64,000 nt of DNA. It comes from an uncultured Gammaproteobacteria bacterium. GTDB taxonomy: Bacteria > Patescibacteriota > Microgenomatia > Levybacterales > UBA12049. The notes below the pieces were generated by a model. The model had not been told where the DNA came from, searched no databases, and worked only from the letters and a program-made list of their open reading frames with translations. Within the stretch, counting starts at the first letter, position 1. Every line of letters starts with the position of its first letter. This document shows, in pieces, positions 1 to 64,000 of this stretch. The DNA is taken from positions 1,377,887 to 1,441,886 of the forward strand of contig OZ246394.1 of assembly GCA_965230895.1 (NCBI GenBank), read 5' to 3'. A program made the position numbers and the translations under genes.

Positions 1-94
1 TCCTGTTATTGCCGAAAGTCTGGTAAATGAAATAGTTGGAGAGAAAAAGATTCTCTCAGAGGCATTTAACCCAGAACGTAGACCTATTCAGACA

Positions 95-343
95 ATGACC
101 CAAGAAGAATCAATAAAGGATTATGCAGAACAAAGTTTATCCGGAGCATATGAATTTTGGTTGGAATTACCAGGAACTATTTCAGAAAGAGATATGCTAA
201 CTATGTATGAAGAAAAAGCACGTAAAATATATAATCAACTTCAAATAAAAACTGCCCTCAGTACTGATATACTATTCTGCTTATCTATGCCGACAATCAC
301 AGAATCTGCAATGGCTGAATTAAGAGACTATTTTCAAAAGTAA
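95..343 (+). CDS. hypothetical small protein (82 aa)
   Basis: Complete ORF in the track. No motif recognised. Confidence 0.3.
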   Translation: MTQEESIKDYAEQSLSGAYEFWLELPGTISERDMLTMYEEKARKIYNQLQIKTALSTDILFCLSMPTITESAMAELRDYFQK

Positions 344-347
344 GGTA

Positions 348-1106
348 TTATTCTGGAAGCATGTCCCACAATAGGTCAAAGAGTATTTGAAAATTGCGTG
401 AAAGATCAGAACTCTTTAATACAATACCACTTGTTTCTCCTTTAAGGTCGATAATAGCAATCTTATCTTTAAAAATAAGAACGTCTTGAGAAGTAAGTTT
501 CTTTTTCTGAGGTAGCACTTTATACAAGTGATTTTTGTTCGCATTTTTGATTCGTTCTCTCGTCTTTGGTGAGTCTTCACAAATTTCATAAATTTTTATA
601 TTAGGGTCACTTTTGTATGCATGGTCAAGCAGTTGATAATTGTCAGGAAATGCTTTCGCAATTTCTTCAACGCTCACATAAGATCGTACTTCACCAGCTT
701 GCAAAGACTCTTCATAAATCTTTTTTACTCCAATTTTCCCCTTATAATATTTAATTTCAGCTTCATGTTTTACCTCTTGCTGAGAAATAGTCGCATTTAG
801 TGAAGAGAGCATATCGGGGAAATTTTGTTTTACTTCTTGAGCCTGTTTCACTTTCTTCTCTATAAGCGCTTCAAGATTACTAGGTTCTTCTGCTGCAACA
901 AGCTTTCTTGAACCTTGTACAAGCTTCATTGCTAATCCTTTCTCAACCAGTTGGTCAACGTAAAGGTATGCAGTTGTTCTTTTTACATCTACATTTGCAG
1001 CTAAATCGCGCACAGTGATAGGACCCGTTTGGAGTAGGGTGAGGTAAAGCTTGGCTTCCAATTCAGAAAGCTCTAACTGTTTCAAATATGCAATAATTTT
1101 TTCCAT
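348..1106 (-). CDS. TrmB-family transcriptional regulator
   Basis: N-terminal winged HTH (LYLTLLQTGPITVRDLAANVDVKRTTAYLYVDQLVEKGL) typical of the TrmB family. 252 aa. Confidence 0.6.
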   Translation of the reverse strand: MEKIIAYLKQLELSELEAKLYLTLLQTGPITVRDLAANVDVKRTTAYLYVDQLVEKGLAMKLVQGSRKLVAAEEPSNLEALIEKKVKQAQEVKQNFPDMLSSLNATISQQEVKHEAEIKYYKGKIGVKKIYEESLQAGEVRSYVSVEEIAKAFPDNYQLLDHAYKSDPNIKIYEICEDSPKTRERIKNANKNHLYKVLPQKKKLTSQDVLIFKDKIAIIDLKGETSGIVLKSSDLSRNFQILFDLLWDMLPE

Positions 1107-1166
1107 AATTGGCTCGAAGTTATAGGACTATTATACCATATTAGCCTTGATCTTACACGTTCCTTA

Positions 1167-1198
1167 CAATAGTTGTCGGAAAATGTCGACAACTATTG
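1167..1198. promoter_or_regulatory. perfect 12-bp inverted repeat CAATAGTTGTCG-N8-CGACAACTATTG (candidate operator)
   Basis: Palindrome read directly from the sequence. It overlaps a -35 box and sits directly upstream of the start of the minus-strand TrmB regulator gene (start at 1106). Confidence 0.5.
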
Positions 1199-1224
1199 AC
1201 AACTTAACAAAAGGGAGTTACAAT
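1196..1224 (+). promoter_or_regulatory. sigma70-like promoter TTGACA-17-TACAAT
   Basis: Exact -35 hexamer, 17-nt spacer and TACAAT -10 seen in the sequence. Confidence 0.5.
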
Positions 1225-1275
1225 CACTGTGGATTTTGTCTTTTTGACTAGAGCTCATTGCAAGATTCACGCCTA

Positions 1276-1325
1276 TTGACGTCCTGGCCCTTATTTATAT
1301 TTGGGCCAGCACGTCAAATTTTTTA
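1276..1325 (+). terminator. intrinsic-terminator-like hairpin followed by a T-run
   Basis: TTGACGTCCTGGCCC-(12-nt AT loop)-GGGCCAGCACGTCAA followed by AATTTTTTAA. It lies about 50 nt downstream of the promoter at 1196-1224 and about 80 nt upstream of the CDS at 1406. Confidence 0.45.
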
Positions 1326-1405
1326 AGAGCTCAATTGTTTGTTTCTTGACAGTATGTTACTATAGATGAATAACGTAATAGTCAACCGGAAACGACAACA
1401 AGTTT

Positions 1406-2116
1406 ATGGGGAATAGCAACGGACGTAAGCGCATTATTATCTCAGTAGGAGGATCCCTCATTGTACCCAATGAAGGGATTAAAACAGAGTTTCTTAAGAA
1501 GCTCAATGCGTTTATTCGAGAAGAACTGGCCAAAGATTCTAAGTGCCAGTTTTTTTTGGTCGCAGGAGGTGGCTCTACAGCTCGTAAATATATTGAAGCT
1601 GGTAGAGAAGTACTTGGCCATGATTTGACCCATGAGGATCTTGATTGGCTCGGTGTTCACTCCACAACCCTCAATGCCCACCTTATCCGCACAATCTTCC
1701 GAGACATCGCTCATCCCAAACTCATCCGCCACTACGACATTATCCGAAAAGCTCACGAACAAGTAGTTGTTGCAGCAGGTTGGAAGCCTGGTTGGTCTAC
1801 TGATTATTGCGCGACACTACTTTGTGAAGACTATGGTGTGAAGACTGTTATCAATCTAAGTAACGTAGAACAAGTCTACGATAAGGACCCACGAAAGTTC
1901 AAAGATGCGAAAGCTTTGAAAAAACTTTCTTGGGATGGAATGCGAGAAATTGTAGGGGATCATTGGTCTCCTGGACTCAATGCTCCATTTGATCCGATTG
2001 CTGCAAAGAAGGCGCAAGAGCTTGGTGTTCGAGTTGTAGTCATGTCTGGAAATAACTTTGATAATATCCGCAATTACTTTGATAACAAACCATTTGTCGG
2101 GACAGTTATCGAATAA
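1406..2116 (+). CDS. amino-acid-kinase family protein, archaeal-type UMP kinase-like
   Basis: RIIISVGGSL ... FFLVAGGGSTARKYIEAG ... TTLNAHLI motifs of PF00696 resemble archaeal PyrH. Could alternatively be isopentenyl phosphate kinase-like. Confidence 0.5.
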   Translation: MGNSNGRKRIIISVGGSLIVPNEGIKTEFLKKLNAFIREELAKDSKCQFFLVAGGGSTARKYIEAGREVLGHDLTHEDLDWLGVHSTTLNAHLIRTIFRDIAHPKLIRHYDIIRKAHEQVVVAAGWKPGWSTDYCATLLCEDYGVKTVINLSNVEQVYDKDPRKFKDAKALKKLSWDGMREIVGDHWSPGLNAPFDPIAAKKAQELGVRVVVMSGNNFDNIRNYFDNKPFVGTVIE

Positions 2117-2169
2117 TCTCTATAGCTTGCAAATTAGTAGCTTCTCCTTTATGATTTCTCAATCAGCAA

Positions 2170-3231
2170 ATGTACTTAAAAGATATCTCTCTGCAAAATT
2201 TCCGCAGCTATAGCAAAGCCCAATTTATTTTTGATCCTCGTATCTCTATCATTGTCGGTCCCAATGCTGCAGGCAAAACAAATCTTGTTGAAGCAATCGG
2301 TTTGCTCTCAACGGGCAAGAGCTTTAAAACTGGTGGAGACAAGCATTTGATTGCGTTTGGGAAACCAGTTGCGCATATCACTGGAACACTTGAAGAAGAT
2401 GATGATACTGAGAAATTGGAGATCGCGATCGCACCAAGTCCATCAGGAATGCTTTTGAAGAAGTATCAAGTGAATGGTGTAGCGAGGCGCAGGGCAAGCT
2501 TTGCCGGGAAGTTACCTGCAGTATTGTTTACTCCGTTAGATCTAGATATTGTGGCTGGACAACCTGGAGAGAGGAGGAGATTTCTTAACGAGGTACTTGA
2601 ACAGACAGATCCTCAATACGATGCTGCACTCACACAATATACCAAAGCATTGCGACAACGAAATGCCTTGCTGGAGTTTGTCCAAAGGAGCGGACGACGT
2701 GATGAGGAGCGCTTCGCATATTGGGATAATGTGTTGATTGCCAATGCAAAGATCATCTCATCAAAGAGGGAAGAATTGATTGCGTATATTAATGCTCAAG
2801 AGAAAACGCTTTTTCCATTTGTTTTGGAATACGATAAAAGCCTTATGTCTCGTGAGCGATTGCTTCAGTATCGAGATGCGGAGGCTGGAGCGGGAGTAAC
2901 GCTTGTTGGTCCGCAGCGTGATGATATCTTCGTCAAGACGTTTCATCCTGTTTCGCAAGAGCTAGAAGATGTAAAACATTTTTGTTCAAGAGGCCAACAA
3001 CGGCTTGTCACCCTGGAGCTTAAGAAATCTCAAATTGCTTATCTTCAGGAACAATTAGAGACCCAACCACTTCTGATCCTCGATGATATCTTCTCCGAAC
3101 TTGATAGCAAACATATTGGACATGTTTTGTCGATGACTAATGATTTCCAGACGATTATCACGACTACGCATAAAGAATTTGTGATGGTTGATGGGCTAGA
3201 AAATCGGCATGTGATAGAATTAGGAAAGTAA
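2170..3231 (+). CDS. recF: DNA replication and repair protein RecF
   Basis: N-terminal Walker A GPNAAGKTN, SMC-like architecture, 353 aa. C-terminal signature region LILDDIFSELD. Confidence 0.85.
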   Translation: MYLKDISLQNFRSYSKAQFIFDPRISIIVGPNAAGKTNLVEAIGLLSTGKSFKTGGDKHLIAFGKPVAHITGTLEEDDDTEKLEIAIAPSPSGMLLKKYQVNGVARRRASFAGKLPAVLFTPLDLDIVAGQPGERRRFLNEVLEQTDPQYDAALTQYTKALRQRNALLEFVQRSGRRDEERFAYWDNVLIANAKIISSKREELIAYINAQEKTLFPFVLEYDKSLMSRERLLQYRDAEAGAGVTLVGPQRDDIFVKTFHPVSQELEDVKHFCSRGQQRLVTLELKKSQIAYLQEQLETQPLLILDDIFSELDSKHIGHVLSMTNDFQTIITTTHKEFVMVDGLENRHVIELGK

Positions 3232-3276
3232 TAGTACTGCCTGATCTAAATATCATTTGTTCAGGAAACTTTTCTT

Positions 3277-4140
3277 ATGCAATCCTTTAATCCTGACCTC
3301 CTCAAGCAGCTGTATGTTCCAGCTCATGATTCCCACAAGGGCCAAAACGGTAAATTGATGATTATTGGTGGCTCTCGCTTATTTCACGCAGCATCTCTTT
3401 GGGCATTAACAACTGCAAGTAGAATTGTAGATATGGTTTTTTATGCATCAGTTGTTGAGAATAATGAGCTTGTTCATGATTTGAAAAAAGAGTTCAGAAA
3501 TGGAATTATTGTGGCTAGGGATGATCTAGAATCATACGTCCAAGAAGCAGAATGTATTTTGATAGGTCCGGGGATGCTTCGTCAGGAAGAAAAGTTTGAC
3601 AAAGAACAGCATCTGACATTGAAGCAAATAAATGCATTAGAGCATGAAGGAGAGCAAACATATTATCTGACGAAATATCTCCTTGCAAAGTACCCGCACA
3701 AGAAATGGGTGATTGATGCTGGAGCTCTTCAAATGCTTGACCTTTCATGGCTTAAGCACATGAGTGGAGATGTTATTTTGACGCCGCATGTAGATGAATT
3801 CAGACGAGTTTTTGGTGAAATAAAAGATGTCGCAGAGTTAGCGAAAGGATATAAAGCGACAATTCTTCTCAAAGGGGAAAGTGATATTGTTTGTTCGCCA
3901 ACCCAATGCGTCAAAATAGCAGGTGGCAATCCTGGCATGACCAAAGGTGGTACTGGAGATGTCTTAGCTGGACTTATTGCAGCGCTCGCTACCAAAAATG
4001 ATGTTTTTACTTCCGCAGCAGCAGGATCCTATATAAATAAGCAAGCAGGTGAATCACTAGAAAAAAGAGTAGGATATTATTTCAATGCATCTGATCTCGC
4101 GGATGAGATTCCACAGGTCATGAAGAAGCTATTGGGTTGA
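3277..4140 (+). CDS. nnr: ADP-dependent NAD(P)H-hydrate dehydratase (YjeF C-terminal carbohydrate-kinase domain)
   Basis: GGNPGMTKGGTGDVLAGLIAALA motif of the YjeF_C family. Confidence 0.7.
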   Translation: MQSFNPDLLKQLYVPAHDSHKGQNGKLMIIGGSRLFHAASLWALTTASRIVDMVFYASVVENNELVHDLKKEFRNGIIVARDDLESYVQEAECILIGPGMLRQEEKFDKEQHLTLKQINALEHEGEQTYYLTKYLLAKYPHKKWVIDAGALQMLDLSWLKHMSGDVILTPHVDEFRRVFGEIKDVAELAKGYKATILLKGESDIVCSPTQCVKIAGGNPGMTKGGTGDVLAGLIAALATKNDVFTSAAAGSYINKQAGESLEKRVGYYFNASDLADEIPQVMKKLLG

Positions 4141-4162
4141 TTATCTGGAGCTTCTCGTTATA

Positions 4163-4411
4163 ATGGGGAACATGAATGAACGCAAAATACCTCGAATGAT
4201 TAGATGGGTAAATACTGAACTCTTTGGAAACAAAGACTTTCGACGTCCCACGACGAGTGAAGCTGATCAAGTAAAAGCTCGAGTTGCAGCACTAAACGCA
4301 GCATATAAGGGAAAGCTCACTTCAGATGTGAGAGTTAGACATGGAGAAACTGCATGGCTAGAGCGGGGTGTAGTATTTCAAGCTGAAGATAGAAAGCCTC
4401 AGCACGGATAA
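4163..4411 (+). CDS. hypothetical small protein (82 aa)
   Basis: ORF only. Basic. No motif. Confidence 0.25.
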   Translation: MGNMNERKIPRMIRWVNTELFGNKDFRRPTTSEADQVKARVAALNAAYKGKLTSDVRVRHGETAWLERGVVFQAEDRKPQHG

Positions 4412-4464
4412 TTCTCTTGCCTTTTATCGGGAAATGATCAATAATAACTGAGTCTTCATCAGTT

Positions 4465-5505
4465 ATGTATACTCCAAAATACACAATCAATAATGCAGTA
4501 CTCCGCAATATTGGCATCGTGGAAGCTGCTAGAGAAGTTATCTCTCACGCACCGTTACTTCCATATTATGAAAAAGAATTCCAGAAAGATGCGCTTGCAC
4601 GCGCTGTGCATCACGGAACCCATATTGAAGGAAATGAGTTGGATATGGATCAGGCAGAGAAGGTTATTGCGGGACAGCAAATTGTGGCACGTGCGCGTGA
4701 TATCCAGGAAGTTATCAATTATCGACGGGTGATGGAACATATTGGAAAGACCGAGCAAAAGACAATCACTGAAGAATTTGTAAAGGAGTTGCATCGTATG
4801 ACAGTTGATAAATTACTCGTTCCGGAACGTTGTGGCCAATATCGTACAACCCAAGTTGTCGTCCGGAACAGTCTGACTGGAGATGTCACATTTACTCCTC
4901 CACAAGCTTCTCTCGTCCCTGAGCAAGTGAAAGCATTGATTGGTTTTATTAATAGCACCAACCAAGAAGAACTTCATCCTGTCTTAAAGTCTGGAATAGT
5001 ACATTATGAACTTGCTCGAATCCATCCCTTTATTGATGGCAATGGTCGTGTCTCACGTGCGCTTTCAACATATATTCTTTTCCAGGAAAAGTACGATATC
5101 CGTAAGTTCTTCTCGCTTGAAGAATATTTTGATAATGATGCAAGTGAATATTATTCAGCTCTGCAAAGTGTTGGGCGAAACGATGGTGATCTGACTGAAT
5201 GGTTGGCATACTTTACGCACGGGTTAGCAATTGAATTGAATAAGATCAAAGAGAAAATTGAAAAGATTTCGGTTGATGTAAAGATCAAAGAGCGTCAGGG
5301 AGGAGAACCGATCATGCTTTCTGAAAGACAACTGAAGATCATGGAATACATCCAGAAGGTTGGATTTTTGCAGAACAATGGCTTCAAACAACTCTTTCCA
5401 ATGGTTTCTGAGGACACAGTTCTCAATGAATTAAAATACTTAATCAAGCACGGACTGCTTAAGAAACAAGGAAGCACGAAAGGAGCGAAGTACGTACGAG
5501 CATAA
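4465..5505 (+). CDS. Fic family protein (AMPylation/Doc fold) with C-terminal winged-helix
   Basis: Canonical Fic motif HPFIDGNGRVSRAL. Confidence 0.8.
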   Translation: MYTPKYTINNAVLRNIGIVEAAREVISHAPLLPYYEKEFQKDALARAVHHGTHIEGNELDMDQAEKVIAGQQIVARARDIQEVINYRRVMEHIGKTEQKTITEEFVKELHRMTVDKLLVPERCGQYRTTQVVVRNSLTGDVTFTPPQASLVPEQVKALIGFINSTNQEELHPVLKSGIVHYELARIHPFIDGNGRVSRALSTYILFQEKYDIRKFFSLEEYFDNDASEYYSALQSVGRNDGDLTEWLAYFTHGLAIELNKIKEKIEKISVDVKIKERQGGEPIMLSERQLKIMEYIQKVGFLQNNGFKQLFPMVSEDTVLNELKYLIKHGLLKKQGSTKGAKYVRA

Positions 5506-5506
5506 G

Positions 5507-7273
5507 ATGAAGTTTACTGAACTGACAACATATTTTGAAAAATTAGAAGAAACCTCTTCACGACTTGCCCTTATTGATATCCTCGCAGAACTATTTAAAA
5601 AGACCGATGGGACGACTGTTGATAAGGTGATGTATCTTGCACAAGGTCGTGTCGCACCATTTTACGAACCGACAGAGATCGGTATGGCAGATAAAATGGT
5701 TGCGCAAAGTATCGGTGAAGCTTTCGGTCTAACCAAGGATGAAGTCCTCGATGCATATGCAAAGAAGGGTGATTTAGGGTTGGTGGCATTTGAACTTTCT
5801 GAGAAAGAGCGAAAGAAAGGGAAGAAGGATGAACTTTCCGTTGTGACTGTTTTTGATGAGCTCACCAAGATCGCCAATACAAGTGGTGTTGGATCTGTCG
5901 AGAAAAAGATAACTGCTTTGAAGGAACTGCTTGAGCATATGGATGCGGTTTCCGCAAAGCATTTGGTTCGTATCCCTTTGGGAAAGACACGACTTGGTAT
6001 CGGAGATCCGACGATCCTTGATGGTATCGCGATTGCAATACTTGGCGATAAAAAGCATCGTAAGCTTTTGGAGAAAGCATACAATGAAACATCTGATTTG
6101 GGATTGATCGGAAAGACGTTGGTTGAAAGTGGTTTGGAAGCTGTACAAAAGCTTGGTGTCACGGTCGGCCGTCCGATCCGGTCTGAACTCTGTGAACGCC
6201 TACCAAATCCGGTGAAGGTATTTGAGAAGATGGATACCGATGGATTGGGTGTCCATGCTACATATAAATATGATGGTTTCCGTGTCCAGATCCACAAAAA
6301 TGGAGATAAGGTCGAGATGTTTTCGCGAAACCTTGAAGACATGACGCACATGTTTCCAGAACTTATCGAAGGAACGCTCAAACAAATCAAAGCAAAGACA
6401 GTTATCTTAGATTCAGAAGCAATGGCGTATCAACCTGAATCTGAGGAATTCCTTCCATTCCAGGAAACCACCAAACGCCGCCGCAAACATAACATCGAAG
6501 CAATGGCAGAGTCACTTCCGTTGAAAGCGTTCGTTTTTGACATACTTTACGTTGACGGCAAATCACTCCTCGGAACGCCTCTGAATGAACGTGTTGAAAT
6601 CATGAAGAAGACGATTGCAGGGGATGATATTTTGATTCCGGAGCCGGGGACAATTATGAAAAAGCCTGAAGATTTGCAGCTTATGCTTGATGATGCATTC
6701 ACCCAAGGACTTGAAGGTGTTGTGATCAAACGACCAGATTCAGGATACGAAGCAGGTGGACGAAACTTTAATTGGGTCAAACTTAAGAAGCATTCTGCTG
6801 GTGATTTGAATGACACAATTGATTGCGTTATCCTTGGATATATTTATGGGAAAGGGAAACGAACGGAGTTTGGCGCAGGTGCTTTATTGGTCGGGTTATA
6901 TGATAAAGACCAGGATCAATTTGTCTCTGTAACGCGCATTGGAACCGGTTTGTCAGACGATGAATGGCGAAGTATCAAAGAGAAAGTACATGGTCTAGAA
7001 ACCGATCACAAGCCCGCTCGTGTGCATTCATTGATCACTCCAAGTGTCTGGGTAAAACCTGAAGTTGTAATTGAAGTTTTGGCTGATGAAATCACCAGAA
7101 GCCCTCTCCATACCGCTGGTTCAAAGTTTGATGAAAAGGTTGGAAAAGACCTTGGGTATGCGCTCCGATTTCCGAGATTAGTTTCCTTCAGAGATAAAGA
7201 TAAAAAGGCAGAAGATGCGACAAGTGTGGAAGAATTAATTGAGATGTTCAACGATCAGGGAAAGAAAGAATAA
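5507..7273 (+). CDS. lig: ATP-dependent DNA ligase (archaeal/eukaryotic Lig1-type)
   Basis: Adenylation motif KYDGFRV (KxDG). N-terminal DNA-binding domain. OB-fold motif LEGVVIKRPDSGYEAG. 588 aa. Confidence 0.85.
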   Translation: MKFTELTTYFEKLEETSSRLALIDILAELFKKTDGTTVDKVMYLAQGRVAPFYEPTEIGMADKMVAQSIGEAFGLTKDEVLDAYAKKGDLGLVAFELSEKERKKGKKDELSVVTVFDELTKIANTSGVGSVEKKITALKELLEHMDAVSAKHLVRIPLGKTRLGIGDPTILDGIAIAILGDKKHRKLLEKAYNETSDLGLIGKTLVESGLEAVQKLGVTVGRPIRSELCERLPNPVKVFEKMDTDGLGVHATYKYDGFRVQIHKNGDKVEMFSRNLEDMTHMFPELIEGTLKQIKAKTVILDSEAMAYQPESEEFLPFQETTKRRRKHNIEAMAESLPLKAFVFDILYVDGKSLLGTPLNERVEIMKKTIAGDDILIPEPGTIMKKPEDLQLMLDDAFTQGLEGVVIKRPDSGYEAGGRNFNWVKLKKHSAGDLNDTIDCVILGYIYGKGKRTEFGAGALLVGLYDKDQDQFVSVTRIGTGLSDDEWRSIKEKVHGLETDHKPARVHSLITPSVWVKPEVVIEVLADEITRSPLHTAGSKFDEKVGKDLGYALRFPRLVSFRDKDKKAEDATSVEELIEMFNDQGKKE

Positions 7274-7275
7274 CT

Positions 7276-7764
7276 ATGATGGTAAAAGCCTCTTTTGATC
7301 CTACAACTCGTATAGTAAATTCTGAAGTAAAACAAACTTGCATGCTGCGGGAATACTCTACGCTTCATGATGTAAAAATTGATGATGGTTGCAGCATTTA
7401 TGAAAGAGTATCAATCAAAAAATCTACGATTGGGAAAAATGTCAGTATTAATGCAGGAACTTACATTGAAAATTCCATAATAGGTGATGATGTCATGATT
7501 GGTCCCAATTGTACTATTGTAGGAGTCACACATACATTTACTCCCGAGATAATTTCAAAAGAGGATACGTGGAAAAGAATCACAATTGGAAAAGGCGCTT
7601 TCCTTGGAGGATCGGTTGTTGTTTTGCCAGGGAGATCCATTGGAGAGGGATCAGTTATTGGTGCGGGCACTATCATTAATAAAGATATTCCAGCACATTC
7701 GATAGTAATGGGAATTGCTCCAAATCAACGTATAAAAAAGATTATTGATTATCAGAGAGAGTAG
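7276..7764 (+). CDS. hexapeptide-repeat (LbetaH) acetyltransferase
   Basis: Tandem hexapeptide repeats (IGKNVSINAGTYIENSIIGDDVMIGPNCTIVG). Confidence 0.7.
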   Translation: MMVKASFDPTTRIVNSEVKQTCMLREYSTLHDVKIDDGCSIYERVSIKKSTIGKNVSINAGTYIENSIIGDDVMIGPNCTIVGVTHTFTPEIISKEDTWKRITIGKGAFLGGSVVVLPGRSIGEGSVIGAGTIINKDIPAHSIVMGIAPNQRIKKIIDYQRE

Positions 7765-7806
7765 TTTCTTACTTGGAAAATTTATGTAAGTGATAGAATT
7801 ATTTCC

Positions 7807-9141
7807 ATGCACTACGTCACTGATCTCCATCTTCACTCCAAATATTCCCGTGCAGTAAGTCCTCAAATGAATCTCCAAACAATGAGCCAGCTTGCAGTGC
7901 AAAAGGGTTTGGATGTTTTATCGGCAGCTGATTTTACCCATCCTGTTTGGTTCAAAGAAATCAGTGAGCAATTGGAGCAAGCAGAAGAAGGATTGTATCA
8001 ATTGAAAGGTGAGACGGGAGACGTGGGAAGTGTTCGGTTTATGTTGGGAACTGAGATGTCTTCAATTTATAAGCAAGGAGATAAGTTGCGTAGAATTCAC
8101 AACCTGATCTTTGTTCCAAGTTTGGAAATTGCTCAGAAGTTTAACAAAGCCATTATTGCCAAAGGAGGAAATCTTAATGCAGATGGTCGTCCGATTGTAG
8201 GCTTATCCTCACGAAATTTGCTTGAGCTTTTGCTTGAAATCGATGAGCGGGCATTCCTCATCCCAGCACATATTTGGACGCCGCATTTTGGTATTTATGG
8301 ATCGGCTTCAGGATTTGATTCGCTTGAAGAAGCATTTGGAGATTTGGCAAAGTATATTTTTGGAATCGAAACGGGACTTTCAAGTGATCCTGATATGAAT
8401 TGGCAAGTGTCTGAGTTGATGCATCGAAGTATTCTTTCCTTTTCTGATGCACATAGTGCGCCCAAAATGGCAAGGGAAGCAACTGTTGTGGATTTAGAAA
8501 GCTTAAGTTATACCACAATTCGTCATGCCTTTGAACGAGCTTCGAAACCAGAGCTTGGAAATAAGAACAAAGTTGCATACACATTAGAATTTTATCCTGA
8601 AGAGGGGAAATATCATTTTTCGGGACACCGCGATCACAAAGTAGTTCTGGGACCAGAAGAAATTCGAGCAAATGGCAATATCTGCCCCGCCTGCAACAGA
8701 CGTCTAACAGAAGGTGTTTTGTATCGTATCCAGCAATTAGCTGATCCAACATTATTCCACCGAACTGTTGAAAAGATTGAATCCGATGGTATCAAATGGT
8801 ACGAAGATTCAAAGAAGATGCAGCCACCTTATGTAAAGCTCGTACCGCTATTGGAGATTTGCGCAGAATCACTGGGATCGACAGTAAATAGTCAGAAGTC
8901 GAAAAATTTATTTGCGAAATTATGTATGGAATTACAATCTGAATTACATGTATTGCTTAAAGCTTCAATTGAAGACATTGAGAAGGTCGGGGGCGGAAGA
9001 GTTGCACAAGGTGTCCAAAAAGTCCGTGAAGGAAATATCGAAATAGATCCCGGATATGATGGAATTTATGGCAAAGTCTCGATCTGGAAAGAAGGAGAGG
9101 AAAAAGCTTCGGACATCCCACAATTAGCCTTGGATTTATAG
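7807..9141 (+). CDS. PHP-domain protein, endonuclease Q-like (TIGR00375-type)
   Basis: N-terminal PHP motif DLHLHSKYSRA. Internal Zn-finger CPACNRRL. Size about 444 aa, matching EndoQ-family proteins. Confidence 0.5.
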   Translation: MHYVTDLHLHSKYSRAVSPQMNLQTMSQLAVQKGLDVLSAADFTHPVWFKEISEQLEQAEEGLYQLKGETGDVGSVRFMLGTEMSSIYKQGDKLRRIHNLIFVPSLEIAQKFNKAIIAKGGNLNADGRPIVGLSSRNLLELLLEIDERAFLIPAHIWTPHFGIYGSASGFDSLEEAFGDLAKYIFGIETGLSSDPDMNWQVSELMHRSILSFSDAHSAPKMAREATVVDLESLSYTTIRHAFERASKPELGNKNKVAYTLEFYPEEGKYHFSGHRDHKVVLGPEEIRANGNICPACNRRLTEGVLYRIQQLADPTLFHRTVEKIESDGIKWYEDSKKMQPPYVKLVPLLEICAESLGSTVNSQKSKNLFAKLCMELQSELHVLLKASIEDIEKVGGGRVAQGVQKVREGNIEIDPGYDGIYGKVSIWKEGEEKASDIPQLALDL

Positions 9142-9200
9142 CAAATTCGTAATAAATCTTACGTTATTTTCATCTTTCATATGCTACTATAAAGAAAGAT

Positions 9201-9815
9201 ATGAAGTTAATCGTAGGACTTGGAAACCCCGGAGAAAAATACGAAAATACACGCCACAATGTCGGCTTCATGACCATTGATCATCTTCTCAAAGAATTTG
9301 GAACCAACAAAGACGATTGGAGTTCTCAAGCAAAACTCAAAAGTGATATCGCTACATTTACAATCCCGACCGATGGAGGAGAAGAAAAAGTAATCCTCGC
9401 GAAGCCAAAAACATTCATGAATGAATCTGGTCATGCAATAAGTCTTTTGATGAACTTTTACAAAATCGAACCAGATGATTTGTGGATTGTGTATGATGAA
9501 TTAGATTTACCATTGGGAACGCTCAAGATCCGAAACGGTGGCGCAGCAGCCGGACATCATGGGGTTGAATCAGTTATGGAGCATGCTGGAACTGATAAAT
9601 TCTGGAGATTCAGACTGGGGATTGGTGCATCACGAAATCACGAAATGCCAGTTGGGAAGCAGTTTATCCGCGATGCAAAGGAATTTGTGCTTGATCCTTT
9701 CACCCAATCAGAGCAGGGGAAACTCCGTGAGATGATCAAACATGCATGTAAAGCTCTAGAATGTGCTCTCAAAAAGGATCTTGAATCTGCAATGAATCGA
9801 TTCAATACAAAATAA
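9201..9815 (+). CDS. pth: peptidyl-tRNA hydrolase
   Basis: MKLIVGLGNPGEKYENTRHNVGF signature N-terminus. Confidence 0.9.
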   Translation: MKLIVGLGNPGEKYENTRHNVGFMTIDHLLKEFGTNKDDWSSQAKLKSDIATFTIPTDGGEEKVILAKPKTFMNESGHAISLLMNFYKIEPDDLWIVYDELDLPLGTLKIRNGGAAAGHHGVESVMEHAGTDKFWRFRLGIGASRNHEMPVGKQFIRDAKEFVLDPFTQSEQGKLREMIKHACKALECALKKDLESAMNRFNTK

Positions 9816-10138
9816 TGCAATCTCTCAAAAGCGTACTTACTAAGTTCAATCCCACCACAGACAAATATATATCCCGTGAGTTCCAAACCTACGGGCTTCA
9901 TTTGGCTGATCAATTAGATGATTACAAACATAAGAGTTTGTATATTAAATTAGCTAAATCAACTCCTCGGGCAATTCTTGAGAGGGCACTAACATTTTGT
10001 GTAGACAGTAAAGCTACAAATAAAGGAGCGCTTTTTATGTGGAAGTTAAAAGAGATTAAAAAAGATATGAAGAGCGCCGCAATTCCTGTGCCAAAGGTTG
10101 AACAGCCATCCCTTATTCCAGATAATTCAAATGTATGA
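9815..10138 (+). CDS. hypothetical protein (107 aa)
   Basis: ORF with start overlapping the pth stop. No motif. Confidence 0.3.
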   Translation: MQSLKSVLTKFNPTTDKYISREFQTYGLHLADQLDDYKHKSLYIKLAKSTPRAILERALTFCVDSKATNKGALFMWKLKEIKKDMKSAAIPVPKVEQPSLIPDNSNV

Positions 10139-10404
10139 AACAGGCACATGTTTTTATCTCAGGTTCAGTTCAAGGCGTTGGGTATCGCCAATTTGTCAAA
10201 CAGAATGCGCGCAAGCTTGGCTTAACCGGTTGGGTTCGAAACTCGGAAGATGGTGGAGTAGAGGCAGTTCTTCAAGGTGAAGAAGATATGATTACTGTCA
10301 TGATAGAGCAATGCAAGAAGGGTCCATTTATGGCTGAAGTCGAGCATTGTGGCTATGAATGGGAAGACATTGAAGAAACATACGACTCCTTTAACCTCGC
10401 ATAA
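10135..10404 (+). CDS. acyP: acylphosphatase
   Basis: VQGVGYRQFV and GWVRNSEDGGVEAVLQG motifs. Confidence 0.8.
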   Translation: MKQAHVFISGSVQGVGYRQFVKQNARKLGLTGWVRNSEDGGVEAVLQGEEDMITVMIEQCKKGPFMAEVEHCGYEWEDIEETYDSFNLA

Positions 10405-10425
10405 AACCCCTGGTATAATACGGCC

Positions 10426-10731
10426 ATGACAATTAAGGAACGACAATTTCTTTGGAAAATACCTGTTACGAGGGAAAGAATGGTAACTGGGAAGAAATAT
10501 TTCACCGAGGATATTGAGAAAACTCCATGGGTTCACACTCGAGATCTTCTGACAGTGGATGGGGAAACAGATGCTGTTACGATAACGAGAGAAACTGATG
10601 TTACGGGTGGTTCTATACGTACTCAAAGACCAAGTAATCTTGTCGGTGAAGAGATCAATGGTGATAAGGGACATTTGGAAGTAAAGATGGGGCTTTTGCG
10701 TAGAACAGTTTTTCGATATGTGCGAGACTGA
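10426..10731 (+). CDS. hypothetical protein (101 aa)
   Basis: ORF only. Confidence 0.25.
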   Translation: MTIKERQFLWKIPVTRERMVTGKKYFTEDIEKTPWVHTRDLLTVDGETDAVTITRETDVTGGSIRTQRPSNLVGEEINGDKGHLEVKMGLLRRTVFRYVRD

Positions 10732-11631
10732 CTATTTCTTTAATTCGTCCTCAATAACTCTCTCGAATTCACTGAAAGGTTGTGCTCCAACCAATCTGTA
10801 ACCGTTGACGAAAAAGGCAGGTGTTCCGTCAACTTGTACTTTGTTTCCAGCTTCAAGATCTGTTTCTACAGCTTTTTGGTATTTGTCACTATCAACACAA
10901 GTTCTGAATTGGTCTGTATTCAATCCAACTTGTCCAGCGTAATCAACAAATGAATTAACGACGTCAGTTGTTGTGAGAGGTGACCATGTGTCCTGTTCTG
11001 CAAACAACTTATCATGATATTCCCAGAATTTGCCTTGTTCATTTGCACATTCTGACGCTTCAGCTGCCTTTTGTGCATTTGGATGAATAGATGTTAATGG
11101 ATAGTGGCGGTAAGCGATTTTTACTTTACCAGTATCAATATACTTTTCTTTAATCTGTTCATGTGTCTCGTCAATATATCTTTTGCAGAAAGGACATTGG
11201 AAATCACTGAATTCGACGATCGTTACTTTTGCATCATTACTTCCAAGTGTTGGTAATTTACCATTATCAACTTTTACCACTTGCGGTGGAGGAGGCGTTG
11301 TCGGAAGTGCGTCTTGTGCATTTGCTCCAGTTGCTGTGTTCGCATTGGATCCTGCTTTCAACTCATTCTCAAGATAAAGGACTTTATTGGTGAGCATACC
11401 CAACAAGAAGGCGAAGATGACGAGGACAAAAACAAGATAGACATTTAAATTACCTTGTTTAAAACCAAGTCGAGGGATTTTAAGAGTGAAGTGGTCTTTG
11501 TCTTTTGAAGTTGTTTTTTCTACCGGAGTTTCAGATGTAAGAGCAGCCGTTTTGGTTGATTTAGTAGTCGATTTAGAGGTAGCTGCCTTTCTCATTGAGT
11601 CCATTGTATTTGCTGGTGATTTGTTTGTCAA
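10732..11631 (-). CDS. membrane-anchored DsbA-family thiol:disulfide oxidoreductase
   Basis: N-terminal TM helix. CxxC active site FSDFQCPFCKRY in a thioredoxin fold. Confidence 0.75.
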   Translation of the reverse strand: MTNKSPANTMDSMRKAATSKSTTKSTKTAALTSETPVEKTTSKDKDHFTLKIPRLGFKQGNLNVYLVFVLVIFAFLLGMLTNKVLYLENELKAGSNANTATGANAQDALPTTPPPPQVVKVDNGKLPTLGSNDAKVTIVEFSDFQCPFCKRYIDETHEQIKEKYIDTGKVKIAYRHYPLTSIHPNAQKAAEASECANEQGKFWEYHDKLFAEQDTWSPLTTTDVVNSFVDYAGQVGLNTDQFRTCVDSDKYQKAVETDLEAGNKVQVDGTPAFFVNGYRLVGAQPFSEFERVIEDELKK

Positions 11632-11690
11632 TGGGAAGGAAAACTGTTGCTTTAGGTTGGGCTGGGAATGATATAATAATAGAATAACCT

Positions 11691-13262
11691 ATGTACAACT
11701 TCCGTCCGCTTTCACCGTTGGCAAAGTATCTCATCGATGCGCTTGAAGAAAAGCATAATCATGAGCATGAAGAACGTCGTATCACTGTAAACCCAATTGT
11801 GACTAAATTTGCTTCCTGGTATGAGAAGCTGCGCAATGCGATGGAATTTCGTGAAGATGAAGTTATTCTTCGCGCTACAATTGAACGTATCCTCAAGCGC
11901 CGATTGCTCCTTGGCGGAAACGGGAAGACAACTGCAAATCCATTGGTGAAAGAATTACTGTGGGCAAGGTATTTGCCAGACAATGAGGTAGGTGCTTCAG
12001 TTGTCCATAAGATTGAAGAGACAATTGATTTGTATTTACAGCTCCGTTTGAAAGTACTTGCAAAGCATAAGCTTTCAGAAAGTGAAATGAATGATTGGAC
12101 GTATGACTTAATGTCTGCTGATATCCAATACATTCTGAATCCGAAGAAACCCAAAGAACTTATCGCCAACTTCATGTTCCATGTTCTCAAAGATGATGTC
12201 TCGATAGAGGATGAGAAGCCTGAAACGAAAGATGCCCAAGTATTTATGGCTGTCCGTAAAGCGTTTGCTCGGGATGATTTGGCATTTCTGCGTTATCACA
12301 TGTTCTCGCAGTACTTTGGACGGTTGACACCAAAGACATTGGAATTTACTGCAGAACATTTCAAACAAGGCTATGATGAAATCCACCGACAGATGAAATA
12401 TGTCCATCGTGACAAGATTTACACGTATGTAAAACGAAGAACTGCGGCATTTTTCATCTTTGATGATATTCTGCAATCCAAAAAGGAGAATTGGAAATCG
12501 ATTCTTGAAAATGAAGAAGAGCTCAAAGAAGCTGTCTTTGCAGCTTGTGAAGTGCGTTATAACGGTATTACTTCACGTGTGAGACGGGCGATTATCCGTT
12601 CGTTTATCTTTATTTTGATTACCAAGTTAGGCTTTGCTTTCTTTGTTGAAGGTTCTTACGAAACGCTTGTGTACGGAGAAATCCATTGGAATTCTATTAT
12701 CGTAAATACGACAGTTCCACCGTTACTTATGGTTATCGTTGGACTTTTCATCCGTGCGCCAGGAAAAGATAATTCAGAATTGGTTTTCAAATATATAACG
12801 CAACTGCTTTATGAGAACGATCCAGTGCTTGGTAATCGATTACTTATCCACAAGACACAAACCGATAAAGGATTTATGACTGCCTTTACGATTCTTTGGT
12901 CGATTGGTTTTGTCATCTCATTTGGATCGTTGATCTTGATCCTCACACGGTTTGGTTTCAATCCAGTCAGCCAATTTATCTTCTTGTTCTTCTTAGCAAT
13001 CGTTTCATTCTTGGCGTATCGTATTTCACTTCTTTCAAATGTATATAGAGTAGGAGAGAAGCAGGGTTTTGGAACACTATTAGTAGACTTCCTCTTCATG
13101 CCGATTATCCGAGTCGGTCGACGTTTGACGACAAGTATCGCGCAAATCAATATCTTCCTTATGCTCTTTGACTTCTTTATCGAAGCGCCATTCAAATACC
13201 TTTTCGCCTTCTTCGATCAGTGGTTCTACTTCCTCCATACCAAGACAGAGGAGCTAGAATAG
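11691..13262 (+). CDS. hypothetical integral membrane protein (523 aa)
   Basis: Soluble N-terminal 300 aa followed by several hydrophobic helices. No family recognised. Confidence 0.45.
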   Translation: MYNFRPLSPLAKYLIDALEEKHNHEHEERRITVNPIVTKFASWYEKLRNAMEFREDEVILRATIERILKRRLLLGGNGKTTANPLVKELLWARYLPDNEVGASVVHKIEETIDLYLQLRLKVLAKHKLSESEMNDWTYDLMSADIQYILNPKKPKELIANFMFHVLKDDVSIEDEKPETKDAQVFMAVRKAFARDDLAFLRYHMFSQYFGRLTPKTLEFTAEHFKQGYDEIHRQMKYVHRDKIYTYVKRRTAAFFIFDDILQSKKENWKSILENEEELKEAVFAACEVRYNGITSRVRRAIIRSFIFILITKLGFAFFVEGSYETLVYGEIHWNSIIVNTTVPPLLMVIVGLFIRAPGKDNSELVFKYITQLLYENDPVLGNRLLIHKTQTDKGFMTAFTILWSIGFVISFGSLILILTRFGFNPVSQFIFLFFLAIVSFLAYRISLLSNVYRVGEKQGFGTLLVDFLFMPIIRVGRRLTTSIAQINIFLMLFDFFIEAPFKYLFAFFDQWFYFLHTKTEELE

Positions 13263-14083
13263 TGGCGAAAAAAGTAATTATAAATGCAGATGACTTTGGC
13301 TATAGCTTAGGTGTAAACCAAGGAATAGTCCAAGCCTACACACAAGGAATCCTTACAAGTACAACAGTGTTGGCAAATTCAGTAGGTGATCAAGACCTTA
13401 TAGATAATCTCAAAAGTACATTGTCTAAACCTCCGTTAGCAATTGGTGTTCATTTAAATCTTACGTATGGTCCTGTATTGGTTCAGGATCAATGGGATTT
13501 TCAAACATTTGTTCGTCCATATAAAAATATTGATTCGGTGAAAGAATGGCAGGGCAGTGCCTGGAAGGAATATTTCGGTACGATGAAGAATGAAGCGGTT
13601 AAAAAAGAGTTGCATGCCCAGATTGCTAAAGTGAAAGAATCTTTTGGAACGATTGATCATTTGGATAGTCATCATGGAGTTGCAAGCTATGAACCGATCC
13701 TAACAATATATAAGGAACTTGCAAAAGAATTTAATCTGGCATTGCGCCATCCGAGCCCCTTTTCTGAGAGTTCTGTTTATGGAGGAGAATTTATAGTTGA
13801 TGATATGTTTACGCAGGCTGCACGATCGCAAGGTATTCGAGTTGTTGATCGAGTTGATCTGCGATATTTTTATCAACAAACAGATCCGATTCAATCATTT
13901 ATTGAATCATTGCATCAGATAAAAGATGGAGAAGTAGTAGAATATATGTTTCATCCTGCAGTTGATGCGAGCCAAGGGGAATGGAGAATGAAAGATCTTG
14001 AGATTCTCACAAGCCCAAAGGTTATTTCGACAATTGAGGCTCTAGACATCAATTTAACTACGTTTGAGAAAGGTGCATACTAA
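13262..14083 (+). CDS. YdjC/ChbG-family carbohydrate deacetylase
   Basis: Start IINADDFGYS typical of YdjC. The likely true start is the in-frame GTG at 13262 overlapping the upstream stop (TAGTG). The track ORF begins at 13220. Confidence 0.7.
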   Translation: MAKKVIINADDFGYSLGVNQGIVQAYTQGILTSTTVLANSVGDQDLIDNLKSTLSKPPLAIGVHLNLTYGPVLVQDQWDFQTFVRPYKNIDSVKEWQGSAWKEYFGTMKNEAVKKELHAQIAKVKESFGTIDHLDSHHGVASYEPILTIYKELAKEFNLALRHPSPFSESSVYGGEFIVDDMFTQAARSQGIRVVDRVDLRYFYQQTDPIQSFIESLHQIKDGEVVEYMFHPAVDASQGEWRMKDLEILTSPKVISTIEALDINLTTFEKGAY

Positions 14084-14139
14084 CTTTTAAGTAAGTCATT
14101 GACACCACATTTAGTAGTTGCTATATTAGATAGACACTT

Positions 14140-14460
14140 ATGGCAGACGTAACTTTCACAGATGCAAATTTCCAAAAAGATGTCCTCGGCAGCGACAAAC
14201 CAGTTGTTGTTGATTTCTGGGCTCCTTGGTGCACTCCTTGCAAAATGGTAACTCCTATTATTGAAGAACTCGCAAAAGAATACGATGGTAAAGTTGCAGT
14301 AGGTAAGATGAATGTCGATGAAAATCAGCAAACAGCAGGAACATATGGAGTTATGAGTATCCCAACAGTTATGGTTTTTAAAAATGGAAAACCAGTACAA
14401 GCAATGGTTGGAGCTCAAAGCAAAGCAGCATACAAATCAGAAATCGATAAAGCTCTCTAA
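14140..14460 (+). CDS. trxA: thioredoxin
   Basis: WAPWCTPCK active site. 106 aa. Confidence 0.85.
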
Positions 14461-15390
14461 TTGATGGAAAACCTCTACGACGTCATCATCATCGGCTCCG
14501 GTCCTTCAGGATTAACCGCAGCAATCTATACAACCCGTGCTAGTCTCAAAACACTTGTTATTGCAGGCGATAAATGGGGTGGACAACTTATGCTTACAAC
14601 TGAAGTTGAGAATTTCCCAGGTTTTCCTGAAGGCATTCAAGGTCCAGACCTTATGGCAAACATGCGCAAGCAAGCGGAACATCATGGAGCAGAGATTGTC
14701 GACGTGAAGTTCACTCAAGGTGATTTTTCAAAAGCTGGTGGGCCATTTACTGTCACGACTGAAGAAAAAACATATCAAGGTAAAACAGTTATCATTGCAA
14801 CAGGTGCTGATACTAAATGGCTTGGCGTTCCTGGAGAAACAGAAAAGATTGGTCGAGGAGTTTCATCATGTGCTCCATGTGATGCACCTTTCTTTAAAGA
14901 GAAAGATGTTATCGTTTCCGGTGGAGGCGACAGTGCAATGGAAGAAGCATGTGTTTTGACTCGCTTTGCAAAGAGTGTCACCGTGGTTCATCGAAGAGAT
15001 GAACTCAGAGCTTCGCAAATCATGCAAGATAAAGCCCGAGCAAATCCAAAGATCAAATTCCTTTTGAATACTCAAATTGAAGAAATTAAAGGTGAATTCA
15101 AGGTTGAAGGTGTAACTCTGAAGAATAATGCCACAGGAGAGACAAGTGAAATGAAGACAGATGGTGTATTTGTTGCCATTGGCCATATACCAAATAGTAA
15201 AGTCTTCCCAGGTATTGATGTCGATGAAAAAGGATTCATTAAAGCAGCAGAGCATACAAAGACAAATATCGATGGTGTCTTTGTAGCAGGGGATGTCCAT
15301 GACAAAGAATATATGCAAGCAATTACAGCGGCAGGATTAGGTTGCCAAGCGGCTCTTGATGCTGAACGATGGTTGGCTGCAAAAGAATAA
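14461..15390 (+). CDS. trxB: thioredoxin-disulfide reductase
   Basis: FAD motif IIGSGPSGLTAA. Redox CAPCDA. NADPH motif GGGDSA. 309 aa. Confidence 0.85.
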   Translation: MMENLYDVIIIGSGPSGLTAAIYTTRASLKTLVIAGDKWGGQLMLTTEVENFPGFPEGIQGPDLMANMRKQAEHHGAEIVDVKFTQGDFSKAGGPFTVTTEEKTYQGKTVIIATGADTKWLGVPGETEKIGRGVSSCAPCDAPFFKEKDVIVSGGGDSAMEEACVLTRFAKSVTVVHRRDELRASQIMQDKARANPKIKFLLNTQIEEIKGEFKVEGVTLKNNATGETSEMKTDGVFVAIGHIPNSKVFPGIDVDEKGFIKAAEHTKTNIDGVFVAGDVHDKEYMQAITAAGLGCQAALDAERWLAAKE

Positions 15391-15417
15391 TCCTATATTC
15401 TTCATAATTTCCCTCTA

Positions 15418-15446
15418 TTGACACTCAAATGAGGCTATGATAAGAT
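15418..15446 (+). promoter_or_regulatory. candidate rRNA-operon promoter TTGACA-17-TAAGAT
   Basis: Hexamers read from the sequence, about 135 nt upstream of tRNA-Ala. Confidence 0.4.
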
Positions 15447-15582
15447 AACTTTTACGAACCGAAGAAGTCTCGTATATGATGTTCTGTAAAATTTTAGTTT
15501 TCTACCCAAACTAAAGGCGTAAAACGTCTTCATACTCATCAGTCTTTCTTCTGTTCAATTTCGCTCTTTCGAATCAAATATC

Positions 15583-15658
15583 TGGGCCGTTAGCTCATTT
15601 GGTAGAGCACCTCATTTGCACTGAGGGGGTGGCGGGTTCAAATCCTGTACGGTCCACC
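15583..15658 (+). tRNA. tRNA-Ala (anticodon TGC), CCA encoded
   Basis: Cloverleaf folded by hand. Acceptor GGGCCGT/ACGGTCC with the G3:U70 Ala identity pair. Anticodon loop TTTGCAC. T-loop TTCAAAT. Confidence 0.85.
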
Positions 15659-15889
15659 AGTTTTGCAAGTGAAATCAAGCATTGAGGCAAACCCTCTAGT
15701 AAGAGAGGGTTTGCCTGAGTGACTTGATGATAGATACTCCTTCATCTTTAGATGAATGAGGCTCTTTAAAAAGTGAAGAGAATATCCTGAATTGTGTTTT
15801 GTCTGCACCCGCAGACGTCCATGGCGCAATCCAGGATAAAATAATCATGTCTTAAATCTTTACCTACATTACGGTAGGTAAAGTTGAAA

Positions 15890-19135
<3,246 letters not shown>

Positions 19136-19213
19136 ATTTTAATAGACATGTTTTTCTCTTCACTCTTTGAGGAGCTTCGAAAGGAGCAGCTCAGTACTTT
19201 AATAACAAAAATT

Positions 19214-19324
19214 TTCTGGTGATTGAAGCATTATGGCACCACCTCTTCCCATTCCGAACAGAGAAGTGAAACGTAATAGCGCTCACGATACTACCTTCGG
19301 TGGGAAAATAGGTCGTCGCCAGAA
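19214..19324 (+). rRNA. rrf: 5S rRNA
   Basis: CCCATTCCGAACAGAGAAGTGAAAC core. Terminal helix TTCTGGTGA/TCGCCAGAA pairs. Confidence 0.8.
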
Positions 19325-19352
19325 TATTTTTGTTATTAAAGATAAATCAAAG

Positions 19353-19379
19353 AAACCTCCAGTAAGGGAGGTTTTTTTG
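19353..19379 (+). terminator. rho-independent terminator after 5S
   Basis: AAACCTCC-AGTAA-GGGAGGTTTTTTT. Confidence 0.75.
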
Positions 19380-19393
19380 TATATACTACATAT

Positions 19394-19591
19394 ATGCTGA
19401 GTAAAGAAGGTAAGTCCATTCCTCCACAAGATCATGATATCCAAATGCCATTCAATAAGCATGAGATTGGTGTCATCCGTCAGCGTCTGAAGCCAGATAT
19501 CTTTTTCCCTACGTTAACTGAAGGTTATCGAAAGCTCAAAAGAAGAGTACTTTACGAGAGGCCAAAGCTGACCTTTCAAAGAGATCGTTAG
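19394..19591 (+). CDS. hypothetical small ORF (65 aa), doubtful
   Basis: ORF only. It lies in the terminator-proximal spacer. Confidence 0.15.
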   Translation: MLSKEGKSIPPQDHDIQMPFNKHEIGVIRQRLKPDIFFPTLTEGYRKLKRRVLYERPKLTFQRDR

Positions 19592-21276
19592 TCTGTAAGC
19601 ACTTGCCATAAATATCCATAAGCGAGGAGTTTATAATGAGTTCCTTTATATATTATCTCTACAGTATCTCCAGAGACGTTGTGGAGCGCGAGAAGCGTCT
19701 CATTTGCCGATGTTCGTAGTAGGGCAAAAACTCTCAGATCGAGATCCAAAACTTCTTGTGCCGCCTCTGGATGCAATGCCGGATGAGAAGCTCGTTCTTT
19801 GATAAGAGCTTTCATAGCCGAAAAGACTTGAGCTTCTTTCGATGTTGCATCTGCAAGTTTCCCTGCAAGCCAGGAGTAATTTAAATTTGTACGTAGAATA
19901 TCTCGGATGTGACCTGTCTCATTAAATGCTTCTATGTCATTTGTTTTTCCAAAAAGAGAGAGGTAGTATACTGCCGGAACTCCTACTAGGGCAAAGCAAA
20001 GAGCATGTGTCATAATCACTTTTTGAAGCGCTTCTTCAAAGGGAACTTCATCACGACTTACAGCTGACCACCATGTTGCGCACATCTCATAAACAGCAGT
20101 CTTACCATTTGGAAGAGCTTTGTATCCAAGTCTTGTTCCATGCTCAACAGTCATCTCAAATATCTTTTCGATTTCGTTATCAGGCAAAATCCCACGAGCT
20201 CCGAGGATACCGATCCCATCATGGCATGAGAGGAAATTAAAAAAGGTGGTTTGCTTTGCGGGTAAATCATCAGAAAGCGTCTTTGCCCAAGACGAAAGAT
20301 AGGTTGCAGTTCCCGTATAAATTGCATGGAGTGTTAAGGGGGGTAGCGCAAAGTTATAGACCATATGTGCCTCATTATTCCCATCGCCATAATACGAAAC
20401 ATTCTCTTTATGAGGCACATTTGTCTCAGTTATGATAATGCCTTCAGGACAAACTTCTTCCAGAATCTTTCGAAAGATTTGCAATATTGCATGGCCTTGG
20501 GGAAGATGGACACAGCTTGTGCCAAGTTCTTTCCAGACAAAGGTAATTGCATCCATACGGAAGATTCGTACACCTTTTTCCATTTGGAACAAAAATACTT
20601 TGATCATTTCCAAAAGAACTTGTGGATTGCGATAGTTGAGGTCAATCTGATCAACTTGCCCATCCACACTAAAGGTCGTCCAGACTAATCGTTTTCCATG
20701 CTTTGTTTCAAAAGGAGTGAGAAGGGGTGAAGATCGAGGCCGAAAAACCTTATCTAATTGGTTTTTTAGTTCAGGCGTAAACTCTTTCGGAGCGTAGCTA
20801 ATAAAATAATCTTTATATGCATCTTCGCCTGCAAGAAACTTCTGAAACCAATCATGCGAAGCTGCAACGTGATTGAGCACGAGATCCGCCATTAATCGAT
20901 AGTCTTTTGCTATAGATTCGATCGTATTCCAATCACCAAAGCCTTCCTTCACGCGATAAAAATCAACTACTGAAAACCCTCGGTCTTTTCCGTCAGGATG
21001 GAAGGGAAGTATGTGTACTGTATTGATTGATTGCTCTGTATGCTCTTTCAAAAATGCATGGAGCGTTTCAAGTGAAGGCTTCTGGGATTCCTGAAATGAA
21101 TTGCCATAGCTTATCATGGTAATATCTTTCTCTGAAAAAAAGCTTTTTCGAGGATTTGTTGATGAATATTTACAATCTTTTAGTAGTTGCTTAAGCTCGG
21201 TAAAGTTTGCTTCTCCTTGCTCTGGACCGTAAAGAAAGATGAGATTTTGCTTAATGCTATCCATTGATGGATACAT
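19588..21276 (-). CDS. GH13 alpha-amylase-family glycoside hydrolase, sucrose/glucosylglycerate-phosphorylase-like
   Basis: GH13 catalytic motifs LVLNHVAASHDWF and RIFRMDAITF. No signal peptide. 562 aa. Confidence 0.65.
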   Translation of the reverse strand: MYPSMDSIKQNLIFLYGPEQGEANFTELKQLLKDCKYSSTNPRKSFFSEKDITMISYGNSFQESQKPSLETLHAFLKEHTEQSINTVHILPFHPDGKDRGFSVVDFYRVKEGFGDWNTIESIAKDYRLMADLVLNHVAASHDWFQKFLAGEDAYKDYFISYAPKEFTPELKNQLDKVFRPRSSPLLTPFETKHGKRLVWTTFSVDGQVDQIDLNYRNPQVLLEMIKVFLFQMEKGVRIFRMDAITFVWKELGTSCVHLPQGHAILQIFRKILEEVCPEGIIITETNVPHKENVSYYGDGNNEAHMVYNFALPPLTLHAIYTGTATYLSSWAKTLSDDLPAKQTTFFNFLSCHDGIGILGARGILPDNEIEKIFEMTVEHGTRLGYKALPNGKTAVYEMCATWWSAVSRDEVPFEEALQKVIMTHALCFALVGVPAVYYLSLFGKTNDIEAFNETGHIRDILRTNLNYSWLAGKLADATSKEAQVFSAMKALIKERASHPALHPEAAQEVLDLDLRVFALLRTSANETLLALHNVSGDTVEIIYKGTHYKLLAYGYLWQVLTD

Positions 21277-21299
21277 TATATCAGCCCTGCGCTAGTGGC

Positions 21300-21992
21300 T
21301 TATTTGCGGTAGTAAGCTACTGAATTACTGTATGCTCTTTGCAATTGGTTTTCTGCATCTCTTTTTTGTGCTTTTGTATCATTAATTGCTTTTCGGCAAT
21401 CAGATTGTAATCGTGTAAATTGCTTTCGAACATCAGCAATTGTTCTTCGAACACTCTGTCGTTGATCATCAATTCTATCTCGCTGTGCGATAAGTGCTCT
21501 TCGACGGTTTTGGCCTTCAGGTGTAGAAGAGTTAACATCTTTTAATTGATCATTGATTCGATCTTTTTGTGCATCCAATTGATCGTTTTGAGCTTCCAAT
21601 CGATTAACAGTATTTCTCAATGTCTGAGCATTAAGGGAACATGTTCGCATTTGAACGTACATGTGTTGTTGCAAACGATTAATTCTATCTGTGAGTACAG
21701 CAATGTCATTGTTGTACGTCGCTGTAGTTGCATCATTATTTTCTGCTGGAGCTTCTTCTGTCTTTTGTAAGGGTGCTTCAAAATTCTCCCAATCTTCCTG
21801 AGCAGGGGATTCATTTTGTGTTGCATCAACATCAGCTGACTTAGCTTGCTGTTGCTGCTTAATTGAGTGATTTGTCGTGAAGTATAAGCCGCCACTTACG
21901 AGAAGTGCTGCTGTTACTACCACGATTCCTGTTACTTTTAAAAATGTCATAGTCTTGTAGTTATTTCCTTGAGAAGATCTTTTTAGCCCCAA
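21300..21992 (-). CDS. membrane-anchored coiled-coil protein (hypothetical)
   Basis: N-terminal hydrophobic segment, then a Q/R/D-rich heptad-like region. The true start is probably MTFLKV. Confidence 0.4.
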   Translation of the reverse strand: MGLKRSSQGNNYKTMTFLKVTGIVVVTAALLVSGGLYFTTNHSIKQQQQAKSADVDATQNESPAQEDWENFEAPLQKTEEAPAENNDATTATYNNDIAVLTDRINRLQQHMYVQMRTCSLNAQTLRNTVNRLEAQNDQLDAQKDRINDQLKDVNSSTPEGQNRRRALIAQRDRIDDQRQSVRRTIADVRKQFTRLQSDCRKAINDTKAQKRDAENQLQRAYSNSVAYYRK

Positions 21993-22097
21993 TAGCTTTA
22001 AACTAAAAGTGTCTATCTCAATTCATTACGTCCTATATTATAACACTTTTTGTAATTTGTCAAGTGGGTGACGTAAGAAATGCGTATGAGTACAATA

Positions 22098-22126
22098 TTG
22101 ACACTGATTAATCGACTTGTTAGCAT
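22098..22126 (+). promoter_or_regulatory. candidate promoter TTGACA-17-TAGCAT (near-leaderless)
   Basis: Hexamers read from the sequence. The -10 ends 7 nt before the ATG at 22133. Confidence 0.3.
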
Positions 22127-22132
22127 GATCCC

Positions 22133-22813
22133 ATGAGTAATGAACACATTTCTTCCACTCGAAGAATTGATGTCACAGTGGTTGTCAAAAATTCTTTTCT
22201 TTTGTACAAAAAATATATTGGTGCGGTTTTGTTTAGCGGCACATTTTTATTAATTGGAACATATCTTGTCCAGACAATTTTCCCAAATGCGTCGTTTCTG
22301 TCGTTATTTATAACAGTACTTTGGTCGGCGCTTATTCAGACTTGGTTTATCCGTTATGTTCATATTCGAGAACAAGCTGAGAATAAAAATTTTGGTGATA
22401 TCCTGCGTGGTACTTTACGGTATGTTCCCGATGCACTTGCTATAACCGCCATTACTTTTACCATTTCTATTTGTGGACTCTTACTATTGGTTATTCCCGG
22501 GATTATCTGGGGAGTTATGTTTAGCCAGGCACTATTTTATGTTGTAATTGAGGGGAAGAGTATTAAAAAGTCCCTTCTCCAAAGTCGAGCAATAACAAAA
22601 GGCAATAGATTGGCTGTCTTCCGAAGCTATTTCGGTGTTTATTTACCCTTTATCGTTGGATTGTCTCTTTTATATCTGTTCTTCGTGAGAACGAGTGCCG
22701 AAATGCATATTATTTTCAATGGACTCTATACTGTTATTATTGGAATGCTATTTCCAATTATTGGGTATACGCTTTACACCTCACTCAAACAACTTCATAG
22801 AATAGATAAGTAA
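22133..22813 (+). CDS. hypothetical integral membrane protein (226 aa)
   Basis: Five or six predicted TM helices by hydrophobicity. Confidence 0.45.
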   Translation: MSNEHISSTRRIDVTVVVKNSFLLYKKYIGAVLFSGTFLLIGTYLVQTIFPNASFLSLFITVLWSALIQTWFIRYVHIREQAENKNFGDILRGTLRYVPDALAITAITFTISICGLLLLVIPGIIWGVMFSQALFYVVIEGKSIKKSLLQSRAITKGNRLAVFRSYFGVYLPFIVGLSLLYLFFVRTSAEMHIIFNGLYTVIIGMLFPIIGYTLYTSLKQLHRIDK

Positions 22814-22877
22814 GCCTTGCGACAAAGCGCTGTAAATGCTATACTTGCACTATCTTTGTAAGAAAGGTATTTTATGA

Positions 22878-23975
22878 ATGTCAAAAACTTCACACGCTAA
22901 TTCCTCAAACGCCCAAAGTGCAATGGCCAAATTGATGGCAGCACACCAAAATAAAGTTGTAACCTTAAAAAAAGGTGAAACAGTTAAAGCTAAGCTTACC
23001 AAATTAAGTACAAATGAGATCCTTGTTGATGCAGGCGCAAAAACTGAAGCGCATGTGCTTGAACGAGACAAAAGAATCATTAATACGATCCTTTCAACAT
23101 TTAAGGTTGGAGATACTGTTGAAGTAAATGTCTTGAATCCTGAATCAGAAAGTGGTCAACCTATTGTGTCACTCCGTCGATATCTTGGAGATATGGCTTG
23201 GGGTAAGTTAGAAGAACTTCAAAAGAAGTCAGAAAAGGTTGAAGTTACGGTAAAAGACACCACAAAAGCTGGGTATCTAGTTGATACTGCATTTGGTATC
23301 TCAGGTTTCCTTCCTCAGTCTCATATTTCTCATGGTGGAGAATCCGTCTCAGCGGGGCAACAGCTAGAAGTCACAGTTATTGAGATCAACCGAAAAGACA
23401 ATAAAGTAATCTTCTCCCAAAAGAAATCAATGTCAGCTGAAGAATTTGGCAAGCTCAGTAAGCAATTTAAAGTAGGCGAAAAAGTTTCAGTGACTATCAC
23501 AAATGTCACACCTTTTGGTATTTTCGTTGCATTACCATTGCCAAAATCAGATGATGCATTGGAAGGATTTATCCATATTTCAGAAACTTCATGGGATAAG
23601 GTTGCTGACATCACAGGTACATACTCTGCAGGTGAAAAGATTGAAGCTGTACTCACTAGATTTGATGCTGAAACACGAAGAGTAAGCCTTTCAATTAAAA
23701 GACTCACAGCTGATCCTTTTGAAGAATTGATGGAAACATATCCTGTAGATAAGAAGGTTACAGGTGAAGTCGTCCGCCTTGAAGATGGCGATGTTGTGCT
23801 TTCAATCAATGGTGATGAAGCTGTCGAAGGTATCATCAAAAAGGATAAAATTGCTATGGGAACGACCTATACAGTTGGACAAAAAGTTAATTTAACAATA
23901 GCTGACTACGATAAGCGAAAGCACCGCATTATTGTGGCTCCGATTCTACTCGAAAAGCCAATGGGCTACCGATAA
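22878..23975 (+). CDS. rpsA: S1 RNA-binding-domain protein (ribosomal protein S1-like, four S1 repeats)
   Basis: Repeated S1 OB-fold modules (GxV.G.V..i...G.FV). 365 aa. Confidence 0.65.
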   Translation: MSKTSHANSSNAQSAMAKLMAAHQNKVVTLKKGETVKAKLTKLSTNEILVDAGAKTEAHVLERDKRIINTILSTFKVGDTVEVNVLNPESESGQPIVSLRRYLGDMAWGKLEELQKKSEKVEVTVKDTTKAGYLVDTAFGISGFLPQSHISHGGESVSAGQQLEVTVIEINRKDNKVIFSQKKSMSAEEFGKLSKQFKVGEKVSVTITNVTPFGIFVALPLPKSDDALEGFIHISETSWDKVADITGTYSAGEKIEAVLTRFDAETRRVSLSIKRLTADPFEELMETYPVDKKVTGEVVRLEDGDVVLSINGDEAVEGIIKKDKIAMGTTYTVGQKVNLTIADYDKRKHRIIVAPILLEKPMGYR

Positions 23976-24040
23976 ACATTTCCTGAACTCATTTCCTTTT
24001 TGCGTTTTTACATTCTTCTGTCCGAGAGTATAATAGATTT

Positions 24041-25405
24041 ATGGCTAAAAAACAGATCACTAATTTTGTCTGTCAGGAATGCGGCTACGACACTCCTCAA
24101 TGGTACGGGAAATGTCCCGAATGTGGTATGTGGAACACGCTGAAAGAAATGCGTTTTGCCAAAGAAAAAGGGACAACAACTTCCATCAGTCCAGGACAAC
24201 GAACAGAAATAAAACCTCAAAAACTCAACGAAATTGTTTATCAAGAAAAGTCGAGGATACAAACTAAATATCAAGAATTGAATACTGTTTTGGGAGGAGG
24301 GATTGTTCGCGGTTCTGTCAGTCTTATTGCAGGTGATCCCGGTGTTGGAAAATCGACTTTGCTTCTGCAATTGGCTCTTAGTTTGTCTCGGGGGAAAGAC
24401 GCGCAGAAAGTCCTGTATATTAGCGGCGAAGAATCCGTCGAGCAAGTTAAAATGCGTGCAGTTCGTATTGCTGAGCAATTAAAGCAAAGTTCGAAAGACA
24501 AGGCTGATGATGACAATTTATTCCTTTTGGCTTTAACCGATGCAGATCTTATCGTTGAGCAGATCGAGACGATGAAACCAGATCTTGTAGTGATTGATTC
24601 CATTCAAACCATTGAGTCACAAAACGTCCAAGGCCTTTCAGGTTCAGTAGGGCAAGTTCGTTATGGAGCTTTGCAATTCGTCCGCGTGGCCAAACAACAC
24701 AATATCCCAATCGTTATCGTCGGGCACGTTACCAAAGAAGGTATGGTTGCTGGTCCGATGGTTTTGTCCCACATGGTAGATACTGTGCTTTTCCTTGAAG
24801 GTGAGAAGTTTGCTAAGACAAGAATCTTGCGCAGCTTAAAAAACCGCTTTGGACCTGTCGATGAGGTTGGAATTTTCCTTATGGAAGAGGAAGGAATGCA
24901 AGAGGCAACAAACCCTGAGCAACTCTTCCTAACGCAGAAACAAGATAACGTGCCTGGGACAGTTCTTGTCGCGACATTGGAAGGGTCTCGAGCGTTCTTG
25001 GTAGAATTACAAGCCTTAGCGGTCACTACACGACTTCCTATGCCACGCCGAGTTGTCTCCGGAGTTGATGCAAAACGAGTCGAATTGTTACTTGCAGTTT
25101 TACAAAAACATTGTAGACTACCAGTAGACACAATGGATGTGTTTGTAAACGTGGCTGGGGGAATGAAACTTTCTGATCCAGGCATTGATCTTGGAATCTG
25201 CCTCGCTGTGTATTCAAGTGTGAAGAACGTTCCAATGCAACAAACTGTGGGTATTGCTGAGGTTGGACTTCTTGGAGAGCTTCGTGCAGTGACAGGTTTA
25301 GAAAAACGTACTCGAGAAGCTGAGAAGATGGGCTTCAAAAACGTTATTACAGCGAAGAAATACCGTTCATTGATTCAAGTACTGACACAGCTTGGAGGAA
25401 AATAA
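24041..25405 (+). CDS. radA: DNA repair protein RadA/Sms
   Basis: N-terminal C4 zinc finger (CQECGY...CPECG). Walker A GDPGVGKST. KNRFG motif. C-terminal Lon-like domain. Confidence 0.9.
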   Translation: MAKKQITNFVCQECGYDTPQWYGKCPECGMWNTLKEMRFAKEKGTTTSISPGQRTEIKPQKLNEIVYQEKSRIQTKYQELNTVLGGGIVRGSVSLIAGDPGVGKSTLLLQLALSLSRGKDAQKVLYISGEESVEQVKMRAVRIAEQLKQSSKDKADDDNLFLLALTDADLIVEQIETMKPDLVVIDSIQTIESQNVQGLSGSVGQVRYGALQFVRVAKQHNIPIVIVGHVTKEGMVAGPMVLSHMVDTVLFLEGEKFAKTRILRSLKNRFGPVDEVGIFLMEEEGMQEATNPEQLFLTQKQDNVPGTVLVATLEGSRAFLVELQALAVTTRLPMPRRVVSGVDAKRVELLLAVLQKHCRLPVDTMDVFVNVAGGMKLSDPGIDLGICLAVYSSVKNVPMQQTVGIAEVGLLGELRAVTGLEKRTREAEKMGFKNVITAKKYRSLIQVLTQLGGK

Positions 25406-26210
25406 TATGGCAAAAGAAGATCCAATAAAAGAAGTAACAAAAGAAATCCTTGAAGAGAAAAAGGATGACGATAAAAAGGCTCAGGCATTTTCTCCTGGAC
25501 TGATTGGTGCAATCGCGGATGAAGTCTCAAAAACCCTTCTCACACGTTTGCCGAATATGGTAAGTAGACCTCGTGCAAAGAAAAAGGTAAAGAAGGCTAC
25601 TAAAATTGAAAATGGTATTTTTCTCGATACATCAGCAATCATTGATGGAAGAATCTTTGACGTGATCTACAGCGGCTTGCTTAACGGGACAATCGTCCTT
25701 ACACCAAATATCCTTCTCGAACTCAAACACCTTGCCGATACGCAAGATACTGTGAAGCGAATGCGTGGCCGTAAAGGTTTGGAATCTTTGGAAAACTTGC
25801 GTAAGTCAAAGAAGATTAAAGTCATGGTCCTTCCAGAAGAACAGGAAAAACCATATCGAGCAAATACTGAGGTTGATGAGCAGCTTACGAAGATTGCGAA
25901 ATTCCACAAAGGTAAAATCATTACATGCGACTACAATCTCGAAAAGAAAGCAAGTATTGATGGCGTGACTGTCATCAATATGAATGCTTTAGCGAATAGC
26001 TTGAAAGTTATTGCTGTTCCTGGCGAATCTCTGCATATAAATGTGAGCCATAAAGGAAAAGATCCTACGCAAGGTGTGGGATATCTCGATGATGGAACAA
26101 TGATTGTAGTAGAAGAGGGTAGTGGGGAAATAGGAAAAACTATCGATGTAGTCGTTGCCCGTATTATCCAAACAGCCACAGGACGTATCCTCTTTGCAAA
26201 ACGAATCTAG
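25392..26210 (+). CDS. PIN + TRAM domain protein (YacL-like)
   Basis: PIN-like segment GIFLDTSAIIDGRIF. C-terminal TRAM-like beta region. Lies downstream of radA as in Firmicutes. Confidence 0.55.
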   Translation: MEENNMAKEDPIKEVTKEILEEKKDDDKKAQAFSPGLIGAIADEVSKTLLTRLPNMVSRPRAKKKVKKATKIENGIFLDTSAIIDGRIFDVIYSGLLNGTIVLTPNILLELKHLADTQDTVKRMRGRKGLESLENLRKSKKIKVMVLPEEQEKPYRANTEVDEQLTKIAKFHKGKIITCDYNLEKKASIDGVTVINMNALANSLKVIAVPGESLHINVSHKGKDPTQGVGYLDDGTMIVVEEGSGEIGKTIDVVVARIIQTATGRILFAKRI

Positions 26211-27075
26211 TTATCCTTGTCTTTTCGTTTCTTCAGTGCTGTATTCCCACAAAAAAAGCTCATCTTCTTGAAAGAAGTAGGAGCTCCTGCCCAAAGCTCC
26301 TACCTCATCTAAAAAGATGAGCCTACGTGAAAACATTTTCATGAAAAATATTGATGTATCAATGCAATTGCTGATTTTTAGCTTCAGTAATTTTCTTGAC
26401 AACACAATATCATTTCAGATATATTTTCTTTGACAGTTAGTTTTATTCCTGCCTGAAGGACTAAATGTCATTTACCCTAAGAGCATTGCTTATCGTACCT
26501 GAACTTATCATTTTGAGTAACGAAAGTGATGCTCTTTTTTTTGTTTAAATTTATATATACAGACTCAAAACTCTCTCTTCTGCAATTTCTTCAAAGAACA
26601 TTTTACCCAAAATACTCCTCTCAGTCGCAAAGCTCTGAACCAATACGTATAAATCTAGCTTATAAATGTGCTACTGGAACGGTTAACCCTTTCTCCATCA
26701 ATTTTTCAAACTGTTCTCGACCTTGTTCTACCAAAGCCTCACGTTTGTGATCATCAACCGTTTTCAGTGAAATGTCTTTCTTTTTGGACAGAAAAACGGT
26801 TAACCATTCCATAAACTGCATAAATAGTATCATAACCGAAAATACTTGTCAACCTATAATATTGTATATGCAAAAAAGCACATAACCTATAATAAATTTA
26901 TATAAATTTAGCTTGATATATCAACGTTTATAACTTATAAACATTTATGTGGATAACTTTTGAATAAAATTAACAGTTCTCCACAATGCCATTTTTGACA
27001 CATTAATGAGGAGCTGTTGATAATAGGGAACGTTCCCCAAGAGATGAATAAGTTAGAAGTTAACGCGAGATATGA

Positions 27076-27933
27076 CTACGCATTTCGAAGGATAGCAGGG
27101 AGTGTTGTCCTGATACTTGGTCGGTATTCATGATTTGCTCGAGATGAAAGCCATAGTCTCATCATAGAAACAAATTGCTTTACGCGTGATCTATTGCGTA
27201 CGCCACGCTTGATTCCTTCTCTGTGGAAGTACAGTGATTGTTTAATGTTTGCTACCTTTCCGTATTGGAAGAATTTGACAAAAACTTCAGTAAAGACAAA
27301 TGGATATTTATTGTGCTTGAAATAAAGCAGATCCTTTGGAAGCATCATACGATCAACCATAACTGTTTCAGGGTGAAGTGGGGAAGCTGGCAACAAGTTG
27401 TCATAGATCTCTTCTGGAGTTTCTGGAAGACTACTTCGTTCAAGCTTTTTATTATCATCATTGATACTCGTAAATTGTGTTCCAACAGCAACAGTTTTTG
27501 GATGATTCATCAGAAAGTTTACTTGTCTTTTGAATCTACTAATAGAATTAATATCGTTTGGATTCATAAAGGCGATAAATCGTCCATGTGCTTTCTTCAT
27601 TGCGCGGTTGTAGCAAATTGCGAGACCATACCGTTTTTTATTTGTGTAGATTTCAAGGTTTTTGAATTCCTTTTTGAAGTGCTTCAAAATGGCAAGAGAG
27701 TCATCGCGTGAATGATCGTCAATAGCGATGATTTGTAAATCTTGGTATGTTTGTTCCTGAAGACTAGCCAAACACTCTGGCAAGAACTTCCCTGCGTTAT
27801 AAACAGGCAGAATAACAGTGACAACTGAGTCCTTGAATTTCATACTTGGATTCTTTTTATACGCAGTAATTAGGCAGACGTATAATGGGGCAGAAGAGGG
27901 GTAAAGACTAACAAACATTAGAGTCTTTGTCAA
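27076..27933 (-). CDS. family-2 glycosyltransferase
   Basis: VILPVYNAGKFL ... IIAIDDHSRDDS (DxD) motifs. The likely real start is MKFKD at 27843. Confidence 0.75.
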   Translation of the reverse strand: MTKTLMFVSLYPSSAPLYVCLITAYKKNPSMKFKDSVVTVILPVYNAGKFLPECLASLQEQTYQDLQIIAIDDHSRDDSLAILKHFKKEFKNLEIYTNKKRYGLAICYNRAMKKAHGRFIAFMNPNDINSISRFKRQVNFLMNHPKTVAVGTQFTSINDDNKKLERSSLPETPEEIYDNLLPASPLHPETVMVDRMMLPKDLLYFKHNKYPFVFTEVFVKFFQYGKVANIKQSLYFHREGIKRGVRNRSRVKQFVSMMRLWLSSRANHEYRPSIRTTLPAILRNA

Positions 27934-28028
27934 GTTTTAGCCTCAAGTTAGTCTCATTTTACTAGGTGAAGAAATAAACAGAGATGCCTCAAATGATATT
28001 AGCGGCATGAATATATTATCCTATAATA

Positions 28029-28057
28029 TTGACTTCTAGTCACGAAATTGCTATATT
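28029..28057 (+). promoter_or_regulatory. candidate promoter TTGACT-17-TATATT
   Basis: Read from the sequence, about 200 nt upstream of the G+C-rich module. Confidence 0.35.
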
Positions 28058-28258
28058 TACACCCATAGTAATGTAAGATTGGGTATATTGCGCTCTTTTT
28101 CTTATAGATCTATATTCTTGCACGTTAACAGTTAATGGAAAGTAATGTAGCACCAGTAGGTGGCATAGTGAGTATCATGCTTGGTACTTAGTATGCCATC
28201 TTAACTGGCTACACAACACACGGAGGTAATCATCACTGACAACGAAGCCAGGGCCAGC

Positions 28259-28444
28259 TTGCAGAGACTCTACTTAGAGGATCCAAAAGCGTACAGGGTT
28301 CTGGAAATGTGGGTCAGGTTCGGTTATGGACAGTTTGATCGAGAATCGACAACGAATCTGGTCAAACTTGGACTGATGAATGCAGAAGGAACGATTCCAG
28401 ACTCTGTTCGGGAAGAAATTCTTTCTGTCGGCGGCCACGGATAA
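28259..28444 (+). CDS. hypothetical small protein (61 aa), first gene of the G+C-rich module
   Basis: Track ORF. G+C-rich codon usage unlike the host. My manual read places a TTG start at 28258; see the rejected notes. Confidence 0.3.
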   Translation: MQRLYLEDPKAYRVLEMWVRFGYGQFDRESTTNLVKLGLMNAEGTIPDSVREEILSVGGHG

Positions 28445-28467
28445 CATCGAGACTACGAGGAGACAGC

Positions 28468-28749
28468 ATGACTGACAACTTTTCCGAGCGAGTGATTACG
28501 ATCACGTCGTCAGGAAGAAATGCAAAGGACTGGATCGATGCAGCGATTTCAGTGGTACAAGGTGCTTACAGACTCGAGATGCGTCGTACAGGTGACAACA
28601 CCGCAGAGGTGACATGTTCCACGATGGAGCAGGCGCATCCTCTGATGTACACGCTGATGGCTCTGGACCTCACTGAGATCAAGATCGCCAAGGCACCTCG
28701 TCGTCGTATCCGCACACGCAGAACTCCAAACGAGAACGGAGCAAAGTAA
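28468..28749 (+). CDS. hypothetical small protein (93 aa, basic C-terminus)
   Basis: Track ORF with a verified ATG. Its stop overlaps the next start (TAATG). Confidence 0.4.
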   Translation: MTDNFSERVITITSSGRNAKDWIDAAISVVQGAYRLEMRRTGDNTAEVTCSTMEQAHPLMYTLMALDLTEIKIAKAPRRRIRTRRTPNENGAK

Positions 28750-29060
28750 TGATCGGTCAACCGTTCACAATGCGAGATGGTTCAAATGTTTCGATAGGAG
28801 ACGTGTTTCCCATTCTGGAGAAGCTACGAATTCTTCGCGACAAGAACTACTCTGCATTCGAGGCTCTCGTGCTAGCAGTCCGCAACTTCGGTCCTGTTCC
28901 ACAACCGTTCAGGTCTGACCTGGATGCGTTCTGCAATGCAGAAACAGGGTGTGTCCCAAACGACATCGACGCCGTTGTGCTCTTCGGGACTCACTTCGAC
29001 CGTAATTCGGACGAACACATCGTGATCAATCTCGAGAACGGGGAGGCAAGTCAGCAATGA
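28749..29060 (+). CDS. hypothetical small protein (103 aa)
   Basis: Track ORF. Start overlaps the upstream stop. Its stop overlaps the next start (ATGA). Confidence 0.4.
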   Translation: MIGQPFTMRDGSNVSIGDVFPILEKLRILRDKNYSAFEALVLAVRNFGPVPQPFRSDLDAFCNAETGCVPNDIDAVVLFGTHFDRNSDEHIVINLENGEASQQ

Positions 29061-29311
29061 CCCAAGTTCAAGGAAAGTGTGAGATCACTGTTCGTACGTC
29101 CGGTGACGAAAGCCTGACACAGGGCCTGGTGGCTACGCTGCGAAAGCGGTTCGGTTCGTCACTCCCTGTGGAGTCGAGTAAGGCTGTCGTGACGATCATC
29201 GTCCTGACTATCAATCTCGAGTCAGTGCTGACGCTCATCTTCACCGAAGTTCAAACACTCACCAACGACGACGTGGACATCGACTTCATCGATCCCGACA
29301 TGTCTGACTGA
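29057..29311 (+). CDS. hypothetical small protein (84 aa, hydrophobic stretch)
   Basis: Track ORF coupled to the previous ORF by an ATGA overlap. Confidence 0.35.
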   Translation: MTQVQGKCEITVRTSGDESLTQGLVATLRKRFGSSLPVESSKAVVTIIVLTINLESVLTLIFTEVQTLTNDDVDIDFIDPDMSD

Positions 29312-29425
29312 GTCATGACAATCATCACGAGATCGCGAGGACCTCCCGACATCCTACGAAAAGGAGCACACCATGCAAGTCGCATGAGTAAGTGAAAGTG
29401 TACTTTCCAACAACTGAATAGTGCA

Positions 29426-29549
29426 TTAAGGCATTAGGTCACCTTCGGGTGAAAAAGTTAGTTGAGCCGGATGGACTCAGTCTCCCTGTCAATTGCGACA
29501 GACTTGAGATTGACCCCTCCGACTATACTGACCCCTAATGCCTTTTTGC
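29426..29549 (+). ncRNA. structured element: long-range stem AAGGCATTAGG/CCTAATGCCTT enclosing a UUCG-tetraloop hairpin, followed by a T-run
   Basis: The inverted repeat and the TCACC-TTCG-GGTGA hairpin were read directly. The 3' arm is followed by TTTTTG. A TGACCCCT direct repeat lies inside. Confidence 0.35.
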
Positions 29550-29585
29550 TGTTTATGAAGTGTTAAATTTGGTATTATAAGTGTA

Positions 29586-31814
29586 ATGCTCAGACTACCT
29601 TTTATTGATAACCTACCTGTTGCAAAGATTTTTTCAGATCCGGGAGATCGGATTGTCCTCGAGATAAAAACCACACGTACTGGCGAAGAAACACCTGAGG
29701 CTATGATGCAATTCCTGGCCGGGCTTACTAATATGAAAAAGCGAGCGCTTGAATTATGGTGGCGGGGGATCCCTTTTAGCCTGGAGTTAGCGGTTATTGA
29801 TCAGACTATTCATTTTTATGTCACGGTTCCAGCTGAATTTCGTACCTTTCTTGAGAGCCAATTGATCGCGCAATATCCGAAATCTCTTGTCACGCCATCA
29901 CGTGATTATCTCGCAGATATTTTAGAAGATGATGAGACATTAACCGTTGGACAAATGAAGTTAACGCATGGTCCGATTTATCCGATCAAGAGTTATAAAG
30001 AGTTTCATGAAATTGATCCTTTCTCAACATTACTCGGGCTTCTCTCAAAATCACAAATTGGTGACAAGATCGCTATACAATATCAACTGTTGCCTGTGAA
30101 TAAATCCTGGCAATCACATGGCTACAAAACAGCGAGACAGAAAACGACAGACGCTTCCGGTAAAGAAACTGCAAATCCTTGGGCAAAACTTATTGAGCAG
30201 AAGATTGCACATGATGGTTTCAAAACAGCAATTCGCTTGGCAGTAAAAGCTTCTGATAAGTCTCGAAGTAATCAGTTAATGCATCTGCTTGCACATAGTT
30301 TTGCAGGCGTTAACAATCCTTCAGGTAACAATTTGTCTTATCATAGGACGTTTCTGTGGCAGCGAAAAAGACTTATCAATAGCATGTTAAGCAGAAGTCG
30401 TTACTTCATGCCAAACCAAATCCTCAACGTCGAGGAACTTGCGACGCTCTATCATTTCCCCTCAGCTAAATTGGCAAAGATTCATAATATTTCTTGGTAT
30501 AAAAGTATTTATTCTGATCCACCGGAAGAACTTCCGATCTCAGAACGCATGACTGACGATGAAAAGAAAGAAGTTAATTTCTTCGGCAGAACCGAATACA
30601 AGAACCGTATGACAACGTTTGGCATTAAAGCAAATGACAGACGAAGGCATATGTATATCATCGGAAAGACAGGAACAGGAAAATCGACGTTGATTGCAAA
30701 TATGGCGATCAGTGATATTCGGAACAATAAAGGCGTTTGCATTGTTGATCCTCATGGGGATCTTTGTGAGAAGATTCTTGATTACATCCCTTCATATCGA
30801 ATCAATGACGTGGTCTATCTTGATCCATCGGATTTGGATTACGCCTTCATGCTGAATCCGCTTGAAGTAACGGATAGTTATCAAATGGAATTGGTGGTTT
30901 CTGGAATCGTAGGTATCTTCCACAAGATCTATGGTAATTCCTGGGGTCCGAGGCTTGAATATATTCTCCGTAATGCTTTGTTCACCTTAACACATTTACC
31001 AAATCCGACACTCCTTATGGTCCCTGAACTGCTTACCAATGATGCTTTCCGCAAAGAAGTGCTCAAGAAGGTCGATGATCCTGTATTGAAAAGTTATTGG
31101 GAAGGGGAGTTTGCAAATATGCCTGATCGACTGAAGAGTGAATCCATCTCTCCAATTTTGAATAAGGTTGGGCAGTTTATTTCTTCACGATTTATTCGTA
31201 ATATTCTGCAGAATCCGAAGTCAACGATCAATCTTGAAAAGATCATGAATGAACGGAAGATTTTGCTTTTGAATTTGTCTCAAGGAAAACTTGGGGAAGA
31301 CAATTCTGCATTGCTTGGAGCGATGATTATTACCAAAATTCAATTGGCAGCTATGAATCGTGTCTCTATCGCAGAACATGATAGACAAGATTTTTATCTC
31401 TATGTAGACGAGTTCCAGAATTTTGCTACAAGTTCTTTTATCAAGATTCTTTCGGAAGCTCGAAAGTACCGATTGAACTTAATTCTTGCTAATCAATATA
31501 TTTCTCAGATTCCTCAAGATGTTCGTGGTTCAATCTTTGGTAATGCTGGAACAATCTTCTCATTTCTTCTTGGTTCAGAAGACGCAAGTTTTATGGCACG
31601 AGAGTTTAAAGAGCGGTTCAAAGACGAAGACTTGCTTGCATTAGGCAATCATCAAGGTATTGTAAAGCTAGCAATTGATGGGATTACCCAAGAGCCATTT
31701 CTCTGCTATACATTGCCGTTGCCAAATAGCGCGACACAAAATCGTTTGAAGGTAATCAGTAACTCCCGGATGAGATATATGAAGAAGGTGGGGGGCTTAA
31801 GCCTTTTTTCTTAA
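29586..31814 (+). CDS. HerA/VirB4-like P-loop ATPase (DUF87-type) with uncharacterised N-terminal domain
   Basis: Walker A IIGKTGTGKST followed by IVDPHGDL, matching the HerA/VirB4 D-P-x-G-E/D motif. Walker B LYVDEFQNF. The first 300 aa match nothing I recognise. Confidence 0.6.
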   Translation: MLRLPFIDNLPVAKIFSDPGDRIVLEIKTTRTGEETPEAMMQFLAGLTNMKKRALELWWRGIPFSLELAVIDQTIHFYVTVPAEFRTFLESQLIAQYPKSLVTPSRDYLADILEDDETLTVGQMKLTHGPIYPIKSYKEFHEIDPFSTLLGLLSKSQIGDKIAIQYQLLPVNKSWQSHGYKTARQKTTDASGKETANPWAKLIEQKIAHDGFKTAIRLAVKASDKSRSNQLMHLLAHSFAGVNNPSGNNLSYHRTFLWQRKRLINSMLSRSRYFMPNQILNVEELATLYHFPSAKLAKIHNISWYKSIYSDPPEELPISERMTDDEKKEVNFFGRTEYKNRMTTFGIKANDRRRHMYIIGKTGTGKSTLIANMAISDIRNNKGVCIVDPHGDLCEKILDYIPSYRINDVVYLDPSDLDYAFMLNPLEVTDSYQMELVVSGIVGIFHKIYGNSWGPRLEYILRNALFTLTHLPNPTLLMVPELLTNDAFRKEVLKKVDDPVLKSYWEGEFANMPDRLKSESISPILNKVGQFISSRFIRNILQNPKSTINLEKIMNERKILLLNLSQGKLGEDNSALLGAMIITKIQLAAMNRVSIAEHDRQDFYLYVDEFQNFATSSFIKILSEARKYRLNLILANQYISQIPQDVRGSIFGNAGTIFSFLLGSEDASFMAREFKERFKDEDLLALGNHQGIVKLAIDGITQEPFLCYTLPLPNSATQNRLKVISNSRMRYMKKVGGLSLFS

Positions 31815-32504
31815 GTAGAATCCTAATGCACCAAGCGGTGCAAGCCCTATAAGTGCAAGCGCTTCAGGACCGGTTTCTGGCGTTGACTTGGACTGGGTTG
31901 GGGGATAAATAGGAAGTCCACCTTTACTTGTGGTTGGTTTGTTCTGCGCTTGAGCGGTTGCATCAGTTCTACTGACGCAAGCTTTTACATTGTCTTGGCT
32001 GACTTTTCTATTCGCTTCAACTCTCGCTTGATTGATAACACAACTTATTTGTGGAGAATTGGGTAATTTATCTGCCGCAGCAACTTTTGCTTCTACAAAG
32101 TAAACTTTGTTTGATTGTTTCTCAAGCGAGTCTATAGTAAAGCTAAACGTTCGAGTCTTTGCATCATATGTCCCTGAGCCTTTTGCATACTCAAGGTAAA
32201 CAGGGAAGATATCTCTTACAGCAATATTGCTCACGGCATTATTGCCAACGTTTGAAACTGTAAGTTTGAATCGAATAGTCTGTCCTGGTTTAAATGCAGC
32301 AGCTTCTGGTGGAAGACTATCAACGTATTCTTGATTCTCTGGATTCTGGATTTGCTTGTTTATGGTGATAGGATCATTTTGTTCACAAGTTATCCCTCCG
32401 CCATAGATTTGTTCACAATTAGGAGTTTGCGCAGCAAGAGCTGGCGTAGCGAGAACGAAAAGCGAAAGAGAAGCTGCAAAAATAGATGATAATGCTAATT
32501 TCAT
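31797..32504 (-). CDS. secreted DUF11/CARDB-like surface protein with LPXTG-type C-terminal sorting signal (TPETG)
   Basis: Signal peptide. Ig-like repeat motif IRFKLTVSNVGNNAVSNIAVRD. C-terminus STPETG followed by a hydrophobic helix and RKKA. Confidence 0.5.
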   Translation of the reverse strand: MKLALSSIFAASLSLFVLATPALAAQTPNCEQIYGGGITCEQNDPITINKQIQNPENQEYVDSLPPEAAAFKPGQTIRFKLTVSNVGNNAVSNIAVRDIFPVYLEYAKGSGTYDAKTRTFSFTIDSLEKQSNKVYFVEAKVAAADKLPNSPQISCVINQARVEANRKVSQDNVKACVSRTDATAQAQNKPTTSKGGLPIYPPTQSKSTPETGPEALALIGLAPLGALGFYLRKKA

Positions 32505-32713
32505 ATGTGCCTAAAGAACTTGAGGTATAATACCATTATTCTATAGGATTAGCAACATTGATCGTGTCTAATATAGATTTAAATATTGACAAAATAGAAG
32601 GAGTATGGGAGAATTAATTCTAATATACGCACTGAATCTTCAGTAATCTATTTATTTGAATCTTTTCATACTCATGATTTCAATCGAGTAAGACTTACAT
32701 TCCTAACAATATT

Positions 32714-34099
32714 ATGGTAAACAAAAAAACAACCCAACCCTTAGCTGTTGACGAACTTGTCGGCAAACCAGCGCCTGCTCCTAAAGAAGAAACTCAACCA
32801 GAACCAGTAGCTGCTGAGACAACTGCATCAGCTGAAGCTCCTGCTCAAACAGATGCTCCACGTCCACAACGAATTCATATTGGTGGTGACCGAGGCGAAA
32901 GAAATGATTATCACGGTCGAGACAATAGAGATAGAGGACATTATCAGCGAAATAATTATCAGCAACGAGATCGTCGTGACGAAGAGCAAGGTCCTACTGA
33001 AGAAGTAAAAGGATTTTTAGATACACAACCAGAAGGACATGGTTTCCTCCGACCAAAATTTATTCACTCAAGTCGAGACATTTATATCTCTCAATCACAA
33101 ATCCGAAGATTTATGCTTCGAGCTGGTGATTTAGTTGAAGGTGTTGCTCGTCCGCCAAAGGATACAGAGCGATACTACGGACTGCTTAAAGTCGAGAAAG
33201 TAAATGGTATGGCGGCTGAAGAAGCGATGAAACGACCATTCTTTGACGACTTAACTCCAATTTATCCAAATAAGCAATTAGTTCTTGCAACAGATGCGAC
33301 ACCGTTATCAACTCGTATGATTGATCTTATCGCGCCAATTGGTTTTGGGCAGAGAGGTATGATCGTATCTCCTCCAAAAGCAGGTAAAACAACAATCCTT
33401 AAGCAAATTGCAGCAGGAATTACAGCTAATTTCCCAGATGTTCATTTGATGGCTGCATTGATTGGAGAACGACCTGAAGAAGTTACGGATATCAGTATGT
33501 CAGTTAAAGGCGAAGTTGTGGCAAGTCACTTTGATGAACCACCAGAGAATCAAACTCGTGTTGCTGAAATCACCATAGAACGTGCAAAGCGTATGGTAGA
33601 GCTTGGAAAAGACGTCGTTATACTTCTTGACTCAATTACACGTCTTGCACGAGCATACAATCTCTCTGTTGAACCATCTGGACGTACGTTGTCTGGAGGT
33701 TTTGATCCAGCAGCGTTACATCCAGCAAAGAGATTCTTTGGAGCAGCTCGAAATTGCCAAGAAGGTGGATCATTGACGATTATTGGTACGGCTTTGGTTG
33801 AAACAGGTTCACGCATGGATGATTTGATCTATGAAGAATTCAAAGGTACTGGTAACATGGAACTTCATTTGGATCGAAAACTCGCAGAACGTCGTATTTT
33901 CCCATCAATCAATATCGAGCGATCAGGTACTCGTGGAGAAGAGAGAATTCTTCCAGAAGCTTCATATCAGAAGATCGTTACAATGCGTCGTATGATGGAT
34001 ATGCTTAATGATGACGAGCGAACAATGCGGTTGGTCGAACAACTTGGTAAAGCAAAGACAAATGCAGATTTTCTTGAGCAACTTGGTAAAGGTGCTTAA
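32714..34099 (+). CDS. rho: transcription termination factor Rho with low-complexity RD/RG-rich N-terminal insertion
   Basis: GQRGMIVSPPKAGKTTIL Walker A. Rho RNA-binding OB region. N-terminal RGERNDYHGRDNRDRGHYQRNNYQQRDRRDEE. Confidence 0.85.
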   Translation: MVNKKTTQPLAVDELVGKPAPAPKEETQPEPVAAETTASAEAPAQTDAPRPQRIHIGGDRGERNDYHGRDNRDRGHYQRNNYQQRDRRDEEQGPTEEVKGFLDTQPEGHGFLRPKFIHSSRDIYISQSQIRRFMLRAGDLVEGVARPPKDTERYYGLLKVEKVNGMAAEEAMKRPFFDDLTPIYPNKQLVLATDATPLSTRMIDLIAPIGFGQRGMIVSPPKAGKTTILKQIAAGITANFPDVHLMAALIGERPEEVTDISMSVKGEVVASHFDEPPENQTRVAEITIERAKRMVELGKDVVILLDSITRLARAYNLSVEPSGRTLSGGFDPAALHPAKRFFGAARNCQEGGSLTIIGTALVETGSRMDDLIYEEFKGTGNMELHLDRKLAERRIFPSINIERSGTRGEERILPEASYQKIVTMRRMMDMLNDDERTMRLVEQLGKAKTNADFLEQLGKGA

Positions 34100-34166
34100 A
34101 ATCCTATAGAGCTCCACTTAAGGTAGAAAAATACTCATCTGTTCTCGCTATAATATAGCTAAAAAT

Positions 34167-34195
34167 TTGACGCACCACCTGAAATTTGATACTAT
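34167..34195 (+). promoter_or_regulatory. promoter TTGACG-17-TACTAT
   Basis: Read from the sequence upstream of the LysM/M23 gene. Confidence 0.45.
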
Positions 34196-34231
34196 CTAAC
34201 CTCAGAAGCGGGGTCTGCCGCCCTTACTCCT

Positions 34232-35359
34232 ATGCACAAACGGACACAACATAGACTTGCTTTGCGGATGAGAAGCATCTTCGTCGAGACCAAAGAATTC
34301 TTTGACTTTGTTTTTTACTATTTTAAAAAGAAAGTTGTGACTTCCTCAGTTCGATTTGAGAAGAATAAAAATCAAATGGTTAAGTTCTTCCTTATGAAGC
34401 GTGGAAGATATAATCGACCGTTCTTGCATCTTACTACCATGGGTGTGTTAGGTATTGGAGTTACTATAGCGCCTTTCCTTGCTGACACATATCCTATCTT
34501 TGCATCGCAACAACAAAACCTCAATATTGCCGCATCATCAGCTGAAAAACAATCTGTTCTGGTTGGTGAGGAAGTTTTTCAAACAGAAGTTTCACAAAAG
34601 CCAAGAGACAAGATAATTACGTATCGTGTTGAACGTGGTGATACCTTGTCAACAATTGCGAAAAAGTTTGCTGTTTCAGAAGACACAATTACCTGGGCAA
34701 ATGACCTTAATGGTGATGAATTGAGTATCGGTGATGAACTGAAGATTCTTCCTGTTTCAGGTATCTCCCACAAAGTTGCAGAAGGTGAAACAATCTACAC
34801 AGTGGCGAAGAAATATAATACAGAACCGCAGAAAATTGCTGATTTTCCGTTTAATGAATTTGCCGGAAATGGCGAAACTTTAGCCTTGGTAACTGGGCAA
34901 ATCCTTATCGTTCCTGATGGTATCAAGCCTTCAGAACGGCCTGTGATTAGACAGCAAGTACAAATTGCTCGTGGGCCAATTCCAGTTGCTTCAGGTGGAT
35001 ACACATATCCAATTCATGGTGGTATCAGTCAGTACTACAGTTGGTATCATCCTGGTTTGGATATCACTTCACCGGTTGGTACACCAATCTATGCTGCTCA
35101 TAGTGGTACTGTTACTCGAGTTAGTCTTGGAACCTACGATGGTGGTTATGGTAATAACGTCTGGATAAGCAATGGAAATGGTATAGAGTCTCATTACGCA
35201 CACATGAGTACTGTTAATGTATCAGTCGGACAACGTGTTGTTGGTGGATCTACACAGGTTGGAGCTATCGGTATGACTGGTCGTACGACGGGTCCTCACG
35301 TCCACTTTGAGATGCGATCAGGTGGAAGCTATGTTAATCCACTTGGATACATTCAATAG
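34232..35359 (+). CDS. LysM-domain M23-family peptidase
   Basis: Two LysM repeats (YRVERGDTLSTIAKKF; HKVAEGETIYTVAKKY). M23 motifs HPGLDI and HYAHMS...GPHVHFEMR. The start could alternatively be the internal MVKFFL. Confidence 0.8.
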   Translation: MHKRTQHRLALRMRSIFVETKEFFDFVFYYFKKKVVTSSVRFEKNKNQMVKFFLMKRGRYNRPFLHLTTMGVLGIGVTIAPFLADTYPIFASQQQNLNIAASSAEKQSVLVGEEVFQTEVSQKPRDKIITYRVERGDTLSTIAKKFAVSEDTITWANDLNGDELSIGDELKILPVSGISHKVAEGETIYTVAKKYNTEPQKIADFPFNEFAGNGETLALVTGQILIVPDGIKPSERPVIRQQVQIARGPIPVASGGYTYPIHGGISQYYSWYHPGLDITSPVGTPIYAAHSGTVTRVSLGTYDGGYGNNVWISNGNGIESHYAHMSTVNVSVGQRVVGGSTQVGAIGMTGRTTGPHVHFEMRSGGSYVNPLGYIQ

Positions 35360-35373
35360 TTCGGGATATCTCT

Positions 35374-37719
35374 TTACTTCAGGAGGCTTCGTTCTTTAGT
35401 GTACATAATCCATAAGAGAAGATTAAAAAGAGAAATAAGGAAGAATGGTAATGTCATTGCTACGCCAAATGAGAATAAGAACATGAGCTCCAGGAGAAAC
35501 GAAACAAACAACGTAAACTCAAAAAGTTCTCCTGCAACATGTTTAAATCCGAGGATGTTTGGTATTTGCACATGATCTTTCGTGTATAACGTTACCATTG
35601 ATTCTTTCTTGGTATCAGTTGCTGAGGTTAACTCCTTTTTAATAAATCCTTCTTTTGTAACAATAAGCTTCAAATACGGCTTATCAAATACATTTCTAAT
35701 CGCAAATCTGCCTATCTTGTTTGTCATTCCATGAGCCAATATCTGGCCAGTTTTTATATCCGCAACTTCAATCCGGACCCCTGTAATCGGATTCTTCTTT
35801 TCATCAATGATAAAGCCATATATATACGCTTCATAATGTTTTCTCCCTGCTACAGCAAGCCCAAAGAAAAAGTATGGGAAGAAGTTCTTCCAAGGGATAT
35901 CGGTTCGTAATTGGAACAAAAGCATAGCCAATCCAGTAATTGAAAGCAGTGCAACTGCTCCAACGAAATAGAATAAGCGTACAGAACTCGACAGGTTTTT
36001 GAAGAGGCTCGTACTGGTGTTTAAAAACTCCTTTGACCAATCATAGAATGTATTTATGAGATAGGTGAGATCAAAAGGATTCTTCTTAAGGCGTACAGTC
36101 GGATATTCTTCACCTTGTGCGGATCCAAGGGTAAACTCTACTGATTTCTGACCATAACCCCAAGCACTCACATCTACTTTATACCGGCCAGGCAAAAGAA
36201 CAGGGGAGACTTCACCAATAGAATTGGAATAAAAGATCATATCTAATGGTTCAAATGCGTTACTTTTTGTATTAAATATTGAGAGCGCAGCTCGTGCATC
36301 AGCAAGTGGAGTATTAAGCTCAGACTCTAGGATTCTAATTGGCGGACCGCTTTTAAAATCAGATATCTTTCTACTCATTATGTTACCTTTTTGATCACTT
36401 TGATACATAAGAACGTTATAGGTTCCTATCTTTCCCGTGCGTAAATGAGCGACATAAGTAATTGAGTCTTTCGTCGCCATCTTTACTCTTCGGTCTATGC
36501 CATCTGGGCCAGAAACGACAATCTCAATAGAGGATGCTTGCTGTGGTTTTGTGAATGTATAAAACACTTGATATTCCGCTGTTGTAGGCAAGATAACAAA
36601 GTTATTGTTGGCCTCTTGATTCAGGATACGCGAGAGTAAAACTGTTTCGCCACTTTTTATAACAACAGCATCATTTTGAGCTTGAGGAACCGTCGATTTC
36701 GCTGCAGTTGTGAATGTAAATATTTCTGAACGGATGCTTTGTCCGCTACTATCAATCGCCACAACTTGGAAGTAATATCGAGTTGATGGGTTCAATTGAG
36801 ATATGGTTAATGTGTTTGATCGAGCAAACGCTGAAGAAATTGCTGTTCTATTCAAGCTTGATTCATCAGTTCCATAAAGGACAGTAACTTGAGCAGGACG
36901 GTTTGTATTGACAGTAACATCCGTAGAAGAATCAGTTATCCGATCAAATCGGACATCAAGTATGCTCACATTATTTGGTTTTTGAGCCGGAGTTGGTGTC
37001 GGTGCTGTAGTTGGTGCCGGTATTGCCGTAGGTTGTGGCCCTGGTGTTGAAGTAGGTCCAGGAGTCGGGGTTGGTGTCATTGTTGGTGTCGGAGTTAGCG
37101 ATGGTATTGGTGTGAGCGTTGGAGTTGGGGTCACGAGGCTCAAATCAAATTGGTATGTCTGAGTCTCTGTTTGGTCTGGAAAGGTTATAAAATCGTTGCT
37201 CAAGCGTGCTCTTGTCGTAAAAGAAACAGGATCAGGTTCTGTATAGTTTTCGTTTGTACGGAGCTGAAATGTCACAGTCTGGTTCGTTGTTCCGGCTGGA
37301 AGTGCTGGGATCGTCCAGGTGATCGTTCTGTTCAGTAAGTCGACAACTGGTACAACTCCGCCATATGCTGTGCTCGCTGAACCAATGACATAATCAAGAA
37401 CATGGCTTCCACCTGGTGCTTCATCATCACGAAAGTCTATCGTGATTGTTGTTTCAGTATCAGTGCCTGCTGAAGCTTGGGCTCCATAGGTAACTTCATA
37501 ATTAAGGACAGTTCTCTGTGGTACAGTTGTCTGTCCATCAGAGGCAAAGTTGAATTGAAAGTCACCTTGGCTCGGTGGAACAATAGCTGTAACAGAAAAG
37601 TCCCTTCGCTCTTGGACTTGCGCATATAATTGGGTTTGGACTGTTGGCAAAAGCAATAATGTAATGATGGCAGTCACGATAAAGATTATTTTGGATTTCA
37701 GGTTATATTTCATTCTCAT
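35374..37719 (-). CDS. large surface/membrane protein: signal peptide, PT-rich linker, FN3-like domain, two carboxypeptidase-regulatory-like domains, C-terminal TM helices
   Basis: Linker TPTPTLTPIPSLTPTPTMTPTPTPGP. FN3-like block (ISQLNPSTRYYFQVVAIDSSG). CarbopepD_reg-like PGRYKVDVSAWGYG. Hydrophobic helices near the C-terminus. Confidence 0.5.
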   Translation of the reverse strand: MRMKYNLKSKIIFIVTAIITLLLLPTVQTQLYAQVQERRDFSVTAIVPPSQGDFQFNFASDGQTTVPQRTVLNYEVTYGAQASAGTDTETTITIDFRDDEAPGGSHVLDYVIGSASTAYGGVVPVVDLLNRTITWTIPALPAGTTNQTVTFQLRTNENYTEPDPVSFTTRARLSNDFITFPDQTETQTYQFDLSLVTPTPTLTPIPSLTPTPTMTPTPTPGPTSTPGPQPTAIPAPTTAPTPTPAQKPNNVSILDVRFDRITDSSTDVTVNTNRPAQVTVLYGTDESSLNRTAISSAFARSNTLTISQLNPSTRYYFQVVAIDSSGQSIRSEIFTFTTAAKSTVPQAQNDAVVIKSGETVLLSRILNQEANNNFVILPTTAEYQVFYTFTKPQQASSIEIVVSGPDGIDRRVKMATKDSITYVAHLRTGKIGTYNVLMYQSDQKGNIMSRKISDFKSGPPIRILESELNTPLADARAALSIFNTKSNAFEPLDMIFYSNSIGEVSPVLLPGRYKVDVSAWGYGQKSVEFTLGSAQGEEYPTVRLKKNPFDLTYLINTFYDWSKEFLNTSTSLFKNLSSSVRLFYFVGAVALLSITGLAMLLFQLRTDIPWKNFFPYFFFGLAVAGRKHYEAYIYGFIIDEKKNPITGVRIEVADIKTGQILAHGMTNKIGRFAIRNVFDKPYLKLIVTKEGFIKKELTSATDTKKESMVTLYTKDHVQIPNILGFKHVAGELFEFTLFVSFLLELMFLFSFGVAMTLPFFLISLFNLLLWIMYTKERSLLK

Positions 37720-37760
37720 TCAAGCATACAAAATCGCAGCAGCCTGAGCAAGGCTAGAGA

Positions 37761-38171
37761 TTATTTAACGGTGATAATAAGCTTCTCATTCTGATTATTT
37801 CGGTCAGCAACTGCAAAAGTACCCTTCTTATTAAACTGCATCTGAACGGCTTCCATATGCCCGTAGCCGCGTGGAGTTGTTAATTCTGGAGTAGTTGCTA
37901 TCAATGACATTAATTCAGTCTCATTGGTGTTTACAATTTGGATATAGCGAGTGAATCCAATCGTCACCGCATGCTTGCTAAACTTTTTTCCATCAAAGGT
38001 AACTTTCGTTATCAATGGATCATTTTGTGTACCTCCAACTGTAGTTGGTTCTGGTATCACAATTTGTTTGACATCAGAAAATCCGTTTTGCAAAACTTCA
38101 GGAAAGAAAAATGCATGTGTTAAAAATCCCGCAGCAAAAAATAAAATGCTCAGGAATATATTTTTTTTCAT
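37761..38171 (-). CDS. small secreted protein (136 aa), hypothetical
   Basis: Signal peptide MKKNIFLSILFFAAGFLTHAF. Last gene but one of the long minus-strand operon. Confidence 0.35.
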   Translation of the reverse strand: MKKNIFLSILFFAAGFLTHAFFFPEVLQNGFSDVKQIVIPEPTTVGGTQNDPLITKVTFDGKKFSKHAVTIGFTRYIQIVNTNETELMSLIATTPELTTPRGYGHMEAVQMQFNKKGTFAVADRNNQNEKLIITVK

Positions 38172-38178
38172 ATGAGGA

Positions 38179-39123
38179 TTATCTGAACAATGCCTTTAAA
38201 GCCTTGCCGAGACGCTTTCGCATGAGGTAAAGAAGGAATAATACTACAAGTGCACCTGCAGCGATTTTAACAGGGAAGACATAGAAGGTTGTGGTAGCTG
38301 AAAGGCTTTGATTTTGGGAACCATAGTACATAAGCGCAGTCGCTTTATAGCTTCCGATAAGGAATTTGTTGCTTAATTCAGAACGGAGAACTCGTTCTGC
38401 AGATGGGAAAACGTTTGTTCCAGGAACAACAATATCTGCAACTTTACGACCGAACATATCTGTCACATTGACGAGCCCAAAAGTCTTGACGTGGACATTG
38501 CCACTATTGGCAAATGTTAAGTTAAATGGAACTGGTCCATATTCAGAAAAAGTCGGTGCTTCAATTGATTTCAATTCGAGCTTCTCATCAACTGGACCGC
38601 TTACTTTAACAAGGAACAATGATGCGATTTCTTGAGAAAGTGATGCTGAATTTGGATCAGCATTTTCTGGTTTCACGCCAAAGACAAATGATCCAAATCT
38701 GCCTCCAGCAGCATCAGCTGGTGCTTTGATTATTGCTGTAACTTCCTGTTCAGCACCTGGTTGCAGTGTAAATGTCGAAGGTGAAACATTGGTCCAAGAA
38801 GCAACACTATATGGACTATCTGCTGTTAATTCAATTTGTCCTTCATCACCTTTGGCTGTAAAGTCTTCTATTCGAACTGTAACTGGTACGGAAGTATTGC
38901 TTTTATTTCTGAGGGTTGCTTTAACGGTTGTTGTCTTTCCCGGGTCGATAGATACTTCTTGTGATGGTGGAGAAACCTCAAGCCCTTGTCCTGGCACTTG
39001 TGCGGTTACATAATCGTGAATTGAATAGGCGAGCGTTGTCCCTCCTACAACTAACAAAACACTGAGCAATGCCCAGGATGCTTTATTCATTCCGTGGAGC
39101 TTGTTCAATAGTGTATGTTTCAT
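38179..39123 (-). CDS. cassette A1: secreted beta-rich protein with C-terminal TM anchor and basic tail (DUF916/DUF3324 CscA-like architecture)
   Basis: Signal peptide. C-terminal IAAGALVVLFLLYLM-RKRLGKALKALFR. Start ATG overlaps the stop of the upstream gene (TAATG). Confidence 0.5.
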   Translation of the reverse strand: MKHTLLNKLHGMNKASWALLSVLLVVGGTTLAYSIHDYVTAQVPGQGLEVSPPSQEVSIDPGKTTTVKATLRNKSNTSVPVTVRIEDFTAKGDEGQIELTADSPYSVASWTNVSPSTFTLQPGAEQEVTAIIKAPADAAGGRFGSFVFGVKPENADPNSASLSQEIASLFLVKVSGPVDEKLELKSIEAPTFSEYGPVPFNLTFANSGNVHVKTFGLVNVTDMFGRKVADIVVPGTNVFPSAERVLRSELSNKFLIGSYKATALMYYGSQNQSLSATTTFYVFPVKIAAGALVVLFLLYLMRKRLGKALKALFR

Positions 39124-40265
39124 TAGTATGTTGGTGTAGCAACGAGAATGACTGTTCCTGTATATGCTCCAGCAGGCTGAATACCATTAACTTCTGCTTC
39201 CCAACCTAATCGGACTGTTTCATTTGTAACTCCAGCAGCACTACAGATAACTTCTGCACCTGCTGTTGATGATCCTGCCCATTTCGCTCCACCACTTGTG
39301 AATCTTGCAGCAGTTCCAGTACAAAGCGTTGCATCTTCAGTTGAATATCCAAAGTATCCTGTGTTTGTATTTGCTGTTGTACCTGCTGGTGAACTCCATG
39401 TTGTTGGTGAAGCATTTGTGCCAGTCCAAGTATCAATATTATTTGTCGACCCTGAAATCAATGGAGGATTCCCCGATTGAGCATTTGCTGAATGAGATGC
39501 TGTCACTGTATAACCGTTCGCTGCGTTCGTACTGATTGTTACATCATGTGCTGCGATCTTTGGAGCACCATTTGCTAATGTTCCGAAAGGAATAGTTGTT
39601 GCAGTTGAAGTTACGTTAACGTTTCCTGATCCACCGTTGAAGTTTCCACCAGTTGAAACGCCAGCGACACTAAAGGAAAAGCTTGGATCAACCGTAGCTG
39701 AAACTGCAATTGAAGTTGTATCTAATACTGCAAATGCTGCAGTTGTTGGGCCGTCGATAACGGTTGAACCAGTGTCTGAATAGGTAGTTGTTCTTGCATA
39801 ATATGTTGTATTAGCACCTGATGGGTTCGTGACTCCTGTGAAGTTAACAAACATAGCCTGAGTTGATTGGGTTGATGGAGTAGTGACAACTACTCGAAAT
39901 GCATTTGCAGATGGAGCGGAGTTTGTTCTTCCGGTACCAGCGATGTTGTCAGTTTGAATTGTTGGGGTTCCTGAATTAAATCCAGCAGGAGCATTACATG
40001 TTCCAGAAGCGGTGGTACAAATCTGGATATCAATTTGTTTGATCGCAGTAGTAGCTGTCGTCGTCCAGTTAAACCCATAGGTAACATTGGATGCAGATGC
40101 TTGCGAATTGTTAATAGTTACTTTGTAGCTCGTTAATGTGCCGGCATTTGCTTTCGCTGCATACATATTTACTACAGGGGGGAGAAGCAGTAATAAGATT
40201 AAGAGCAAAGTCGATGTAATCTTTATCTGTGTTTTTGTAAGATTTTTCAATTTTTGAGCAGACAT
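39123..40265 (-). CDS. cassette B1: secreted Thr/Ser/Gly/Asn-rich protein, conserved C-terminal W-containing domain (WxL-like, inferred)
   Basis: Signal peptide. No anchor. C-terminal block PTTWSS...GYFGYSTEDATL...RFTSGGAKWAG...VILVATPTY shared with B2 and B3. Confidence 0.5.
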   Translation of the reverse strand: MSAQKLKNLTKTQIKITSTLLLILLLLLPPVVNMYAAKANAGTLTSYKVTINNSQASASNVTYGFNWTTTATTAIKQIDIQICTTASGTCNAPAGFNSGTPTIQTDNIAGTGRTNSAPSANAFRVVVTTPSTQSTQAMFVNFTGVTNPSGANTTYYARTTTYSDTGSTVIDGPTTAAFAVLDTTSIAVSATVDPSFSFSVAGVSTGGNFNGGSGNVNVTSTATTIPFGTLANGAPKIAAHDVTISTNAANGYTVTASHSANAQSGNPPLISGSTNNIDTWTGTNASPTTWSSPAGTTANTNTGYFGYSTEDATLCTGTAARFTSGGAKWAGSSTAGAEVICSAAGVTNETVRLGWEAEVNGIQPAGAYTGTVILVATPTY

Positions 40266-40319
40266 AGGGCAAGATAAAACTATCAGTACATTAAGAATAA
40301 ATTAAAGAGCTGTGCGATG

Positions 40320-41285
40320 TCAAGGACGAATTAAGGCTTTTATAGCCTCAGAAAAGCGTTTTCGTTTAAGAATTATAAACAGTAAGAATATTAAGACTAA
40401 GACAAGCCCGAATGCATGAGCAAACGGAAATACAATAAAATATCTTTCATCTGTAATAGTTTGACCGTTGCCTGTCGAGACGGTTAGCGCTGCCCTATAA
40501 ATGTTTGGAGAAAGACCTTGAATTTTAGCTTCTTCAGTCCATCTTCGGACACCACCTGGGAATATGATTTTCTCTTCAAGTTCGATCTTTTGTTTGCTGG
40601 TTGCTGGAATAAGTGGTTCAACTGTCAGATCTGGTTTTGCTGAGAAGAAATTCAAGGCGATATTTTTAACGCGTAATAATAAAGGAACTGTACCTTCTTG
40701 ATTCCAGTAAGGTAAAGAAAAATCAAGAATCTCAGCTTTCTTTGCATTTGGATCTGGAACGCCGATGTTTGCGAGCATTAAAATTCCGACTTTGGCATTA
40801 ACTCTTGTGGCGTCAGTGGGAGCGTTCACTAAAACTGGTTCAAAAAAGAGTACACCATAATATCCACCAACAGGAATTGATTTTGGTGTCTGTATTGCCA
40901 TCTGTAATGTTTTCTTTTCCTTGGGACCGAGGATGAATTCGTTCTCGCTTAATGAAACCCATGAAAGAAGAGGATTCGTTTTTGATTCTTCAAAGATATA
41001 TCCACCTTCTTCGCCACTTGTTATGAAATCATTGAAAGATGCACGCAATGGCATAGGGGATGATGATAAGTTTTCGATTGTCACTTCCTGTTGTATTGTT
41101 TTGTCTGGGGATAAGGAAAGATTCATTATGACAGGTGACACTCGAAGTGTCTGCTCTTGTGCATATGCATTTTGAGCAGATAACAACGATACCACCATTA
41201 ATAATGGGGTCATTAAAGCTAGGTTTATACACTTTGATATATTAAATCTCATATTTAGCCATGAACTATTAATAACTAGGTACAA
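40320..41285 (-). CDS. cassette A2: paralogue of A1 (signal peptide, C-terminal TM anchor, basic tail)
   Basis: C-terminus LVLVLIFLLFIIL-KRKRFSEAIKALIRP. Overlaps B2 by 17 nt. Confidence 0.5.
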   Translation of the reverse strand: MYLVINSSWLNMRFNISKCINLALMTPLLMVVSLLSAQNAYAQEQTLRVSPVIMNLSLSPDKTIQQEVTIENLSSSPMPLRASFNDFITSGEEGGYIFEESKTNPLLSWVSLSENEFILGPKEKKTLQMAIQTPKSIPVGGYYGVLFFEPVLVNAPTDATRVNAKVGILMLANIGVPDPNAKKAEILDFSLPYWNQEGTVPLLLRVKNIALNFFSAKPDLTVEPLIPATSKQKIELEEKIIFPGGVRRWTEEAKIQGLSPNIYRAALTVSTGNGQTITDERYFIVFPFAHAFGLVLVLIFLLFIILKRKRFSEAIKALIRP

Positions 41286-42366
41286 CTATATATAATACGG
41301 TACTACTATACTTAGCTGCCTTTTGAGATGCAGCGGTTTGGACTCTATATGTGATCGTAAATTGCTCGTTAACGATAGCTGAAGTCACAGGTCCTGCATG
41401 ATCAGCTACTGGGTCTCCTGGAGTAGAGGTTGTGAATCCTGCATACTTAGGTCCACCGATGGTGAATCGGTCCGCCGTTCCTCCAGTTAAGCTACTATCA
41501 TTTGTAGTATAGCCGAATCCGTTGCCTGACCATGTCGTTGGTGCTGAATTTGGACTTGAATAATCAGCAATCGTGCCAAATCCTGTTGCCGTAAGTGGTC
41601 CAGTTGATCGTGCGTTAACCACATAACCATTATATGCATTGGTTGAAGTCGTAAGTGTCGTTGTTTTACTACCATCAGTATAGGAATTTCCGGAGTTCAG
41701 ATTGCTGAAAGTTACGTTATTTGAATCAACACTAAAGGTGAGGGAGGGCGTAGTCGTTGCCGCTTGCGCTGTTGGTCCGTATTCACTCTCAGTATAATCT
41801 CCCTGTCTAGCCTTTACTTTAATAGTATATGTTGTTCCTTGTAATAGACCCGTTACATATTCTCCGCTGGCTCCGCCCCAGTCCGTATAAGTTTGGAAAT
41901 CAGCACTTGTTAATGTCGTTCCAATAGTATTGTCACTTTTGATATAGCGGACGTCACTGACGAAATTATCAGAACTTATGGAAATAGCATATTCAGCATC
42001 GGCGGGATTATTGCTTGTATTGAGTATAAATTGTAAGCGGTCATAATTACTCGATGGATTTGTAAAAGTCGGTACTCCAGGGACGTGAGCTTTCATAATA
42101 TAAGTCAGTCCTGACCCCATTTGGAAATTTGTACTCGAAGGTCTCCCAAATTCTATTTGTCCAGCTACGCCATAGAGTCCAAAGTTACTTGAGGTACTAT
42201 TCGTTGTTCCACCGGAACCAAACGAATATTCCTGAATTCTGTAGTTGGTACTGGCTGGGTATGCAGCAAACGCAATAAGGGTGAGAGGTGAGAAATGAGA
42301 TGTTAGAAATATGATCAAAACCAGAATGGGCAGTTTATGTTTCATACTAATAGTATACCTACTCAC
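41269..42366 (-). CDS. cassette B2: paralogue of B1
   Basis: C-terminal block PTTWSGNGFGYTTNDSSLTGGTADRFTIGGPKYAG...STVLYIVVPSY aligns with B1. Confidence 0.5.
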   Translation of the reverse strand: MSRYTISMKHKLPILVLIIFLTSHFSPLTLIAFAAYPASTNYRIQEYSFGSGGTTNSTSSNFGLYGVAGQIEFGRPSSTNFQMGSGLTYIMKAHVPGVPTFTNPSSNYDRLQFILNTSNNPADAEYAISISSDNFVSDVRYIKSDNTIGTTLTSADFQTYTDWGGASGEYVTGLLQGTTYTIKVKARQGDYTESEYGPTAQAATTTPSLTFSVDSNNVTFSNLNSGNSYTDGSKTTTLTTSTNAYNGYVVNARSTGPLTATGFGTIADYSSPNSAPTTWSGNGFGYTTNDSSLTGGTADRFTIGGPKYAGFTTSTPGDPVADHAGPVTSAIVNEQFTITYRVQTAASQKAAKYSSTVLYIVVPSY

Positions 42367-42387
42367 TTGGTACTTTGCATATGGTTG

Positions 42388-42807
42388 CTAGATTGGCAAA
42401 TAGAAGACTTGTAACCCGAAGAGGGCATGGAGGTACTCAAACGTAGCGATCTGAGGAATACTTTTTTTGTTACAGACCACTGACATAATTGCTTTCGAAA
42501 ATGTCAGGTCTACTGAATCGCTCGATTCAACCGTTCTGATGGCTTGCTTCATCTCTGCGGATTCAGGAAAGATGATATTTATAGAACTTAAAGATATTGC
42601 TCTCAGATAATCTCGAGCTAGGGAAGGGCTGATCGTATTGTAGATAGTCGTGTATGTGTCATTCACCGTCATAATGCTTGCATATAGCTGATATTTCTCC
42701 TGGGCGAAGTATCTAAAGTACGCCGAAGCTTGCACATGTTTTGGATGTGCTCGATCTATAAAGGCGATGAAGCCATCTGGTGCTATGTATACTTTTTTAC
42801 TGACCAT
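42388..42807 (-). CDS. PIN-like protein (possible VapC-type toxin), low confidence
   Basis: N-terminal VYIAPDGFIAFIDRAHPKH resembles the PIN first strand/acidic residue. 139 aa. Immediately downstream of an HTH gene. Confidence 0.3.
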   Translation of the reverse strand: MVSKKVYIAPDGFIAFIDRAHPKHVQASAYFRYFAQEKYQLYASIMTVNDTYTTIYNTISPSLARDYLRAISLSSINIIFPESAEMKQAIRTVESSDSVDLTFSKAIMSVVCNKKSIPQIATFEYLHALFGLQVFYLPI

Positions 42808-42823
42808 AGATTAGGTTTGAAAC

Positions 42824-43180
42824 TTATTTTTCCTGTAATACCAGTCCAGCCCCTCTTCCTTGTAGTCTAAGCAGGGGATCGTCCTGTGTAAATTGTTTGT
42901 CCAATAAACGGTTACTTTTGAAGATTCTTGGTTGTTGTTCTGCGGTTGCTACTTCTTTGTGAAAATCCTGCAATGAGTCTTCTTCTACCCGAATGTTGCC
43001 ACCGACCTTTATCGCTTTTAGTCGTTTGTTCTTTATATACCGACGAACTGTCAGGGGGTGGACTCTAAGAATAAACGCTACTTGCTTAACGCTTAAAAGA
43101 TTATTCATATATCTATAGAGTAAAACGTATTGGCTGGAGAGTAAAGAGCCACTTTTATCTATCCATGAAAAAGTATGCAT
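42824..43180 (-). CDS. excisionase-family (HTH_17) DNA-binding protein
   Basis: LSVKQVAFILRVHPLTVRRYIKNKRLKAIKVGGNIRVEEDSLQDF matches the MerR-superfamily/excisionase HTH. First gene of the operon, divergent from the 2527-aa gene. Confidence 0.55.
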   Translation of the reverse strand: MHTFSWIDKSGSLLSSQYVLLYRYMNNLLSVKQVAFILRVHPLTVRRYIKNKRLKAIKVGGNIRVEEDSLQDFHKEVATAEQQPRIFKSNRLLDKQFTQDDPLLRLQGRGAGLVLQEK

Positions 43181-43223
43181 TTGATAACAATGCTATGCAA
43201 TTTTATACAAGTTTTGTGAAAAT

Positions 43224-43253
43224 TTGACTTTACACATGAGCTCTTCTTATATT
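43224..43253 (+). promoter_or_regulatory. candidate promoter TTGACT-N17/18-TATATT for the giant gene
   Basis: Read from the sequence. 26 nt upstream of the ATG at 43280. Confidence 0.4.
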
Positions 43254-43279
43254 AATTATGGTACCAATTTTCCTAGATT

Positions 43280-46200
43280 ATGAAGTATATCTTGCCCGTC
43301 CTGCGCCAAAAATCTTATTTGAGGCTAACTAGCCTTATTCTTTGCGTGGTAGTAGCTTCGGGAAGTATATTCATGGCTATCAAGCCTGCTTTTGCTGCTA
43401 CAGGAATTAACCAGACCATCAACTTCCAAGGTAAGTTAGTCGGTTCAACAGGATTGAATGTAGCTGATAGCACGTACAGCGTCGTTTTCACGCTCTATGA
43501 TGCGAGCTCAGGAGGCACGAACCTCTGGGACGAAACGCAAAGCGTATCGACCACTGATGGTATCTTCCAGGTTCAGTTAGGTTCAGTCGATACAACTTTG
43601 GGCAATGTCGATTTCAACACAGATAATCTCTATCTCGGCATCAAAGTCGGAGCTGATGCAGAAATGACTCCTCGTATTCGTTTTGCGGCAGTTCCATATG
43701 CCTTCAATGCTCAAAAAGTAGCAGGTTTGACAGTCACAAATACGACTGGAACACTTACTATACCAAATGGCAAGACAATCGAATTTGCCGACTCATTCAC
43801 TACTACAGGGGGAAATGCTCTAACTCTAGCCACAACTGGCACTACAAGTATCACTTTGCCAACTACAGGCACCCTACTGACAAACACTGCCACATCAAAC
43901 CAAACGATTACATCGACTCAGACTTCAGGCACGATTTTGGGATTAACTGACTCAACAAACATTACTGGCGCAACTACAGGACTAGCCATAAGCATGACTG
44001 GTACGGGTGCGTTTGATCAGACTGGCTTATCTTTTAACTTGTCTGGAGCAACTGGATCCAACACAAATGATATCGTCGGATCCGGTGGGACATGGAAAGT
44101 TAGCAGATCTGGTGACCTTACTGTTAATTCATGTACAGGTTGTACTGGCGGCCTAGCTAATTATTGGAGACTGGCAAATGGTGCATTCTCACCTGTCAAT
44201 GATACGACTGATCTTTTGATCGGAAGTGCAGCTTCAGCGTCTGCGAAGTTTGGCTTCCTCAACGTCGCAAATGGTGGAACTCCAACCGCATCTATCTCCG
44301 CCAACTCCGGAAATAATGCGACATACCTCATGGGTACCGGTATTCTCGCAACAACAAACAAACAAACGCTTACCTTGGGTCAAGCATCGACCGGAAATAT
44401 TGTAATTGGTACGGATGCTACTGCGCGCACTGTTACGATTGGCAACAATACTGGAGCGAGTGCCTTAGCGTTTACTTCAGGGACGGCAGCTCAAACATTT
44501 ACTTCATCAGCGACTACAGGAACAGCATTCTCTTTTGTCGGTAACTCAGTCAACACAGGAACTGGTCTTGGATTGACTGCAAATGGTTTGACGAATGGTA
44601 ATGCACTTTCAGTCACGTCAACTGCGACAGCGCTTGGATCAGGAAGGATGCTTAATATATCAAAGACAGGAGCTTCTGGATCAACTGCCTTCACAGGCGA
44701 TATCGCAAACATTGCTTACTCACAAACATTCAACAATGGAGTTGGCCTTAATCATACAGGCAATGTTATGGACCTCTCCCGAAATATTACATTGAACGTA
44801 GCTCAGACTCAAACAATTTCAGGTGCATTGATGTCACTCTCTGATTCAGCGACACAATCACTCGGTACGCTTAACAGCACAGCAGATGTCCTTGCGATCA
44901 CTCAGAACTATGCAGCAAACACTGGAGCTGCATTGAATATAACATCTGCTACAAATAATGGCTTAATCTTCCGAGCGAATGATGATGGAACTCTCACTGA
45001 TTCGACCCCATTTGTTATAGATGGAGGTGGTGAAGTCGGTATCGGGACAACGGCACCAAACGCTACATTGGATGCTCGAGGAATCCTCGGGACAACTCCA
45101 GTCGCTTCATTCTCTGGTTCTACAGCGATGGCATCAATGGTCGTTGACCAATCAGGCATTGGAGATCTCTTTACCGCGAGTAAATCCGGAGCTACCAAGT
45201 TTGCCGTTTTAAACAATGGAAACCTCTCTATGAATAACTACAACAACTGTACGATGTTGACGACAATCGGAACTGTCTTAACTTGTGGCTCTTCTCCAGC
45301 TGCGTCTACACAATATGTTCGATTAAATAATGGTGCCTTCTCATTTGTGAACGACACGGCTGATTTTCTTATCGGAAACACATCATCAGCCTCAGCGAAG
45401 TTTGCTTTCCTCAATGTGAACTCTGGAACACCAACTGCATCGATTTCTGCGAATTCTGGCAACAATGCTGCATACTTTTCAGGAGATGGTGTCCTGGGGA
45501 CAACTAATGCACAGACATTGCAATTAGGATCAGCGTCAACCGGAGATATTCAATTAAAGCCTGGAAATAATGCAAATAGTTTATATCTTGCTTCAAGTGG
45601 ACGAGTAAGTATCGGAAATCCTGCATTAACAACAGGAGTTGTAAATCTCGTAAATAATGGTCTTCCAACGGGTGATCCAACTTTGGTCATCCAACAAGGT
45701 ACAGGACAAACCGGAGACTTGATGCAATTCAGAAATTCCTTGGGAAATCTCATCGGCAAAGTTGATTCTTCAGGAAATATCGCAGCGCCAAACTTTGTCG
45801 ACCTTGCGGGAACAGGTCCATATCTATCCTTCGGAGGCGCAGCAACAATTTTGGATACTCGTACAGGGAGCAATACTGGATTAGTTCTCAAAGCCGGTGG
45901 AACAACACAAACAGGTAACTTGCTTGAAGTACAAAATAATGGCGGTGGAGTGCTTTCAAAGTTTAATGGCATCGGCCAGTTGGGTCTCGGTGCTGGAACA
46001 AATAGTTTGCTTGCGACACTTGATGCTCGAGCCCTCTCTGGTACGCAGCCAGTGGCATCTATCTCCGGACAAACAGCACAATCCTCATTGGTTGTTGATC
46101 AATCAGGAACTGGTGATATCTTCGCAGCTTCAAAGTCTGGCGCGACAAAGTTTGTAATCAATAATGCTGGTAATGTACGAATTGCGAACTTTACTTCAAC

Positions 46201-49200
46201 TGATGGTCTTATCACAGCTGATGTTAATGGAGTCTTAACACAAAATGCAAATGCATCACTCAATAGTTTTGGTGACCTCAATACTCGATATATTACGACG
46301 AACGCTACAGTTGAAGCGAGAACCTATCAAGCGAATGAAAACGCGTTAATTGTTAATCAAGGTTCTACTTCACCAACAGCTGCGGCAGCGCTCATTAAAG
46401 GTGGTACAACTCCAGGGGCTACTGCAGATCTTTTGCAACTCCAAAACAGTGGAAGCACTACGCTTGCACGATTCAATAGAAATGGCCAATTAGTAATCCA
46501 AGCAAATGGTGGCACAACACCAAATGCTTCAATCTCTGGAACTACAAGTTTCGCGTCTCAAATCGTTGATCAGGCTGGTGTAGGTGACATTTTCACTGCC
46601 TCAAAATCTGGTGCAACCAAATTCACAATCTTGAACAATGGCAACCTCTCAATGAACAATTACAATAACTGCGGAATGTTAACAACAACAGGAACTGTTC
46701 TGACATGTAGTTCTGCACCGGCAGGTGGAACTAACTATTGGAACCTCGCAAGTGGAACTTTGGCTCCAGTAAATACGACGCTTGATCTGTTGGTCGGAGG
46801 GACAGCCAGTAATTCAGCAAAGTTCGCAGTACTTAATATGAATTCAGGAACTCCAACAGCAAGTATTTCAGCAAATTCAGGTGGGAATGCAACATACCTA
46901 ACTGGAGACGGCACACTGTCCACAACACTTAATAAGACATTGAGTTTGAATCCAAATGGAGGAAACGTAGGAATCGGGACAACAAATGCTACACAAAAGC
47001 TTACAGTGAATGGAAGAATCAGAACAGATGGAGGTATGGTCTTCAGTCAAGGATTAGCTCCAACAGCTAATTTCATTTATGTCGGAGGAGATACTGCTGG
47101 CGCTACAGATCAACAGTTTGGGTTTGTCCTTGCAGGAGTTGGTTCAACCACAACTGCACAAGGAGGATACTTTGTAGGCCGCGGAAATAACTTTAGTGAC
47201 ATCTTGAATCAGAGAGGAAATATGTATTTTGCTGCAGGTAATCCAAGCTCACCAGGCGCACTTGAAGGATCGCTCAACTTCTTAACAGGAAATGAAGTGA
47301 ATAGAATGATGATTACAAACGCTGGTACCATCGGTGTTGGGACGACATCTCCTTTGGCAACACTTGATGTTCGAGGACAATCTGGAACACTTCCAGTTGC
47401 ATCTGTTTCAGGTCTTACCGCAATGGCGGCTTTGGTTGTAAATAATAATGGCATAGGAGATCTCTTTACAGCGTCAAAGAGTGGATCTACAAAAGTTGCC
47501 ATCACAAACACAGGAACACTCGCAGTTGGTTCATTTACACGAGCATCAGCTGCGACAACTCCAAAGGATCAACTCCATCTTTGGGGCAATGGTTCGTTGG
47601 GGAGTAATGCAATTATCCATTTCGGTGACGTCGCTAATGATTCCAATGCATATATTAAAGAAGCAACAACAGGTGATAGTGATCAACTGGAACTTGGTGG
47701 GCGACAAGGTTTGATCTTTGCAACTGGTACAAATACCTCTTATGGATTTGAACGAATGAGAATCGATGCAAGTGGAAACGTGGCAATTAATAATACTGGA
47801 ACTGCACAAGCTACATTTGATGTTCGAGGCATATCAGGTACAAATCCAGTTGCATCAGTATCAGGTACAACTTCACGGGCAGCAATGGTGGTAAACAATG
47901 ATGGTGTGGGAGATCTCTTCACTGCAAGTAAATCTGGATTACCAAGATTTGTCATCGACAATAGCGGTAATGTAAAGATCGGTACATCAGTATCAGGTGC
48001 AAGACTTCAAGTAACAGGAAACAGTGGTTATGGTGTACTTCTCGGCGCTGGTGCTGGTGGAGGAAATACAATTGACGGAACTTTAAATGGTGTAGCAAAT
48101 GAAGCTTTATGGCTTAACTCAATCTCAGAAAAAGATGTTTATATCGTTCCAAATAATGGAAGTGTCGGTGTTGGTACGAACGATTCAAGTGAGGGAAAGC
48201 TCACCGTAGCCGGGACATATACGAACGCAGCTTCTGATTATTCCGGTCTATTCGTCAATCCAACCTTTAGCCAAACGAGTAATAGCAGTAATGCATATTA
48301 TGGAACTCGAACCCAAGCTCTCTATGGAAGTGCATTTAACCTTGCAGAATTGGATGGAGCAGTCAATAACAGTGCCTTCTATGGAGCGGGGACACTCACG
48401 ATCTTGCGAGGATCATACAATCAGGCAAGTATCTCTCAGGGGACCACCGGTACTGCAAATTATGCTCAAGGTGTGGTTGGTGAAGTTGTCCATCGAGGCG
48501 TGGGAACAATTGTAGAAGCAACAGGTCTCGTTGGTACCGTCAGTCTCCAATCAAGTGGCACAGGTAACGATGGAGAAATCACAGGAGCTGCAGGTGTGAT
48601 TGGTTATGTCCAAAATAACCTCAGTGCAAACACAGGAACAATTGGTACCGGAACAGCGATCTATGCAGGCGCACCAACCGCATCAGCAAATGCTCCAATC
48701 ACAAACACAAGAGGTGTCTATATCGAGAACCAAGGATCTGCTGGCGTAACCAATGCAACAGGTCTCTACGTAGAAGGACAAAGCGGAGCAAGCGGCACAA
48801 ACTATGCCGCAATCTTTGCTAGTGGAAGAGTAGGTATCGGTACAACTGGACCTGCTGCGGTTTTGGATGTAAATGGAGATATTAAGGCGAGTGCAACAAT
48901 AACAAATACAGGATCTCTTGCTGGGCTTTCTATGGCAGTGGGTAATGATTCAGATGCAGATACACTCAGTGCTCTTTCAATTGATGTTACATCCGCATCC
49001 ACTGGAGATTCTGATAATGTCTACGGTCTTAATGTTGGCAATTTGACGGGAGCTGGTTCAACAGTAAACGAAAGTGGAATTAGAGTTGGAACTGGCTGGG
49101 ACAATGATATTGAATTCTCAGATAGTGCTCCAAATATCAAACTTGGTGCCACAGATAATACTTCAGAACTTACATTTACTGATGCTTCTTCAAATGTTCT

Positions 49201-50863
49201 CTTGAGAATGAGAGATATGAGTACTAACTTTGGAGCAGCGCTTTATGCGGGTGCATTTATTAACTTTAACAGTATGGTAGCTGAAGAATTCAATAGAACC
49301 CGTACTTCATTGTCTGCTGATACAACTGGTGCTCAGAATGGTGCTTTTGGTAACGGTGGTGGATGGGGTGTTTATGAAGGTGGAACAACTCCGAATTGTA
49401 CCTTTTCGACGCTTGCAGATACTGTCAATGGTATTACTCGCATGTCAGCGAACGCTGCTGCAACAGGTTGTATGACTATGATAGATGACTCAATAAATAA
49501 CGCAAAGCTTATGTATAACGTTTCAAATCTGCCAATCATCGTTATGAAAATTCGACCATCCCAAGCTGATACTACAAGTGGAGTATATGCTGGATTAGGA
49601 GATTCAACTGATGGTGCTGTTGCTGCCCCCACTAATTTTATTGGATTTTCAAACGATAATGCTGGAACACTTGGAAACACTTGGAGAGGCATTACTCGAT
49701 CAGGAGGAACCTCTACTACAGTTACATGTACTGGACAAACAGTTTCGACAACCCAATTTGCACTTCTTGTTATTGAAGTACGATCTTCTACAAGTGTTCG
49801 ATTCTTTATGGATAATGATGTTTCAAATGGTGTCAATTTGACTGAATGCGGATCGGGGAGTACTACCAATATTTATACAAGTAATCTTGCTCCTCAAATT
49901 CATTGGCAAGAAAGAAGTGGTGGATCAGCTTCCAATTTGGACTTAGACTTCTATCGAACTTGGCAGGACGATGCTCCAATGACTGATGGACTTACTGCTT
50001 CGCAGCCAGAAGCTTTAACTTTTGACGCTCCAGCTTCTGAATCAGCCACACTTGATACTCATGATGTTGTCTTGAGTACCTTAACTCAAGATGAAACAAG
50101 CGAGGGTGCAGATATCGAAGATGATACAACTGGAGAACTTTTAGCTGGACTGGATCCATTAAAAGGACGAGTTGATGAACTTGAAAATAAAGTTGCTTCA
50201 ATGGAGGCAAAACTTAATGATGTCAATATTGCAACACCGGCTGCATTTACAACTGTGTCTGTCGAGTCATCAAACTCTGCAGAAACAACTGAACTTGTGA
50301 AAACAGATAACTTGTCAGTTGCGGGGCTTGCGACTGTTTCAGCGAATTTGAGAGTCCAAGGGAACGGTTTGATCGAAGGTATCCTCAATGTCGTCGATAC
50401 ACTTACGGTAAGCAATTTCATCGTCAATAAATTGGCAACATTCTTTGGTGACGTTGTTTTCCATAGTGATGTCATTTTCAAAGGCACACCATACTTCAAT
50501 GCAGACACTGCTGGTTATGTCACTATCGCAAAGGGTTCAGACAAAGCAGAAGTGAAATTCACTAAGCCATACAAGAATGAACCAGTAGTCAATGCAAGTG
50601 TTGTGACGACAAAGCTTTCAGATGATGCGTTCAAGAAGCATGTTGAAGAAAACACATGCGAAGCAGATAAAGGAAAAGATATGTGTGAGCAAGTTGCTAC
50701 ACAAGAAGCGCTTGAAGATTCAATGCCATACATTATTGCATCTCGATCCAAAGAAGGATTTACCATTTTACTTTCTCAACCAGCCACCCAAGATCTAACG
50801 TTCTCATGGAGTGCGCTTGCGGTGATTCAGGCAGAAGAACTTGTGAAAGGAGGTGATAGATAA
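43280..50863 (+). CDS. giant secreted repeat protein (2527 aa), fibre/adhesin-like
   Basis: Signal peptide (AFA|ATG). N-terminal FQGKL...VPYAFNA domain. Five 60-aa LDxRG...GDLFTASKSGATKF repeats. Many IGTT.P...L.V.G beta-repeat motifs. C-terminal coiled coil (RVDELENKVASMEAKLNDV). Terminal domain shared with the 1433-aa protein. Confidence 0.7.
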   Translation: MKYILPVLRQKSYLRLTSLILCVVVASGSIFMAIKPAFAATGINQTINFQGKLVGSTGLNVADSTYSVVFTLYDASSGGTNLWDETQSVSTTDGIFQVQLGSVDTTLGNVDFNTDNLYLGIKVGADAEMTPRIRFAAVPYAFNAQKVAGLTVTNTTGTLTIPNGKTIEFADSFTTTGGNALTLATTGTTSITLPTTGTLLTNTATSNQTITSTQTSGTILGLTDSTNITGATTGLAISMTGTGAFDQTGLSFNLSGATGSNTNDIVGSGGTWKVSRSGDLTVNSCTGCTGGLANYWRLANGAFSPVNDTTDLLIGSAASASAKFGFLNVANGGTPTASISANSGNNATYLMGTGILATTNKQTLTLGQASTGNIVIGTDATARTVTIGNNTGASALAFTSGTAAQTFTSSATTGTAFSFVGNSVNTGTGLGLTANGLTNGNALSVTSTATALGSGRMLNISKTGASGSTAFTGDIANIAYSQTFNNGVGLNHTGNVMDLSRNITLNVAQTQTISGALMSLSDSATQSLGTLNSTADVLAITQNYAANTGAALNITSATNNGLIFRANDDGTLTDSTPFVIDGGGEVGIGTTAPNATLDARGILGTTPVASFSGSTAMASMVVDQSGIGDLFTASKSGATKFAVLNNGNLSMNNYNNCTMLTTIGTVLTCGSSPAASTQYVRLNNGAFSFVNDTADFLIGNTSSASAKFAFLNVNSGTPTASISANSGNNAAYFSGDGVLGTTNAQTLQLGSASTGDIQLKPGNNANSLYLASSGRVSIGNPALTTGVVNLVNNGLPTGDPTLVIQQGTGQTGDLMQFRNSLGNLIGKVDSSGNIAAPNFVDLAGTGPYLSFGGAATILDTRTGSNTGLVLKAGGTTQTGNLLEVQNNGGGVLSKFNGIGQLGLGAGTNSLLATLDARALSGTQPVASISGQTAQSSLVVDQSGTGDIFAASKSGATKFVINNAGNVRIANFTSTDGLITADVNGVLTQNANASLNSFGDLNTRYITTNATVEARTYQANENALIVNQGSTSPTAAAALIKGGTTPGATADLLQLQNSGSTTLARFNRNGQLVIQANGGTTPNASISGTTSFASQIVDQAGVGDIFTASKSGATKFTILNNGNLSMNNYNNCGMLTTTGTVLTCSSAPAGGTNYWNLASGTLAPVNTTLDLLVGGTASNSAKFAVLNMNSGTPTASISANSGGNATYLTGDGTLSTTLNKTLSLNPNGGNVGIGTTNATQKLTVNGRIRTDGGMVFSQGLAPTANFIYVGGDTAGATDQQFGFVLAGVGSTTTAQGGYFVGRGNNFSDILNQRGNMYFAAGNPSSPGALEGSLNFLTGNEVNRMMITNAGTIGVGTTSPLATLDVRGQSGTLPVASVSGLTAMAALVVNNNGIGDLFTASKSGSTKVAITNTGTLAVGSFTRASAATTPKDQLHLWGNGSLGSNAIIHFGDVANDSNAYIKEATTGDSDQLELGGRQGLIFATGTNTSYGFERMRIDASGNVAINNTGTAQATFDVRGISGTNPVASVSGTTSRAAMVVNNDGVGDLFTASKSGLPRFVIDNSGNVKIGTSVSGARLQVTGNSGYGVLLGAGAGGGNTIDGTLNGVANEALWLNSISEKDVYIVPNNGSVGVGTNDSSEGKLTVAGTYTNAASDYSGLFVNPTFSQTSNSSNAYYGTRTQALYGSAFNLAELDGAVNNSAFYGAGTLTILRGSYNQASISQGTTGTANYAQGVVGEVVHRGVGTIVEATGLVGTVSLQSSGTGNDGEITGAAGVIGYVQNNLSANTGTIGTGTAIYAGAPTASANAPITNTRGVYIENQGSAGVTNATGLYVEGQSGASGTNYAAIFASGRVGIGTTGPAAVLDVNGDIKASATITNTGSLAGLSMAVGNDSDADTLSALSIDVTSASTGDSDNVYGLNVGNLTGAGSTVNESGIRVGTGWDNDIEFSDSAPNIKLGATDNTSELTFTDASSNVLLRMRDMSTNFGAALYAGAFINFNSMVAEEFNRTRTSLSADTTGAQNGAFGNGGGWGVYEGGTTPNCTFSTLADTVNGITRMSANAAATGCMTMIDDSINNAKLMYNVSNLPIIVMKIRPSQADTTSGVYAGLGDSTDGAVAAPTNFIGFSNDNAGTLGNTWRGITRSGGTSTTVTCTGQTVSTTQFALLVIEVRSSTSVRFFMDNDVSNGVNLTECGSGSTTNIYTSNLAPQIHWQERSGGSASNLDLDFYRTWQDDAPMTDGLTASQPEALTFDAPASESATLDTHDVVLSTLTQDETSEGADIEDDTTGELLAGLDPLKGRVDELENKVASMEAKLNDVNIATPAAFTTVSVESSNSAETTELVKTDNLSVAGLATVSANLRVQGNGLIEGILNVVDTLTVSNFIVNKLATFFGDVVFHSDVIFKGTPYFNADTAGYVTIAKGSDKAEVKFTKPYKNEPVVNASVVTTKLSDDAFKKHVEENTCEADKGKDMCEQVATQEALEDSMPYIIASRSKEGFTILLSQPATQDLTFSWSALAVIQAEELVKGGDR
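45040..47990 (+). repeat. five near-identical intragenic repeat units (about 180 nt each) inside the 2527-aa gene, nested in three larger repeats of about 1.2-1.4 kb
   Basis: Protein repeats at nt about 45040, 46020, 46530, 47330 and 47810. SGTPTASISANSGNNATYL recurs at about 44280, 45420 and 46860. Nucleotide-level similarity is visible (e.g. GGAGATCTCTTTAC(C/A)GCG). Confidence 0.6.
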
Positions 50864-51066
50864 TATGGAACTTTTACGTTCACGTGTGCAACACATGCTC
50901 GATGACATAAGAATTTTGTTCTTAGCGCCAGTCTATTAGATCCTGTTTGAAAAGTACTCATCTGAGAAGACTTTTCATTACAGGGTCTTATGTGGCTGAT
51001 TTATAATTTAATGGAAATCAGCCGCTTAGATTGCATTTGTCCCAGTTAAAGATTTTGGTTTTGCTT

Positions 51067-51169
51067 ACTCTTTGAGGAGTGTATTCCTTCATTAATGTAC
51101 CGATGTCATCCCTCAAAATAGTCATTCAGCCACTGGCAGGTCCTCAAGCTGAATGCACCCTCAAAGAGT
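51067..51169 (+). promoter_or_regulatory. leader with alternative pairings: ACTCTTTGAGG can pair with any of three downstream CCTCAA(A/G) copies; inner CATTCAGC/GCTGAATG stem
   Basis: Inverted repeats read directly. Located about 60 nt upstream of the beta-lactamase-like CDS. Confidence 0.3.
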
Positions 51170-51232
51170 ATCGAGGCTAATGGAAGGCTGTAATGTTGAG
51201 CTTGCTTTATAAAATATGTATTTCGTATACTT

Positions 51233-52186
51233 ATGACCGTGGGCGGAAAAGTAATGAGATACGTGTTAATCGTAAGCTTGATTCTCAATGCAGGTCTCCT
51301 GTATTGGTATGTATTTCGTGGAGAACAACCTCAGGGAACTGTAGCTAATATTACAGCAGAGAACAATTACCCGTTATTGTCAGCAGATATTTTGCATGAC
51401 CTTCAACGCGATGTCTTAATCAATTTCTATCCATTAAGGACAGAATTGCGTGAGGCAGTCGAACCTTATGGAGATGACTTTGGATTTTATTTCGAATATC
51501 TTCCGACAGGTACCTCGATTAGTGTGAATTCAAATGACGAGTTCTATGCAGCATCGCTTTTTAAAGTTCCTGTTGTCATGGCATACTATCATGGGAAAGA
51601 GCGCAAGAGGATGACGGATGATCCTGAAGTGGAAATAAAGCAAGAACATCTTGATAAAGAGTTTGGTGATTTATGGAAGAAGGGAGCGGGGACGAAGATG
51701 AAAGCTTCAGAACTCGTCCGATTGTCACTGGTCGAATCAGATAACACTGCGATTAAAGCATTGCTTCCAATTATTGAGCAGCAGGATTTCGTTCCTGTCT
51801 ACAATGGGTTGGATATTGATTTGCATGCAGATAATAATGGTGCGTTAATTTCCGCAAGGACATATGCCTCAATCCTTAAAGCATTACATTATTCATCTGT
51901 TCTTAATAAAGAAGATTCTGAAGAGATTCTCCAAATGCTTTCAGAGACTCCATTTAAGGATAAGATCGTTGCAGGTGTACCTGAAAATATCAATGTCGCC
52001 CACAAAATTGGCGACTTTAGTGCAGGGGAGACAGATCAAGGGTATAGAGATTGTGGTATTGTTTATGAGCCTCGACGTCCATATATTCTTTGCATGTTTT
52101 CAAAAAGCGATGAAGCGACTGCGAGAGAGCGAATGAAAATGGTTTCCTCAAAAGTCTACAAATATGTCTCGACAGTAGCTAAGTAG
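51233..52186 (+). CDS. class-A beta-lactamase-like serine hydrolase, membrane-anchored
   Basis: N-terminal TM helix. SxxK (SLFK). SDN (ESDNTA). KTG-like (KIGD). Confidence 0.6.
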   Translation: MTVGGKVMRYVLIVSLILNAGLLYWYVFRGEQPQGTVANITAENNYPLLSADILHDLQRDVLINFYPLRTELREAVEPYGDDFGFYFEYLPTGTSISVNSNDEFYAASLFKVPVVMAYYHGKERKRMTDDPEVEIKQEHLDKEFGDLWKKGAGTKMKASELVRLSLVESDNTAIKALLPIIEQQDFVPVYNGLDIDLHADNNGALISARTYASILKALHYSSVLNKEDSEEILQMLSETPFKDKIVAGVPENINVAHKIGDFSAGETDQGYRDCGIVYEPRRPYILCMFSKSDEATARERMKMVSSKVYKYVSTVAK

Positions 52187-52230
52187 CTCGTTTCCTTGAC
52201 ACGTGCGCTCAACTATCTCATAATTAGCTT

Positions 52231-52956
52231 ATGTCTACAGAAGCCTCTGAACAAAAAAAGAAGAAGTTTGGTACGAAATCAATGTTGCTTACTGTATTGT
52301 TTGGCATTATCGTTGCCGGGGCTCTTGGTGGAGCAATCTATTACTTTATGCAATATCAAAATACCCAGGCACTATTGAAGGATCCAACCAAGGCAAGTGC
52401 GGAGAAGTCAAAGTTATTGGTTGAAGAAGTTGGAAAGCTTATGGTACTTCCTCCAAACGAAGCCCCGCAAGTAGCAACTGTATCAGACGTTAACAAACTA
52501 AAACAACAATCATTCTTTGCTCAAGCGAAGAATGGAGACATTGTCTTGATATATACACAAGCGAAAAAAGCAATTCTTTATGATCCAACCCAAAAGAAAG
52601 TTGTTGAAGTTGGCCCAATTAACTTGAGTGATACAACAGCACCTTCAACAGCTCCCGCAAACTCTGCTGTTAGCCCTACAGAACTCCGTGTAGTGCTCTA
52701 TAACGGTACCAAAGTTACTGGCTTATCGAGTACGACAGAAAAAGACTTAACAGCGAAAATGGCGAATGTTACTGTCGTTGCTAAAGGCAATGCTGTTAAG
52801 TCTACGTATACCAAAACAATTGTGGTTGATGTAACCGGTAAGCAGTCTGCAGGTGCCGCTCAAATTGCGAAAACACTTGGTGGAGAAGTTGGTTCTCTTC
52901 CTTCAGGTGAAGCAAAGCCGGCAAATGCTGATATTGCTGTCTTCCTCGGTAGATAA
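52231..52956 (+). CDS. membrane-anchored LytR_C (LytR/CpsA/Psr C-terminal) domain protein
   Basis: TM helix, then C-terminal LRVVLYNGTKVTGLSSTTEKDL...ADIAVFLG matching the LytR_C pattern. Confidence 0.5.
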   Translation: MSTEASEQKKKKFGTKSMLLTVLFGIIVAGALGGAIYYFMQYQNTQALLKDPTKASAEKSKLLVEEVGKLMVLPPNEAPQVATVSDVNKLKQQSFFAQAKNGDIVLIYTQAKKAILYDPTQKKVVEVGPINLSDTTAPSTAPANSAVSPTELRVVLYNGTKVTGLSSTTEKDLTAKMANVTVVAKGNAVKSTYTKTIVVDVTGKQSAGAAQIAKTLGGEVGSLPSGEAKPANADIAVFLGR

Positions 52957-53112
52957 CCAATTGTGATATAATACCTTCAAGACGATGTCTTATCTCGCGT
53001 AAGCGAGAAATAAGAGTAAATCCGGTATTCTAGGTATTCAACTTCAGGTTAAGACCTCACAAGTCACTTAGGATGAGTTACGGAACTCGTATCGAAAGGG
53101 GGTGAATCCTAA

Positions 53113-53412
53113 GTGGCAAATCAAGATCAACAAATTCAATGCAAAGACTGCGGTAAAGACTTTACTTGGACTGCAGAAGAGCAAGAATTCTATCAACAAA
53201 AAGGTTTCAGTGCACCATTACGTTGCAAAGATTGTCGTGCAAAAGCGCGAGCAAACTTTGATAACAACCGAGGCGGTGGAGATCGAGGTGAAAGACAATC
53301 CTTCGAAATCACTTGTTCAGAGTGTGGCGCAAAAGACACAGTTCCTTTTAAACCGCGAGGTGACAGGCCTGTTCTTTGCAGAAACTGTTTTAGAAAACAA
53401 AAAGGTGAATAA
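53113..53412 (+). CDS. double zinc-ribbon protein (zf-trcl-like), GTG start
   Basis: CKDCGKDFTWTAEEQEFYQQKGFSAPLRCKDCR and CSECG...CRNCF. Preceded by an AAGGGGG ribosome-binding site. Confidence 0.55.
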   Translation: MANQDQQIQCKDCGKDFTWTAEEQEFYQQKGFSAPLRCKDCRAKARANFDNNRGGGDRGERQSFEITCSECGAKDTVPFKPRGDRPVLCRNCFRKQKGE

Positions 53413-53440
53413 CTAGAAGTTCTCTAAACGAAACTTAGAA

Positions 53441-53468
53441 ACGCAGGGCGAAAGCTCTGCGTTTTTTG
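53441..53468. terminator. bidirectional intrinsic terminator
   Basis: ACGCAGGGCGAAAGCTCTGCGTTTTTT, with an A-rich tract on the other side for the convergent minus-strand gene. Confidence 0.65.
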
Positions 53469-53512
53469 TTGGAAGAAATTATTGAATAATAATCATGCAA
53501 AAATGAACAACC

Positions 53513-55720
53513 TTAGTTTGCTGGTTGCTCATTTGCCGCCTGACTTGGAGATGGATTTGTTGCTGGAATCGAAGGAGCAGGGATTTGCTCTCGTGGATTC
53601 CTCTCAGGCAATGTTGTTGATGGTCGGTTTACATCTATTTGCTGTTCTGCTTCTTCACCAGTGTTTGCTGGAGTTGCAGATTGGCTTGCTGTTTGTTGCT
53701 TGCTACCTTCGTTAGTTTGCTCGTTTCCTTGCTGTCTCTTGTTCAAGTTCGCGATATCAGCGTCAATCTTCGCTACATTATCTTTATTGTCCGCAACTAA
53801 TTGCTTAACGATATTGTATGCACTCAATGCTTGAGCATATTCACCCTTTTCTTCAAGAGCGTGCCCCAAATTGTAGTATGCATTTGCATAATCCTGTTTC
53901 AAATTGATTGCAATCTGGAATTGTCGGATCGCATCATCATATTTCCCCAATTGGTAGTATACGCCACCCAAGTCAATATATTGTTGTGGGTTATTTGCAT
54001 CAAGTGCGATAGCTTGTTGCAAAGTAAGGATAGTAAATTGATCGGCATTTTCACCAAAGCCGATCAAACTTCGGTAGATTGATGACAAGTTATTCCAGTT
54101 AAATGAGGTCATAGGGGAAACAGTGACTGCTGTTCTGCCTGCATTGATTGACTGCTGAATCAACGTTAAGATATTTTGCTGTGTTTGTGCGCTTGGAGAT
54201 GCTCCTTGTTGATTTACTGCGAGTGCATTAGCCAAAGCGAGATTTGTTTGTGAGAAAGATCGATAGTAGATGTCTCGATATGGGAATGTGTTAATTGAAG
54301 CAGCCTGCAATTCATATGTTGTGATGCCATCGTTTTGTGACGCAGCAACCAATGATCTCTGGAAAAGGAGGTCAGATAATGTGAATCGTGCTACAAAGTA
54401 GAGCGGAGCACCGATGACGACGATTACAAAGATTATGAAGACGATTGGAAGAATCTTACTAAATCTCTTTTCTGAAGCACTCTGCTCAACTCGATCTGAC
54501 TCAGGTGTAACGGCTAAGAAGCCTTTTTTGAAAGCTACTAAGTACATTTCAGCTTCACCAAATTTGCCAGGATTGTTGTGGATGCAAACGACAGCGAACA
54601 AAGCTAATAAGATAAAGAATAGTGCGATAAGAGTAAAAGAGAATGGCAAAGCAATAGCTGCTACGATCGCTAAGATCAATGGGAGGAAAAATGTCTTTTG
54701 CTTTAATACTCTTAAGATAATAAATCCGAATGCAACTAAGCCTAAAAGCCCTGTGGTTGCGAGCAATTCGAGCACGAATGAACTTGACCGGAAGAATGTG
54801 AATGCCCATAGCGTAGGGTTTGTGTTATATACAGCAGGCTTGAATTGAGTGAAATCATTAATGTATGTGCCAAACCCACTTCCGAGCAAGAGACTCTTAA
54901 ATATATTTGATGCACCTTGTGAGATTGCTGACATAGCTGTCTGCAATCCAGTATCAAATGGTAAAATAAGCGGCTTTTGTGAAGTGAAAAGCATATACAC
55001 AGTTAAACTCAAAGCAATAGCAATTACCGCGAATCCAACTGCAAAGCCAGCCATAGGTCCGCCTTTGCCTTTTCGAGCTCCTTCACCTTGTGCAGTCTTT
55101 GACGCGTTAAGGTAGTTGTAACCGAAATAGCCTGCGATTGGTAATACAATTGCGAGGTAGAGTGCCTGATCAAGCAACGATCCGAATGTGGTAAAAGCTT
55201 GAGATTTTGCATAGACAAATGGCAGTAAATGAATGTTAAAGAATGAAAAGATTGTTAAAATAGCCGAAACTGAAGCTCCAAGAGTCAATGCTCCTAGAAG
55301 AAAAAGCAGATGTTTTTCAGTTCGTACTGTATTTACAACTACAAAGTAGAGAAGCATGACAAACAATAATGGAGTGAATGCAATTAACGCGTCATATCTA
55401 TTGATACTAAAAATAGCTGAAAGTAATGTCACAACTGCAAATATCCCAACAGGAAGATCAAATGGAGAGGTCCTGAGTTTCAACTTTCCTTCAAAGAGTG
55501 TTTTAACTCCAAATAAAACAAGAGCAATGGATGTAAGACCGATAAGTAACAATTGCTTTGGTAATACAAACGCGTCAGTTGTACTACTTAGAAAGAGGAG
55601 CGGGAAGACGACGAAAAGTATGGCGACAACAAATAAACTTGCGCTTTCTAAATAAGATGTGATTCCTTTTTTTGTTCCGGGCATAGAATTGAAAAATAGA
55701 TCTCTATTAAACTCTACCAA
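53513..55720 (-). CDS. O-antigen-ligase/Wzy_C-like polytopic membrane protein with C-terminal TPR repeats
   Basis: More than 10 hydrophobic helices. C-terminal TPR (YYQLGKYDDAIRQFQIAINLKQDYANAYYNLGHALEEKGEYAQAL). Q/N/P-rich tail. Confidence 0.55.
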   Translation of the reverse strand: MVEFNRDLFFNSMPGTKKGITSYLESASLFVVAILFVVFPLLFLSSTTDAFVLPKQLLLIGLTSIALVLFGVKTLFEGKLKLRTSPFDLPVGIFAVVTLLSAIFSINRYDALIAFTPLLFVMLLYFVVVNTVRTEKHLLFLLGALTLGASVSAILTIFSFFNIHLLPFVYAKSQAFTTFGSLLDQALYLAIVLPIAGYFGYNYLNASKTAQGEGARKGKGGPMAGFAVGFAVIAIALSLTVYMLFTSQKPLILPFDTGLQTAMSAISQGASNIFKSLLLGSGFGTYINDFTQFKPAVYNTNPTLWAFTFFRSSSFVLELLATTGLLGLVAFGFIILRVLKQKTFFLPLILAIVAAIALPFSFTLIALFFILLALFAVVCIHNNPGKFGEAEMYLVAFKKGFLAVTPESDRVEQSASEKRFSKILPIVFIIFVIVVIGAPLYFVARFTLSDLLFQRSLVAASQNDGITTYELQAASINTFPYRDIYYRSFSQTNLALANALAVNQQGASPSAQTQQNILTLIQQSINAGRTAVTVSPMTSFNWNNLSSIYRSLIGFGENADQFTILTLQQAIALDANNPQQYIDLGGVYYQLGKYDDAIRQFQIAINLKQDYANAYYNLGHALEEKGEYAQALSAYNIVKQLVADNKDNVAKIDADIANLNKRQQGNEQTNEGSKQQTASQSATPANTGEEAEQQIDVNRPSTTLPERNPREQIPAPSIPATNPSPSQAANEQPAN

Positions 55721-55825
55721 GTTATTTTAGTGGTTGTCAAGTTTAATATTACTATATTTATTGTGGACTGGTATTTCATATTTTTGCCTCGATTTCCCTA
55801 TACTATTATATAGTTCATAAAGTTA

Positions 55826-58800
55826 TTAATTAACAATCCACCAGTTAAATGTGATATCTTTTGTCGCATTATTTGATATTTGGATAGTGAAAGATCCTTT
55901 TTTGCCAGTTTGTGTATCTTGAGCTGTTTGCCGAGCTACATAAAGTGTCATTTTCTGTGTATCAGACGTCGCTGTCACGTAAATCAATGAATCCTTTGTC
56001 ACGTAAGGAGTGAAAATTGTTCGTTCTTTTTGTTTTGCTTTAATGATGCCTTTGCCAGCTGAATTATTGGAAGTTGTTTCAACGACTGAAGTATCTGCTT
56101 GTACTCCTCGTACAATATTAATATTTGCGAACTTACCTGCACCGGATGCTTCAACATCACCTTTTTGGCTGACTCGTACAACATCTTTTCCTTGATTGTT
56201 CTCAACTGTGAGGTCTGAACCCGGAACTGGCGCAATGATGTTTGCTGCCAATTTTCCTTTAACCGTAACATCCTTTGCAAAGAATGCATTACCATTTACT
56301 TCGAGATTACCTTGGGTATCGATAGCAACTTTACCATTGACGAACTCTACGCCATTAAATCCATCTGATTGGATTCGAAGTGGACCTGAGGCCGTATTAA
56401 TTGTAGCAGTGCCTTCATCATCAAGTCCGTTAATGTTCATGAGTCCTACTGTCACTTTTCCAGTAATTCCAACGTCAGAAAGGGTTGTTCTGCCAAGGAC
56501 AGAAAGTGTATTTGAAACTGTAGCATCCCGCGTGTCCAATTTCTCAAGTCCTAGTTCTGTTGGAGTTCGTAACGTATCCATGAATGTTTGTGGATCTTGA
56601 GAGAGCATTTCACTTACTTCTGAGCTAAATTCGGCAGCAGGGGAAGCTGCTGGACTTTGTGTTACTGAAGGACTTGCCACAGGTGTCGCTGATGGAGTGC
56701 TCATGATTCGAGTGATAGTAGGTGTCGGTATACTATTATAGATAGGCATAATCGTTGCTGCTGGAGATGCAACTCTTTGAGCCGCGACTGTCGCCGTTGC
56801 ACTTTGTGTTGCTTCACTAGCTTGAATAGCTGCAGTTGTCGCATTTGGTTGTGTGTATGCAATTTCTGCAGATGCAGTTGCTGCAACGGTTAATCCCTCC
56901 AATGCATCTGCTGATGGAAGATCTGTCTTTGCTTGTCCAGTGATTCTTTCAACAATTCCTGCGATGTAGTCATCTATGTGTTGTCCATTAATGAAAAGGT
57001 CGGTTGATGTAATGTTCAAACTTTGTGTAGTAATTTCGGTAACTTTTATCACTGACGCGATAAAGCCATTTTCAGCCTTTTCATTTTGTTGATCAGTTGC
57101 TGTAGCAATGCCTGCATTAACAGCCAAATTCAAATCGCCAGCATCTGTGACTTGTGATTGCGGAACCTGATAAGAGATATTTACGAATGACATTACCTTT
57201 CCAATAGCATTTGGATCAGTATTGTCATAACTTTCGAGTGCTCGAGCGATGATCTGTCCAGGTCGTGTCGCTTTCATCGCAACTCCTGGTATGTTTGAAG
57301 AGGTGAGGGGATCTCCCGCTTTAATCGCTCCATTACTTGTTGTCACTTTCACTGGCACTCTTCCTTGTAATGCCAATGGATACACATTTGGATGGTCAGC
57401 ATCTGGAGCTGCATCTGAATTGAGGGTAAAACCAGGCTTAGTTGATATGATACCTATCACTTGAGATTGGTATGATGTAGTTGATTTTACAACTGCTTGA
57501 TTGTTCTGGAGACTTTCAGGTATTACAACGTCACCTGGTTCAAGTGTTTGCGCTGAAACATAATTCTCTGCTAAGTCAGCTGCTTGTACTGTTGTGTTCG
57601 CTGCATAGATAGTTCCAGGTGTTGAACCAGCACAAGCGCCAGCAGTTGCTCGGACGCAAATAGAACCAGCAACATTAAATGCTCTGAGTGATTGATTCCA
57701 TGCAATTGATGGGTCTTGGACGAGTTGAGCATTTGCGCCAATAAATGGTAGTGCACCTGGTGTAAAACCAGTCAATGTAAAATTCTTTCCAGCAGCAACT
57801 GTCATTCCTTCATTTGCATTAATTAAACCATTGGCATTAACTGTACCGTTTAATTTACTTTCACCTTTTACTTCTATACTATTATTAATAGTCGTAACGC
57901 CTGTCTTTCCACCAAGTGAAAGGGTGGTGGCATTATCACCGATTGTTAAATTGGTTACATTTGTATTAGCAATACCGAATGTGTTACTGTTTGATGCTAT
58001 AGTATTTCCGTTTATAGCAATGTTTCCAGCGAACATTCCATCTCCTGCAGCGTTAACTCTGAATTTAGCAACATCATTGGCAAAACCGCTAATGATATCG
58101 TCACCTGAATTTTGTTTGACAGTAAGGGCTGAACGTCCATTTGTATTCCCGAGGATAGCAACGATGTCGGTAATTGTTACCGCGCCTGGTATGCCTGCAG
58201 CAGTGTTATTGCTTGTAGTATTTTGGATTGGAGCTTGCATGTCTATAATACCCGAACCATCAGTCGTTAATTGGATATTGCCATTTGATCCAGGGTTTGT
58301 AGTAAGAACCATTGTTTGGCCTGATAATGTAAATTGGCCTCCAGTAGCTTGGAATGTAGGACTAGCACTGCCTCCTATAGTTAAATCACCTGATGAGTCT
58401 AAAGCCAAAATTACGTTCTCAGTCGCCGCACTGTTTGTTATAGGCTTTAAGCCCTGTAGTGCTTGAGAATTGCTTGCTAAACCTGTTGTTGCGATCTGTC
58501 TTCGAGGCTGCAATTCTGCATCTCTTCCTACAGTCAAACCTACATAAAGGTTAGGGTTAGACGTAAGTAATTGCTGAGTTAGTGTTGCTTTCTTTCCAAG
58601 TGCTGTCGTGAAATAGCCATCCTGGTCTGGGGTTACACTTTGTGTTTCTTGCCAGAGCAATGCTGCTCCTGAAGCAGTTGGGCTATTATATAGCGCAAAC
58701 CGCAGCTTCGTTTCTGCGGTGATTGGTGTATTTGTTTTGTCCATTAGTCTTCCTTGGAAAGCGAGTGTTCGCGGAGGAGATATTGGTTGCGAGGCAAGAG

Positions 58801-60127
58801 CTGCAGTGTTTTTACTTGGTGGTTCAACAGCAGCCTGGTAACTTGCTACACCTGCAACAGCCATAGCAAATATAAGGATTGCGAAATGAATATGATGGGC
58901 GATAGGGTATGAATGATACTTCTTATACCATGCTGGACGAGTATGTCTCATATGGTGCCAGACTCTCTGATACCATGGTAGATTCTTAAGAGAAATACTC
59001 AATGGCGCATAAAACGATTTAGAAATATTCCTTACGAAATATGGTTTTGCTTTCGTCTTAATTCGGACAAGATCACCCACAACTGTAGCCGTCCTAGTGG
59101 TTATGCGAGTTATAGTACTAACCTTTTTAGGCAATATTACTTCTATTGGCTCAACCGGTAGTTTGTGACCGGCATTTTCTAAAATGGTGTTAACTGGAGT
59201 AAATACGCTCTTGCCTGAATTCTTCCATAATGAATATTGTACAGCCTCAGCACCTTTAGCTATAGGGTTAAATATTAGCGAATCAAATAGGTGACTGACA
59301 AACTTAGTCGTTTTTTGTCCGAGTCGGATTGGAGCAAAGCTGGAATATTTTGTCTCTTTCGGTAATTCTTCCTCAGGTGTGATTTCCTTCAAAGCGGTTA
59401 GGGGCAAGGGTGCTGCTTCCGGTATAATCTTTTGGACTATGGTCTCTTCAGGTTCAACTTTCTCAACCTTTTCTTCAACTATTACTGGTTCTCTTTTAAC
59501 TAGTCCTTGATCACTCAACCAACGGAGATATCTTCGAAGTGAGGAGAGCTTTCTATTTATAGATGTAGGTGAAAACTTCGAATCACTCATTAACCTTTCT
59601 TTATAATGCTCAACCGTTGCAGTATCTATCATAATGAATCGGTTATCCTTTGATACGATATCATCGACATTTACCTTCTCGAACCACAAAAGAAATTGGT
59701 GGATATCATGCAAATAATTCTTGATCGTTAATTTGCTGGCGCCAGTTGCAACGAGAGAATTTTTATATGGTTTTATTTGCCAAGGGTCTTCAATTACTTT
59801 CGGAGAATCGGTAATTATTGCGTCAAATGGATTTGCCTCAATCGCCCCAGAATCGCGTAGGAAGCGACAAAACTTTCTTAATGATGAAATGTACCTCTTT
59901 GCAGAACGAGTAGCGACGACAGAACCTTGACTGTTTTCATTAAGACTCTGTTGATAGTTCTTTATAAGCTCGGGAGATAGATTTGAAGCTGAAAATGTAC
60001 TACCCTCAGTCTTTTCATACCATTGAATGAACTTCCTTACGTCAGAAAGGTAGTTTTTCACAGTTACCTTGCTAGGTTTATTCCTGTCTGTGAAAAGATG
60101 TAATCTAAAATCATTTACTATATCCAT
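55826..60127 (-). CDS. giant membrane-spanning protein (1433 aa): two N-terminal integrase core-binding (SAM-like) domains, TM helix, large extracellular beta-rich region
   Basis: Core-binding-domain-like segments TVKNYLSDVRKFIQW...YISSLRKFCRFLRDSGAIEANPFDAI and TIKNYLHDIHQFLLWF...KLSSLRRYLRWLSDQGLV. TM helix HFAILIFAMAVAGVASY. FQGRL N-domain and C-terminal domain shared with the 2527-aa protein. Confidence 0.65.
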   Translation of the reverse strand: MDIVNDFRLHLFTDRNKPSKVTVKNYLSDVRKFIQWYEKTEGSTFSASNLSPELIKNYQQSLNENSQGSVVATRSAKRYISSLRKFCRFLRDSGAIEANPFDAIITDSPKVIEDPWQIKPYKNSLVATGASKLTIKNYLHDIHQFLLWFEKVNVDDIVSKDNRFIMIDTATVEHYKERLMSDSKFSPTSINRKLSSLRRYLRWLSDQGLVKREPVIVEEKVEKVEPEETIVQKIIPEAAPLPLTALKEITPEEELPKETKYSSFAPIRLGQKTTKFVSHLFDSLIFNPIAKGAEAVQYSLWKNSGKSVFTPVNTILENAGHKLPVEPIEVILPKKVSTITRITTRTATVVGDLVRIKTKAKPYFVRNISKSFYAPLSISLKNLPWYQRVWHHMRHTRPAWYKKYHSYPIAHHIHFAILIFAMAVAGVASYQAAVEPPSKNTAALASQPISPPRTLAFQGRLMDKTNTPITAETKLRFALYNSPTASGAALLWQETQSVTPDQDGYFTTALGKKATLTQQLLTSNPNLYVGLTVGRDAELQPRRQIATTGLASNSQALQGLKPITNSAATENVILALDSSGDLTIGGSASPTFQATGGQFTLSGQTMVLTTNPGSNGNIQLTTDGSGIIDMQAPIQNTTSNNTAAGIPGAVTITDIVAILGNTNGRSALTVKQNSGDDIISGFANDVAKFRVNAAGDGMFAGNIAINGNTIASNSNTFGIANTNVTNLTIGDNATTLSLGGKTGVTTINNSIEVKGESKLNGTVNANGLINANEGMTVAAGKNFTLTGFTPGALPFIGANAQLVQDPSIAWNQSLRAFNVAGSICVRATAGACAGSTPGTIYAANTTVQAADLAENYVSAQTLEPGDVVIPESLQNNQAVVKSTTSYQSQVIGIISTKPGFTLNSDAAPDADHPNVYPLALQGRVPVKVTTSNGAIKAGDPLTSSNIPGVAMKATRPGQIIARALESYDNTDPNAIGKVMSFVNISYQVPQSQVTDAGDLNLAVNAGIATATDQQNEKAENGFIASVIKVTEITTQSLNITSTDLFINGQHIDDYIAGIVERITGQAKTDLPSADALEGLTVAATASAEIAYTQPNATTAAIQASEATQSATATVAAQRVASPAATIMPIYNSIPTPTITRIMSTPSATPVASPSVTQSPAASPAAEFSSEVSEMLSQDPQTFMDTLRTPTELGLEKLDTRDATVSNTLSVLGRTTLSDVGITGKVTVGLMNINGLDDEGTATINTASGPLRIQSDGFNGVEFVNGKVAIDTQGNLEVNGNAFFAKDVTVKGKLAANIIAPVPGSDLTVENNQGKDVVRVSQKGDVEASGAGKFANINIVRGVQADTSVVETTSNNSAGKGIIKAKQKERTIFTPYVTKDSLIYVTATSDTQKMTLYVARQTAQDTQTGKKGSFTIQISNNATKDITFNWWIVN

Positions 60128-61754
60128 GGCAGTTTATTGTGAAAACTCGTTACTTAATAAAATACGAAAACTCTTGTTTAGCTACGAAATTATACTGATT
60201 ATACCGATTATCAACGTTAAAAATGAGCTCTTAAACTAGAATATATAAAATGTTATTTGGATGTCAATAAGCTGGGGGCATATTGATATGTTTGGATACT
60301 CTTTGTTATTGTCGTGTTTTCATGATTTTAGCCTTAATGGTTACACATAGCTGTTTTAAAGGTTAAATTGCCTTAAAAATGCGGAAATTACTGCTATATT
60401 TCGTATTTTTCGTGAAGATATTTTTATTCTAGCCACGATTTGTGCCTATTGAGTTTGAGCACTCTTTACACAGTAATGCTCTGCAAAATGACTAAAAATG
60501 CTTGTAATATGGGATGTTTTTATTAACGAATATTTTAAGAGAAATATGATTCAATAGTAATTGAACTGTGTTTTTGATCTTCCGCAAAATGCTTGAAAGT
60601 GGTTATTTGGCATTCAGAATAGACTAGTGATAGCTTTCCTGAATGATTGTTTGGTTTGAATTGACAATCCAAATGTTTAATTACCGATATTTTACGATAG
60701 CATCATATGATTAATTGTACATACTGGCATCGCTGTTCGTTAATAGTGTGAGTTTGATGAAATCCATTTATAGCATGATCGGTAAAATCATACTATAAAT
60801 GGATCATTTATTTGTTGGGGTTTCTATATAAAGTTCTTACGATACCTTTCTTAGTGGAAGTAAAATAGCCTCAATATACCTAAACAGCGCTTATCATGGT
60901 TGTGAAATAGTGTTTTCACTAGGGTTAGCTCAATGGTGAAGTGAAGGATGTTAAGTCATATTTATAGTATAACATCTCAAAAATAAATAGTAGTAATAAA
61001 CGATAGCTAAACTGGTTATTTTAATAGTCCTATATTTATTAATTTGTTTCCACTCATTAGTGAATCCTATTTGCAACTTGTCAATAATTTTAAATTTAGC
61101 CTTGTAATAGAAGACAAGCTGAGAAGCCCTAGAAGGCCCATGAAATATTTCTGCTGTATAATTTATCATCCTATTAACGTATATGTAGGCTAAAGTTTTT
61201 GATAGATGTTTTGCAGTAAAAAGTTGAAGTATTGAGGCTAAAAATAAATTAATGTATATAGTAACTCGTATCTAATATGCATTAGAGTCTTAGAGTGATA
61301 GCACTATAAATACGGTAGTAGCTTTGATATCTATAAGATATGGAATGATCCAATAGTATGTGGCTACTATTCTCTAAGCATATCTAGAGGGATTTCTGCT
61401 AAAAGTTGATTTCTATAGTGTTATGACTATAATCGAGTAATAAGTGATGTTCTTGTGTCTATTTGGGGAAAGGGCTAGGTATTACAAATATACCTAAAAG
61501 GAGCTCTAGAGTTAATATTTAATAGAGTAGTGTAATATGGATATTACTATTGACAAAGTCTATTTAGCAGACTTCGTTTGACTATGATAGTTTGCGAACA
61601 GGTTGATTTGACAACCTAAACAAATAAATGCTGACATGTGTTTTTTAGAAGGCATTCAGATGCGTTTTAAGGCACGCAAATTCCTTTACCAGACTCATTG
61701 ATCATTATACAAAGACCTTAAAAAGCTCTAAATGATACATTTGAGTACTAGAAT

Positions 61755-62777
61755 TTACCTTAACTTCTTCTTTACTCTTTTATAAATGAGTATTGCCAAA
61801 GCTATTATGAATATAAGTCCGAGTAGCAAGTGGGTTGGAAAAACCATAAATCGGATAGTTTGTGAGTTTATTGGCCCATCCTCAGACATAGCTAAATTAA
61901 TTTGGGCACTATAAATCCCGAAAAGGAAATTCTCTTTCCATTCAACCTTAGGTTCGGTTGTCTCCTGGATTGTCCTTGCAATCTGAGTTTCATCAAATAG
62001 TGAACGGGAGGTGCCAGCTAATATCGGAGTTTCGGGAATATCTACTCGACCGACTGCTTGGCCAAAGATATTCTTTATAAGAATATTACCTTTAGGTGCG
62101 ATATAGTGTATGCCTGTGTTTTTAACCTTTATTGCAAATGGTACCGGGCCAGATTGTTTGTACCAAGGAGTAGAGAAATCTTCAATATAGCCTTGGGCTG
62201 TTTCCTGGTTTCCAACTGCAAGTAGAACATTTGCCCCGAGACCTCCTTGAATTGTTGTAATAGTGTGTTGATCTTTTTTGTCACTTATTGTGCTGTTTTG
62301 ATCTGTTTGCTGTGTGACATCATGGAAGAAAATGAGCGAAAAGTAATAGTCTCTAGAAGCTTGATTTTGAGGTAATTGCACTCGAAGCTGTAATTGTTTT
62401 TGCTGCTTAGGCCCTAAATCAAGGCTATTTACGCGTGCATTGTCTGTATCTACAACATATACATAGTTGAAGATGTCATTCGCTGAACCTGGGTTGTCTA
62501 TATATGACACTTTCCCTTCTTGAGATAAAGTAGGATCAAAAAGTTTATAAGCAAGTTTCAATCTGATGGATTGGTCGCTTTGATTCTCAATAATAAAAGG
62601 TGCTCGAAGATCAGAAGGTGTTTGAGCCTTAATCTTGATTGTTGAAGGAGTTATTTTAAGAGCAAGTCCCTCAGCATATGCTTTTGTAGGTAAAAATGAG
62701 CTCGCAAGTATTGAAAATGTCGCGACTCCAAGAAATAATCTCGACTTGAATGATGTAGTACGTTGTGCTTTGATCAT
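61755..62777 (-). CDS. cassette A3: third paralogue (signal peptide, C-terminal TM anchor, tail YKRVKKKLR)
   Basis: Same architecture as A1 and A2. Start abuts the B3 stop (TAA-T-ATG). Confidence 0.5.
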   Translation of the reverse strand: MIKAQRTTSFKSRLFLGVATFSILASSFLPTKAYAEGLALKITPSTIKIKAQTPSDLRAPFIIENQSDQSIRLKLAYKLFDPTLSQEGKVSYIDNPGSANDIFNYVYVVDTDNARVNSLDLGPKQQKQLQLRVQLPQNQASRDYYFSLIFFHDVTQQTDQNSTISDKKDQHTITTIQGGLGANVLLAVGNQETAQGYIEDFSTPWYKQSGPVPFAIKVKNTGIHYIAPKGNILIKNIFGQAVGRVDIPETPILAGTSRSLFDETQIARTIQETTEPKVEWKENFLFGIYSAQINLAMSEDGPINSQTIRFMVFPTHLLLGLIFIIALAILIYKRVKKKLR

Positions 62778-62778
62778 A

Positions 62779-63540
62779 TTAAAAGTTGGGAATAGCTATA
62801 AAGGTCACCGTATTACTATAGCCGCTAGGAGGTTGCGTGCCTGAAATATTTACTTTATAGGTGATCTTGGTGTTGGTTGTGGGTTTAGCTTGTTGGTTCA
62901 GTATAATTGACTGTAAAGTTTCCTTAGCGGAGATGTCTGCAAACTGCTTGAACGTATTGGTATTAGAAAAATCATTGCCGCAAACTTCTGTAGCCTCGCT
63001 ATCGCATCGAAATCCGAAGCCATATGTTAGAGAATTCTCCCAGTTTGCTGGAATTGTTTGGGTACACGTCCCGTTGTCGCAGGTAGTATCAGGCAGAAAA
63101 GTATTTTCTGTATTTAAAAATGGGTGATTCTCATAAGCAAAAATCTGACCTCCATAAAGAGGAGAAGTAAAGGCTAAATCAGAAGTTCTTATAACCGGAT
63201 TTGTGGCCGTAAGTGCCCCAAAGTCAATAGTATTTTGTGAGATAGAGAAGCTAAAATAGTCATTTGTGCCTGCAATAGTATATGTTGGTTTCGTATCTAG
63301 CACGACTTTTGGAATAGTAGGCACAAATGGTAATGGTTGGTTTGTTGGTTTTACAATTGGAGGTGGTTTTGTTACTTCCGGAGCTCCAGGGTCAATCTCT
63401 TCAAATTCAATTGAATAATCTCCACTTGAAGATACAGCTGCAAATGTTTGAGAAGAAAGTTGAAAAAAGAGAAGAGAACATACACCCGCGACAATAAATG
63501 GTTTAATCAAGTTCTTTGGTTGAAGATTGTGGGTTAACAT
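62779..63540 (-). CDS. cassette B3: third secreted B-type protein
   Basis: C-terminus ANWENSLTYGFGFRCDSEA...ITYKVNISGTQPPSGYSNTVTFIAIPNF aligns with the B1 and B2 C-terminal blocks. Confidence 0.5.
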   Translation of the reverse strand: MLTHNLQPKNLIKPFIVAGVCSLLFFQLSSQTFAAVSSSGDYSIEFEEIDPGAPEVTKPPPIVKPTNQPLPFVPTIPKVVLDTKPTYTIAGTNDYFSFSISQNTIDFGALTATNPVIRTSDLAFTSPLYGGQIFAYENHPFLNTENTFLPDTTCDNGTCTQTIPANWENSLTYGFGFRCDSEATEVCGNDFSNTNTFKQFADISAKETLQSIILNQQAKPTTNTKITYKVNISGTQPPSGYSNTVTFIAIPNF

Positions 63541-63690
63541 ACCTCAATCGTAATTCATTTATGGCGAAAAGACAATTAGTTTTGCTAAAGATAGGAATGG
63601 AAATGAGTGAGAAACTAATGATTTGTTATAGTAATTGATTGATCTAAGTTCTACTTTTCTGCTTGAAATATGTATGTTATACTCCAGGGT

Positions 63691-64000
63691 ATGAGTAAAA
63701 ATGAAGCTAAATCAGATGAATTAAAATATGCTCCTAAGGCGATTGAGTTGAAATGGCAGTCTAAATGGCAACAGGAGAAAGTCTATCAGCCACAACTTGA
63801 TTCTGCTAAGCTTCAAGATAGGCACAAATCAGCCTCAAAAGATAGAAATCGATTTGAAGGTGATTTAGCCTCAAAACGTCCGGTCAAAGGAACTCCTTTT
63901 TACGATCTAACCATGTTTCCATATCCTTCAGCCGAGGGCTTACATGTTGGTTTTAGTTTTACATCCGCTGGGATTGACTCATATGCACGATTTAAGAGGA
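63691..64000 (+). CDS. leuS: leucyl-tRNA synthetase, N-terminal fragment (runs off window)
   Basis: IELKWQSKWQ...FYDLTMFPYPSAEGLHVG matches the LeuRS N-terminus (HIGH-region variant). Open to the window edge. Confidence 0.6.
   Translation, partial: MSKNEAKSDELKYAPKAIELKWQSKWQQEKVYQPQLDSAKLQDRHKSASKDRNRFEGDLASKRPVKGTPFYDLTMFPYPSAEGLHVGFSFTSAGIDSYARFKR

Follow-up and report, generated by a model that had tools for sequence, protein, structure and literature searches.

Between a glycosyltransferase gene and a VirD4-like ATPase gene of a Levyibacteria-like CPR bacterium, we found a G+C-rich islet of about 1.25-1.4 kb with four small genes, reaching from 28146 to 29385 or 29555 of the window (the whole 64-kb stretch of DNA analysed). 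It is foreign in composition, carries coding signals, is absent from relatives and lacks homologues, and the slot that holds it varies from relative to relative. With moderate confidence, we regard it as a strain-specific, horizontally acquired operon fragment of an unsampled mobile element or phage of about 50-55% G+C, placed in a hypervariable GT2–VirD4-like slot.

Base composition and borders of the islet

The G+C content of 28200-29320 was 0.515, compared with 0.409 across the 64-kb window. This segment topped all 1.1-kb windows (mean 0.410, sd 0.032), lying about 3.4 sd above the mean, and its G+C exceeded that of the 23S rRNA gene of the same window. The surrounding DNA was much poorer in G+C, with 0.36 at 27934-28227, 0.38 in the glycosyltransferase gene and 0.40 in the ATPase gene. 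By maximum-likelihood two-state segmentation, the islet spans 28205-29535, with each edge uncertain by about 100-150 nt (left 28135-28250, right 29385-29560). Its GC boundaries are fairly sharp, and both fall in non-coding DNA.

The codons deviate as well. GC1/2/3 of the module was 0.56/0.41/0.58, versus 0.50/0.39/0.33 in 37 host ORFs (GC3 sd 0.056), and the log-likelihood of its synonymous codons under host usage gave z = -4.6 for the whole module, with single ORFs between -3.8 and -6.2. The foreign, GC-rich composition and the preference for G/C-ending codons described in an earlier note on this DNA are thus borne out. That note had also proposed a windowed check of GC and tetranucleotides, of which the GC half showed an outlier, but GC-normalised tetranucleotide usage did not (z = -0.67, rank 64/314). 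The anomaly of the islet therefore lies mainly in base composition and third codon positions. Nine independent Logan contigs, which derive from several sequencing runs, have the locus with 100% identity, and the gene table of JGI gives a matching gene layout and an identical ORF2 product; therefore, the locus is no assembly artefact.

Gene organization and coding signals

Four ORFs of 61, 93, 103 and 84 aa, all on the + strand, lie back-to-back in the islet (28259-29311). These sizes had been read in the earlier note, and they stand for ORF2-4, whereas ORF1 is rather about 70 aa long. ORF1 is acidic (pI 5.0) and its start is ambiguous, the options being ATC at 28229 or 28232, TTG at 28259 (61 aa, 28259-28444) and ATG at 28307 (45 aa). 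Its SD motif, GGAGG, occupies 28222-28226, and the TTG start is 32 nt downstream of it. After this SD motif comes ATC ACT GAC AAC, which mirrors ATG ACT GAC AAC at the start of ORF2 (repeat pair CATCACTGACAAC at ORF1 and CATGACTGACAAC at the ORF2 start). Because the SD motif precedes ATC, and TTG is too distant, ORF1 would be an ORF of about 70 aa (28229-28444) with a non-canonical or mutated start. Depending on the gene caller, it was called as 45 aa, as 61 aa or missed, and the callers also disagreed on ORF2.

ORF2 (28468-28749, 93 aa) is basic, with a pI of 9.7 and a disordered tail, APRRRIRTRRTPNENGAK. ORF3 (28749-29060, 103 aa) and ORF4 (29057-29311, 84 aa, with the tail DDVDIDFIDPDMSD) are acidic, with pI 4.5 and 4.2, respectively; the start of ORF3 overlaps the ORF2 stop in TAATG, and that of ORF4 overlaps the ORF3 stop in ATGA. 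The mini-ORF described earlier is also present downstream on the + strand (MQVA-stop, 4 codons, 29373-29387), with AAGGAG, a perfect SD motif, at 29361-29366. GGAG or GAGG was found 4-16 nt upstream of 5/5 starts, compared with 0.108 for the background of the island, and codon position 2 had the lowest GC in 4/4 ORFs. The SD motifs, the stop/start overlaps and the terminal hairpin described below fit a single transcription unit, which supports the predicted operon that the earlier note had derived from TAATG and ATGA. Local GC drops right after the mini-ORF and rises again only in the terminal hairpin. The mini-ORF is probably the stump of a fifth gene, which would have been truncated where the acquired DNA ends on the right.

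Promoter candidate, hairpins and inverted repeat

A sigma-70-like promoter candidate, TTGACT-17-TATATT with a TG, sits at 28029-28057 on the + strand, in the AT-rich, host-like DNA 5' of the islet, and matches 10/12 consensus positions. The earlier note had named this site, and it is indeed present, but the region has no excess of sigma-70-like sites (11 observed versus 8.5±3.3 expected). Since such sites occur at chance level, it remains a candidate only. Between it and the first SD motif lies a leader hairpin of about 30 bp (28146-28213, + strand), which stops 9 nt short of that motif. The fold of 28058-28235 reached -55.6 kcal/mol (z = -4.2), and for 28100-28249, z was -4.8 (+ strand) and -1.5 (- strand).

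At the other end, a terminal hairpin of about 140 nt (29415-29555, + strand) has the main stem GGCATTAGG...CCTAATGCC, after which comes TTTTT at 29543-29547. It folds with -64.6 kcal/mol (z = -7.15), 0/200 shuffles folded equally well, and both strands fold. It is a terminator-like element that divides the operon from the ATPase promoter; an extended -10 box of the ATPase gene itself, TGGTATTAT, lies about 12 nt 5' of the ATG. Neither the leader hairpin nor the terminal hairpin matched Rfam, and the sequence of the latter is not conserved in relatives. The islet body folds like shuffled sequence (z -2.3 to +1.5).

The islet is also flanked by a 16-nt imperfect inverted repeat, with the left arm CAGTTAATGGAAAGTA at 28129-28144, just outside the left GC boundary, and the right arm TACTTTCCAACAACTG at 29401-29416. 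The arms are complementary at 14/16 positions and are the sole two copies in 64 kb, where 0.21 would be expected. The outer edges showed no target-site duplication, and neither the 64 kb nor the related loci contained a further copy. The position of the repeat is not significant because the GC boundaries of the islet are too loosely placed, and as the ends of a mobile element the repeat is a weak lead. A MITE or small cargo transposon was rejected, given a single 16-nt inverted-repeat pair without target-site duplication or other copies. The neighbours include no integrase or transposase, and the islet has no tRNA target and no flanking direct repeats, in agreement with the earlier note, which had seen neither an integrase nor att repeats. 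The absence of a mobility gene, tRNA and direct repeat at the borders, like the host-like tetranucleotide usage, the chance-level promoter match and the lack of relatives in phage, plasmid and IMG/VR collections, counts against the explanation that we prefer.

Homology and structure of the products

Compared with 5.8 billion proteins, ORF2, ORF3 and ORF4 matched only themselves, and a full HMMER search of ORF3 against 1.84 billion representatives returned ORF3 itself and two repeat-junk proteins, with no real match. Pfam (E <= 1) and NCBIfam gave no domain in ORF1-4, and hence no toxin or antitoxin domain, and PHROGs gave no match below E = 0.07. PADLOC had no credible match for ORF1-4 with the limit set at E <= 1, the best being ORF4 against a type II methyltransferase model (E = 0.015, 12.6 bits). 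A PDB sequence search yielded designed helical repeats and noise only. A blastn search against 50,697 phage records and against plasmids found no match, and IMG/VR scans found no relative. The products therefore belong to no recognised family in Pfam, NCBIfam, PHROGs, PADLOC or PDB, as had been claimed. The suggestion of a defence, anti-defence, toxin-antitoxin or phage-remnant set found no support, the PADLOC, Pfam, PHROGs, NCBIfam, phage, plasmid and IMG/VR searches being empty. In particular, the tests spoke against a known defence system (no credible component in PADLOC), a type II toxin-antitoxin system (no Pfam or NCBIfam domain, and a generic ferredoxin-like ORF2 fold that is not a known toxin fold) and a prophage remnant (no match in PHROGs, phage records or IMG/VR).

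The AlphaFold check that had been proposed succeeded in part. The AlphaFold2 single-sequence model of ORF2 (mean pLDDT 79.9) has a β-α-β-β-α-β ferredoxin-like core at residues 8-75 and an Arg-rich C-terminal tail (RRRIRTRR) that is disordered in the model, whereas the model of ORF3 (pLDDT 49) was unusable. The ORF2 fold is generic, and its nearest viral matches are many small uncharacterised phage proteins. This tail and residues 44-62 of ORF4 (Kyte-Doolittle 19-residue maximum 2.26) correspond to the basic tail and the hydrophobic stretch that had been noticed on two of the products. None of the four products looks like an enzyme; the basic, Arg-rich ORF2 protein plausibly binds nucleic acid. 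We also noticed some internal likeness, with uncorrected p = 0.018 for ORF1 versus ORF3 and p = 0.11 for ORF2 versus ORF4, but no paralogy among the islet ORFs was significant after correction for six comparisons. N-terminal codons are common to ORF1 and ORF2 and, more loosely, ORF4.

Neighbouring genes and the slot in relatives

The left edge of the variable slot is the family-2 glycosyltransferase (GT2) gene (27076-27933, - strand; PF00535, E = 2.5e-28). On the right lies the ATPase gene (29586-31814, + strand), whose product combines DUF8128, DUF87 and a TrwB/TraG-like domain. The earlier label of a HerA/VirB4-type ATPase has to be revised, since these domains are of the coupling-protein type. 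The best NCBIfam matches are TraD, CedD and VirD4-like, with all scores far under the curated cut-offs, and we refer to the product as VirD4/TraD/CedD-like. Literature searches on DUF8128 and on Levyibacteria complete genomes gave nothing.

The closest relative keeps the synteny of both flanks, with RadA–PIN/TRAM–GT2 shared by locus L013 and T4CP–DUF11–Rho and LysM-M23 by locus L009. On the GT2 side, DNA identity to L013 is 69% up to 27844, with no similarity further on. Despite the syntenic flanks, neither locus has anything similar to 27934-29585. None of the 87 related loci holds a homologue of ORF1-4, and a single strain is known to carry the module. An empty site between the GT2 and ATPase genes of relatives, for which the earlier note had suggested looking, was not found: the slot is never empty but filled with other, unrelated DNA, which is often G+C-rich. 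Because composition and codon usage deviate, the relatives lack the genes and ORF2-4 have no homologues, we take the islet to be of foreign origin, which upholds the horizontal acquisition proposed earlier.

In three relatives (L008, L010 and L018), an unrelated high-GC orphan island lies directly 5' of the orthologous ATPase gene. In L008 and L010, the GC3 of the island ORFs is 0.76-0.91, versus 0.36-0.49 in the host, and the island genes lie on the opposite strand; their products have an N-terminal hydrophobic segment (judged by eye) and no basic tails. Counting the window itself, 4/8 close lineages have variable high-GC orphan DNA at the slot, an association with the ATPase gene that is partly a sampling effect, as the ATPase was the centre around which each related locus had been retrieved. 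In L019, an island of this kind lies apart from the T4CP gene. The islands of the relatives are homologous neither to each other nor to the ORFs of the window, and they matched nothing in the phage or plasmid records searched, nor in Rfam. High GC in three further loci was rejected as an island by eye, since in L031 and L026 it appears to stem from a Pro/Ala-rich part of a PrgI-like membrane protein, and in L037 it is probably rRNA. In distant relatives, also by eye, the coupling-protein gene stands beside VirB4-like and PrgI-like genes.

Proposed origin and expression

Donor type, expression and function of the islet are what we infer from these observations, its origin from a mobile element following from the orphan ORFs and the gene architecture. 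The transcript would begin at about 28029-28057, run through the stable leader hairpin and terminate in the 140-nt hairpin and its U-tract, ahead of the ATPase's own promoter, and translational coupling would yield the four small proteins. Three of the predicted products are small and acidic, and ORF2 is basic and ferredoxin-like. They are probably small binders or regulators, such as mobile elements carry for interference with the host or its defence. The copy seen here is perhaps partly decayed, with ORF1 lacking a canonical start and the fifth gene truncated.

Alternative explanations

We wondered whether the islet could be an inert random fragment, recently acquired and recombined into a tolerant intergenic slot, and neither expressed nor selected. 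This is rather unlikely. In its favour, ORF1 has no canonical start after its SD motif, the fifth ORF is truncated, gene callers split on ORF1 and ORF2, the module occurs in one strain only behind a promoter match at chance level, and the slot of relatives holds different filler DNA. However, three ORFs are intact, with well-spaced SD motifs and coupled stop/start codons, and the unit has a leader hairpin on one side and a strong terminator-like one on the other. CPR genomes are also small and compact, and keeping 1.3 kb of junk would be unusual in them. That the genes are native and fast-evolving, with a high GC3 that arose locally, for instance by GC-biased gene conversion at a recombination hotspot, we hold to be very unlikely. 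Such an origin would agree with host-like GC-normalised tetranucleotide usage, the lack of mobility signatures and the recurrence of high GC at the slot in several relatives, but no leftover similarity to the slot DNA of relatives was found, GC3 is shifted strongly (by +0.25 in the islet and by as much as +0.5 in L010), and the GC boundaries are fairly sharp and in non-coding DNA. A large structured non-coding RNA instead of genes is scarcely credible. High GC in an AT-rich genome is typical for RNA genes and both flanks are strongly structured, yet Rfam gave no match even at E <= 5, the interior folds no better than shuffles, and the codon-position GC pattern and the SD motifs indicate coding; for the module interior (z -2.3 to +1.5, no Rfam match), this reading is effectively refuted.

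Two further readings assign a role to the genes. In Agrobacterium, the substrates of VirB/D4 have positively charged C-termini that are the signal for the coupling protein. By analogy, the islet might work together with the adjacent VirD4-like protein as its cargo or effector cassette, with the RRRIRTRR tail of ORF2 as the recognition signal and the acidic partners as chaperones or immunity proteins. Only about 30-200 nt separate the end of the module from the coupling-protein gene, the ORF2 tail is disordered and Arg-rich, 4/8 close relatives (again with the window counted) have foreign-looking genes there, and T4SS and T4CP genes are widespread in Patescibacteria, with the role of the T4CP unsettled (PMC12102498). 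Even so, we consider a cargo cassette highly unlikely, because the operon is set apart from the ATPase gene by a strong hairpin terminator and a separate promoter, the island genes of L008 and L010 are on the opposite strand and without basic tails, the L019 island is away from the T4CP gene, and the ATPase-centred loci make the association partly a sampling effect. The chance is slimmer still that the islet is a toxin-antitoxin or anti-phage defence module, with ORF1-ORF2 and ORF3-ORF4 as tandem units of two genes each. Small coupled genes with alternating acidic and basic products, a variable-region location that resembles a defence-island setting, and the weak hint of internal duplication (ORF1/ORF3 p = 0.018; ORF2/ORF4 p = 0.11) with common N-terminal codons point in this direction. 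Against it, PADLOC, Pfam and NCBIfam gave no credible match, no toxin fold is recognisable and that of ORF2 is generic, the paralogy does not survive the six-comparison correction, and the module is in no other genome, unlike mobile toxin-antitoxin and defence families.

Significance

On our preferred reading of an operon fragment acquired from a mobile element or phage, the locus is a well-documented foreign orphan-gene islet in a reduced CPR genome, which adds four protein families without detected relatives (ORF2-4 having been searched in large protein sets). It would be more important if the recurrence of unrelated G+C-rich orphan islands beside the coupling-protein gene holds. A broader idea, which we think quite unlikely, is that in Levyibacteria-like CPR the DNA 5' of a chromosomal VirD4/TraD/CedD-like gene is a preferred landing pad for foreign G+C-rich DNA, and that the islet might be linked to the ATPase as cargo, either with ORF2 as a substrate through its Arg-rich tail or as DNA that a T4SS-like machinery brought in, perhaps out of the organism's host. 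CPR bacteria rely on other cells. If true, an acquisition hotspot at a DNA-translocase gene would be informative because of this dependence and of the unsettled role of T4SS and T4CP, and would offer a handle on how, and from whom, CPR gain foreign DNA.

Comparison with known systems

The islet resembles genomic islets and ORFan cassettes in its deviant composition, its position at a synteny breakpoint and its short, strain-specific genes. Unlike them, it is without integrase, tRNA target, direct repeat or insertion sequence and has no homologues in any collection searched, its host is a reduced-genome CPR, and sister lineages hold unrelated high-GC islands at the equivalent place. With phage morons and the anti-defence arrays of plasmid leading regions, it shares small, coupled genes on the same strand, a promoter candidate and a terminator, and with phage moron blocks also small acidic proteins and a ferredoxin-like protein, a fold common among uncharacterised phage proteins. 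In contrast to such blocks, it has no prophage or plasmid genes around it and no ssb, psiB or ardA-type markers.

Integron cassettes and CALIN arrays likewise combine small orphan ORFs, foreign in composition, with an imperfect palindromic element behind them, whereas the unit here comprises four genes with their own SD sites and a promoter candidate. An integron cassette was rejected, as 27900-29700 has no RYYYAAC...GTTRRRY attC core pair on either strand, and no IntI is found among the neighbours. The likeness to a T4SS substrate, an Arg-rich tail of ORF2 that is disordered in the model and an adjacent T4CP gene, is a resemblance only. The ATPase itself differs from Patescibacterial VirD4-type proteins in its N-terminal DUF8128 and in scores under the curated cut-offs. 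It resembles them in the combination of DUF87 with TrwB/TraG-D_C and in being encoded by a gene separate from virB4, and in most Patescibacteria the T4CP is encoded apart from virB4 (PMC12102498).

A G+C-rich islet of coupled ORFs with foreign codon usage

The segment at 28200-29320 contains 51.5% G+C, more than any other 1.1-kb window (mean 0.410, sd 0.032) and more than the 23S rRNA gene. By maximum-likelihood segmentation the rich segment covers 28205-29535, give or take about 100-150 nt at either edge. G+C content at the three codon positions was 0.56/0.41/0.58 in the module and 0.50/0.39/0.33 in 37 host ORFs, and the likelihood of its synonymous codons under host usage lay 3.8 to 6.2 standard deviations below that of host genes. 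The foreign-looking composition proposed in an earlier note was thus confirmed by windowed G+C but not by tetranucleotide usage, which was no outlier after normalisation for base composition. The foreignness of the islet therefore rests on G+C content and third codon positions.

The islet is no artefact: nine Logan contigs, drawn from different runs, carry it without a single difference, and a matching gene layout and an identical ORF2 product appear in the JGI gene table. Separately, independent Logan contigs from different runs repeatedly start or stop exactly at 26513 and 27787, which suggests strain-level variants or population branch points there.

The four plus-strand ORFs and their TAATG and ATGA junctions were as described. 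A GGAG or GAGG motif precedes all five starts by 4-16 nt, mini-ORF included (background frequency in the island, 0.108), and the islet is correctly read as protein-coding. The candidate promoter (28029-28057) lies in AT-rich DNA, and such matches are no commoner locally than chance predicts. A plus-strand-specific leader hairpin of about 30 bp (28146-28213) ends shortly before the first SD motif, GGAGG (28222-28226). After this motif comes ATC ACT GAC AAC, in a stretch that nearly matches the 13 nt at the start of ORF2, ATG ACT GAC AAC. The listed TTG start of ORF1 lies 32 nt 3' of the motif, so ORF1 has either a non-canonical start or a lost ATG; gene calls disagree (45 aa, 61 aa or none). 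ORF2 to ORF4 are intact and translationally coupled. Downstream, the mini-ORF (29373-29387) has a perfect AAGGAG and an ATG with only four codons, and resembles the remnant of a truncated fifth gene. A 140-nt terminal hairpin with a U-tract follows (29415-29555, z = -7.15). An inverted repeat matching at 14 of 16 positions (28129-28144 and 29401-29416) brackets the islet, with no other copy in the window and no target-site duplication; as the G+C borders are loosely defined, we take it as a lead only.

The islet products have no relatives in the collections searched

ORF1, ORF3 and ORF4 encode acidic products (pI 5.0, 4.5 and 4.2), and ORF2 a basic one (pI 9.7). Structure modelling succeeded for ORF2, whose single-sequence model (mean pLDDT 79.9) is a β-α-β-β-α-β ferredoxin-like domain with a disordered Arg-rich tail, but not for ORF3 (pLDDT 49). 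By eye, the hydrophobic stretch of ORF4 coincides with the position of β3 and α2 of a putative ORF2-like fold; evidence for internal duplication within the module is weak. No product matched family libraries, the PDB, or phage, plasmid and viral collections, and the phage and defence search suggested earlier found no relatives. The large protein sets were searched with ORF2, ORF3 and ORF4, which gave self-hits only among 5.8 billion proteins; a full HMMER read for ORF3 gave no real match among 1.84 billion representatives. The products would be small binder or regulator proteins rather than enzymes, with ORF2 a probable nucleic-acid binder.

The islet lies in a hypervariable slot beside a coupling-protein gene

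The window carries tRNA-Ala, 23S and 5S genes and chromosomal genes for an amylase, an S1 protein, RadA, PIN/TRAM, a GT2 glycosyltransferase, Rho, a LysM-M23 peptidase and surface proteins. The source organism is a CPR/Patescibacteria bacterium of about 41% G+C. The protein index places its proteins on an NCBI contig of 1.61 Mb. Its 23S rRNA match (15889-19139) is 3251 nt long, for a model of 2925 positions, so the gene may hold an insertion of roughly 300 nt, for example an intervening sequence or an intron; CPR rRNA genes often have these. Elsewhere, about 1.6 kb (60130-61750) lack any long ORF and contain only some 31% G+C; outside the rRNA, few parts of the window are as aberrant in tetranucleotide usage. 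A minus-strand gene (55826-60127) encodes a 1433-aa protein; by eye, an N-terminal repeated motif recalls integrase core-binding (SAM-like) domains, and the remainder resembles a long surface-protein-like region.

The ATPase downstream of the islet has DUF8128, DUF87 and TrwB/TraG-D_C domains, and its best NCBIfam matches are TraD, CedD and VirD4-like families, all far under curated cut-offs. In two distant relatives (L026 1187-4915, L031 2835-4857) it adjoins genes that by eye encode VirB4-like and PrgI-like proteins, the latter a membrane protein with a Pro/Ala-rich linker, and a protein of about 220-230 aa, a T4SS-like cluster on these by-eye identities. Taken together, these features identify a VirD4-type coupling-protein homologue, which unlike in those relatives is solitary in the window. 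Such proteins are widespread in Patescibacteria, usually far from virB4 and of uncertain role (PMC12102498). An extended -10 box of its own precedes the gene's ATG by about 12 nt, an arrangement shared by two relatives (L010, L013). Across these loci (window 29556-29588; L010 5975-6003; L013 ~5665-5694) the box (TGGTATTAT, TGGTATGAT or TGCTATGAT) lies about 10-16 nt before the ATG with no SD, which suggests that the mRNA has a very short leader or none and that this is conserved among the relatives.

The relatives were retrieved via this gene and are mostly labelled Candidatus Levyibacteriota, a few contigs being evidently mis-binned. T4CP–DUF11–Rho synteny is kept downstream in six lineages; the upstream side is not. 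The closest relative (L013 and L009, one MAG; ATPase 81% identical) retains RadA–PIN/TRAM–GT2 to the left of the slot and, to its right, the genes from the ATPase on. The earlier note had proposed looking for an empty site between the GT2 and ATPase genes; instead about 1.5 kb of unrelated DNA of normal G+C fills the slot, which is hypervariable. To the left, non-coding DNA (26252-26551, also 26845-26960) is 79% identical to L013 2556-2881, against 69% for the GT2 gene. On the minus strand this stretch folds strongly (z = -6.8), with a terminal 28-bp hairpin (26258-26322) and then a U-run; it has no Rfam match and may be a small RNA or the structured 3' UTR of a 57-aa ORF (26660-26833).

In three relatives (L008 2551-5050, L010 4101-5950, L018 1-1000) a high-GC island lies directly 5' of the orthologous ATPase gene (0.55-0.67 against about 0.41-0.45 G+C); GC3 of island ORFs in the first two is 0.76-0.91, against 0.36-0.49 in the host. 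The island ORFs resemble neither one another nor the window ORFs, and have no relatives in Pfam or in the phage and plasmid records searched; several, by eye, carry an N-terminal hydrophobic segment. Between island and ATPase gene, L008 5252-5944 has a sub-threshold match to PF05635, a 23S-rRNA-intervening-sequence protein (E = 1.2e-6, 29.1 bits, cut-off 33.8). Four of the five non-rRNA high-GC segments in about 148 kb of clade DNA lie just 5' of the ATPase gene, the fifth (L019 5401-7450) after Rho; because the loci had been retrieved with the ATPase gene at their centre, this association is suggestive, not established.

Origin of the islet

On balance, we lean towards a strain-specific module that arrived by horizontal transfer as a piece of an operon, of mobile-element or phage type, and now occupies a hypervariable slot. 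Evidence for horizontal transfer is good; the type of donor, and whatever function the module may have, are inferred. This copy may be decaying, as the ORF1 start hints. Local evolution of a native locus would fit the unremarkable tetranucleotides; the size of the GC3 shift speaks against it, and this reading seems improbable. That the islet is inert DNA is unlikely: three coupled ORFs are intact.

We give as little weight to cargo or effectors linked to the T4CP as to local evolution; islands do recur beside that gene, but the terminal hairpin and the ATPase's own -10 box insulate the operon from it. A toxin-antitoxin or defence module is slightly less credible still, though small coupled ORFs count in its favour. 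None of the functional classes put forward earlier (anti-phage or anti-defence, toxin-antitoxin, phage remnant) held. The islet did not qualify as a prophage remnant, known defence system, toxin-antitoxin module, integron cassette, MITE or Rfam RNA. Non-coding RNA is very improbable despite the flanking hairpins, and a structured RNA was rejected because shuffled sequence folds as well as the interior does, and Rfam gave no match.

The foreign origin and operon structure hold. If G+C-rich orphan islands recurring beside the coupling-protein gene mark a true hotspot, the islet gains significance. We would class it as an orphan-gene genomic islet and nothing more, flexible-genome orphan islets being a known kind.

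Follow-up and report, generated by a model that had tools for sequence, protein, structure and literature searches.

The TrwB/VirD4/TraD/DotL/Cag-beta coupling proteins (T4CPs) share their Walker A, IVDP(H/N)GD, Walker B and RK...Q motifs with the ATPase described here, which is encoded in a 64-kb window (the whole stretch of DNA that was analyzed). Canonical T4CPs have an N-terminal transmembrane (TM) domain, whereas this ATPase instead carries an extra domain of 300 aa that is predicted to resemble the N-terminal domain of VirB4; unlike them, it has no linked relaxase or type IV secretion system (T4SS), either in the window or in 80 related loci. VirB4/TrwK of R388 (PDB 7o42, 7o41, 8rtb and 8rtd) has the layout predicted for our protein, an alpha+beta N-domain followed by a RecA-like ATPase, but is only ~7–10% identical to it and gives no profile-level sequence signal. 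HerA, whether from HerA-NurA, HerA-Sir2/Nezha or other defence systems, belongs to the same superfamily, with DUF87 above cut-off and weak Foldseek and PDB matches. The ATPase resembles T4CPs and VirB4 more closely than HerA, has no detected HAS-barrel N-domain and lacks NurA, Sir2 and DUF4297 partners.

In Patescibacteria, Quinonero-Coronel et al. (2025) found 5,713 VirD4-type T4CP homologues in 2,918 of 3,035 genomes (96%), compared with 2,417 genomes (80%) for VirB4, and only 148 of the 5,713 lay near virB4 (PMC12102498). These homologues are chromosomal, number about two per genome and have no relaxase associated with them; the one in S. epibionticum is dispensable, unlike the T4SS, which is essential there, and exaptation was not ruled out by the authors (PMC12102498). 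The essential T4SS cluster of Southlakia has no recognizable coupling protein or relaxase (PMC10633639). From shared T4CP Pfam matches we infer that the published orphan T4CPs probably represent the DUF8128 family to which our protein belongs. Close homologues are named [quoted passage not shown] or “DUF87 domain-containing protein” at NCBI. The family is already known, though uncharacterized, and the window gene is one more copy of it. The survey covers neither DUF8128 and its resemblance to the N-domain of VirB4 nor the soluble, anchored and split variants (PMC12102498).

Domain architecture of the ATPase

The gene and its parts are located as follows:

29586..31814, plus strand: gene of the DUF8128 plus T4CP-like (DUF87/TrwB-type) ATPase, an ORF of 742 aa with an ATG start
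29643..30485, plus strand: N-terminal domain, Pfam DUF8128 (PF26449), residues ~20–300, alpha+beta and VirB4/TrwK N-domain-like in the predicted model
30486..30572, plus strand: inter-domain linker, residues ~301–329 (...SDPPEELPISE...), with lower pLDDT in the model
30663..30689, plus strand: Walker A/P-loop GKTGTGKST, residues 360–368, read in the sequence
30741..30764, plus strand: IVDPHGDL, the strand and motif that follow the P-loop, residues 386–393, read in the sequence
30876..31253, plus strand: insertion made up of helices that separates the two Walker motifs, residues ~431–556, from AlphaFold2 (AF2) secondary structure
31401..31424, plus strand: Walker B YVDEFQNF, residues 606–613, with FYLYVDEFQNFAT invariant
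31461..31496, plus strand: RKYRLNLILANQ motif, residues 626–637, equivalent of the T4CP “RKxG...Q” segment

The ORF and the three motifs quoted in the initial annotation (GKTGTGKST, IVDPHGDL and YVDEFQNF) are present in the translation. Its placement of the C-terminal two-thirds in the HerA/FtsK/VirB4/VirD4 translocase superfamily also holds, on the motifs and on Pfam matches above cut-off to DUF87 (38.1 bits, cut-off 23.2) and TrwB_AAD_bind (34.4 bits, cut-off 20.5). An identical protein (P0001) carries PF26449, PF10412 and PF01935 in its precomputed Pfam record. Full-length homologues of the ATPase number in the thousands (E = 0), so the ORF, the motifs and the neighbor are not due to chance.

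In an alignment of 30 homologues, the Walker A GKTGTGKST is invariant and aligns to the TrwB P-loop, while DPHGDL is likewise invariant and IVDPHGDL aligns to IVDPNGDM of TrwB. The FYLYVDEFQNFAT of Walker B is invariant in the homologue alignment; YVDEFQNF falls opposite WLFIDELASL of TrwB in a weak alignment (domain score 0.2 bits, i-Evalue 1.4e+03) that alone is not significant. R626, K627, Y628, N636 and Q637 of the RKYRLNLILANQ motif are also invariant, and the motif stands opposite RKAGLRVVAGLQ of TrwB within the same weak stretch, again not significant alone. The AF2 model is unreliable at this motif (pLDDT 30–45) and of poor quality in the P-loop and across residues 624–706.

By sequence, the ATPase half is closest to VirD4/TrwB-type coupling proteins and nearer to them than to VirB4. 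Its best PDB sequence match is TrwB (E 3e-4), and TrwB_AAD_bind spans profile positions ~8–310 in members of the family. In the predicted structure, an insertion of eight helices (pLDDT 80–92) occupies the position of the T4CP all-alpha domain, and Foldseek aligned the C-terminal half with the T4CPs DotL (6sz9) and Cag-beta (8dol). The NCBIfam T4CP models (TraD, VirD4-like CD1115 and CedD) reached 34–37 bits against cut-offs of 250–647, one of them 37 bits against 366, and matched the P-loop region only. Among the VirB4 models, AAA_10 scored 16.6 bits (cut-off 27.5), and CagE_TrbE_VirB and TraC_F_IV gave no match; VirB3, VirB6 and VirB8 neighbors are absent from the window.

The N-terminal third, which the initial annotation could not recognize, is Pfam DUF8128, and its predicted structure resembles the N-terminal domain of VirB4. 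The Pfam assignment comes from the precomputed record of the identical protein; a scan of 22 N-domains at E ≤ 10 against our local Pfam copy, which lacks PF26449, returned nothing consistent. Modeled alone, the domain reached a pLDDT of ~90 over residues 20–300 and a pTM of 0.82. In a single Foldseek comparison of this predicted model against the PDB, the top 13 matches were all R388 TrwK/VirB4 (E 1.7e-6 to 1e-4, probability 1.0, TMq 0.44–0.52), which were also the only matches of the same fold (TMq ~0.5). The full-length model is collinear with VirB4 chains over 750–870 columns. These comparisons suggest that DUF8128 is an alpha+beta domain with a fold resembling that of the VirB4 N-terminal domain. 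A DUF8128 N-domain HMM found no match among all PDB sequences at E ≤ 10, and hhalign against an alignment of the TcpF-type VirB4 N-domain gave a probability of 0.2%, with both alignments shallow (Neff ~2.3); a homologue search to deepen the VirB4 alignment returned 12 sequences only. Searching with the N-domain recovered 1,411 cluster representatives with DUF8128, and the same ATPase was fused to it in 10 of 10 sampled. Cluster membership supplied no names for the distant N-domain homologues.

No TM segment precedes the DUF8128 domain in our protein, a soluble form. An N-terminal anchor is absent in 66 Microgenomates-type loci and present in at least 14 loci of other CPR classes. In eight loci of other CPR lineages the ATPase gene is split in two exactly at the domain linker, with real TAA/TAG/TGA stops after ...PPxNLPI and then a new ATG before ...ITYFAKTNFRN..FGIK. 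Both the TM-anchored and the naturally split forms show the N-domain to be a partner of the ATPase that is autonomous and lies near the membrane.

The architecture also occurs outside Patescibacteria. Homologues from plasmids, haloarchaea and Sulfolobus pING1 are 24–30% identical to the ATPase over 84–93% of the query, N-domain included, and those on plasmids give full-length alignments (24% identity over 682 aa, E 2e-40). Among the latter are DUF87-type putative coupling proteins with the same motifs, encoded on a 24.7-kb plasmid of B. subtilis MH-1 (WP_121549396.1) and on an Embleya plasmid (WP_331738717.1). In both cases the gene fills the T4CP slot in a conjugation cluster of monoderm type and adjoins a Replic_Relax relaxase-like gene; these T4SS clusters are of the Tcp/Prg type and encode a bona fide VirB4 separately. 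Inspection of the B. subtilis sequence revealed no TM segment. Unlike the Patescibacteria ATPase, these relatives are plasmid-borne and have long acidic C-terminal tails. We considered the pLS20 T4CP p48 as the same subtype and set it aside, since its two TM helices mark it as different. Large Bacillus phages also encode the full-length architecture (SPO1 gp27.4, phage G Gp156 and 0305phi8-36 ORF201; Foldseek E 3e-31 to 5e-21, ~21% identity over 88–93% of the query); these SPO1-like homologues are encoded by lytic phages, have no known function and are far more distant than the plasmid relatives.

Distribution and genomic context

More than 4,330 homologues of the ATPase were found, the top 120 being 61–86% identical along their full length. 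Matches come from at least 600 species genomes, and all 80 loci that were inspected are CPR-like, the named records among them covering ~13 CPR lineages. The divergence of the ATPase tracks that of Rho and RadA from the same loci: in L005–L009 the ATPase is 60–65% and Rho 68–78% identical, and in L034, L039 and L054 the values are 43–46% for the ATPase, 42–43% for RadA and 56–61% for Rho. This pattern suggests vertical, housekeeping-like inheritance.

The neighbors in the window are housekeeping genes (RadA, PIN-TRAM, GT2, Rho, LysM-M23 and rRNA), and the order with Rho and LysM-M23 is kept in the nearest relatives. Clustering of 745 neighboring ORFs from the 80 loci revealed no conserved partner. 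No T4SS, relaxase or membrane partner was found in the 64-kb window or within 6 kb on either side in the 80 loci, and the window contains no defence genes, ATPase paralogue or VirB4. The ATPase is a conserved chromosomal core gene of Patescibacteria, probably inherited vertically, in a locus of ordinary core genome.

Directly upstream of the ATPase gene, positions 28250–29450 have a GC content of 0.48–0.55, compared with ~0.38–0.40 around them. The foreign composition noted by the initial annotation is therefore real, but it does not point to the nature of the ATPase: the module consists of orphan ORFs (ORFans) that are specific to the species and occur in 0 of the 80 related loci, and its absence from all relatives marks it as an independent insertion. 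It gave no match in Pfam, NCBIfam, PADLOC or Rfam and none in phages or plasmids, and has essentially no homologues among 5.8 billion proteins; a 16-nt inverted repeat bracketing it is at chance level.

On the other side, the ATPase gene converges on a gene for a surface protein, with an 18-nt overlap at their 3' ends:

31797..32504, minus strand: secreted surface protein of 235 aa with a DUF11 domain (called CLIPPER in newer Pfam), convergent with the ATPase
31800..31883, minus strand: sorting signal TPETG(PE) plus hydrophobic stretch plus RKKA, residues 208–235, at the C-terminus of the DUF11 protein

The DUF11 domain covers residues 69–164 (Pfam, E 1e-12) behind a signal-peptide-like N-terminus. 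The sortase-type tail reported earlier is indeed present, and this is the sole real gene in the window with one. Orthologues at 36–38% identity lie convergent downstream of the ATPase in L005–L009, and homologues at 27–28% identity lie directly upstream of it in L036, L041 and L049; the remaining 72 of the 80 loci have no DUF11 homologue beside the ATPase. As the adjacency is limited to eight loci, we treat a functional link between the two genes as unproven. The initial annotation regarded such a sorting signal as unusual outside Gram-positive-like envelopes. The host is a monoderm CPR bacterium, however, and PxTGPE, a TM segment and an R/K-rich tail are kept in eight DUF11 homologues; the signal fits a monoderm CPR envelope and is nothing unusual here. 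No sortase was found among the scanned ORFs of the 64-kb window (the genome measures 1.6 Mb), and one has been reported in another, complete Microgenomates genome (PMC7143001).

Possible roles and alternative explanations

We consider it probable that the protein represents, in a Microgenomates and probably Levybacteria-like version, a Patescibacteria-wide motor, combining DUF8128 with a VirD4/TrwB-branch ATPase, that feeds a polymer toward a membrane channel. Like its relatives, the ATPase would assemble into a ring-shaped oligomer and would use ATP to move the polymer, most likely DNA and possibly protein. DUF8128 would serve in docking and oligomerization, tying the motor to a membrane partner; other CPR classes have the domain with a membrane anchor of its own or encoded as a separate membrane-anchored gene. 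Since the ATPase is soluble in this host, it would have to be recruited. Its most likely partner would be the chromosomal, monoderm-type Patescibacteria T4SS, the gene cluster of which has no coupling protein.

It is possible, though less likely, that the ATPase is instead an exapted housekeeping translocase, a coupling-protein descendant that pumps DNA without a T4SS, either alone or with another envelope machine, such as ComEC/type IV pilus DNA uptake or the handling of chromosomes at division. The larger share of genomes with T4CPs (96%) than with VirB4 (80%), together with the non-essential homologue in S. epibionticum (Se), where the T4SS is essential, argues against an obligatory T4SS role, and the location of only 148 of 5,713 homologues near virB4 is consistent with exaptation (PMC12102498); incompleteness of metagenome-assembled genomes could, however, account for the lower VirB4 count. 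The housekeeping-like divergence also fits exaptation, and so does the proximity to RadA, Rho and the LysM-M23 division-type peptidase in several lineages, although for RadA and Rho it is limited to Microgenomates loci that are related to one another and may reflect leftover synteny. Lytic SPO1-like Bacillus phages, which have no T4SS, encode distant homologues, and these show that the architecture can stand alone. On the other hand, the 80 loci yielded no conserved partner of any kind, and the sole relatives with an informative context sit in conjugative T4SS clusters.

In Foldseek, VirB4 chains rank highest with the full-length model as well as with the N-domain, which raises the rather improbable alternative that the protein is a divergent second VirB4 paralogue and not a coupling protein. 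In the anchored CPR forms, a TM segment, a VirB4-like N-domain and an ATPase follow one another in the layout of a VirB3-VirB4 fusion, so that a role as an ATPase for assembly or pilus biogenesis is conceivable; the split N-domain genes are reminiscent of the TrsD/VirB4 and VirB3/VirB4 arrangements. Sequence comparison speaks for a coupling protein instead, with matches to the T4CP models TrwB_AAD_bind, TraG-D_C, T4SS-DNA_transf, TraD and VirD4-like and to TrwB and DotL in the PDB, AAA_10 below cut-off and no match to CagE_TrbE_VirB; the modeled helical insertion lies at the T4CP position, and the plasmid clusters have a separate true VirB4, with the homologue beside a relaxase-like gene. The initial annotation had proposed a defence- or DNA-translocation-related island, and we now hold an anti-phage motor ATPase or a recently acquired mobile island to be highly improbable. 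Weak PADLOC matches to mad8 (E 2e-15, 55 bits) and HerA models, mainly in the P-loop, and the GC-rich ORFans directly upstream could be read in its favor. With the ATPase and nine neighbors as input, however, PADLOC returned generic P-loop matches only, none of them in the neighbors, and found no partner gene belonging to MADS, HerA-Sir2, HerA-DUF4297, Dnd or any other system, and the assignment to a defence system was rejected. The ATPase gene has the composition of its host, its conservation is CPR-wide with vertical-looking divergence, and the GC-rich module is a separate insertion; no integrase, att-like repeats or tRNA adjoin the ATPase gene. The island proposal thus gives way to an ATPase that is conserved across the clade among housekeeping neighbors.

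Significance for Patescibacteria

Patescibacteria account for much of bacterial diversity, and as epibionts they must obtain macromolecules from their hosts. Their T4SS is essential in the single species tested, with a cluster that has no coupling protein. A strongly conserved orphan coupling-protein-like ATPase found across the phylum is for this reason an obvious candidate for a T4SS component or for a parallel route. The VirB4-like N-domain, the separate membrane-anchored N-domain gene of some lineages and the plasmid relatives in the T4CP slot offer handles for testing this idea. A broader and speculative proposal, which we rate as unlikely, is that DUF8128 ATPases form an ancient third branch of T4SS motors, with a VirB4-type N-domain for docking and a VirD4-type module of nucleotide-binding and all-alpha parts, and represent either the missing ATPase of the CPR T4SS or a T4SS-independent pump. 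If true, this third branch would be structurally intermediate between VirB4 and VirD4, and the Patescibacteria ATPase would energize or feed the essential, coupling-protein-less CPR T4SS or, alternatively, would act as a DNA import or export pump central to an epibiotic, nucleotide-scavenging lifestyle.

Domain architecture of the ATPase

The two genes at the centre of this analysis converge, and their 3' ends overlap by 18 nt:

29586–31814, + strand: ORF of 742 aa, a DUF8128 domain followed by an ATPase half resembling type IV coupling proteins (T4CPs)
31797–32504, − strand: DUF11 protein of 235 aa, with a signal-peptide-like N-terminus and a DUF11 domain (E = 1e-12)

The ORF, its three motifs and the convergent DUF11 protein with its tail were all present as the initial annotation had described. 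GKTGTGKST (residues 360–368), IVDPHGDL (386–393) and YVDEFQNF (606–613) were invariant in 30 homologues. The proposed HerA/VirB4 placement held at the level of the translocase superfamily: the Pfam model DUF87 scored above its cut-off (residues 344–566, 38.1 bits against 23.2) and HerA was among the matches, but the sequence lies nearest to T4CPs, and no VirB4 model in Pfam passed its threshold (AAA_10, 16.6 bits against 27.5). TrwB_AAD_bind matched residues 346–399 (34.4 bits, cut-off 20.5), TraG-D_C scored slightly under its cut-off, and the top NCBIfam models (TraD, CedD and a VirD4-like family) all fell far under theirs. In a profile of 30 sequences, the best solved relative of the ATPase half was TrwB (E = 3e-4), ahead of DotL and HerA in that order. 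The part of the TrwB alignment that reached significance comprised the P-loop and IVDP(H/N)GD; Walker B and an RKxxL...Q segment aligned to their TrwB counterparts in a second stretch that is by itself not significant. In family members, TrwB_AAD_bind and T4SS-DNA_transf span most of the profile. Judged from its sequence, the ATPase half can be classed as T4CP-like. The AlphaFold2 model predicts an eight-helix insertion (residues 431–556) between Walker A and Walker B, at the site of the all-alpha domain in T4CPs.

The N-terminal third, which had been thought to resemble nothing known, belongs to a catalogued domain family, and its fold can be recognised. Precomputed Pfam annotation of an identical database protein lists PF26449 (DUF8128), PF10412 and PF01935; the N-terminus remained blank in our own Pfam scan because the copy used lacked the PF26449 model. 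A search of residues 1–330 against 1.84 billion cluster representatives returned 1,411 matches at E ≤ 1e-3, of which 469 reached E ≤ 1e-10. In all ten sampled matches the same ATPase follows DUF8128, with an S1 or NUDIX domain at the C-terminus in occasional cases. We found no paper naming the domain. AlphaFold2 modelled residues 20–300 with a pLDDT of about 90 (pTM of 0.82 for the domain alone), and a Foldseek search of the PDB with the isolated domain gave as its top 13 matches exclusively TrwK/VirB4 chains of the R388 type IV secretion system (T4SS), with E values of 1.7e-6 to 1e-4, a probability of 1.0 and TMq of 0.44–0.52 over about 370 columns. All other matches (ferredoxin-like folds, AcrB subdomains and FAD-dependent oxidases) reached a TMq of about 0.33 at best and a probability of 0.9 or less. 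The full-length model was collinear with full-length VirB4 chains over 750–870 columns, and its C-terminal half also matched the coupling proteins DotL and Cag-beta, as well as DndH-C and HerA. By sequence and predicted structure, the protein has two modules, a VirB4-NTD-like domain and a VirD4-type nucleotide-binding domain with a helical insert.

Conservation and genomic surroundings

The ATPase has more than 4,330 homologues, and the 120 best are all full-length and 61–86% identical. The closest named ones belong to Levybacteria and other Microgenomates, so the window derives from a chromosome of the Patescibacteria (CPR). A peptide-pattern scan with one genome per species matched at least 600 genomes, and we inspected the best 80 loci. 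Among those of the 80 whose records bear a specific name, identity drops roughly in the order Levy-, Shapiro-, Gottesman-, Roizman-, Ames-, Woese-, Collier-, Dojka-, Berkel-, Sacchari-, Moran-, Buchanan- and Gracilibacteria. Identities to the window proteins were as follows:

Protein identity in two groups of related loci
Five closest loci (L005–L009): ATPase 60–65%, Rho 68–78%, RadA not detected, DUF11 protein 36–38%
L034, L039 and L054: ATPase 43–46%, Rho 56–61%, RadA 42–43%, DUF11 protein not detected

Within the same loci, the ATPase diverges as fast as its housekeeping neighbours. The five closest loci share with the window the gene order ATPase, DUF11, Rho, LysM-M23; L034, L039 and L054 have Rho, LysM-M23 and RadA on the flanks of the ATPase, but differently arranged. 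Clustering of 745 neighbouring ORFs from the 80 loci revealed no partner gene shared across the phylum. Among the five closest loci, three are titled "uncultured Gammaproteobacteria" or "uncultured Pseudomonadales" (L005, L006, L009) and two are named Levybacteria; many metagenome-assembled records so titled carry the CPR-type ATPase gene, and such titles are probably placeholders or taxonomic errors.

The surroundings in the window are ordinary core genome:

Upstream of the ATPase: S1-domain protein, RadA, PIN-TRAM protein, GT2 glycosyltransferase
Downstream of the ATPase: Rho, LysM-M23 peptidase
Further out: DNA ligase, RecF-like protein, thioredoxin reductase, amylase, several large surface proteins
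15584–19324: tRNA-Ala, 23S and 5S rRNA

Other features of the window:

35374–42366 (− strand) and 43280–50863 (+ strand): probable surface-protein run
55826–60127, − strand: ORF of 1,433 aa with two N-terminal phage-integrase SAM-like domains (Pfam; residues 5–92 and 127–206)

No catalytic integrase domain was detected in the 1,433-aa ORF, and its remaining ~1,200 aa had no Pfam match. The surface-protein run holds a 781-aa protein with CarboxypepD_reg and fn3-like domains and two proteins of 314 and 321 aa with weak matches to the WxLIP peptidoglycan-binding domain; an HTH_17 regulator and a 2,527-aa ORF without any Pfam match adjoin it. An Rfam gathering scan of the 64 kb found no 16S gene, and the 23S match, at 3,251 nt for a model of 2,925 positions, points to at least one insertion. 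CPR commonly show both features.

Neither VirB4 and VirB6 nor a relaxase, a sortase or any recognisable defence gene was found within the 64 kb. PADLOC, run on the ATPase and nine neighbours, gave generic matches alone on the ATPase (mad8 at 55 bits and a HerA P-loop) and none on the neighbours; the defence- or DNA-translocation-related island proposed initially lacks partner genes, and a place in a defence island is very unlikely. The initial annotation had itself named clade-wide conservation and synteny as evidence against an island, and we therefore regard the ATPase as a core gene, an ordinary member of a known, functionally uncharacterised Patescibacteria family.

Upstream of the ATPase, GC content rises to 0.48–0.55 at 28250–29450, against about 0.38–0.40 in the flanks, over four tightly packed small ORFs with overlapping starts and stops:

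28259–28444, + strand
28468–28749, + strand
28749–29060, + strand
29057–29311, + strand

The anomaly behind the suggested foreign-composition module is real, but the module is absent from all 80 inspected loci (the best 80 of at least 600) and is a species-specific insertion unrelated to the ATPase; in L005, 430 bp separate the GT2 gene from the ATPase, with no such module. Its ORFs had no family matches, the module had no Rfam, phage or plasmid matches, and the one product searched (103 aa) retrieved a single near-identical fragment among 5.8 billion proteins. The 16-nt imperfect inverted repeat bracketing the module (28129–28144 and 29401–29416) is at chance level.

The TPETG-hydrophobic-RKKA sorting tail reported for the DUF11 protein is present (C-terminus STPETGPEALALIGLAPLGALGFYLRKKA), and a PxTGPE motif with a hydrophobic stretch and R/K tail is kept in eight homologues, making the protein a plausible sortase substrate. 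Such a signal had been called unusual outside Gram-positive-like envelopes; it is in keeping with the monoderm envelope of CPR, and a complete Microgenomates genome is reported to encode a sortase (PMC7143001). The DUF11 protein adjoins the ATPase in 8 of the 80 loci (again the best 80 of at least 600), in two arrangements. In the five closest loci it lies downstream and converges with the ATPase; in three more distant ones, L036 (9–620), L041 (1168–1833) and L049 (4124–4822), it lies 4–160 bp upstream in the same direction. It is absent from the other 72, so a functional link is unproven, and the adjacency may reflect chance or weak linkage.

Soluble, anchored and split forms, and relatives outside CPR

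The window ATPase and those of all 66 Microgenomates-type loci begin directly at DUF8128, with no hydrophobic segment. Other CPR classes carry an N-terminal extension of 40–60 aa, in which a hydrophobicity scan flagged a transmembrane helix in 14 loci. In eleven loci, a membrane-anchored paralogue lies directly upstream in tandem, as in Berkelbacteria L064 (2778–5294; DUF8128 plus ATPase layout, 34% identical to the window ATPase). A sigma-70-region-4/HTH-like gene occurs ~1.3 kb upstream in 13 loci.

Eight loci (L069, L072, L073, L075–L077, L079 and L084) carry the gene split precisely at the inter-domain linker by genuine stops (TAA, TAG or TGA), for example at L073 4241–5626 and 5630–7471. 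The first product, a 418–474-aa DUF8128 protein, has a hydrophobic N-terminal extension and ends in ...PPxNLPI; the ATPase gene has its own ATG. These loci represent natural gene fission, and by Rosetta-stone logic the N-domain is an autonomous partner of the motor, close to the membrane. The pair parallels VirB3/TrsD with VirB4.

A tblastn search of plasmids with the ATPase gave 683 records, 17 of which align with 80% or more of the query at 24–30% identity. The homologue on a 24.7-kb B. subtilis plasmid (886 aa, with an acidic tail and, on reading the sequence, no hydrophobic stretch) aligned over 682 aa, N-domain included (E = 2e-40). It stands first in its operon, which also comprises a Replic_Relax gene, genes resembling TcpC and TcpE, and a separate VirB4 (848 aa, AAA_10); on an Embleya plasmid the order is TrbL_4 (VirB6-like), PrgI (VirB3), VirB4-like, homologue, Replic_Relax and NlpC/P60. 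These orders place the family in the coupling-protein slot of monoderm conjugation clusters, adjoining a relaxase-like gene and distinct from VirB4. Distant full-length relatives by structure and sequence (~21% identity) occur in large lytic Bacillus phages, for example phage G Gp156 (Foldseek E = 3e-31), SPO1 gp27.4 and 0305phi8-36 ORF201, so the architecture is not confined to T4SS contexts. The phage records (H26–H45) include SPO1 gp27.4 at FJ230960.1, 92981–95137, and one is annotated as VirD4-component-like.

Possible role in Patescibacteria

The ATPase family is widespread in CPR and vertically inherited, with plasmid relatives in the T4CP position. A survey of Patescibacteria reported 5,713 VirD4-type T4CP homologues in 2,918 of 3,035 genomes, only 148 of them near virB4, and VirB4 in 2,417 genomes; in S. 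epibionticum, the homologue is distant from virB4 and non-essential, and the authors left exaptation possible (Quinonero-Coronel et al. 2025, PMC12102498). Because the DUF8128 ATPases carry T4CP Pfam domains and NCBI names, we infer that they are among these "T4CP" hits. The Southlakia T4SS is essential, and its cluster has no recognisable coupling protein or relaxase (Wang et al. 2023, PMC10633639).

The ATPase may act as a ring oligomer that spends ATP on driving DNA, or possibly protein, toward a membrane channel, with the N-domain tying it to a partner in the membrane. In its soluble Microgenomates form it would need recruitment, while other classes would anchor the ATPase directly. The partner would most plausibly be the CPR T4SS, itself without a coupling protein. 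A serious rival is a T4SS-independent role, such as DNA uptake or export, or chromosome handling: the family occurs in more genomes than VirB4 does, Southlakia can dispense with its homologue, and phage homologues exist without any T4SS. A "second VirB4" is less likely; the fold of the N-domain and the collinear full-length model speak for it, and the subthreshold VirB4 models and the separate VirB4 on plasmids point to a coupling protein.

What is new here is modest: the VirB4-NTD-like fold predicted for DUF8128, the series of soluble, anchored and split forms, and the plasmid and phage relatives. It is a conceivable, if rather unlikely, reading that the family forms a distinct VirB4/VirD4-hybrid motor branch, which would serve the essential T4SS of CPR or a parallel DNA route.

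Follow-up and report, generated by a model that had tools for sequence, protein, structure and literature searches.

Introduction

Pam pili were first described from Candidatus Mycosynbacter amalyticus, a CPR bacterium of the Saccharimonadia (bioRxiv 10.64898/2026.03.03.709456). These are usher-less, donor-strand-exchange pili that depend on membrane-anchored chaperones and have a fibre protein encoded nearby. The chaperones PamC and PamD combine a FimC/PapD-like fold with a C-terminal transmembrane (TM) helix, and PamA and PamB, which contain even numbers of cysteines, form filaments (PamA/PamB structures: PDB 25PZ, 25QA). The same preprint reports homologues in Microgenomatia and a conserved "tail fibre-like protein" as neighbour. 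NCBIfam release 20 now carries models for PamT (NF058579) and for the Pam pilin C-terminal domain (NF058581).

A second system of interest is found in the WxL/Csc clusters of Lactobacillales and Bacillales, which encode WxL proteins together with WxLIP, a protein of DUF916-DUF3324-TM architecture (PMC10599100; PDB 9i1y, 9i25). In enterococci, beta-strand complementation between WxLIP and WxL has been proposed; in the literature, WxLIP is described as stably bound to WxL, which does not polymerise, rather than as a chaperone of pili.

Here, we analyse a strongly conserved gene cluster within a 64,000-nucleotide stretch of DNA (the window) from an ultrasmall, Levybacteria-like CPR bacterium (Patescibacteria, class Microgenomatia). 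We conclude that the locus probably encodes a Pam-type pilus, and that the cluster most likely builds thin attachment filaments of this kind. Its likeness to PamA-E, PamT and PamR of M. amalyticus was judged from the NCBIfam models and the descriptions in the preprint. We take the locus to be a genuine variant, from Microgenomatia, of a system whose description is very recent. The remark in the first-pass annotation that such a pairing is undescribed for AT-rich reduced genomes of this type is outdated, since the preprint already reports this kind of system in CPR, Microgenomatia homologues included; and at about 41% GC the window is not markedly AT-rich.

Results

Eight co-directional ORFs lie on the minus strand between positions 35374 and 43180. 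From the HTH gene to the gene for the 781-aa protein, they are separated by 16, 21-42, 16 (or a 17-nt overlap), 54, a 1-nt overlap, 7 and 41 nt, all within the 54 nt given in the first-pass annotation. Scans for promoters and terminators gave results at chance level, so the boundaries of the operon are drawn from spacing only. At the B1/A1 junction, the start of A1 overlaps the stop of B1 in the sequence TAATG, as had been read before. The 17-nt overlap claimed for B2/A2, on the other hand, holds only if translation begins at a TTG; beginning 33 nt further downstream, at an ATG, leaves a 16-nt spacer. This ATG (MRFNISK...) yields a normal signal peptide and is used by one gene caller (310 aa), and the NCBI-sourced version of A2 (297 aa) starts still further downstream. 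With a 1-nt overlap at one junction and probably a 16-nt spacer at the other, the proposal of 1:1 co-translation goes too far. Nor would a fixed 1:1 stoichiometry be expected, since the action of the chaperone is transient in the Pam/chaperone-usher model.

A2 (40320-41285, minus strand; 321 aa, or 310 aa from the likely ATG start at 41252) and A1 (38179-39123, minus strand; 314 aa) align from end to end with 25% identity (E 1e-18). Hydropathy and an AF2 model of A2 bear out the topology assigned to them earlier, namely a signal peptide, one C-terminal TM helix and a Lys/Arg tail, and in A2 two beta-sandwich domains lie between signal peptide and helix. These data show that A1 and A2 are paralogs, anchored in the membrane through the C-terminal helix, and that their two beta-sandwich domains have a PapD/WxLIP-like fold. 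In fold searches with A2 by two methods, WxLIP of E. faecium ranks first, above chaperones of the PapD/FimC type. With Pfam WxLIP_PGBD, 27 of 40 A-family members give a match (best E 5e-8), and its gathering threshold of 27.3 bits is exceeded by two A partners in cassettes of other CPR lineages (35.3 and 27.6 bits); A1 itself matches at E 1.4e-4, with weak matches to FixG_C and fn3_5. DUF3324 was not detected in A by sequence. The A proteins are divergent relatives of DUF916/WxLIP, a link that appears unreported.

This kinship favours a reading in which the cluster forms a non-filamentous complex akin to WxL/Csc, each A permanently holding one B by strand complementation to give a static adhesive coat. 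The closest solved relative of A is indeed WxLIP, which counts against a pilus chaperone, and B and A genes are tightly coupled one-to-one. We consider such a coat unlikely, however, in view of the B proteins. Their C-terminal regions of about 140 aa are 35% identical (E 6e-16) and have in common the block PTTWS...GFGY...RFT.GG.K.AG...P.Y, which, together with the A1/A2 similarity, upholds the two tandem B-A cassettes recognised in the first pass. Hydropathy likewise agrees that B1 and B2 are secreted and anchorless, with a signal peptide and no other membrane segment. The parallel drawn earlier with WxL/Csc holds for A but not for B: Pfam WxL matches none of 53 diverse B C-terminal domains at E<=1, whereas NF058581 (CPR_Pam_pilin_C) matches 50 of the 53 (best E 1.8e-14, all below the curated cutoff); B is not a recognisable WxL protein. 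The C-terminal ~150 aa of B1 and B2 are shown to be homologous to the truncated Ig-like, strand-accepting C-terminal domain of Pam pilins. Counting against this assignment, all Pam matches fall under the NCBIfam curated cutoffs (best ~50 versus 55 bits; PamT 40 versus 240). PamA and PamB, which belong to the same domain model, form filaments experimentally. Finally, the additional linker strand conserved in B1 is found again at the N-terminal end of the 781-aa membrane protein, and this strand is accounted for by polymerisation and termination, not by a static 1:1 complex.

Returning to the Pam-type pilus, B2 (41269-42366, minus strand; 365 aa, or 358 aa from the likely start at 42345 used by gene callers) consists of a signal peptide, a Gly/Ser/Asn/Tyr-rich N-terminal segment of ~55 aa, an inserted FN3-like domain and a Pam-type C-terminal domain (41272-41733). 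It matches CPR_pilus_PamT (NF058579) in its N-terminal part (E 2.7e-10) and CPR_Pam_pilin_C over the full model (3-148/148; E 6.9e-6), in both cases below cutoff. Among 32 members of the B2 family, all match Pam_pilin_C (best E 5.2e-13) and 30 match PamT (best E 1.4e-17); homologs number 582. In the AF2 model, the FN3-like domain (residues 85-200) is predicted with pLDDT >90 and the C-terminal domain is poorly modelled, which is weak evidence for an incomplete fold awaiting a donated strand. No donor-strand motif was found in B2. Without its ~115-aa FN3 domain, the 358-aa protein approximates the length of the PamT model (241). We propose B2 as a PamT-like tip/acceptor subunit, based on this length, the lack of a linker strand and a position equivalent to that of the giant fibre fusions described below.

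B1 (39123-40265, minus strand; 380 aa) has a signal peptide, a beta-rich N-terminal domain, the linker strand IAVSATVDP (39684-39710), a Pam-type C-terminal domain (39126-39608) and four Cys. The window's own B1 gives no direct match to the Pam models, which counts against the assignment; its orthologs in other CPR lineages match Pam_pilin_C at E 4e-9 to 2e-7. More than 1160 B1-type homologs were found. The linker strand is kept in the B1-type consensus, and the number of Cys is even, as reported for PamA/PamB, in 84 of 88 B1-type proteins. Both features suggest that B1 is the shaft subunit.

Using B alone as query, we collected 84 related loci. A is present in 82 of these. Of the 158 A genes, 146 come directly after a B gene read in the same direction, an arrangement far beyond chance. 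Pairs occur in fixed order (68 B1-A1, 55 B2-A2), with a B2-type gene or giant fibre fusion and A2 followed by B1-A1, and each B type goes with its own A type in Levybacteria, Gottesmanbacteria, Roizmanbacteria, Woesebacteria, WWE3, Berkelbacteria and Dojkabacteria. A2 is the cognate partner of B2, and A1 that of B1. In giant loci of other lineages, B2's place is held by a fibre of 1,700-3,500 aa fused to a Pam-type C-terminal domain.

The remaining genes are less uniformly associated with the cassettes. The 781-aa membrane protein (35374-37719, minus strand) comprises a signal peptide, the N-terminal strand FSVTAIVPP (37573-37599), a beta-rich domain, a Pro/Thr linker, an FN3-like domain and a CarboxypepD_reg domain, with TM segments near residues 576-600 and 737-755 by hydropathy. 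Pfam matches (CarboxypepD_reg E 2.9e-10, in two stretches; Pur_ac_phosph_N E 5e-7; fn3 E 4e-4) corroborate its earlier FN3/CarbopepD_reg label. The strand motif, nearly identical to the B1 linker strand, stands at the mature N-terminus in 15 of 16 full-length orthologs, far above its background of 0.14 per 1000 aa, and it is for this reason that we propose a PamR-like terminator/membrane anchor. Against that role, the architecture differs from that of PamR, and the gene is linked in 20 of 37 loci with enough flank and absent from giant-type loci. The 136-aa protein (37761-38171, minus strand), which has an N-terminal TM anchor, a conserved GFxTHAxFFPD and a beta domain of ~85 aa, matched nothing in family or PDB searches; its gene comes straight after the final A gene at 42 of 62 non-giant loci, and it may be an accessory component. 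At the head of the set, the HTH protein (42824-43180, minus strand; maximal ORF 118 aa, or 94 aa from the start at 43108 used by gene callers) matches Pfam HTH_17 (E 1.5e-10) and the NCBIfam excise domain (E 1.9e-9) and is likely a regulator. Its gene is present in 24 of the 62 non-giant loci, every time paired with that for the 139-aa cytoplasmic protein (42388-42807, minus strand). The PIN-like label given to the latter is weakly supported: the window's protein itself matches no family, its family profile matches VapC26 (PDB 5x3t, residues 7-127) at E 0.0093, and Pfam PIN is found in 4 of 21 family members (best E 3.3e-5). The secreted 2527-aa fibre-like protein (43280-50863, plus strand) is transcribed divergently from the operon and contains at least five repeat modules of ~80 aa. 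It has no match in Pfam or PHROG, no Pam-type C-terminal domain (E 12 with the B C-terminal-domain HMM) and no detectable similarity to the giant B fusions. Its homologs adjoin the cassette in 50 of the 62 non-giant loci, and it is probably a functionally linked adhesin.

From this patchiness, one might argue that the functional unit is limited to the B-A pairs, and that the fibre, the 136-aa and 781-aa proteins and the HTH/PIN-like pair are unrelated neighbours, placed there by chance or shared regulation. If so, the tip, shaft and anchor roles would be wrong even if the pilins polymerise. The limited linkage of the 781-aa protein, the absence of 136-aa protein, fibre and HTH from all 20 giant-type loci, the fibre's dissimilarity to the giant fusions and the lack of direct support for co-transcription all fit this reading. 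Yet the fibre and 136-aa genes recur at most non-giant loci, the preprint independently reports a tail-fibre-like neighbour, and the N-terminal strand of the 781-aa family resembles the B1 linker far above background. We therefore regard it as improbable, and the Pam-type locus as a dedicated, conserved, multi-component surface apparatus divergent from a giant fibre gene, much as first annotated. Derivation from a prophage or mobile element, as a tail-fibre/receptor-binding module, is very improbable: one giant B fusion of another lineage matches a PHROG tail-fibre family (E 2.5e-51) and Ig_J_second, and the leading HTH is of the excisionase family, but the window's fibre has no such match, the flanks are housekeeping (Rho, LysM/M23 peptidase, 23S-5S rRNA, RadA, S1), the cluster is chromosomally conserved in many CPR species, and all structural parts carry Sec signal peptides, with A anchored in the membrane.

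Discussion

How might the proposed Pam-type pilus be assembled? After Sec export, each A would hold its own B, completing the C-terminal domain of B with a beta-strand. B2, with its FN3 insertion and no donor strand, would form the tip, a part played by the giant fusion in other lineages. B1 would polymerise as the shaft, each copy lodging IAVSATVDP in the C-terminal domain of the subunit before it, until the 781-aa protein donates FSVTAIVPP and so terminates the filament and anchors it in the membrane. The HTH and PIN-like proteins may regulate the operon, the 2527-aa fibre may act as a co-functioning adhesin, and the filament may serve attachment to a host cell or surface.

Chaperone-usher pili of Gram-negative bacteria (Pap, Fim, Caf1, CFA/I, Csu) differ in having an usher and an outer membrane, whereas here the chaperones are membrane-tethered and the pilins have an extra N-terminal domain; sequence similarity to the locus proteins is not detectable. 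TasA of Bacillus subtilis has a camelysin-like fold, probably different from those of the locus proteins, and no PapD-like chaperone is involved. Nonetheless, TasA/TapA is likewise an usher-less, Sec-dependent fibre of a monoderm, driven by strand complementation, in which an accessory protein provides a strand (PMC9674648, PMC10151520).

WxL/Csc clusters are closer. A has the architecture of WxLIP (signal peptide, two Ig-like domains, C-terminal TM helix), the latter being its best structural match, and is detected by the DUF916 model; an anchorless secreted partner, which a donated beta-strand is predicted to complete, is encoded alongside; and hosts are monoderm, with no usher. In contrast, B lacks both sequence similarity to the WxL domain and the dual Trp-x-Leu motif, DUF3324 goes undetected by sequence, no LPXTG protein (CscD-like) is present, and WxL proteins are said to bind peptidoglycan and not to polymerise, unlike the B relatives PamA/PamB.

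Differences from Pam include two pilin genes rather than four (PamA, B, E, T), an FN3 insertion in B2 that a protein as long as PamT does not have, a 781-aa multi-TM candidate anchor in place of PamR, which is RbmA-like with two FnIII domains and a single TM segment, the presence of both a conserved membrane protein of 136 aa and an HTH/PIN-like pair, and sub-cutoff matches throughout. Also counting against Pam, the ATP synthase genes of its conserved neighbourhood are not found near the locus, nor is a CorB/MFS neighbourhood. The two systems nevertheless share secreted pilins with the Pam-type C-terminal domain, one of them PamT-like; a pilin, here B1, that has paired cysteines and a linker strand between its two domains; a pair of paralogous chaperones, here A1 and A2, that are PapD/FimC-like and carry a TM helix at the C-terminus, and no usher; a giant fibre-like neighbour; a candidate anchor in the form of a membrane protein that contains FN3 and has a strand at its N-terminus; and confinement to CPR bacteria, among which the preprint names Microgenomatia.

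Results

Organization of the operon

An ORF scan places eight co-directional genes on the minus strand at 35374-43180, with every intergenic spacer at 54 nt or less, as the first-pass annotation had proposed. In order of transcription, they encode an HTH protein (118 aa, maximal ORF), a 139-aa protein, B2 (365 aa), A2 (321 aa), B1 (380 aa), A1 (314 aa), a 136-aa protein and a 781-aa protein. The same scan confirms that the operon is read divergently from a fibre-like ORF of 2527 aa (43280-50863). B1 and B2 share 35% identity over their C-terminal ~140 aa (E 6e-16), a block that includes the motif quoted in the annotation, and A1 and A2 are 25% identical end to end (E 1e-18). These similarities indicate that the B2-A2 and B1-A1 cassettes are true paralogs, in line with the tandem duplication suggested earlier.

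Hydropathy analysis gives B1 and B2 a signal peptide alone, and A1 and A2 a signal peptide plus a single C-terminal TM helix; the AF2 model of A2 agrees, and the annotated topologies (secreted, anchorless B; C-terminally anchored A) stand. N-terminal hydrophobic signals are also seen in the 136-aa and 781-aa proteins and in the fibre, and are absent from the HTH and 139-aa proteins. No usher or secretin family is matched by any of the eight proteins of the operon or by the neighbouring proteins scanned, and no LPXTG motif is visible in the operon protein sequences. Both B stop codons had been said to overlap or abut the A start. The B1/A1 junction does read TAATG. The 17-nt overlap at B2/A2, by contrast, requires a TTG start for A2; an ATG 33 nt downstream yields a protein that begins MRFNISK..., with a canonical signal peptide, and leaves 16 nt between the two genes. 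One gene caller chose this ATG (310 aa), and the NCBI-sourced version (297 aa) starts still later. The 54-nt spacer between A2 and B1 contains a 10/12 match to a sigma-70-like promoter (40294-40323, minus strand), which might give the putative shaft pilin, B1, its own promoter; promoter-like matches in the region are at chance level overall, as was the result of the promoter and terminator scan.

Conservation of the cassette

The feature is real and strongly conserved. Species-representative genomes scanned with the B2 alignment gave 80 loci, the named lineages being Levybacteria, Gottesmanbacteria, Roizmanbacteria, Woesebacteria, WWE3 and Berkelbacteria. Among named relatives, Levybacteria stand closest (66-67% identity). 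ORFs were called in the loci and searched with profiles of each window protein, with 84 loci counted. These contain 176 B and 158 A genes; A is found in 82 of the 84 loci, and 146 of the 158 A genes directly follow a B gene read in the same direction, most junctions falling between -20 and +30 nt. The cassette is spread among related genomes, with A and B co-conserved. In 62 non-giant loci, the canonical layout is fibre (divergent), [HTH, PIN-like], B2, A2, B1, A1, 136-aa gene, [781-aa gene]. The 55 B2-A2 and 68 B1-A1 pairs form distinct orthogroups in fixed order.

In 20 further loci, which belong to other CPR lineages, a giant protein of ~700-3,500 aa (most at least 1,700 aa) takes the place of B2 and ends in the same C-terminal domain. 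Loci whose cassette begins with a giant gene (L062, L064, L066-L069, L072-L079, L081-L084; e.g. L075:4601-10693 and L067:2-10474) come from WWE3, Berkelbacteria, Woesebacteria and records labelled Saccharibacteria. The giant protein of L075 contains DUF7483 repeats, Laminin_G_3 and Ig_J_second, along with a phage tail-fibre PHROG match; it resembles a fusion between an adhesin of fibre type and the acceptor domain of a pilus.

Database searches return 582 homologs of B2, from Patescibacteria, 101 homologs of A2, and more than 1160 homologs of a B1-type pilin from another CPR lineage. Dozens of records named "MAG TPA_asm: uncultured Gammaproteobacteria/Pseudomonadales" bear the CPR-specific cassette (L005, L008, L009, L012-L014 and many others), as do single records of Methylomirabilota, Limisphaerales, Bacteroidia, Elusimicrobia and Acidimicrobiia. 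Such non-CPR labels almost certainly reflect mislabelled or contaminated bins. The "Saccharibacteria" labels are doubtful as well, because one "uncultured Candidatus Saccharibacteria" pilin has WWE3 and Dojkabacteria as its closest named relatives among the matches listed. Ca. Mycosynbacter amalyticus is absent from the 120 listed homologs of a B1-type pilin so labelled, and the matches are WWE3/Dojkabacteria-like.

A domain of the Pam pilin superfamily in B

The first-pass annotation likened the locus to the WxL/Csc surface clusters of lactobacilli and enterococci, with B in the place of the WxL protein. For B, this analogy fails. From many CPR lineages, we collected a diverse set of 53 B C-terminal domains, none of which matches Pfam WxL (PF13731) at E ≤ 1; nor does a Pfam search of the window B proteins find a WxL domain. 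Instead, 50 of the 53 match Pam_pilin_C (NF058581; best E 1.8e-14), all below the curated cutoff of 55 bits. This model, like that of PamT (NF058579, an equivalog with a cutoff of 240 bits), belongs to NCBIfam release 20 and derives from the Pam pilus of CPR bacteria (bioRxiv 10.64898/2026.03.03.709456). B2 itself matches CPR_Pam_pilin_C over the whole 148-position model (E 6.9e-6) and CPR_pilus_PamT over the signal peptide and first ~55 mature residues (E 2.7e-10), in both cases below the curated cutoff; its PamT score is 40.1 bits, against the cutoff of 240, and covers model positions 10-78 only. Within the B2 family, Pam_pilin_C is matched by 32 of 32 members (best E 5.2e-13) and PamT by 30 of 32 (best E 1.4e-17). 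Window B1 has no direct Pam_pilin_C match. Together, the 50 Pam_pilin_C matches and the lack of any WxL match among the 53 domains argue that the B C-terminal domain is of Pam type at the superfamily level, below NCBI's naming threshold. The significant Pam_pilin_C matches point to superfamily-level homology and not to membership by that threshold. B2 has a PamT-like N terminus and an FN3 insertion; it is no PamT equivalog.

PDB sequence and profile searches with B2, B1, the B2 family, the A family and a broad alignment of B C-terminal domains returned nothing relevant, and no WxL chain was matched by the profiles. PamA and PamB (PDB 25PZ and 25QA) were not matched either, being apparently too distant or outside the sequence set searched. 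Foldseek of the B2 model finds FN3 folds only, because the C-terminal domain is poorly modelled (pLDDT 35-70). Pfam DUF4402 is matched weakly by eight of the 53 domains (best E 2.3e-4).

A proteins as chaperone-like, probable WxLIP relatives

The A component of the WxL/Csc analogy fares better. WxLIP_PGBD (DUF916, PF06030) represents the WxL-interacting protein, WxLIP, and gives weak, sub-threshold matches to the window A proteins (E 1.4e-4 and 8e-4; 22.3 bits for A1 and 19.9 for A2, against a gathering threshold of 27.3). Across the A family, 27 of 40 members match this model (best E 5e-8), and two cassette partners, from L075 (35.3 bits) and L066 (27.6 bits), exceed the gathering score. WxLIP is also the top fold match of A2; the second domain of A2 aligns with WxLIP 9i25_C at the fold level only (Foldseek, 259 columns). 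A2 matches RbmA too, over one domain only. DUF3324 (PF11797), which the annotation had also named for an HMM search, is matched by none of the 40 A-family members at E ≤ 0.01. The A proteins resemble FimC/PapD-like chaperones with a C-terminal TM helix, as do PamC and PamD of the Pam system. What survives of the WxL/Csc comparison is the A component and the general logic, in which an anchorless subunit is paired with a partner that donates a strand and is anchored at its C terminus.

In A2-type chaperone-like proteins, the strand that opens the mature protein (VIxNLSLSP) loosely resembles the candidate donor-strand motif of B1 and the 781-aa protein described below. It is present in window A2 (41110-41136, minus strand; residues 41-49 of the 310-aa form) and in 10 other A2-type orthologs.

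Predicted tip, shaft and anchor

We propose that B2 would be the tip subunit. Its N terminus matches PamT, and its length minus an FN3-like insert (residues 85-200, confidently modelled by AF2) approximates that of the PamT model. Among B2-type proteins, as among the giant ones, the FN3 domain runs straight into the strand that opens the C-terminal domain, P[ST][LF]TFSV, with no strand between. B2 holds the position equivalent to that of the giant fibre fusions, which may replace it as the tip in other lineages.

B1 would be the shaft pilin, in which a defined strand serves as donor. Its N-terminal domain is beta-rich, and a conserved extra strand, TSIAVSATVDP, lies directly before the C-terminal domain. 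A regular expression for this strand matches 36 of 88 B1-type proteins (consensus frequency 0.5-0.8), and 84 of the 88 have an even Cys count. The linker strand IAVSATVDP is termed here a candidate donor strand. The 781-aa protein may serve as an anchor, bearing a strand that matches that of the shaft pilin: its mature N-terminal strand (FSVTAIVPP in the window, with LAVSATVPP and LSITATVNP among the orthologs) is like that of B1 in 15 of 16 full-length orthologs, against a motif background of 0.14 per 1000 aa in 452 unrelated ORFs. It also contains an FN3-like domain and several TM segments. The anchor role is the weakest step of the assignment, because the 781-aa gene is linked in only 20 of the 37 loci with enough flank. 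Polymerization, chaperone function and anchoring are what we infer from the sequences.

Accessory genes and genomic surroundings

The 136-aa protein, encoded in 42 of the 62 non-giant loci, has an N-terminal TM segment and a small beta domain; family and PDB searches gave no assignable function. Of the HTH and PIN-like pair annotated at the start of the operon, the first belongs to the HTH_17/excisionase family, and the 139-aa partner is PIN-like only weakly. The fibre (43280-50863) contains at least five repeats of ~80 aa, with no Pam-type C-terminal domain and no Pfam or PHROG match. Homology between the fibre and the giant B fusions was considered and rejected, as no similarity is detectable. 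A Beta-lactamase2-family gene (51233-52186, plus strand) flanks the fibre gene, and a gene of this family lies directly upstream of the giant fibre-pilin fusion at L075:3630-4604 and L082:3630-4589. Its occurrence both in the window and in distant CPR loci makes this a conserved linkage.

The window is chromosomal and CPR-like (GC ~41%), and neighbours include Rho, a LysM/M23 peptidase, RadA, S1, an ATP-dependent DNA ligase and a TrwB/DUF87 ATPase. The last of these (29586-31814, plus strand; 742 aa, type IV coupling-protein-like) and a DUF11 surface-repeat protein (31797-32504, minus strand) lie beside Rho, a few kb from the operon. A 1433-aa ORF (55826-60127, minus strand) bears two SAM-like domains of phage integrases at its N terminus, Phage_int_SAM_1 (E 2.7e-17) and SAM_4 (E 3e-12); no catalytic integrase domain is detected, and the remaining ~1200 aa have no match. 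On the plus strand, a tRNA gene (15584-15656) precedes a 23S-5S pair (15889-19139 and 19215-19324), and no 16S gene is present in the 64 kb. The 23S match covers 3251 nt, for a model of 2925 positions, so that ~325 nt would be inserted; at the gathering threshold, Rfam reports no intron family.

Discussion

CPR/Patescibacteria account for a large part of the diversity of bacteria, and most of them live on other cells, but to our knowledge their attachment machinery is barely described. Here, we find a Pam-type usher-less cassette, in which a putative pilin is paired with a membrane-anchored chaperone-like protein of its own, to be a module that is widespread among CPR bacteria and strictly syntenic. 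The named lineages with this module are Levybacteria, Gottesmanbacteria, Roizmanbacteria, Woesebacteria, WWE3, Berkelbacteria and Dojkabacteria. The locus yields concrete, testable roles (a tip that is PamT-like or a giant fusion, a shaft pilin and a strand-bearing membrane anchor), and its putative chaperone shows a link to DUF916/WxLIP, a family known from lactobacilli, listeriae and enterococci. WxL surface clusters are relevant to virulence and probiotic adhesion. Should the WxLIP link hold for the partner proteins as well, the view of how these clusters work would change.

The most plausible identity of the locus is that of a Pam pilus variant in Microgenomatia, predicted to form an usher-less donor-strand-exchange filament with membrane-anchored chaperones. 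The first-pass annotation called the pairing not described for AT-rich reduced genomes of this type; in fact, the Pam pilus has already been reported (bioRxiv 10.64898/2026.03.03.709456), and NCBIfam models exist. As far as the searchable literature shows, four points are new: the apparent homology of the Pam-type chaperone with DUF916/WxLIP, the strict one-pilin-one-chaperone orthogroup structure, the giant fibre fusions replacing the putative tip subunit in other lineages, and the strand motif common to the shaft-pilin linker and the N terminus of a membrane protein. That literature contains nothing linking WxL to chaperone-usher or donor-strand assembly, and neither WxL nor DUF916 is mentioned in the Pam preprint (bioRxiv 10.64898/2026.03.03.709456).

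A broader reading, which we regard as rather unlikely, is that Pam-type chaperones and Firmicutes WxLIP constitute one family, that Pam and WxL/Csc are branches of one ancient usher-less strand-complementation pathway of monoderms, and that the pilin C-terminal and WxL domains are one divergent strand-accepting fold. If true, this would contradict the position that no bacteria other than CPR have the Pam system (bioRxiv 10.64898/2026.03.03.709456). A further prediction would be the chaperoning, and perhaps the polymerization, of WxL proteins by strand exchange.

Among known systems, the Pam pilus is the closest. In Ca. Mycosynbacter amalyticus, cryo-EM shows filaments of PamA and PamB joined by donor-strand exchange; both are two-domain pilins with paired cysteines, whose inter-domain linker acts as the donor strand. 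Other products of that operon are PamE; PamT, a single-domain tip that lacks a linker strand; two FimC/PapD-like chaperones (PamC and PamD) with an unusual C-terminal TM helix; and PamR, an RbmA-like double-FnIII protein with an N-terminal strand and a C-terminal TM helix, proposed to terminate and anchor the pilus. An usher is absent. Homologues occur mainly in Saccharimonadia and Microgenomatia, a neighbouring "tail fibre-like protein" is conserved, and the proximity of pam genes to ATP synthase is stressed (bioRxiv 10.64898/2026.03.03.709456). Our locus is similar in its chaperone-like A proteins with a C-terminal TM helix, its lack of an usher and its envelope-facing proteins with Sec signals; the conserved linker strand and even Cys counts of B1 may be a further parallel, to PamA and PamB. 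It differs in that B2 has an FN3 insertion and is not a PamT equivalog, that no ATP synthase genes were found near the locus, and that no RbmA-like protein with two FnIII domains and a single TM helix can be distinguished; the 781-aa protein, whose suggested role would parallel that of PamR, has FN3, TM helices and an N-terminal strand but another architecture.

The WxL/Csc clusters are a further parallel. [quoted passage not shown] A shares the overall WxLIP architecture and may share DUF916, for which window A1 and A2 score below threshold. The window locus, on the other hand, shows no WxL domain, DUF3324 or a visible LPXTG protein of CscD type, and its relatives are CPR bacteria, not Firmicutes. 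The locus does not fit a classical chaperone-usher pilus: no outer-membrane usher was found, and the chaperone-like A proteins are membrane-anchored rather than soluble in the periplasm.

Follow-up and report, generated by a model that had tools for sequence, protein, structure and literature searches.

Why should a fibre protein of the cell surface carry two recombinase-type core-binding (CB) domains on the inner face of the membrane, and what might they bind there? This question is raised by a gene at positions 55826..60127 of the window, i.e., the whole stretch of 64,000 nucleotides analysed here, which encodes a 1433-aa protein composed of a tandem CB head, a transmembrane (TM) helix and a fibre (ORF list and translation; 191 full-length relatives). 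The gene and all features for which window coordinates are given below lie on the minus strand. An earlier note on this DNA had drawn attention to 58800..60127, which corresponds to residues 1-443, that is to the cytoplasmic head and the TM helix; it was silent on the large conserved family of the protein, on the putative Pam-type pilus pair alongside and on a dedicated cis element. The 1433-aa product is probably a trimeric, membrane-tethered fibre protein with a putative DNA-binding head, and the fusion is as unusual as had been proposed, no description of a CB-head/TM/fibre architecture having been found in the searchable literature. An internal start codon, which the earlier note had considered, can be dismissed: no other start codon separates the ATG from the in-frame stop ahead of it, which makes an upstream extension of the reading frame impossible, and methionine is kept at position 1 in at least 90% of the aligned relatives (n = 117).

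The Cytoplasmic Head

CB (SAM-like) domain 1 comprises residues 1-105 (59813..60127) and CB domain 2 residues 112-215 (59483..59794), the latter being matched by PF13495 over residues 127-206 and 31% identical to domain 1. The assignment, originally made from a residue pattern, was borne out by the core-binding HMMs, as PF13495 and the XerC/XerD models match the N-terminus; the alignment to the XerC/XerD models is limited to positions 7-94 of 295 and scores 79 bits against a cut-off of 335. The two Xer-type domains in the cytoplasm arose by internal duplication. All matches to the head belong to CB-domain families, an OmpR-type winged helix was not found among them, and PF22822 (MrpR_N_CB) reached an E-value of 0.32 against the 1433-aa protein. 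Each domain has a net charge of about +5. Conserved positions in helix B are T22, N25, Y26 and D29 in domain 1 and K136, N137, Y138 and D141 in domain 2; in helix D they are R78 and the motif SSLRKF in domain 1 and N191-R198 in domain 2, in which the family alignment shows K136, N137, Y138 and D141 as well as N191, R192, K193, L194, S195 and R198 to be invariant. In Cre and Xer structures helices B and D form the DNA-contact surface of the CB domains, and the location of the conserved residues of both domains in these helices lends indirect support to a coupling to a signal.

The catalytic domain of tyrosine integrases, PF00589 with its R-K-H-R-H/W-Y active site, had been reported missing and indeed gives no match at E ≤ 1 in the 1433-aa protein. 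Beyond residue 215, the translation and the AF2 model place linker, TM helix and fibre. Both N-terminal domains share motifs and fold with the XerC/XerD recombinases (PF02899/PF13495), but the protein differs from these in the lack of a catalytic domain, the tandem duplication of the CB domain, the membrane tether and the extracellular fibre. It cannot be a recombinase, and the label "site-specific integrase/XerD", which source databases attach to members of the family, is a misannotation; its correction affects hundreds of such calls in CPR genomes.

Membrane Anchor and Topology

Three conserved parts, namely a helix, a basic juxtamembrane block and a single TM helix, tether the head to the membrane; they are preceded by a variable acidic linker (residues 216-259; 59351..59482) of net charge -7, low conservation and low pLDDT. 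The conserved helix, JM1, spans 40 residues with a central proline (residues 265-304; 59216..59335; AF2 helix with pLDDT 82-90) and is present in 200 of 242 proteins; with a Kyte-Doolittle (KD) maximum of 0.61 and basic flanks on both sides it is not a TM helix in the window protein and probably rests on the membrane or is re-entrant. The strongly basic, His/Tyr/Trp-rich block JM2 (residues 362-407; 58907..59044) contains invariant or near-invariant columns (K370, Y373-A-P375, R397-P398-x-W400-Y401-x-x-Y404-H405-x-Y407), retrieves 191 clusters when used as a query against the representative library, and lies within a loop (305-407) of net charge +14. A single TM helix near residue 400, as previously proposed, was located at residues 408-434 (58826..58906; KD 1.93), at a position conserved in the family and as a helix in the AF2 model. 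Averaged over the family, the 20 residues ahead of this helix carry a net charge of +4.8, compared with +1.0 after it, from which an N-in/C-out orientation follows, in agreement with the cytoplasmic N-terminus expected for the head. The topology is based on hydropathy, charge bias and a signal-peptide-bearing paralogue, the 2527-aa fibre protein encoded in the same window.

The Extracellular Fibre

The ectodomain, rightly described before as extracellular and beta-rich, comprises 993 aa and is all-beta in the AF2 model, which represents a monomer only and has pLDDT <50 in the shaft regions. It starts with Ext1, a membrane-proximal beta-sandwich base domain (residues about 452-545; 58493..58774; pLDDT 84-95) with a weak Bdello_MAT_N match of 19.8 bits against a cut-off of 60. 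With 38% identity (E 5e-18), the first ectodomain segment (453-557) matches the secreted 2527-aa fibre in an N-terminal region just past the signal peptide. Further distally, residues about 790-990 (57158..57760; pLDDT 75-95; invariant ADLAENY) form a phi29 gp12-type autochaperone (Peptidase_G2 IMC-like) domain, for which Foldseek returned the phi29 gp12 structures 3suc (E 3.2e-5) and 3gqh (E 1.3e-4); PF11962 or PF13884 is precomputed in many relatives, and Pfam stays below threshold on the window protein itself. A low-complexity Ser/Thr/Ala/Pro-rich segment (residues about 1040-1210; 56498..57010; pLDDT <40) is followed by a C-terminal beta domain (residues about 1350-1433; 55826..56080; pLDDT 82-88) that ends in FNWWIVN and has N988, W989, I991 and N993 as invariant residues (sub-alignment numbering). 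Ext1 occurs in nearly all members and overall length ranges from 1.3 to 6 kb of protein, so that outside the cell a conserved base carries a hypervariable, phage-appendage-like distal part.

The presence of a chaperone domain of autoproteolytic type, together with PF11962/PF13884 in relatives, raises the question whether the head might be released by proteolysis in a Notch-like or RIP-like manner, fibre tension or autoprocessing leading to cleavage near the membrane and to a soluble CB repressor or activator. A disordered variable segment (313-360) and the acidic linker (216-259) could serve as cleavage sites. However, cleavage of the gp12 type is confined to the ectodomain, the conserved neighbourhood showed neither a site-2-protease-type gene nor any other protease gene, and the conserved juxtamembrane block argues for a head that works at the membrane; we regard such a release as unlikely.

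Phage-like fibres with an unchanging base, variable tips and an S74 or G2 intramolecular chaperone are shared with phi29 gp12 and with the mosaic adhesive trimer (MAT) proteins that the Bdellovibrio cell uses (PMC10769870). The MAT proteins differ in being secreted via a signal peptide and in having no cytoplasmic domain.

Distribution of the Family

The survey of relatives yielded about 190 clusters (50% identity) with the same roughly 500-aa head on fibres of variable length. The head is unchanged in 200 of 242 proteins and the remaining ones look like fragments; named records belong mostly to Levyibacteriota and other Patescibacteria. This survey led us to reject the reading as an artefact or remnant, in which a decayed integrase would have been fused by misassembly or frameshift to a prophage tail-fibre gene. 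The database names 'site-specific integrase' or 'XerD' would speak for it, but the fusion was found in many samples with conserved start, linker, TM helix and synteny, the genes around it (rRNA, leuS and atp) are chromosomal ones, and 2.9 million viral contigs yielded nothing but six ordinary single-CB matches, so that this reading has hardly any probability left.

Gene Neighbourhood

Two conserved partners lie upstream of the fibre gene. The first, p340 (61755..62777), starts with a signal peptide, continues with two beta domains and is anchored by a TM helix at the C-terminus (translation and alignment), a PamC/D-like architecture; in 46 of 50 loci it precedes the fibre gene on the same strand, its orthologues show a weak PF06030 match in five of seven cases, and no NCBIfam or PDB match was obtained for it. 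The second, p253 (62779..63540), consists of a signal peptide, a conserved N-terminal strand, a Pro-rich linker and a Pam-pilin-type C-terminal domain. The NCBIfam model CPR_Pam_pilin_C aligns over its full length in 7/7 p253 orthologues, all below the cut-off (best E 3.3e-8), the window protein scoring 24.9 bits against a cut-off of 55. Judged by sequence, the fibre gene appears to adjoin a reduced Pam-type pilus pair of a candidate pilin and a membrane-anchored chaperone-like protein. Downstream, a multi-pass membrane protein with C-terminal TPR repeats (53513..55720; Pfam TPR families and translation) is syntenic in many loci.

A preprint on the Pam pilus describes PamC/D as a FimC/PapD-like chaperone with a C-terminal TM helix and mentions a "tail fibre-like protein" co-localised in the CPR Pam locus, to which it gives one sentence with no CB domains, topology or cis element (bioRxiv 10.64898/2026.03.03.709456). 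The loci studied here resemble this arrangement in that the fibre gene directly follows the candidate Pam-type pilin and the membrane-anchored chaperone-like gene, and one family locus adjoins ATP synthase genes as the preprint describes. The "tail fibre-like protein" of M. amalyticus probably belongs to the CB-head fibre family, an identification made from its description.

In 25 of 33 loci having 10 kb of flank, the opposite strand carries the genes comEC-comEA(-MBL) in the upstream region. This conserved synteny is what speaks for the earlier suggestion of a link to DNA uptake, in which the head would bind incoming or outgoing DNA beside ComEA/ComEC and the fibre would contact the host. On the other hand, leuS intervenes and the whole block is syntenic, so that the linkage may reflect conserved gene order only; ComEC delivers single-stranded DNA, whereas CB domains bind duplex DNA; and the dedicated cis element would be left unexplained. 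A role in DNA uptake or transfer is considered very improbable.

The Triple-Repeat Element in the Gene Leader

The leader of the gene contains a family-specific cis element of 35 bp (60178..60212), made of three tandem repeats of about 9 nt, GATAATCG GTATAATCA GTATAATTTCGTAGCTAA, whose last base lies 50 nt ahead of the ATG. It is unique in the window and has one match per assembly. Among 185,579 species genomes, 44 of 54 exact matches precede a family gene by 17-250 nt. In loci found independently by protein similarity the element is present in 71 of 77 (0.006 expected by chance), where a consensus promoter precedes it and the start codon follows. The triple-repeat element is newly recognised and tied one-to-one to the gene family. 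It has no match in Rfam, and no conserved RNA structure was found in it. The tandem direct repeat matches the tandem arrangement of the CB domains.

The best sigma-70-like promoter (60240..60267) consists of TTGACA, a gap of 16 nt and TATATT (consensus scan, 11/12 matches), and aligned loci have TTGAC(A) within 47-77 nt upstream of the element. The element would thereby be placed at about +20 to +55 of the transcript, with the start site predicted from the promoter consensus alone. Between the chaperone-like gene and the promoter lies an AT-rich, gene-free spacer (60268..61754; GC about 0.31), whose length varies between 450 and 7616 nt (46 loci). It contains no conserved peptide, and conservation of its sequence is limited to the last ~140 nt.

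The element also bears on a structural role, in which the CB domains would anchor the fibre base either to the nucleoid, binding DNA non-specifically, or to a protein partner in the cytoplasm, and so fix the position of the fibre or resist pulling; on this view the repeat would have no connection with the head and would serve a strongly expressed surface gene as a promoter or pause feature. Such a tether is possible, though in our judgement doubtful. A plain anchor leaves unexplained why the element is restricted to the family gene across lineages whose proteins are about 31-49% identical, and the similarity is specifically to Xer-type CB domains that retain the basic helix B and D motifs.

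A Putative Membrane-Tethered Regulator

In the reading that we prefer, which in our estimate falls somewhat short of an even chance, the protein would be a membrane-tethered regulator or sensor in the manner of ToxR, its tandem CB domains binding to the triple-repeat element. The combination of a CB-head fibre with a dedicated element suggests, at the level of sequence, a direct link of surface contact to gene control. By binding of the tandem domains to the tandem repeat, the membrane-bound protein would control its own transcription, most simply by repression through roadblock or occlusion. Inserted co-transcriptionally, the nascent fibre would hold the locus close to the membrane and within reach of the CB domains, and engagement or assembly of the fibre on the host surface, beside the putative Pam-type pilus, may alter the cytoplasmic heads in their oligomeric state or geometry and thereby the occupancy of the operator. 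The coupling to a signal that had been suggested earlier is indirectly supported by the near-invariant, family-specific element in the leader, the conservation in helices B and D and the precedent of the recombinase-fold transcriptional repressors MrpR (SPbeta) and SroF (phi3T); the regulatory function itself is one that we infer.

Several points weigh against the regulator. The element is composed of perfect -10 hexamers and could thus act as a promoter feature or as a site of sigma-dependent pausing, bound by RNA polymerase or another factor instead of by the CB-head protein. One target per genome makes no visible regulon, the element being absent upstream of the neighbouring pilin gene, and no covariation of CB residues with element variants was seen, both being nearly invariant.

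More tentatively, and with the chances leaning against it, the family may represent one-protein signalling in CPR episymbionts: a phage-derived, host-touching fibre continuous with two reused Xer CB domains that read a dedicated triple-repeat operator would turn attachment, or fibre assembly beside the Pam pilus, into transcriptional control, and a kinase, a second messenger or a sigma/anti-sigma pair would all be unneeded. The CPR/Patescibacteria are ultra-small bacteria that live on other microbes in attached form and account for a large share of bacterial diversity, and almost nothing is known of their host sensing and of the regulation of their surface structures. With a defined head, a defined 35-bp element and a defined neighbourhood beside putative genes of the newly described Pam pilus, the family is a concrete, testable candidate, and it would be a cellular, membrane-bound addition to the short list of recombinase DNA-binding folds reused as regulators.

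The proposed regulator shares with ToxR, TcpP and CadC the order of a cytoplasmic N-terminal module, a single TM helix and an extracytoplasmic domain, and ToxR binds direct repeats. The likeness is one of design and not of descent, as ToxR and CadC have a winged helix and a small external sensor domain, in contrast to the unrelated CB fold and the ~1000-aa phage-like fibre described here, for which relatives reach about 5.6 kb of protein. The phage proteins MrpR and SroF are soluble and have retained the recombinase fold with both of its domains, whereas the window protein, a cellular membrane protein, keeps the CB domain only, twice; by analogy, the leader with its tandem repeat offers a candidate counterpart of the repeated DNA element bound by repressors of this type. 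A parallel case may be the L005 protein, a single case for which a search found no relatives, and in which a pair of MerR-type HTH domains is combined with a TM helix and a fibre of the Peptidase_S74 type, i.e., the same design with another DNA-binding domain, apparently by independent fusion. Plant transcription factors with an ALOG domain differ in being eukaryotic, soluble and single-domain.

Architecture of the Head and Membrane Topology

The fibre protein of 1433 aa is encoded at 55826..60127 (-), and according to the ORF list and the translation its start is the first start codon downstream of an in-frame stop, so that the objection of a true start lying internally does not hold. The earlier note had placed two core-binding (CB) domains, SAM-like domains of the Xer/integrase type, at the N-terminus, and the Pfam check agrees with this: Phage_int_SAM_1 was matched twice (best stretch 5-92, E 2.7e-17), and SAM_4 (127-206) and SAM_5 were matched as well. 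The claimed absence of a catalytic integrase domain was borne out, as no Phage_integrase match was obtained in the protein even at E<=1 (Pfam) and the XerC/XerD models (NCBIfam) aligned only over the first ~94 of their ~295 positions, with scores far under the cut-offs. Since it was tested for the catalytic domain of tyrosine recombinases and lacks it, the protein does not belong to that class; nor is it a full member of the MrpR/SroF type, with which it shares the CB domain only. The sole PDB sequence-profile match, the RaiA-labelled chain 14 of 9i5v, has no bearing on the CB domain and was set aside; this chain comes from P. gingivalis, and just 34 residues of its RaiA part were modelled on the ribosome.

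Conservation mapping combined with a structure model resolves the head into CB1 (residues 1-105), CB2 (residues 112-215), a variable acidic linker, the juxtamembrane module JM1 (residues 265-304), which is a conserved 40-residue helix with a proline at its centre, a disordered variable stretch, and a second juxtamembrane module, JM2 (residues 362-407; 58907..59044, -), which forms a very conserved basic/aromatic block beside the membrane. Conserved positions in JM2 are K370, Y373-A-P375 and R397-P398-x-W400-Y401-x-x-Y404-H405-x-Y407. Its sequence, HHMRHTRPAWYKKYHSYPIAHHIH, is His/Tyr/Trp-rich and nearly invariant across the family, and JM2 could act in interfacial oligomerisation or signal transmission, or form a metal/pH-sensitive site. 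A single hydrophobic helix follows at residues 408-434, matching the one transmembrane (TM) helix proposed earlier near residue 400. Family-wide, the net charge is +4.8 in the 20 residues before this helix and +1.0 in the 20 residues after it, and the preceding 100-residue loop carries a charge of about +11; this bias argues for an N-in/C-out orientation. Independently, Ext1, the first ectodomain, resembles the domain directly following the signal peptide of a 2527-aa fibre encoded in the window (38% identity, E 5e-18) and is therefore read as extracellular, so that both the cytoplasmic N-terminus and the extracellular fibre claimed from the sequence find support. The 2527-aa protein itself (43280..50863, +) is a secreted fibre with signal peptide and the shared membrane-proximal base domain, without the cytoplasmic head, and no Pfam or NCBIfam match was found for it. 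In roughly half of the relatives the hydropathy of JM1 passes the threshold for a TM helix, but in the 1433-aa protein it stays below, at 0.61. In view of this score and of basic flanks on both sides, a second TM helix at JM1 was rejected, and the flanks lead us to read JM1 as a helix that lies in the plane of the membrane or re-enters it.

A Constant Head on a Variable Fibre

With the whole 1433-aa protein 191 relatives were found, essentially all of which carry both SAM-like Pfam families, and which are named in their sources, where names are given, "site-specific integrase", "XerD" or "tail fiber domain-containing protein". A juxtamembrane query (residues 255-445) searched against 1.84 billion representatives returned 191 clusters; the proteins reach 6048 aa in length, and in all of them the match falls ~250-440 residues into the chain. 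The survey of the fusion in relatives, suggested in the earlier note, was performed with five home-made HMMs, one for each head module, and recovered it widely: the order CB1-CB2-JM1-JM2-Ext1 is present in 200 of the 242 proteins, while the remainder look like fragments. That the architecture is an artefact is thus hardly conceivable to us. The fixed module order together with the varying lengths describes a constant ~500-aa head whose attached fibre differs greatly in length; release of this head by proteolysis, as opposed to its action at the membrane, appears improbable. Membrane-integrated regulators, reused recombinase DNA-binding folds and cellular phage-like fibres are already known kinds, and literature searches found no description of the CB-headed fibre family.

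In the ectodomain model the presumed shaft regions are of low confidence, as expected for the monomer of a fibre, and three parts fold with confidence: the base domain, the final ~85 residues and, between them, a domain at about 790-990. For this middle domain the match is to the phi29 gp12 appendage, namely its autochaperone domain (3suc, E 3.2e-5; 3gqh, E 1.3e-4), which agrees with the precomputed annotation of many relatives with Peptidase_G2 or Peptidase_S74 domains. The ectodomain therefore belongs among phage-like fibres with intramolecular chaperone domains. A phage origin of the family was rejected, since no full head was found among 2.9 million viral contigs. The window is chromosomal, as it holds 23S and 5S rRNA plus a tRNA. 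This cluster (15584..19324, +) comprises tRNA-Ala, 23S and 5S rRNA, with the 16S gene not directly upstream, and the 23S match extends over 3251 nt against a model of 2925 positions, which suggests an insertion of ~300 nt in the 23S gene. Named family records are mostly from Levyibacteriota, and also from Shapirobacteria, Paceibacterota, the "Patescibacteria group" and Saccharimonadales; the metagenome-bin labels Gammaproteobacteria and Acidiferrales clearly cannot be trusted, as the loci concerned show the same CPR synteny.

A Tandem Repeat Accompanying the Family Gene

The final ~140 nt before the family gene are conserved and contain an invariant TTGACA followed by a triple tandem repeat. 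The best sigma-70-like promoter match is located at 60240..60267 (-) with TTGACA, a spacing of 16 nt and TATATT, and ~20-55 nt downstream of it, relative to an inferred start site, lies the cis element (60178..60212, -), consisting of three tandem ~9-nt repeats, GATAATCG-GTATAATCA-GTATAATTTCGTAGCTAA, of -10-like hexamers. The repeats seem to bear a loose resemblance to the inner arm of dif half-sites ((G/A)CATAA). The exact pattern, with 19 specified bases, was scanned in one genome per species of 185,579 species and gave 54 matches, each on a different contig and one per assembly: 44 precede a family gene by 17-250 nt and one by 431 nt, two are interrupted by contig ends, and the other seven come from unrelated phyla and appear to be coincidental. 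The unbiased direction of this test is provided by 77 loci picked by protein similarity, of which 71 carry the tandem motif (<=2 mismatches, <=500 nt upstream) vs 0.006 expected; in two of the six remaining loci, L104 and L124, it does occur, but at a greater distance, a small ORF having been inserted between it and the gene. The element occurs once in the window, with no second copy found there, and it is new, without earlier description. At the RNA level no structure is conserved in it. A regulon search revealed no enrichment of its 8-mer and no element upstream of the pilin gene.

Helices B and D form the DNA-contact surface in Cre and Xer structures, and the conserved residues of CB1 and CB2 fall in helix B and helix D, which points to a predicted role of the CB domains in DNA binding. 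Because tandem domains face a tandem repeat that accompanies just this gene, autoregulation is suggested: the CB domains would bind the direct repeat, and the membrane-tethered protein would control its own gene with the fibre serving as external input. We put this forward tentatively, at somewhat below an even chance. The design logic proposed is that of ToxR/CadC, which are not homologous to the 1433-aa protein and differ in the DNA-binding fold. That the head serves only as a structural tether and the repeats of -10-like hexamers are a promoter or sigma-pause feature is rather unlikely in our judgement. Covariation of CB residues with element variants yielded nothing usable, both being nearly invariant. 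At locus L005, the gene directly after the family gene (14329..19794, +) encodes a protein of 1821 aa that follows the same plan with other parts: MerR/HTH_17 domains, two in tandem, precede a TM helix at ~213-233, and a long fibre as well as a Peptidase_S74 domain complete it. This independent fusion supports the idea that DNA binding is the property under selection; a homologue search with its MerR head returned just small soluble MerR regulators, so that the fusion is a single case.

A Pilus-Like Gene Pair and the Wider Neighbourhood

Loci were compared using seven found via exact proteins and 80 found via a peptide-pattern scan of metagenomes. In 46 of the 50 loci whose upstream flank extends to 4 kb or more, the family gene is preceded by a same-strand pair of secreted-protein genes, p253 and p340 (62779..63540 and 61755..62777). 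All seven p253 orthologues match the NCBIfam Pam pilin C-terminal model over its full length, below cut-off. In the pilin-like p253 protein (62779..63540, -), a conserved strand at the N-terminus, which might serve as a donor strand, accompanies a CPR_Pam_pilin_C-type domain. The p340 protein begins with a signal peptide, continues with beta-rich domains and carries a TM anchor at its C-terminus. Judged from these domains, and with the p253 match below cut-off, the two may represent a reduced Pam-type pilus pair with p340 as a putative PamC/D-like component. Consistent co-localisation with the pam operon was reported for ATP synthase genes and for a tail fibre-like protein, "tail fibre-like protein" being that preprint's only mention of it, without further description (bioRxiv 10.64898/2026.03.03.709456). 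At locus L004, atp genes follow the family gene, and we infer that the tail fibre-like protein is the present CB-headed fibre family.

Further upstream, leuS, comEA and comEC lie on the opposite strand in 25 of 33 loci. This divergent block upstream of the pilin gene, which also includes an MBL-fold gene, is syntenic in most loci and corresponds to 216..5725 of locus L001 and its equivalents, past window position 64000. Coupling of the fibre to DNA uptake, as the comEA/comEC proximity might imply, is very unlikely. Downstream of the family gene, a multi-pass TPR membrane protein is often encoded; in the window (53513..55720, -) this conserved protein has C-terminal TPR repeats and its gene has its own TTGACA promoter. 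A modifying action on the fibre, in its Ser/Thr/Pro-rich part, is no more than speculation.

Between the promoter and p340, an AT-rich gene-free spacer of ~1.5-1.6 kb (60268..61754, GC about 0.31) is found in a small genome. Its sequence is not conserved, and its equivalents in the loci compared measure between 450 and 7616 nt. Hidden small genes were rejected, as no peptide is conserved between loci beyond the effect of the conserved promoter-near DNA. No structured RNA was detected in spacer or leader (Rfam, E<=1), RNAalifold gave no leader structure (single-sequence z -0.27), and repeats inside the spacer are at chance level. The ORFs inserted between cis element and family gene at L104 and L124 encode small four-helix bundles (23S_rRNA_IVP-type), and the spacer may be an insertion-prone site.
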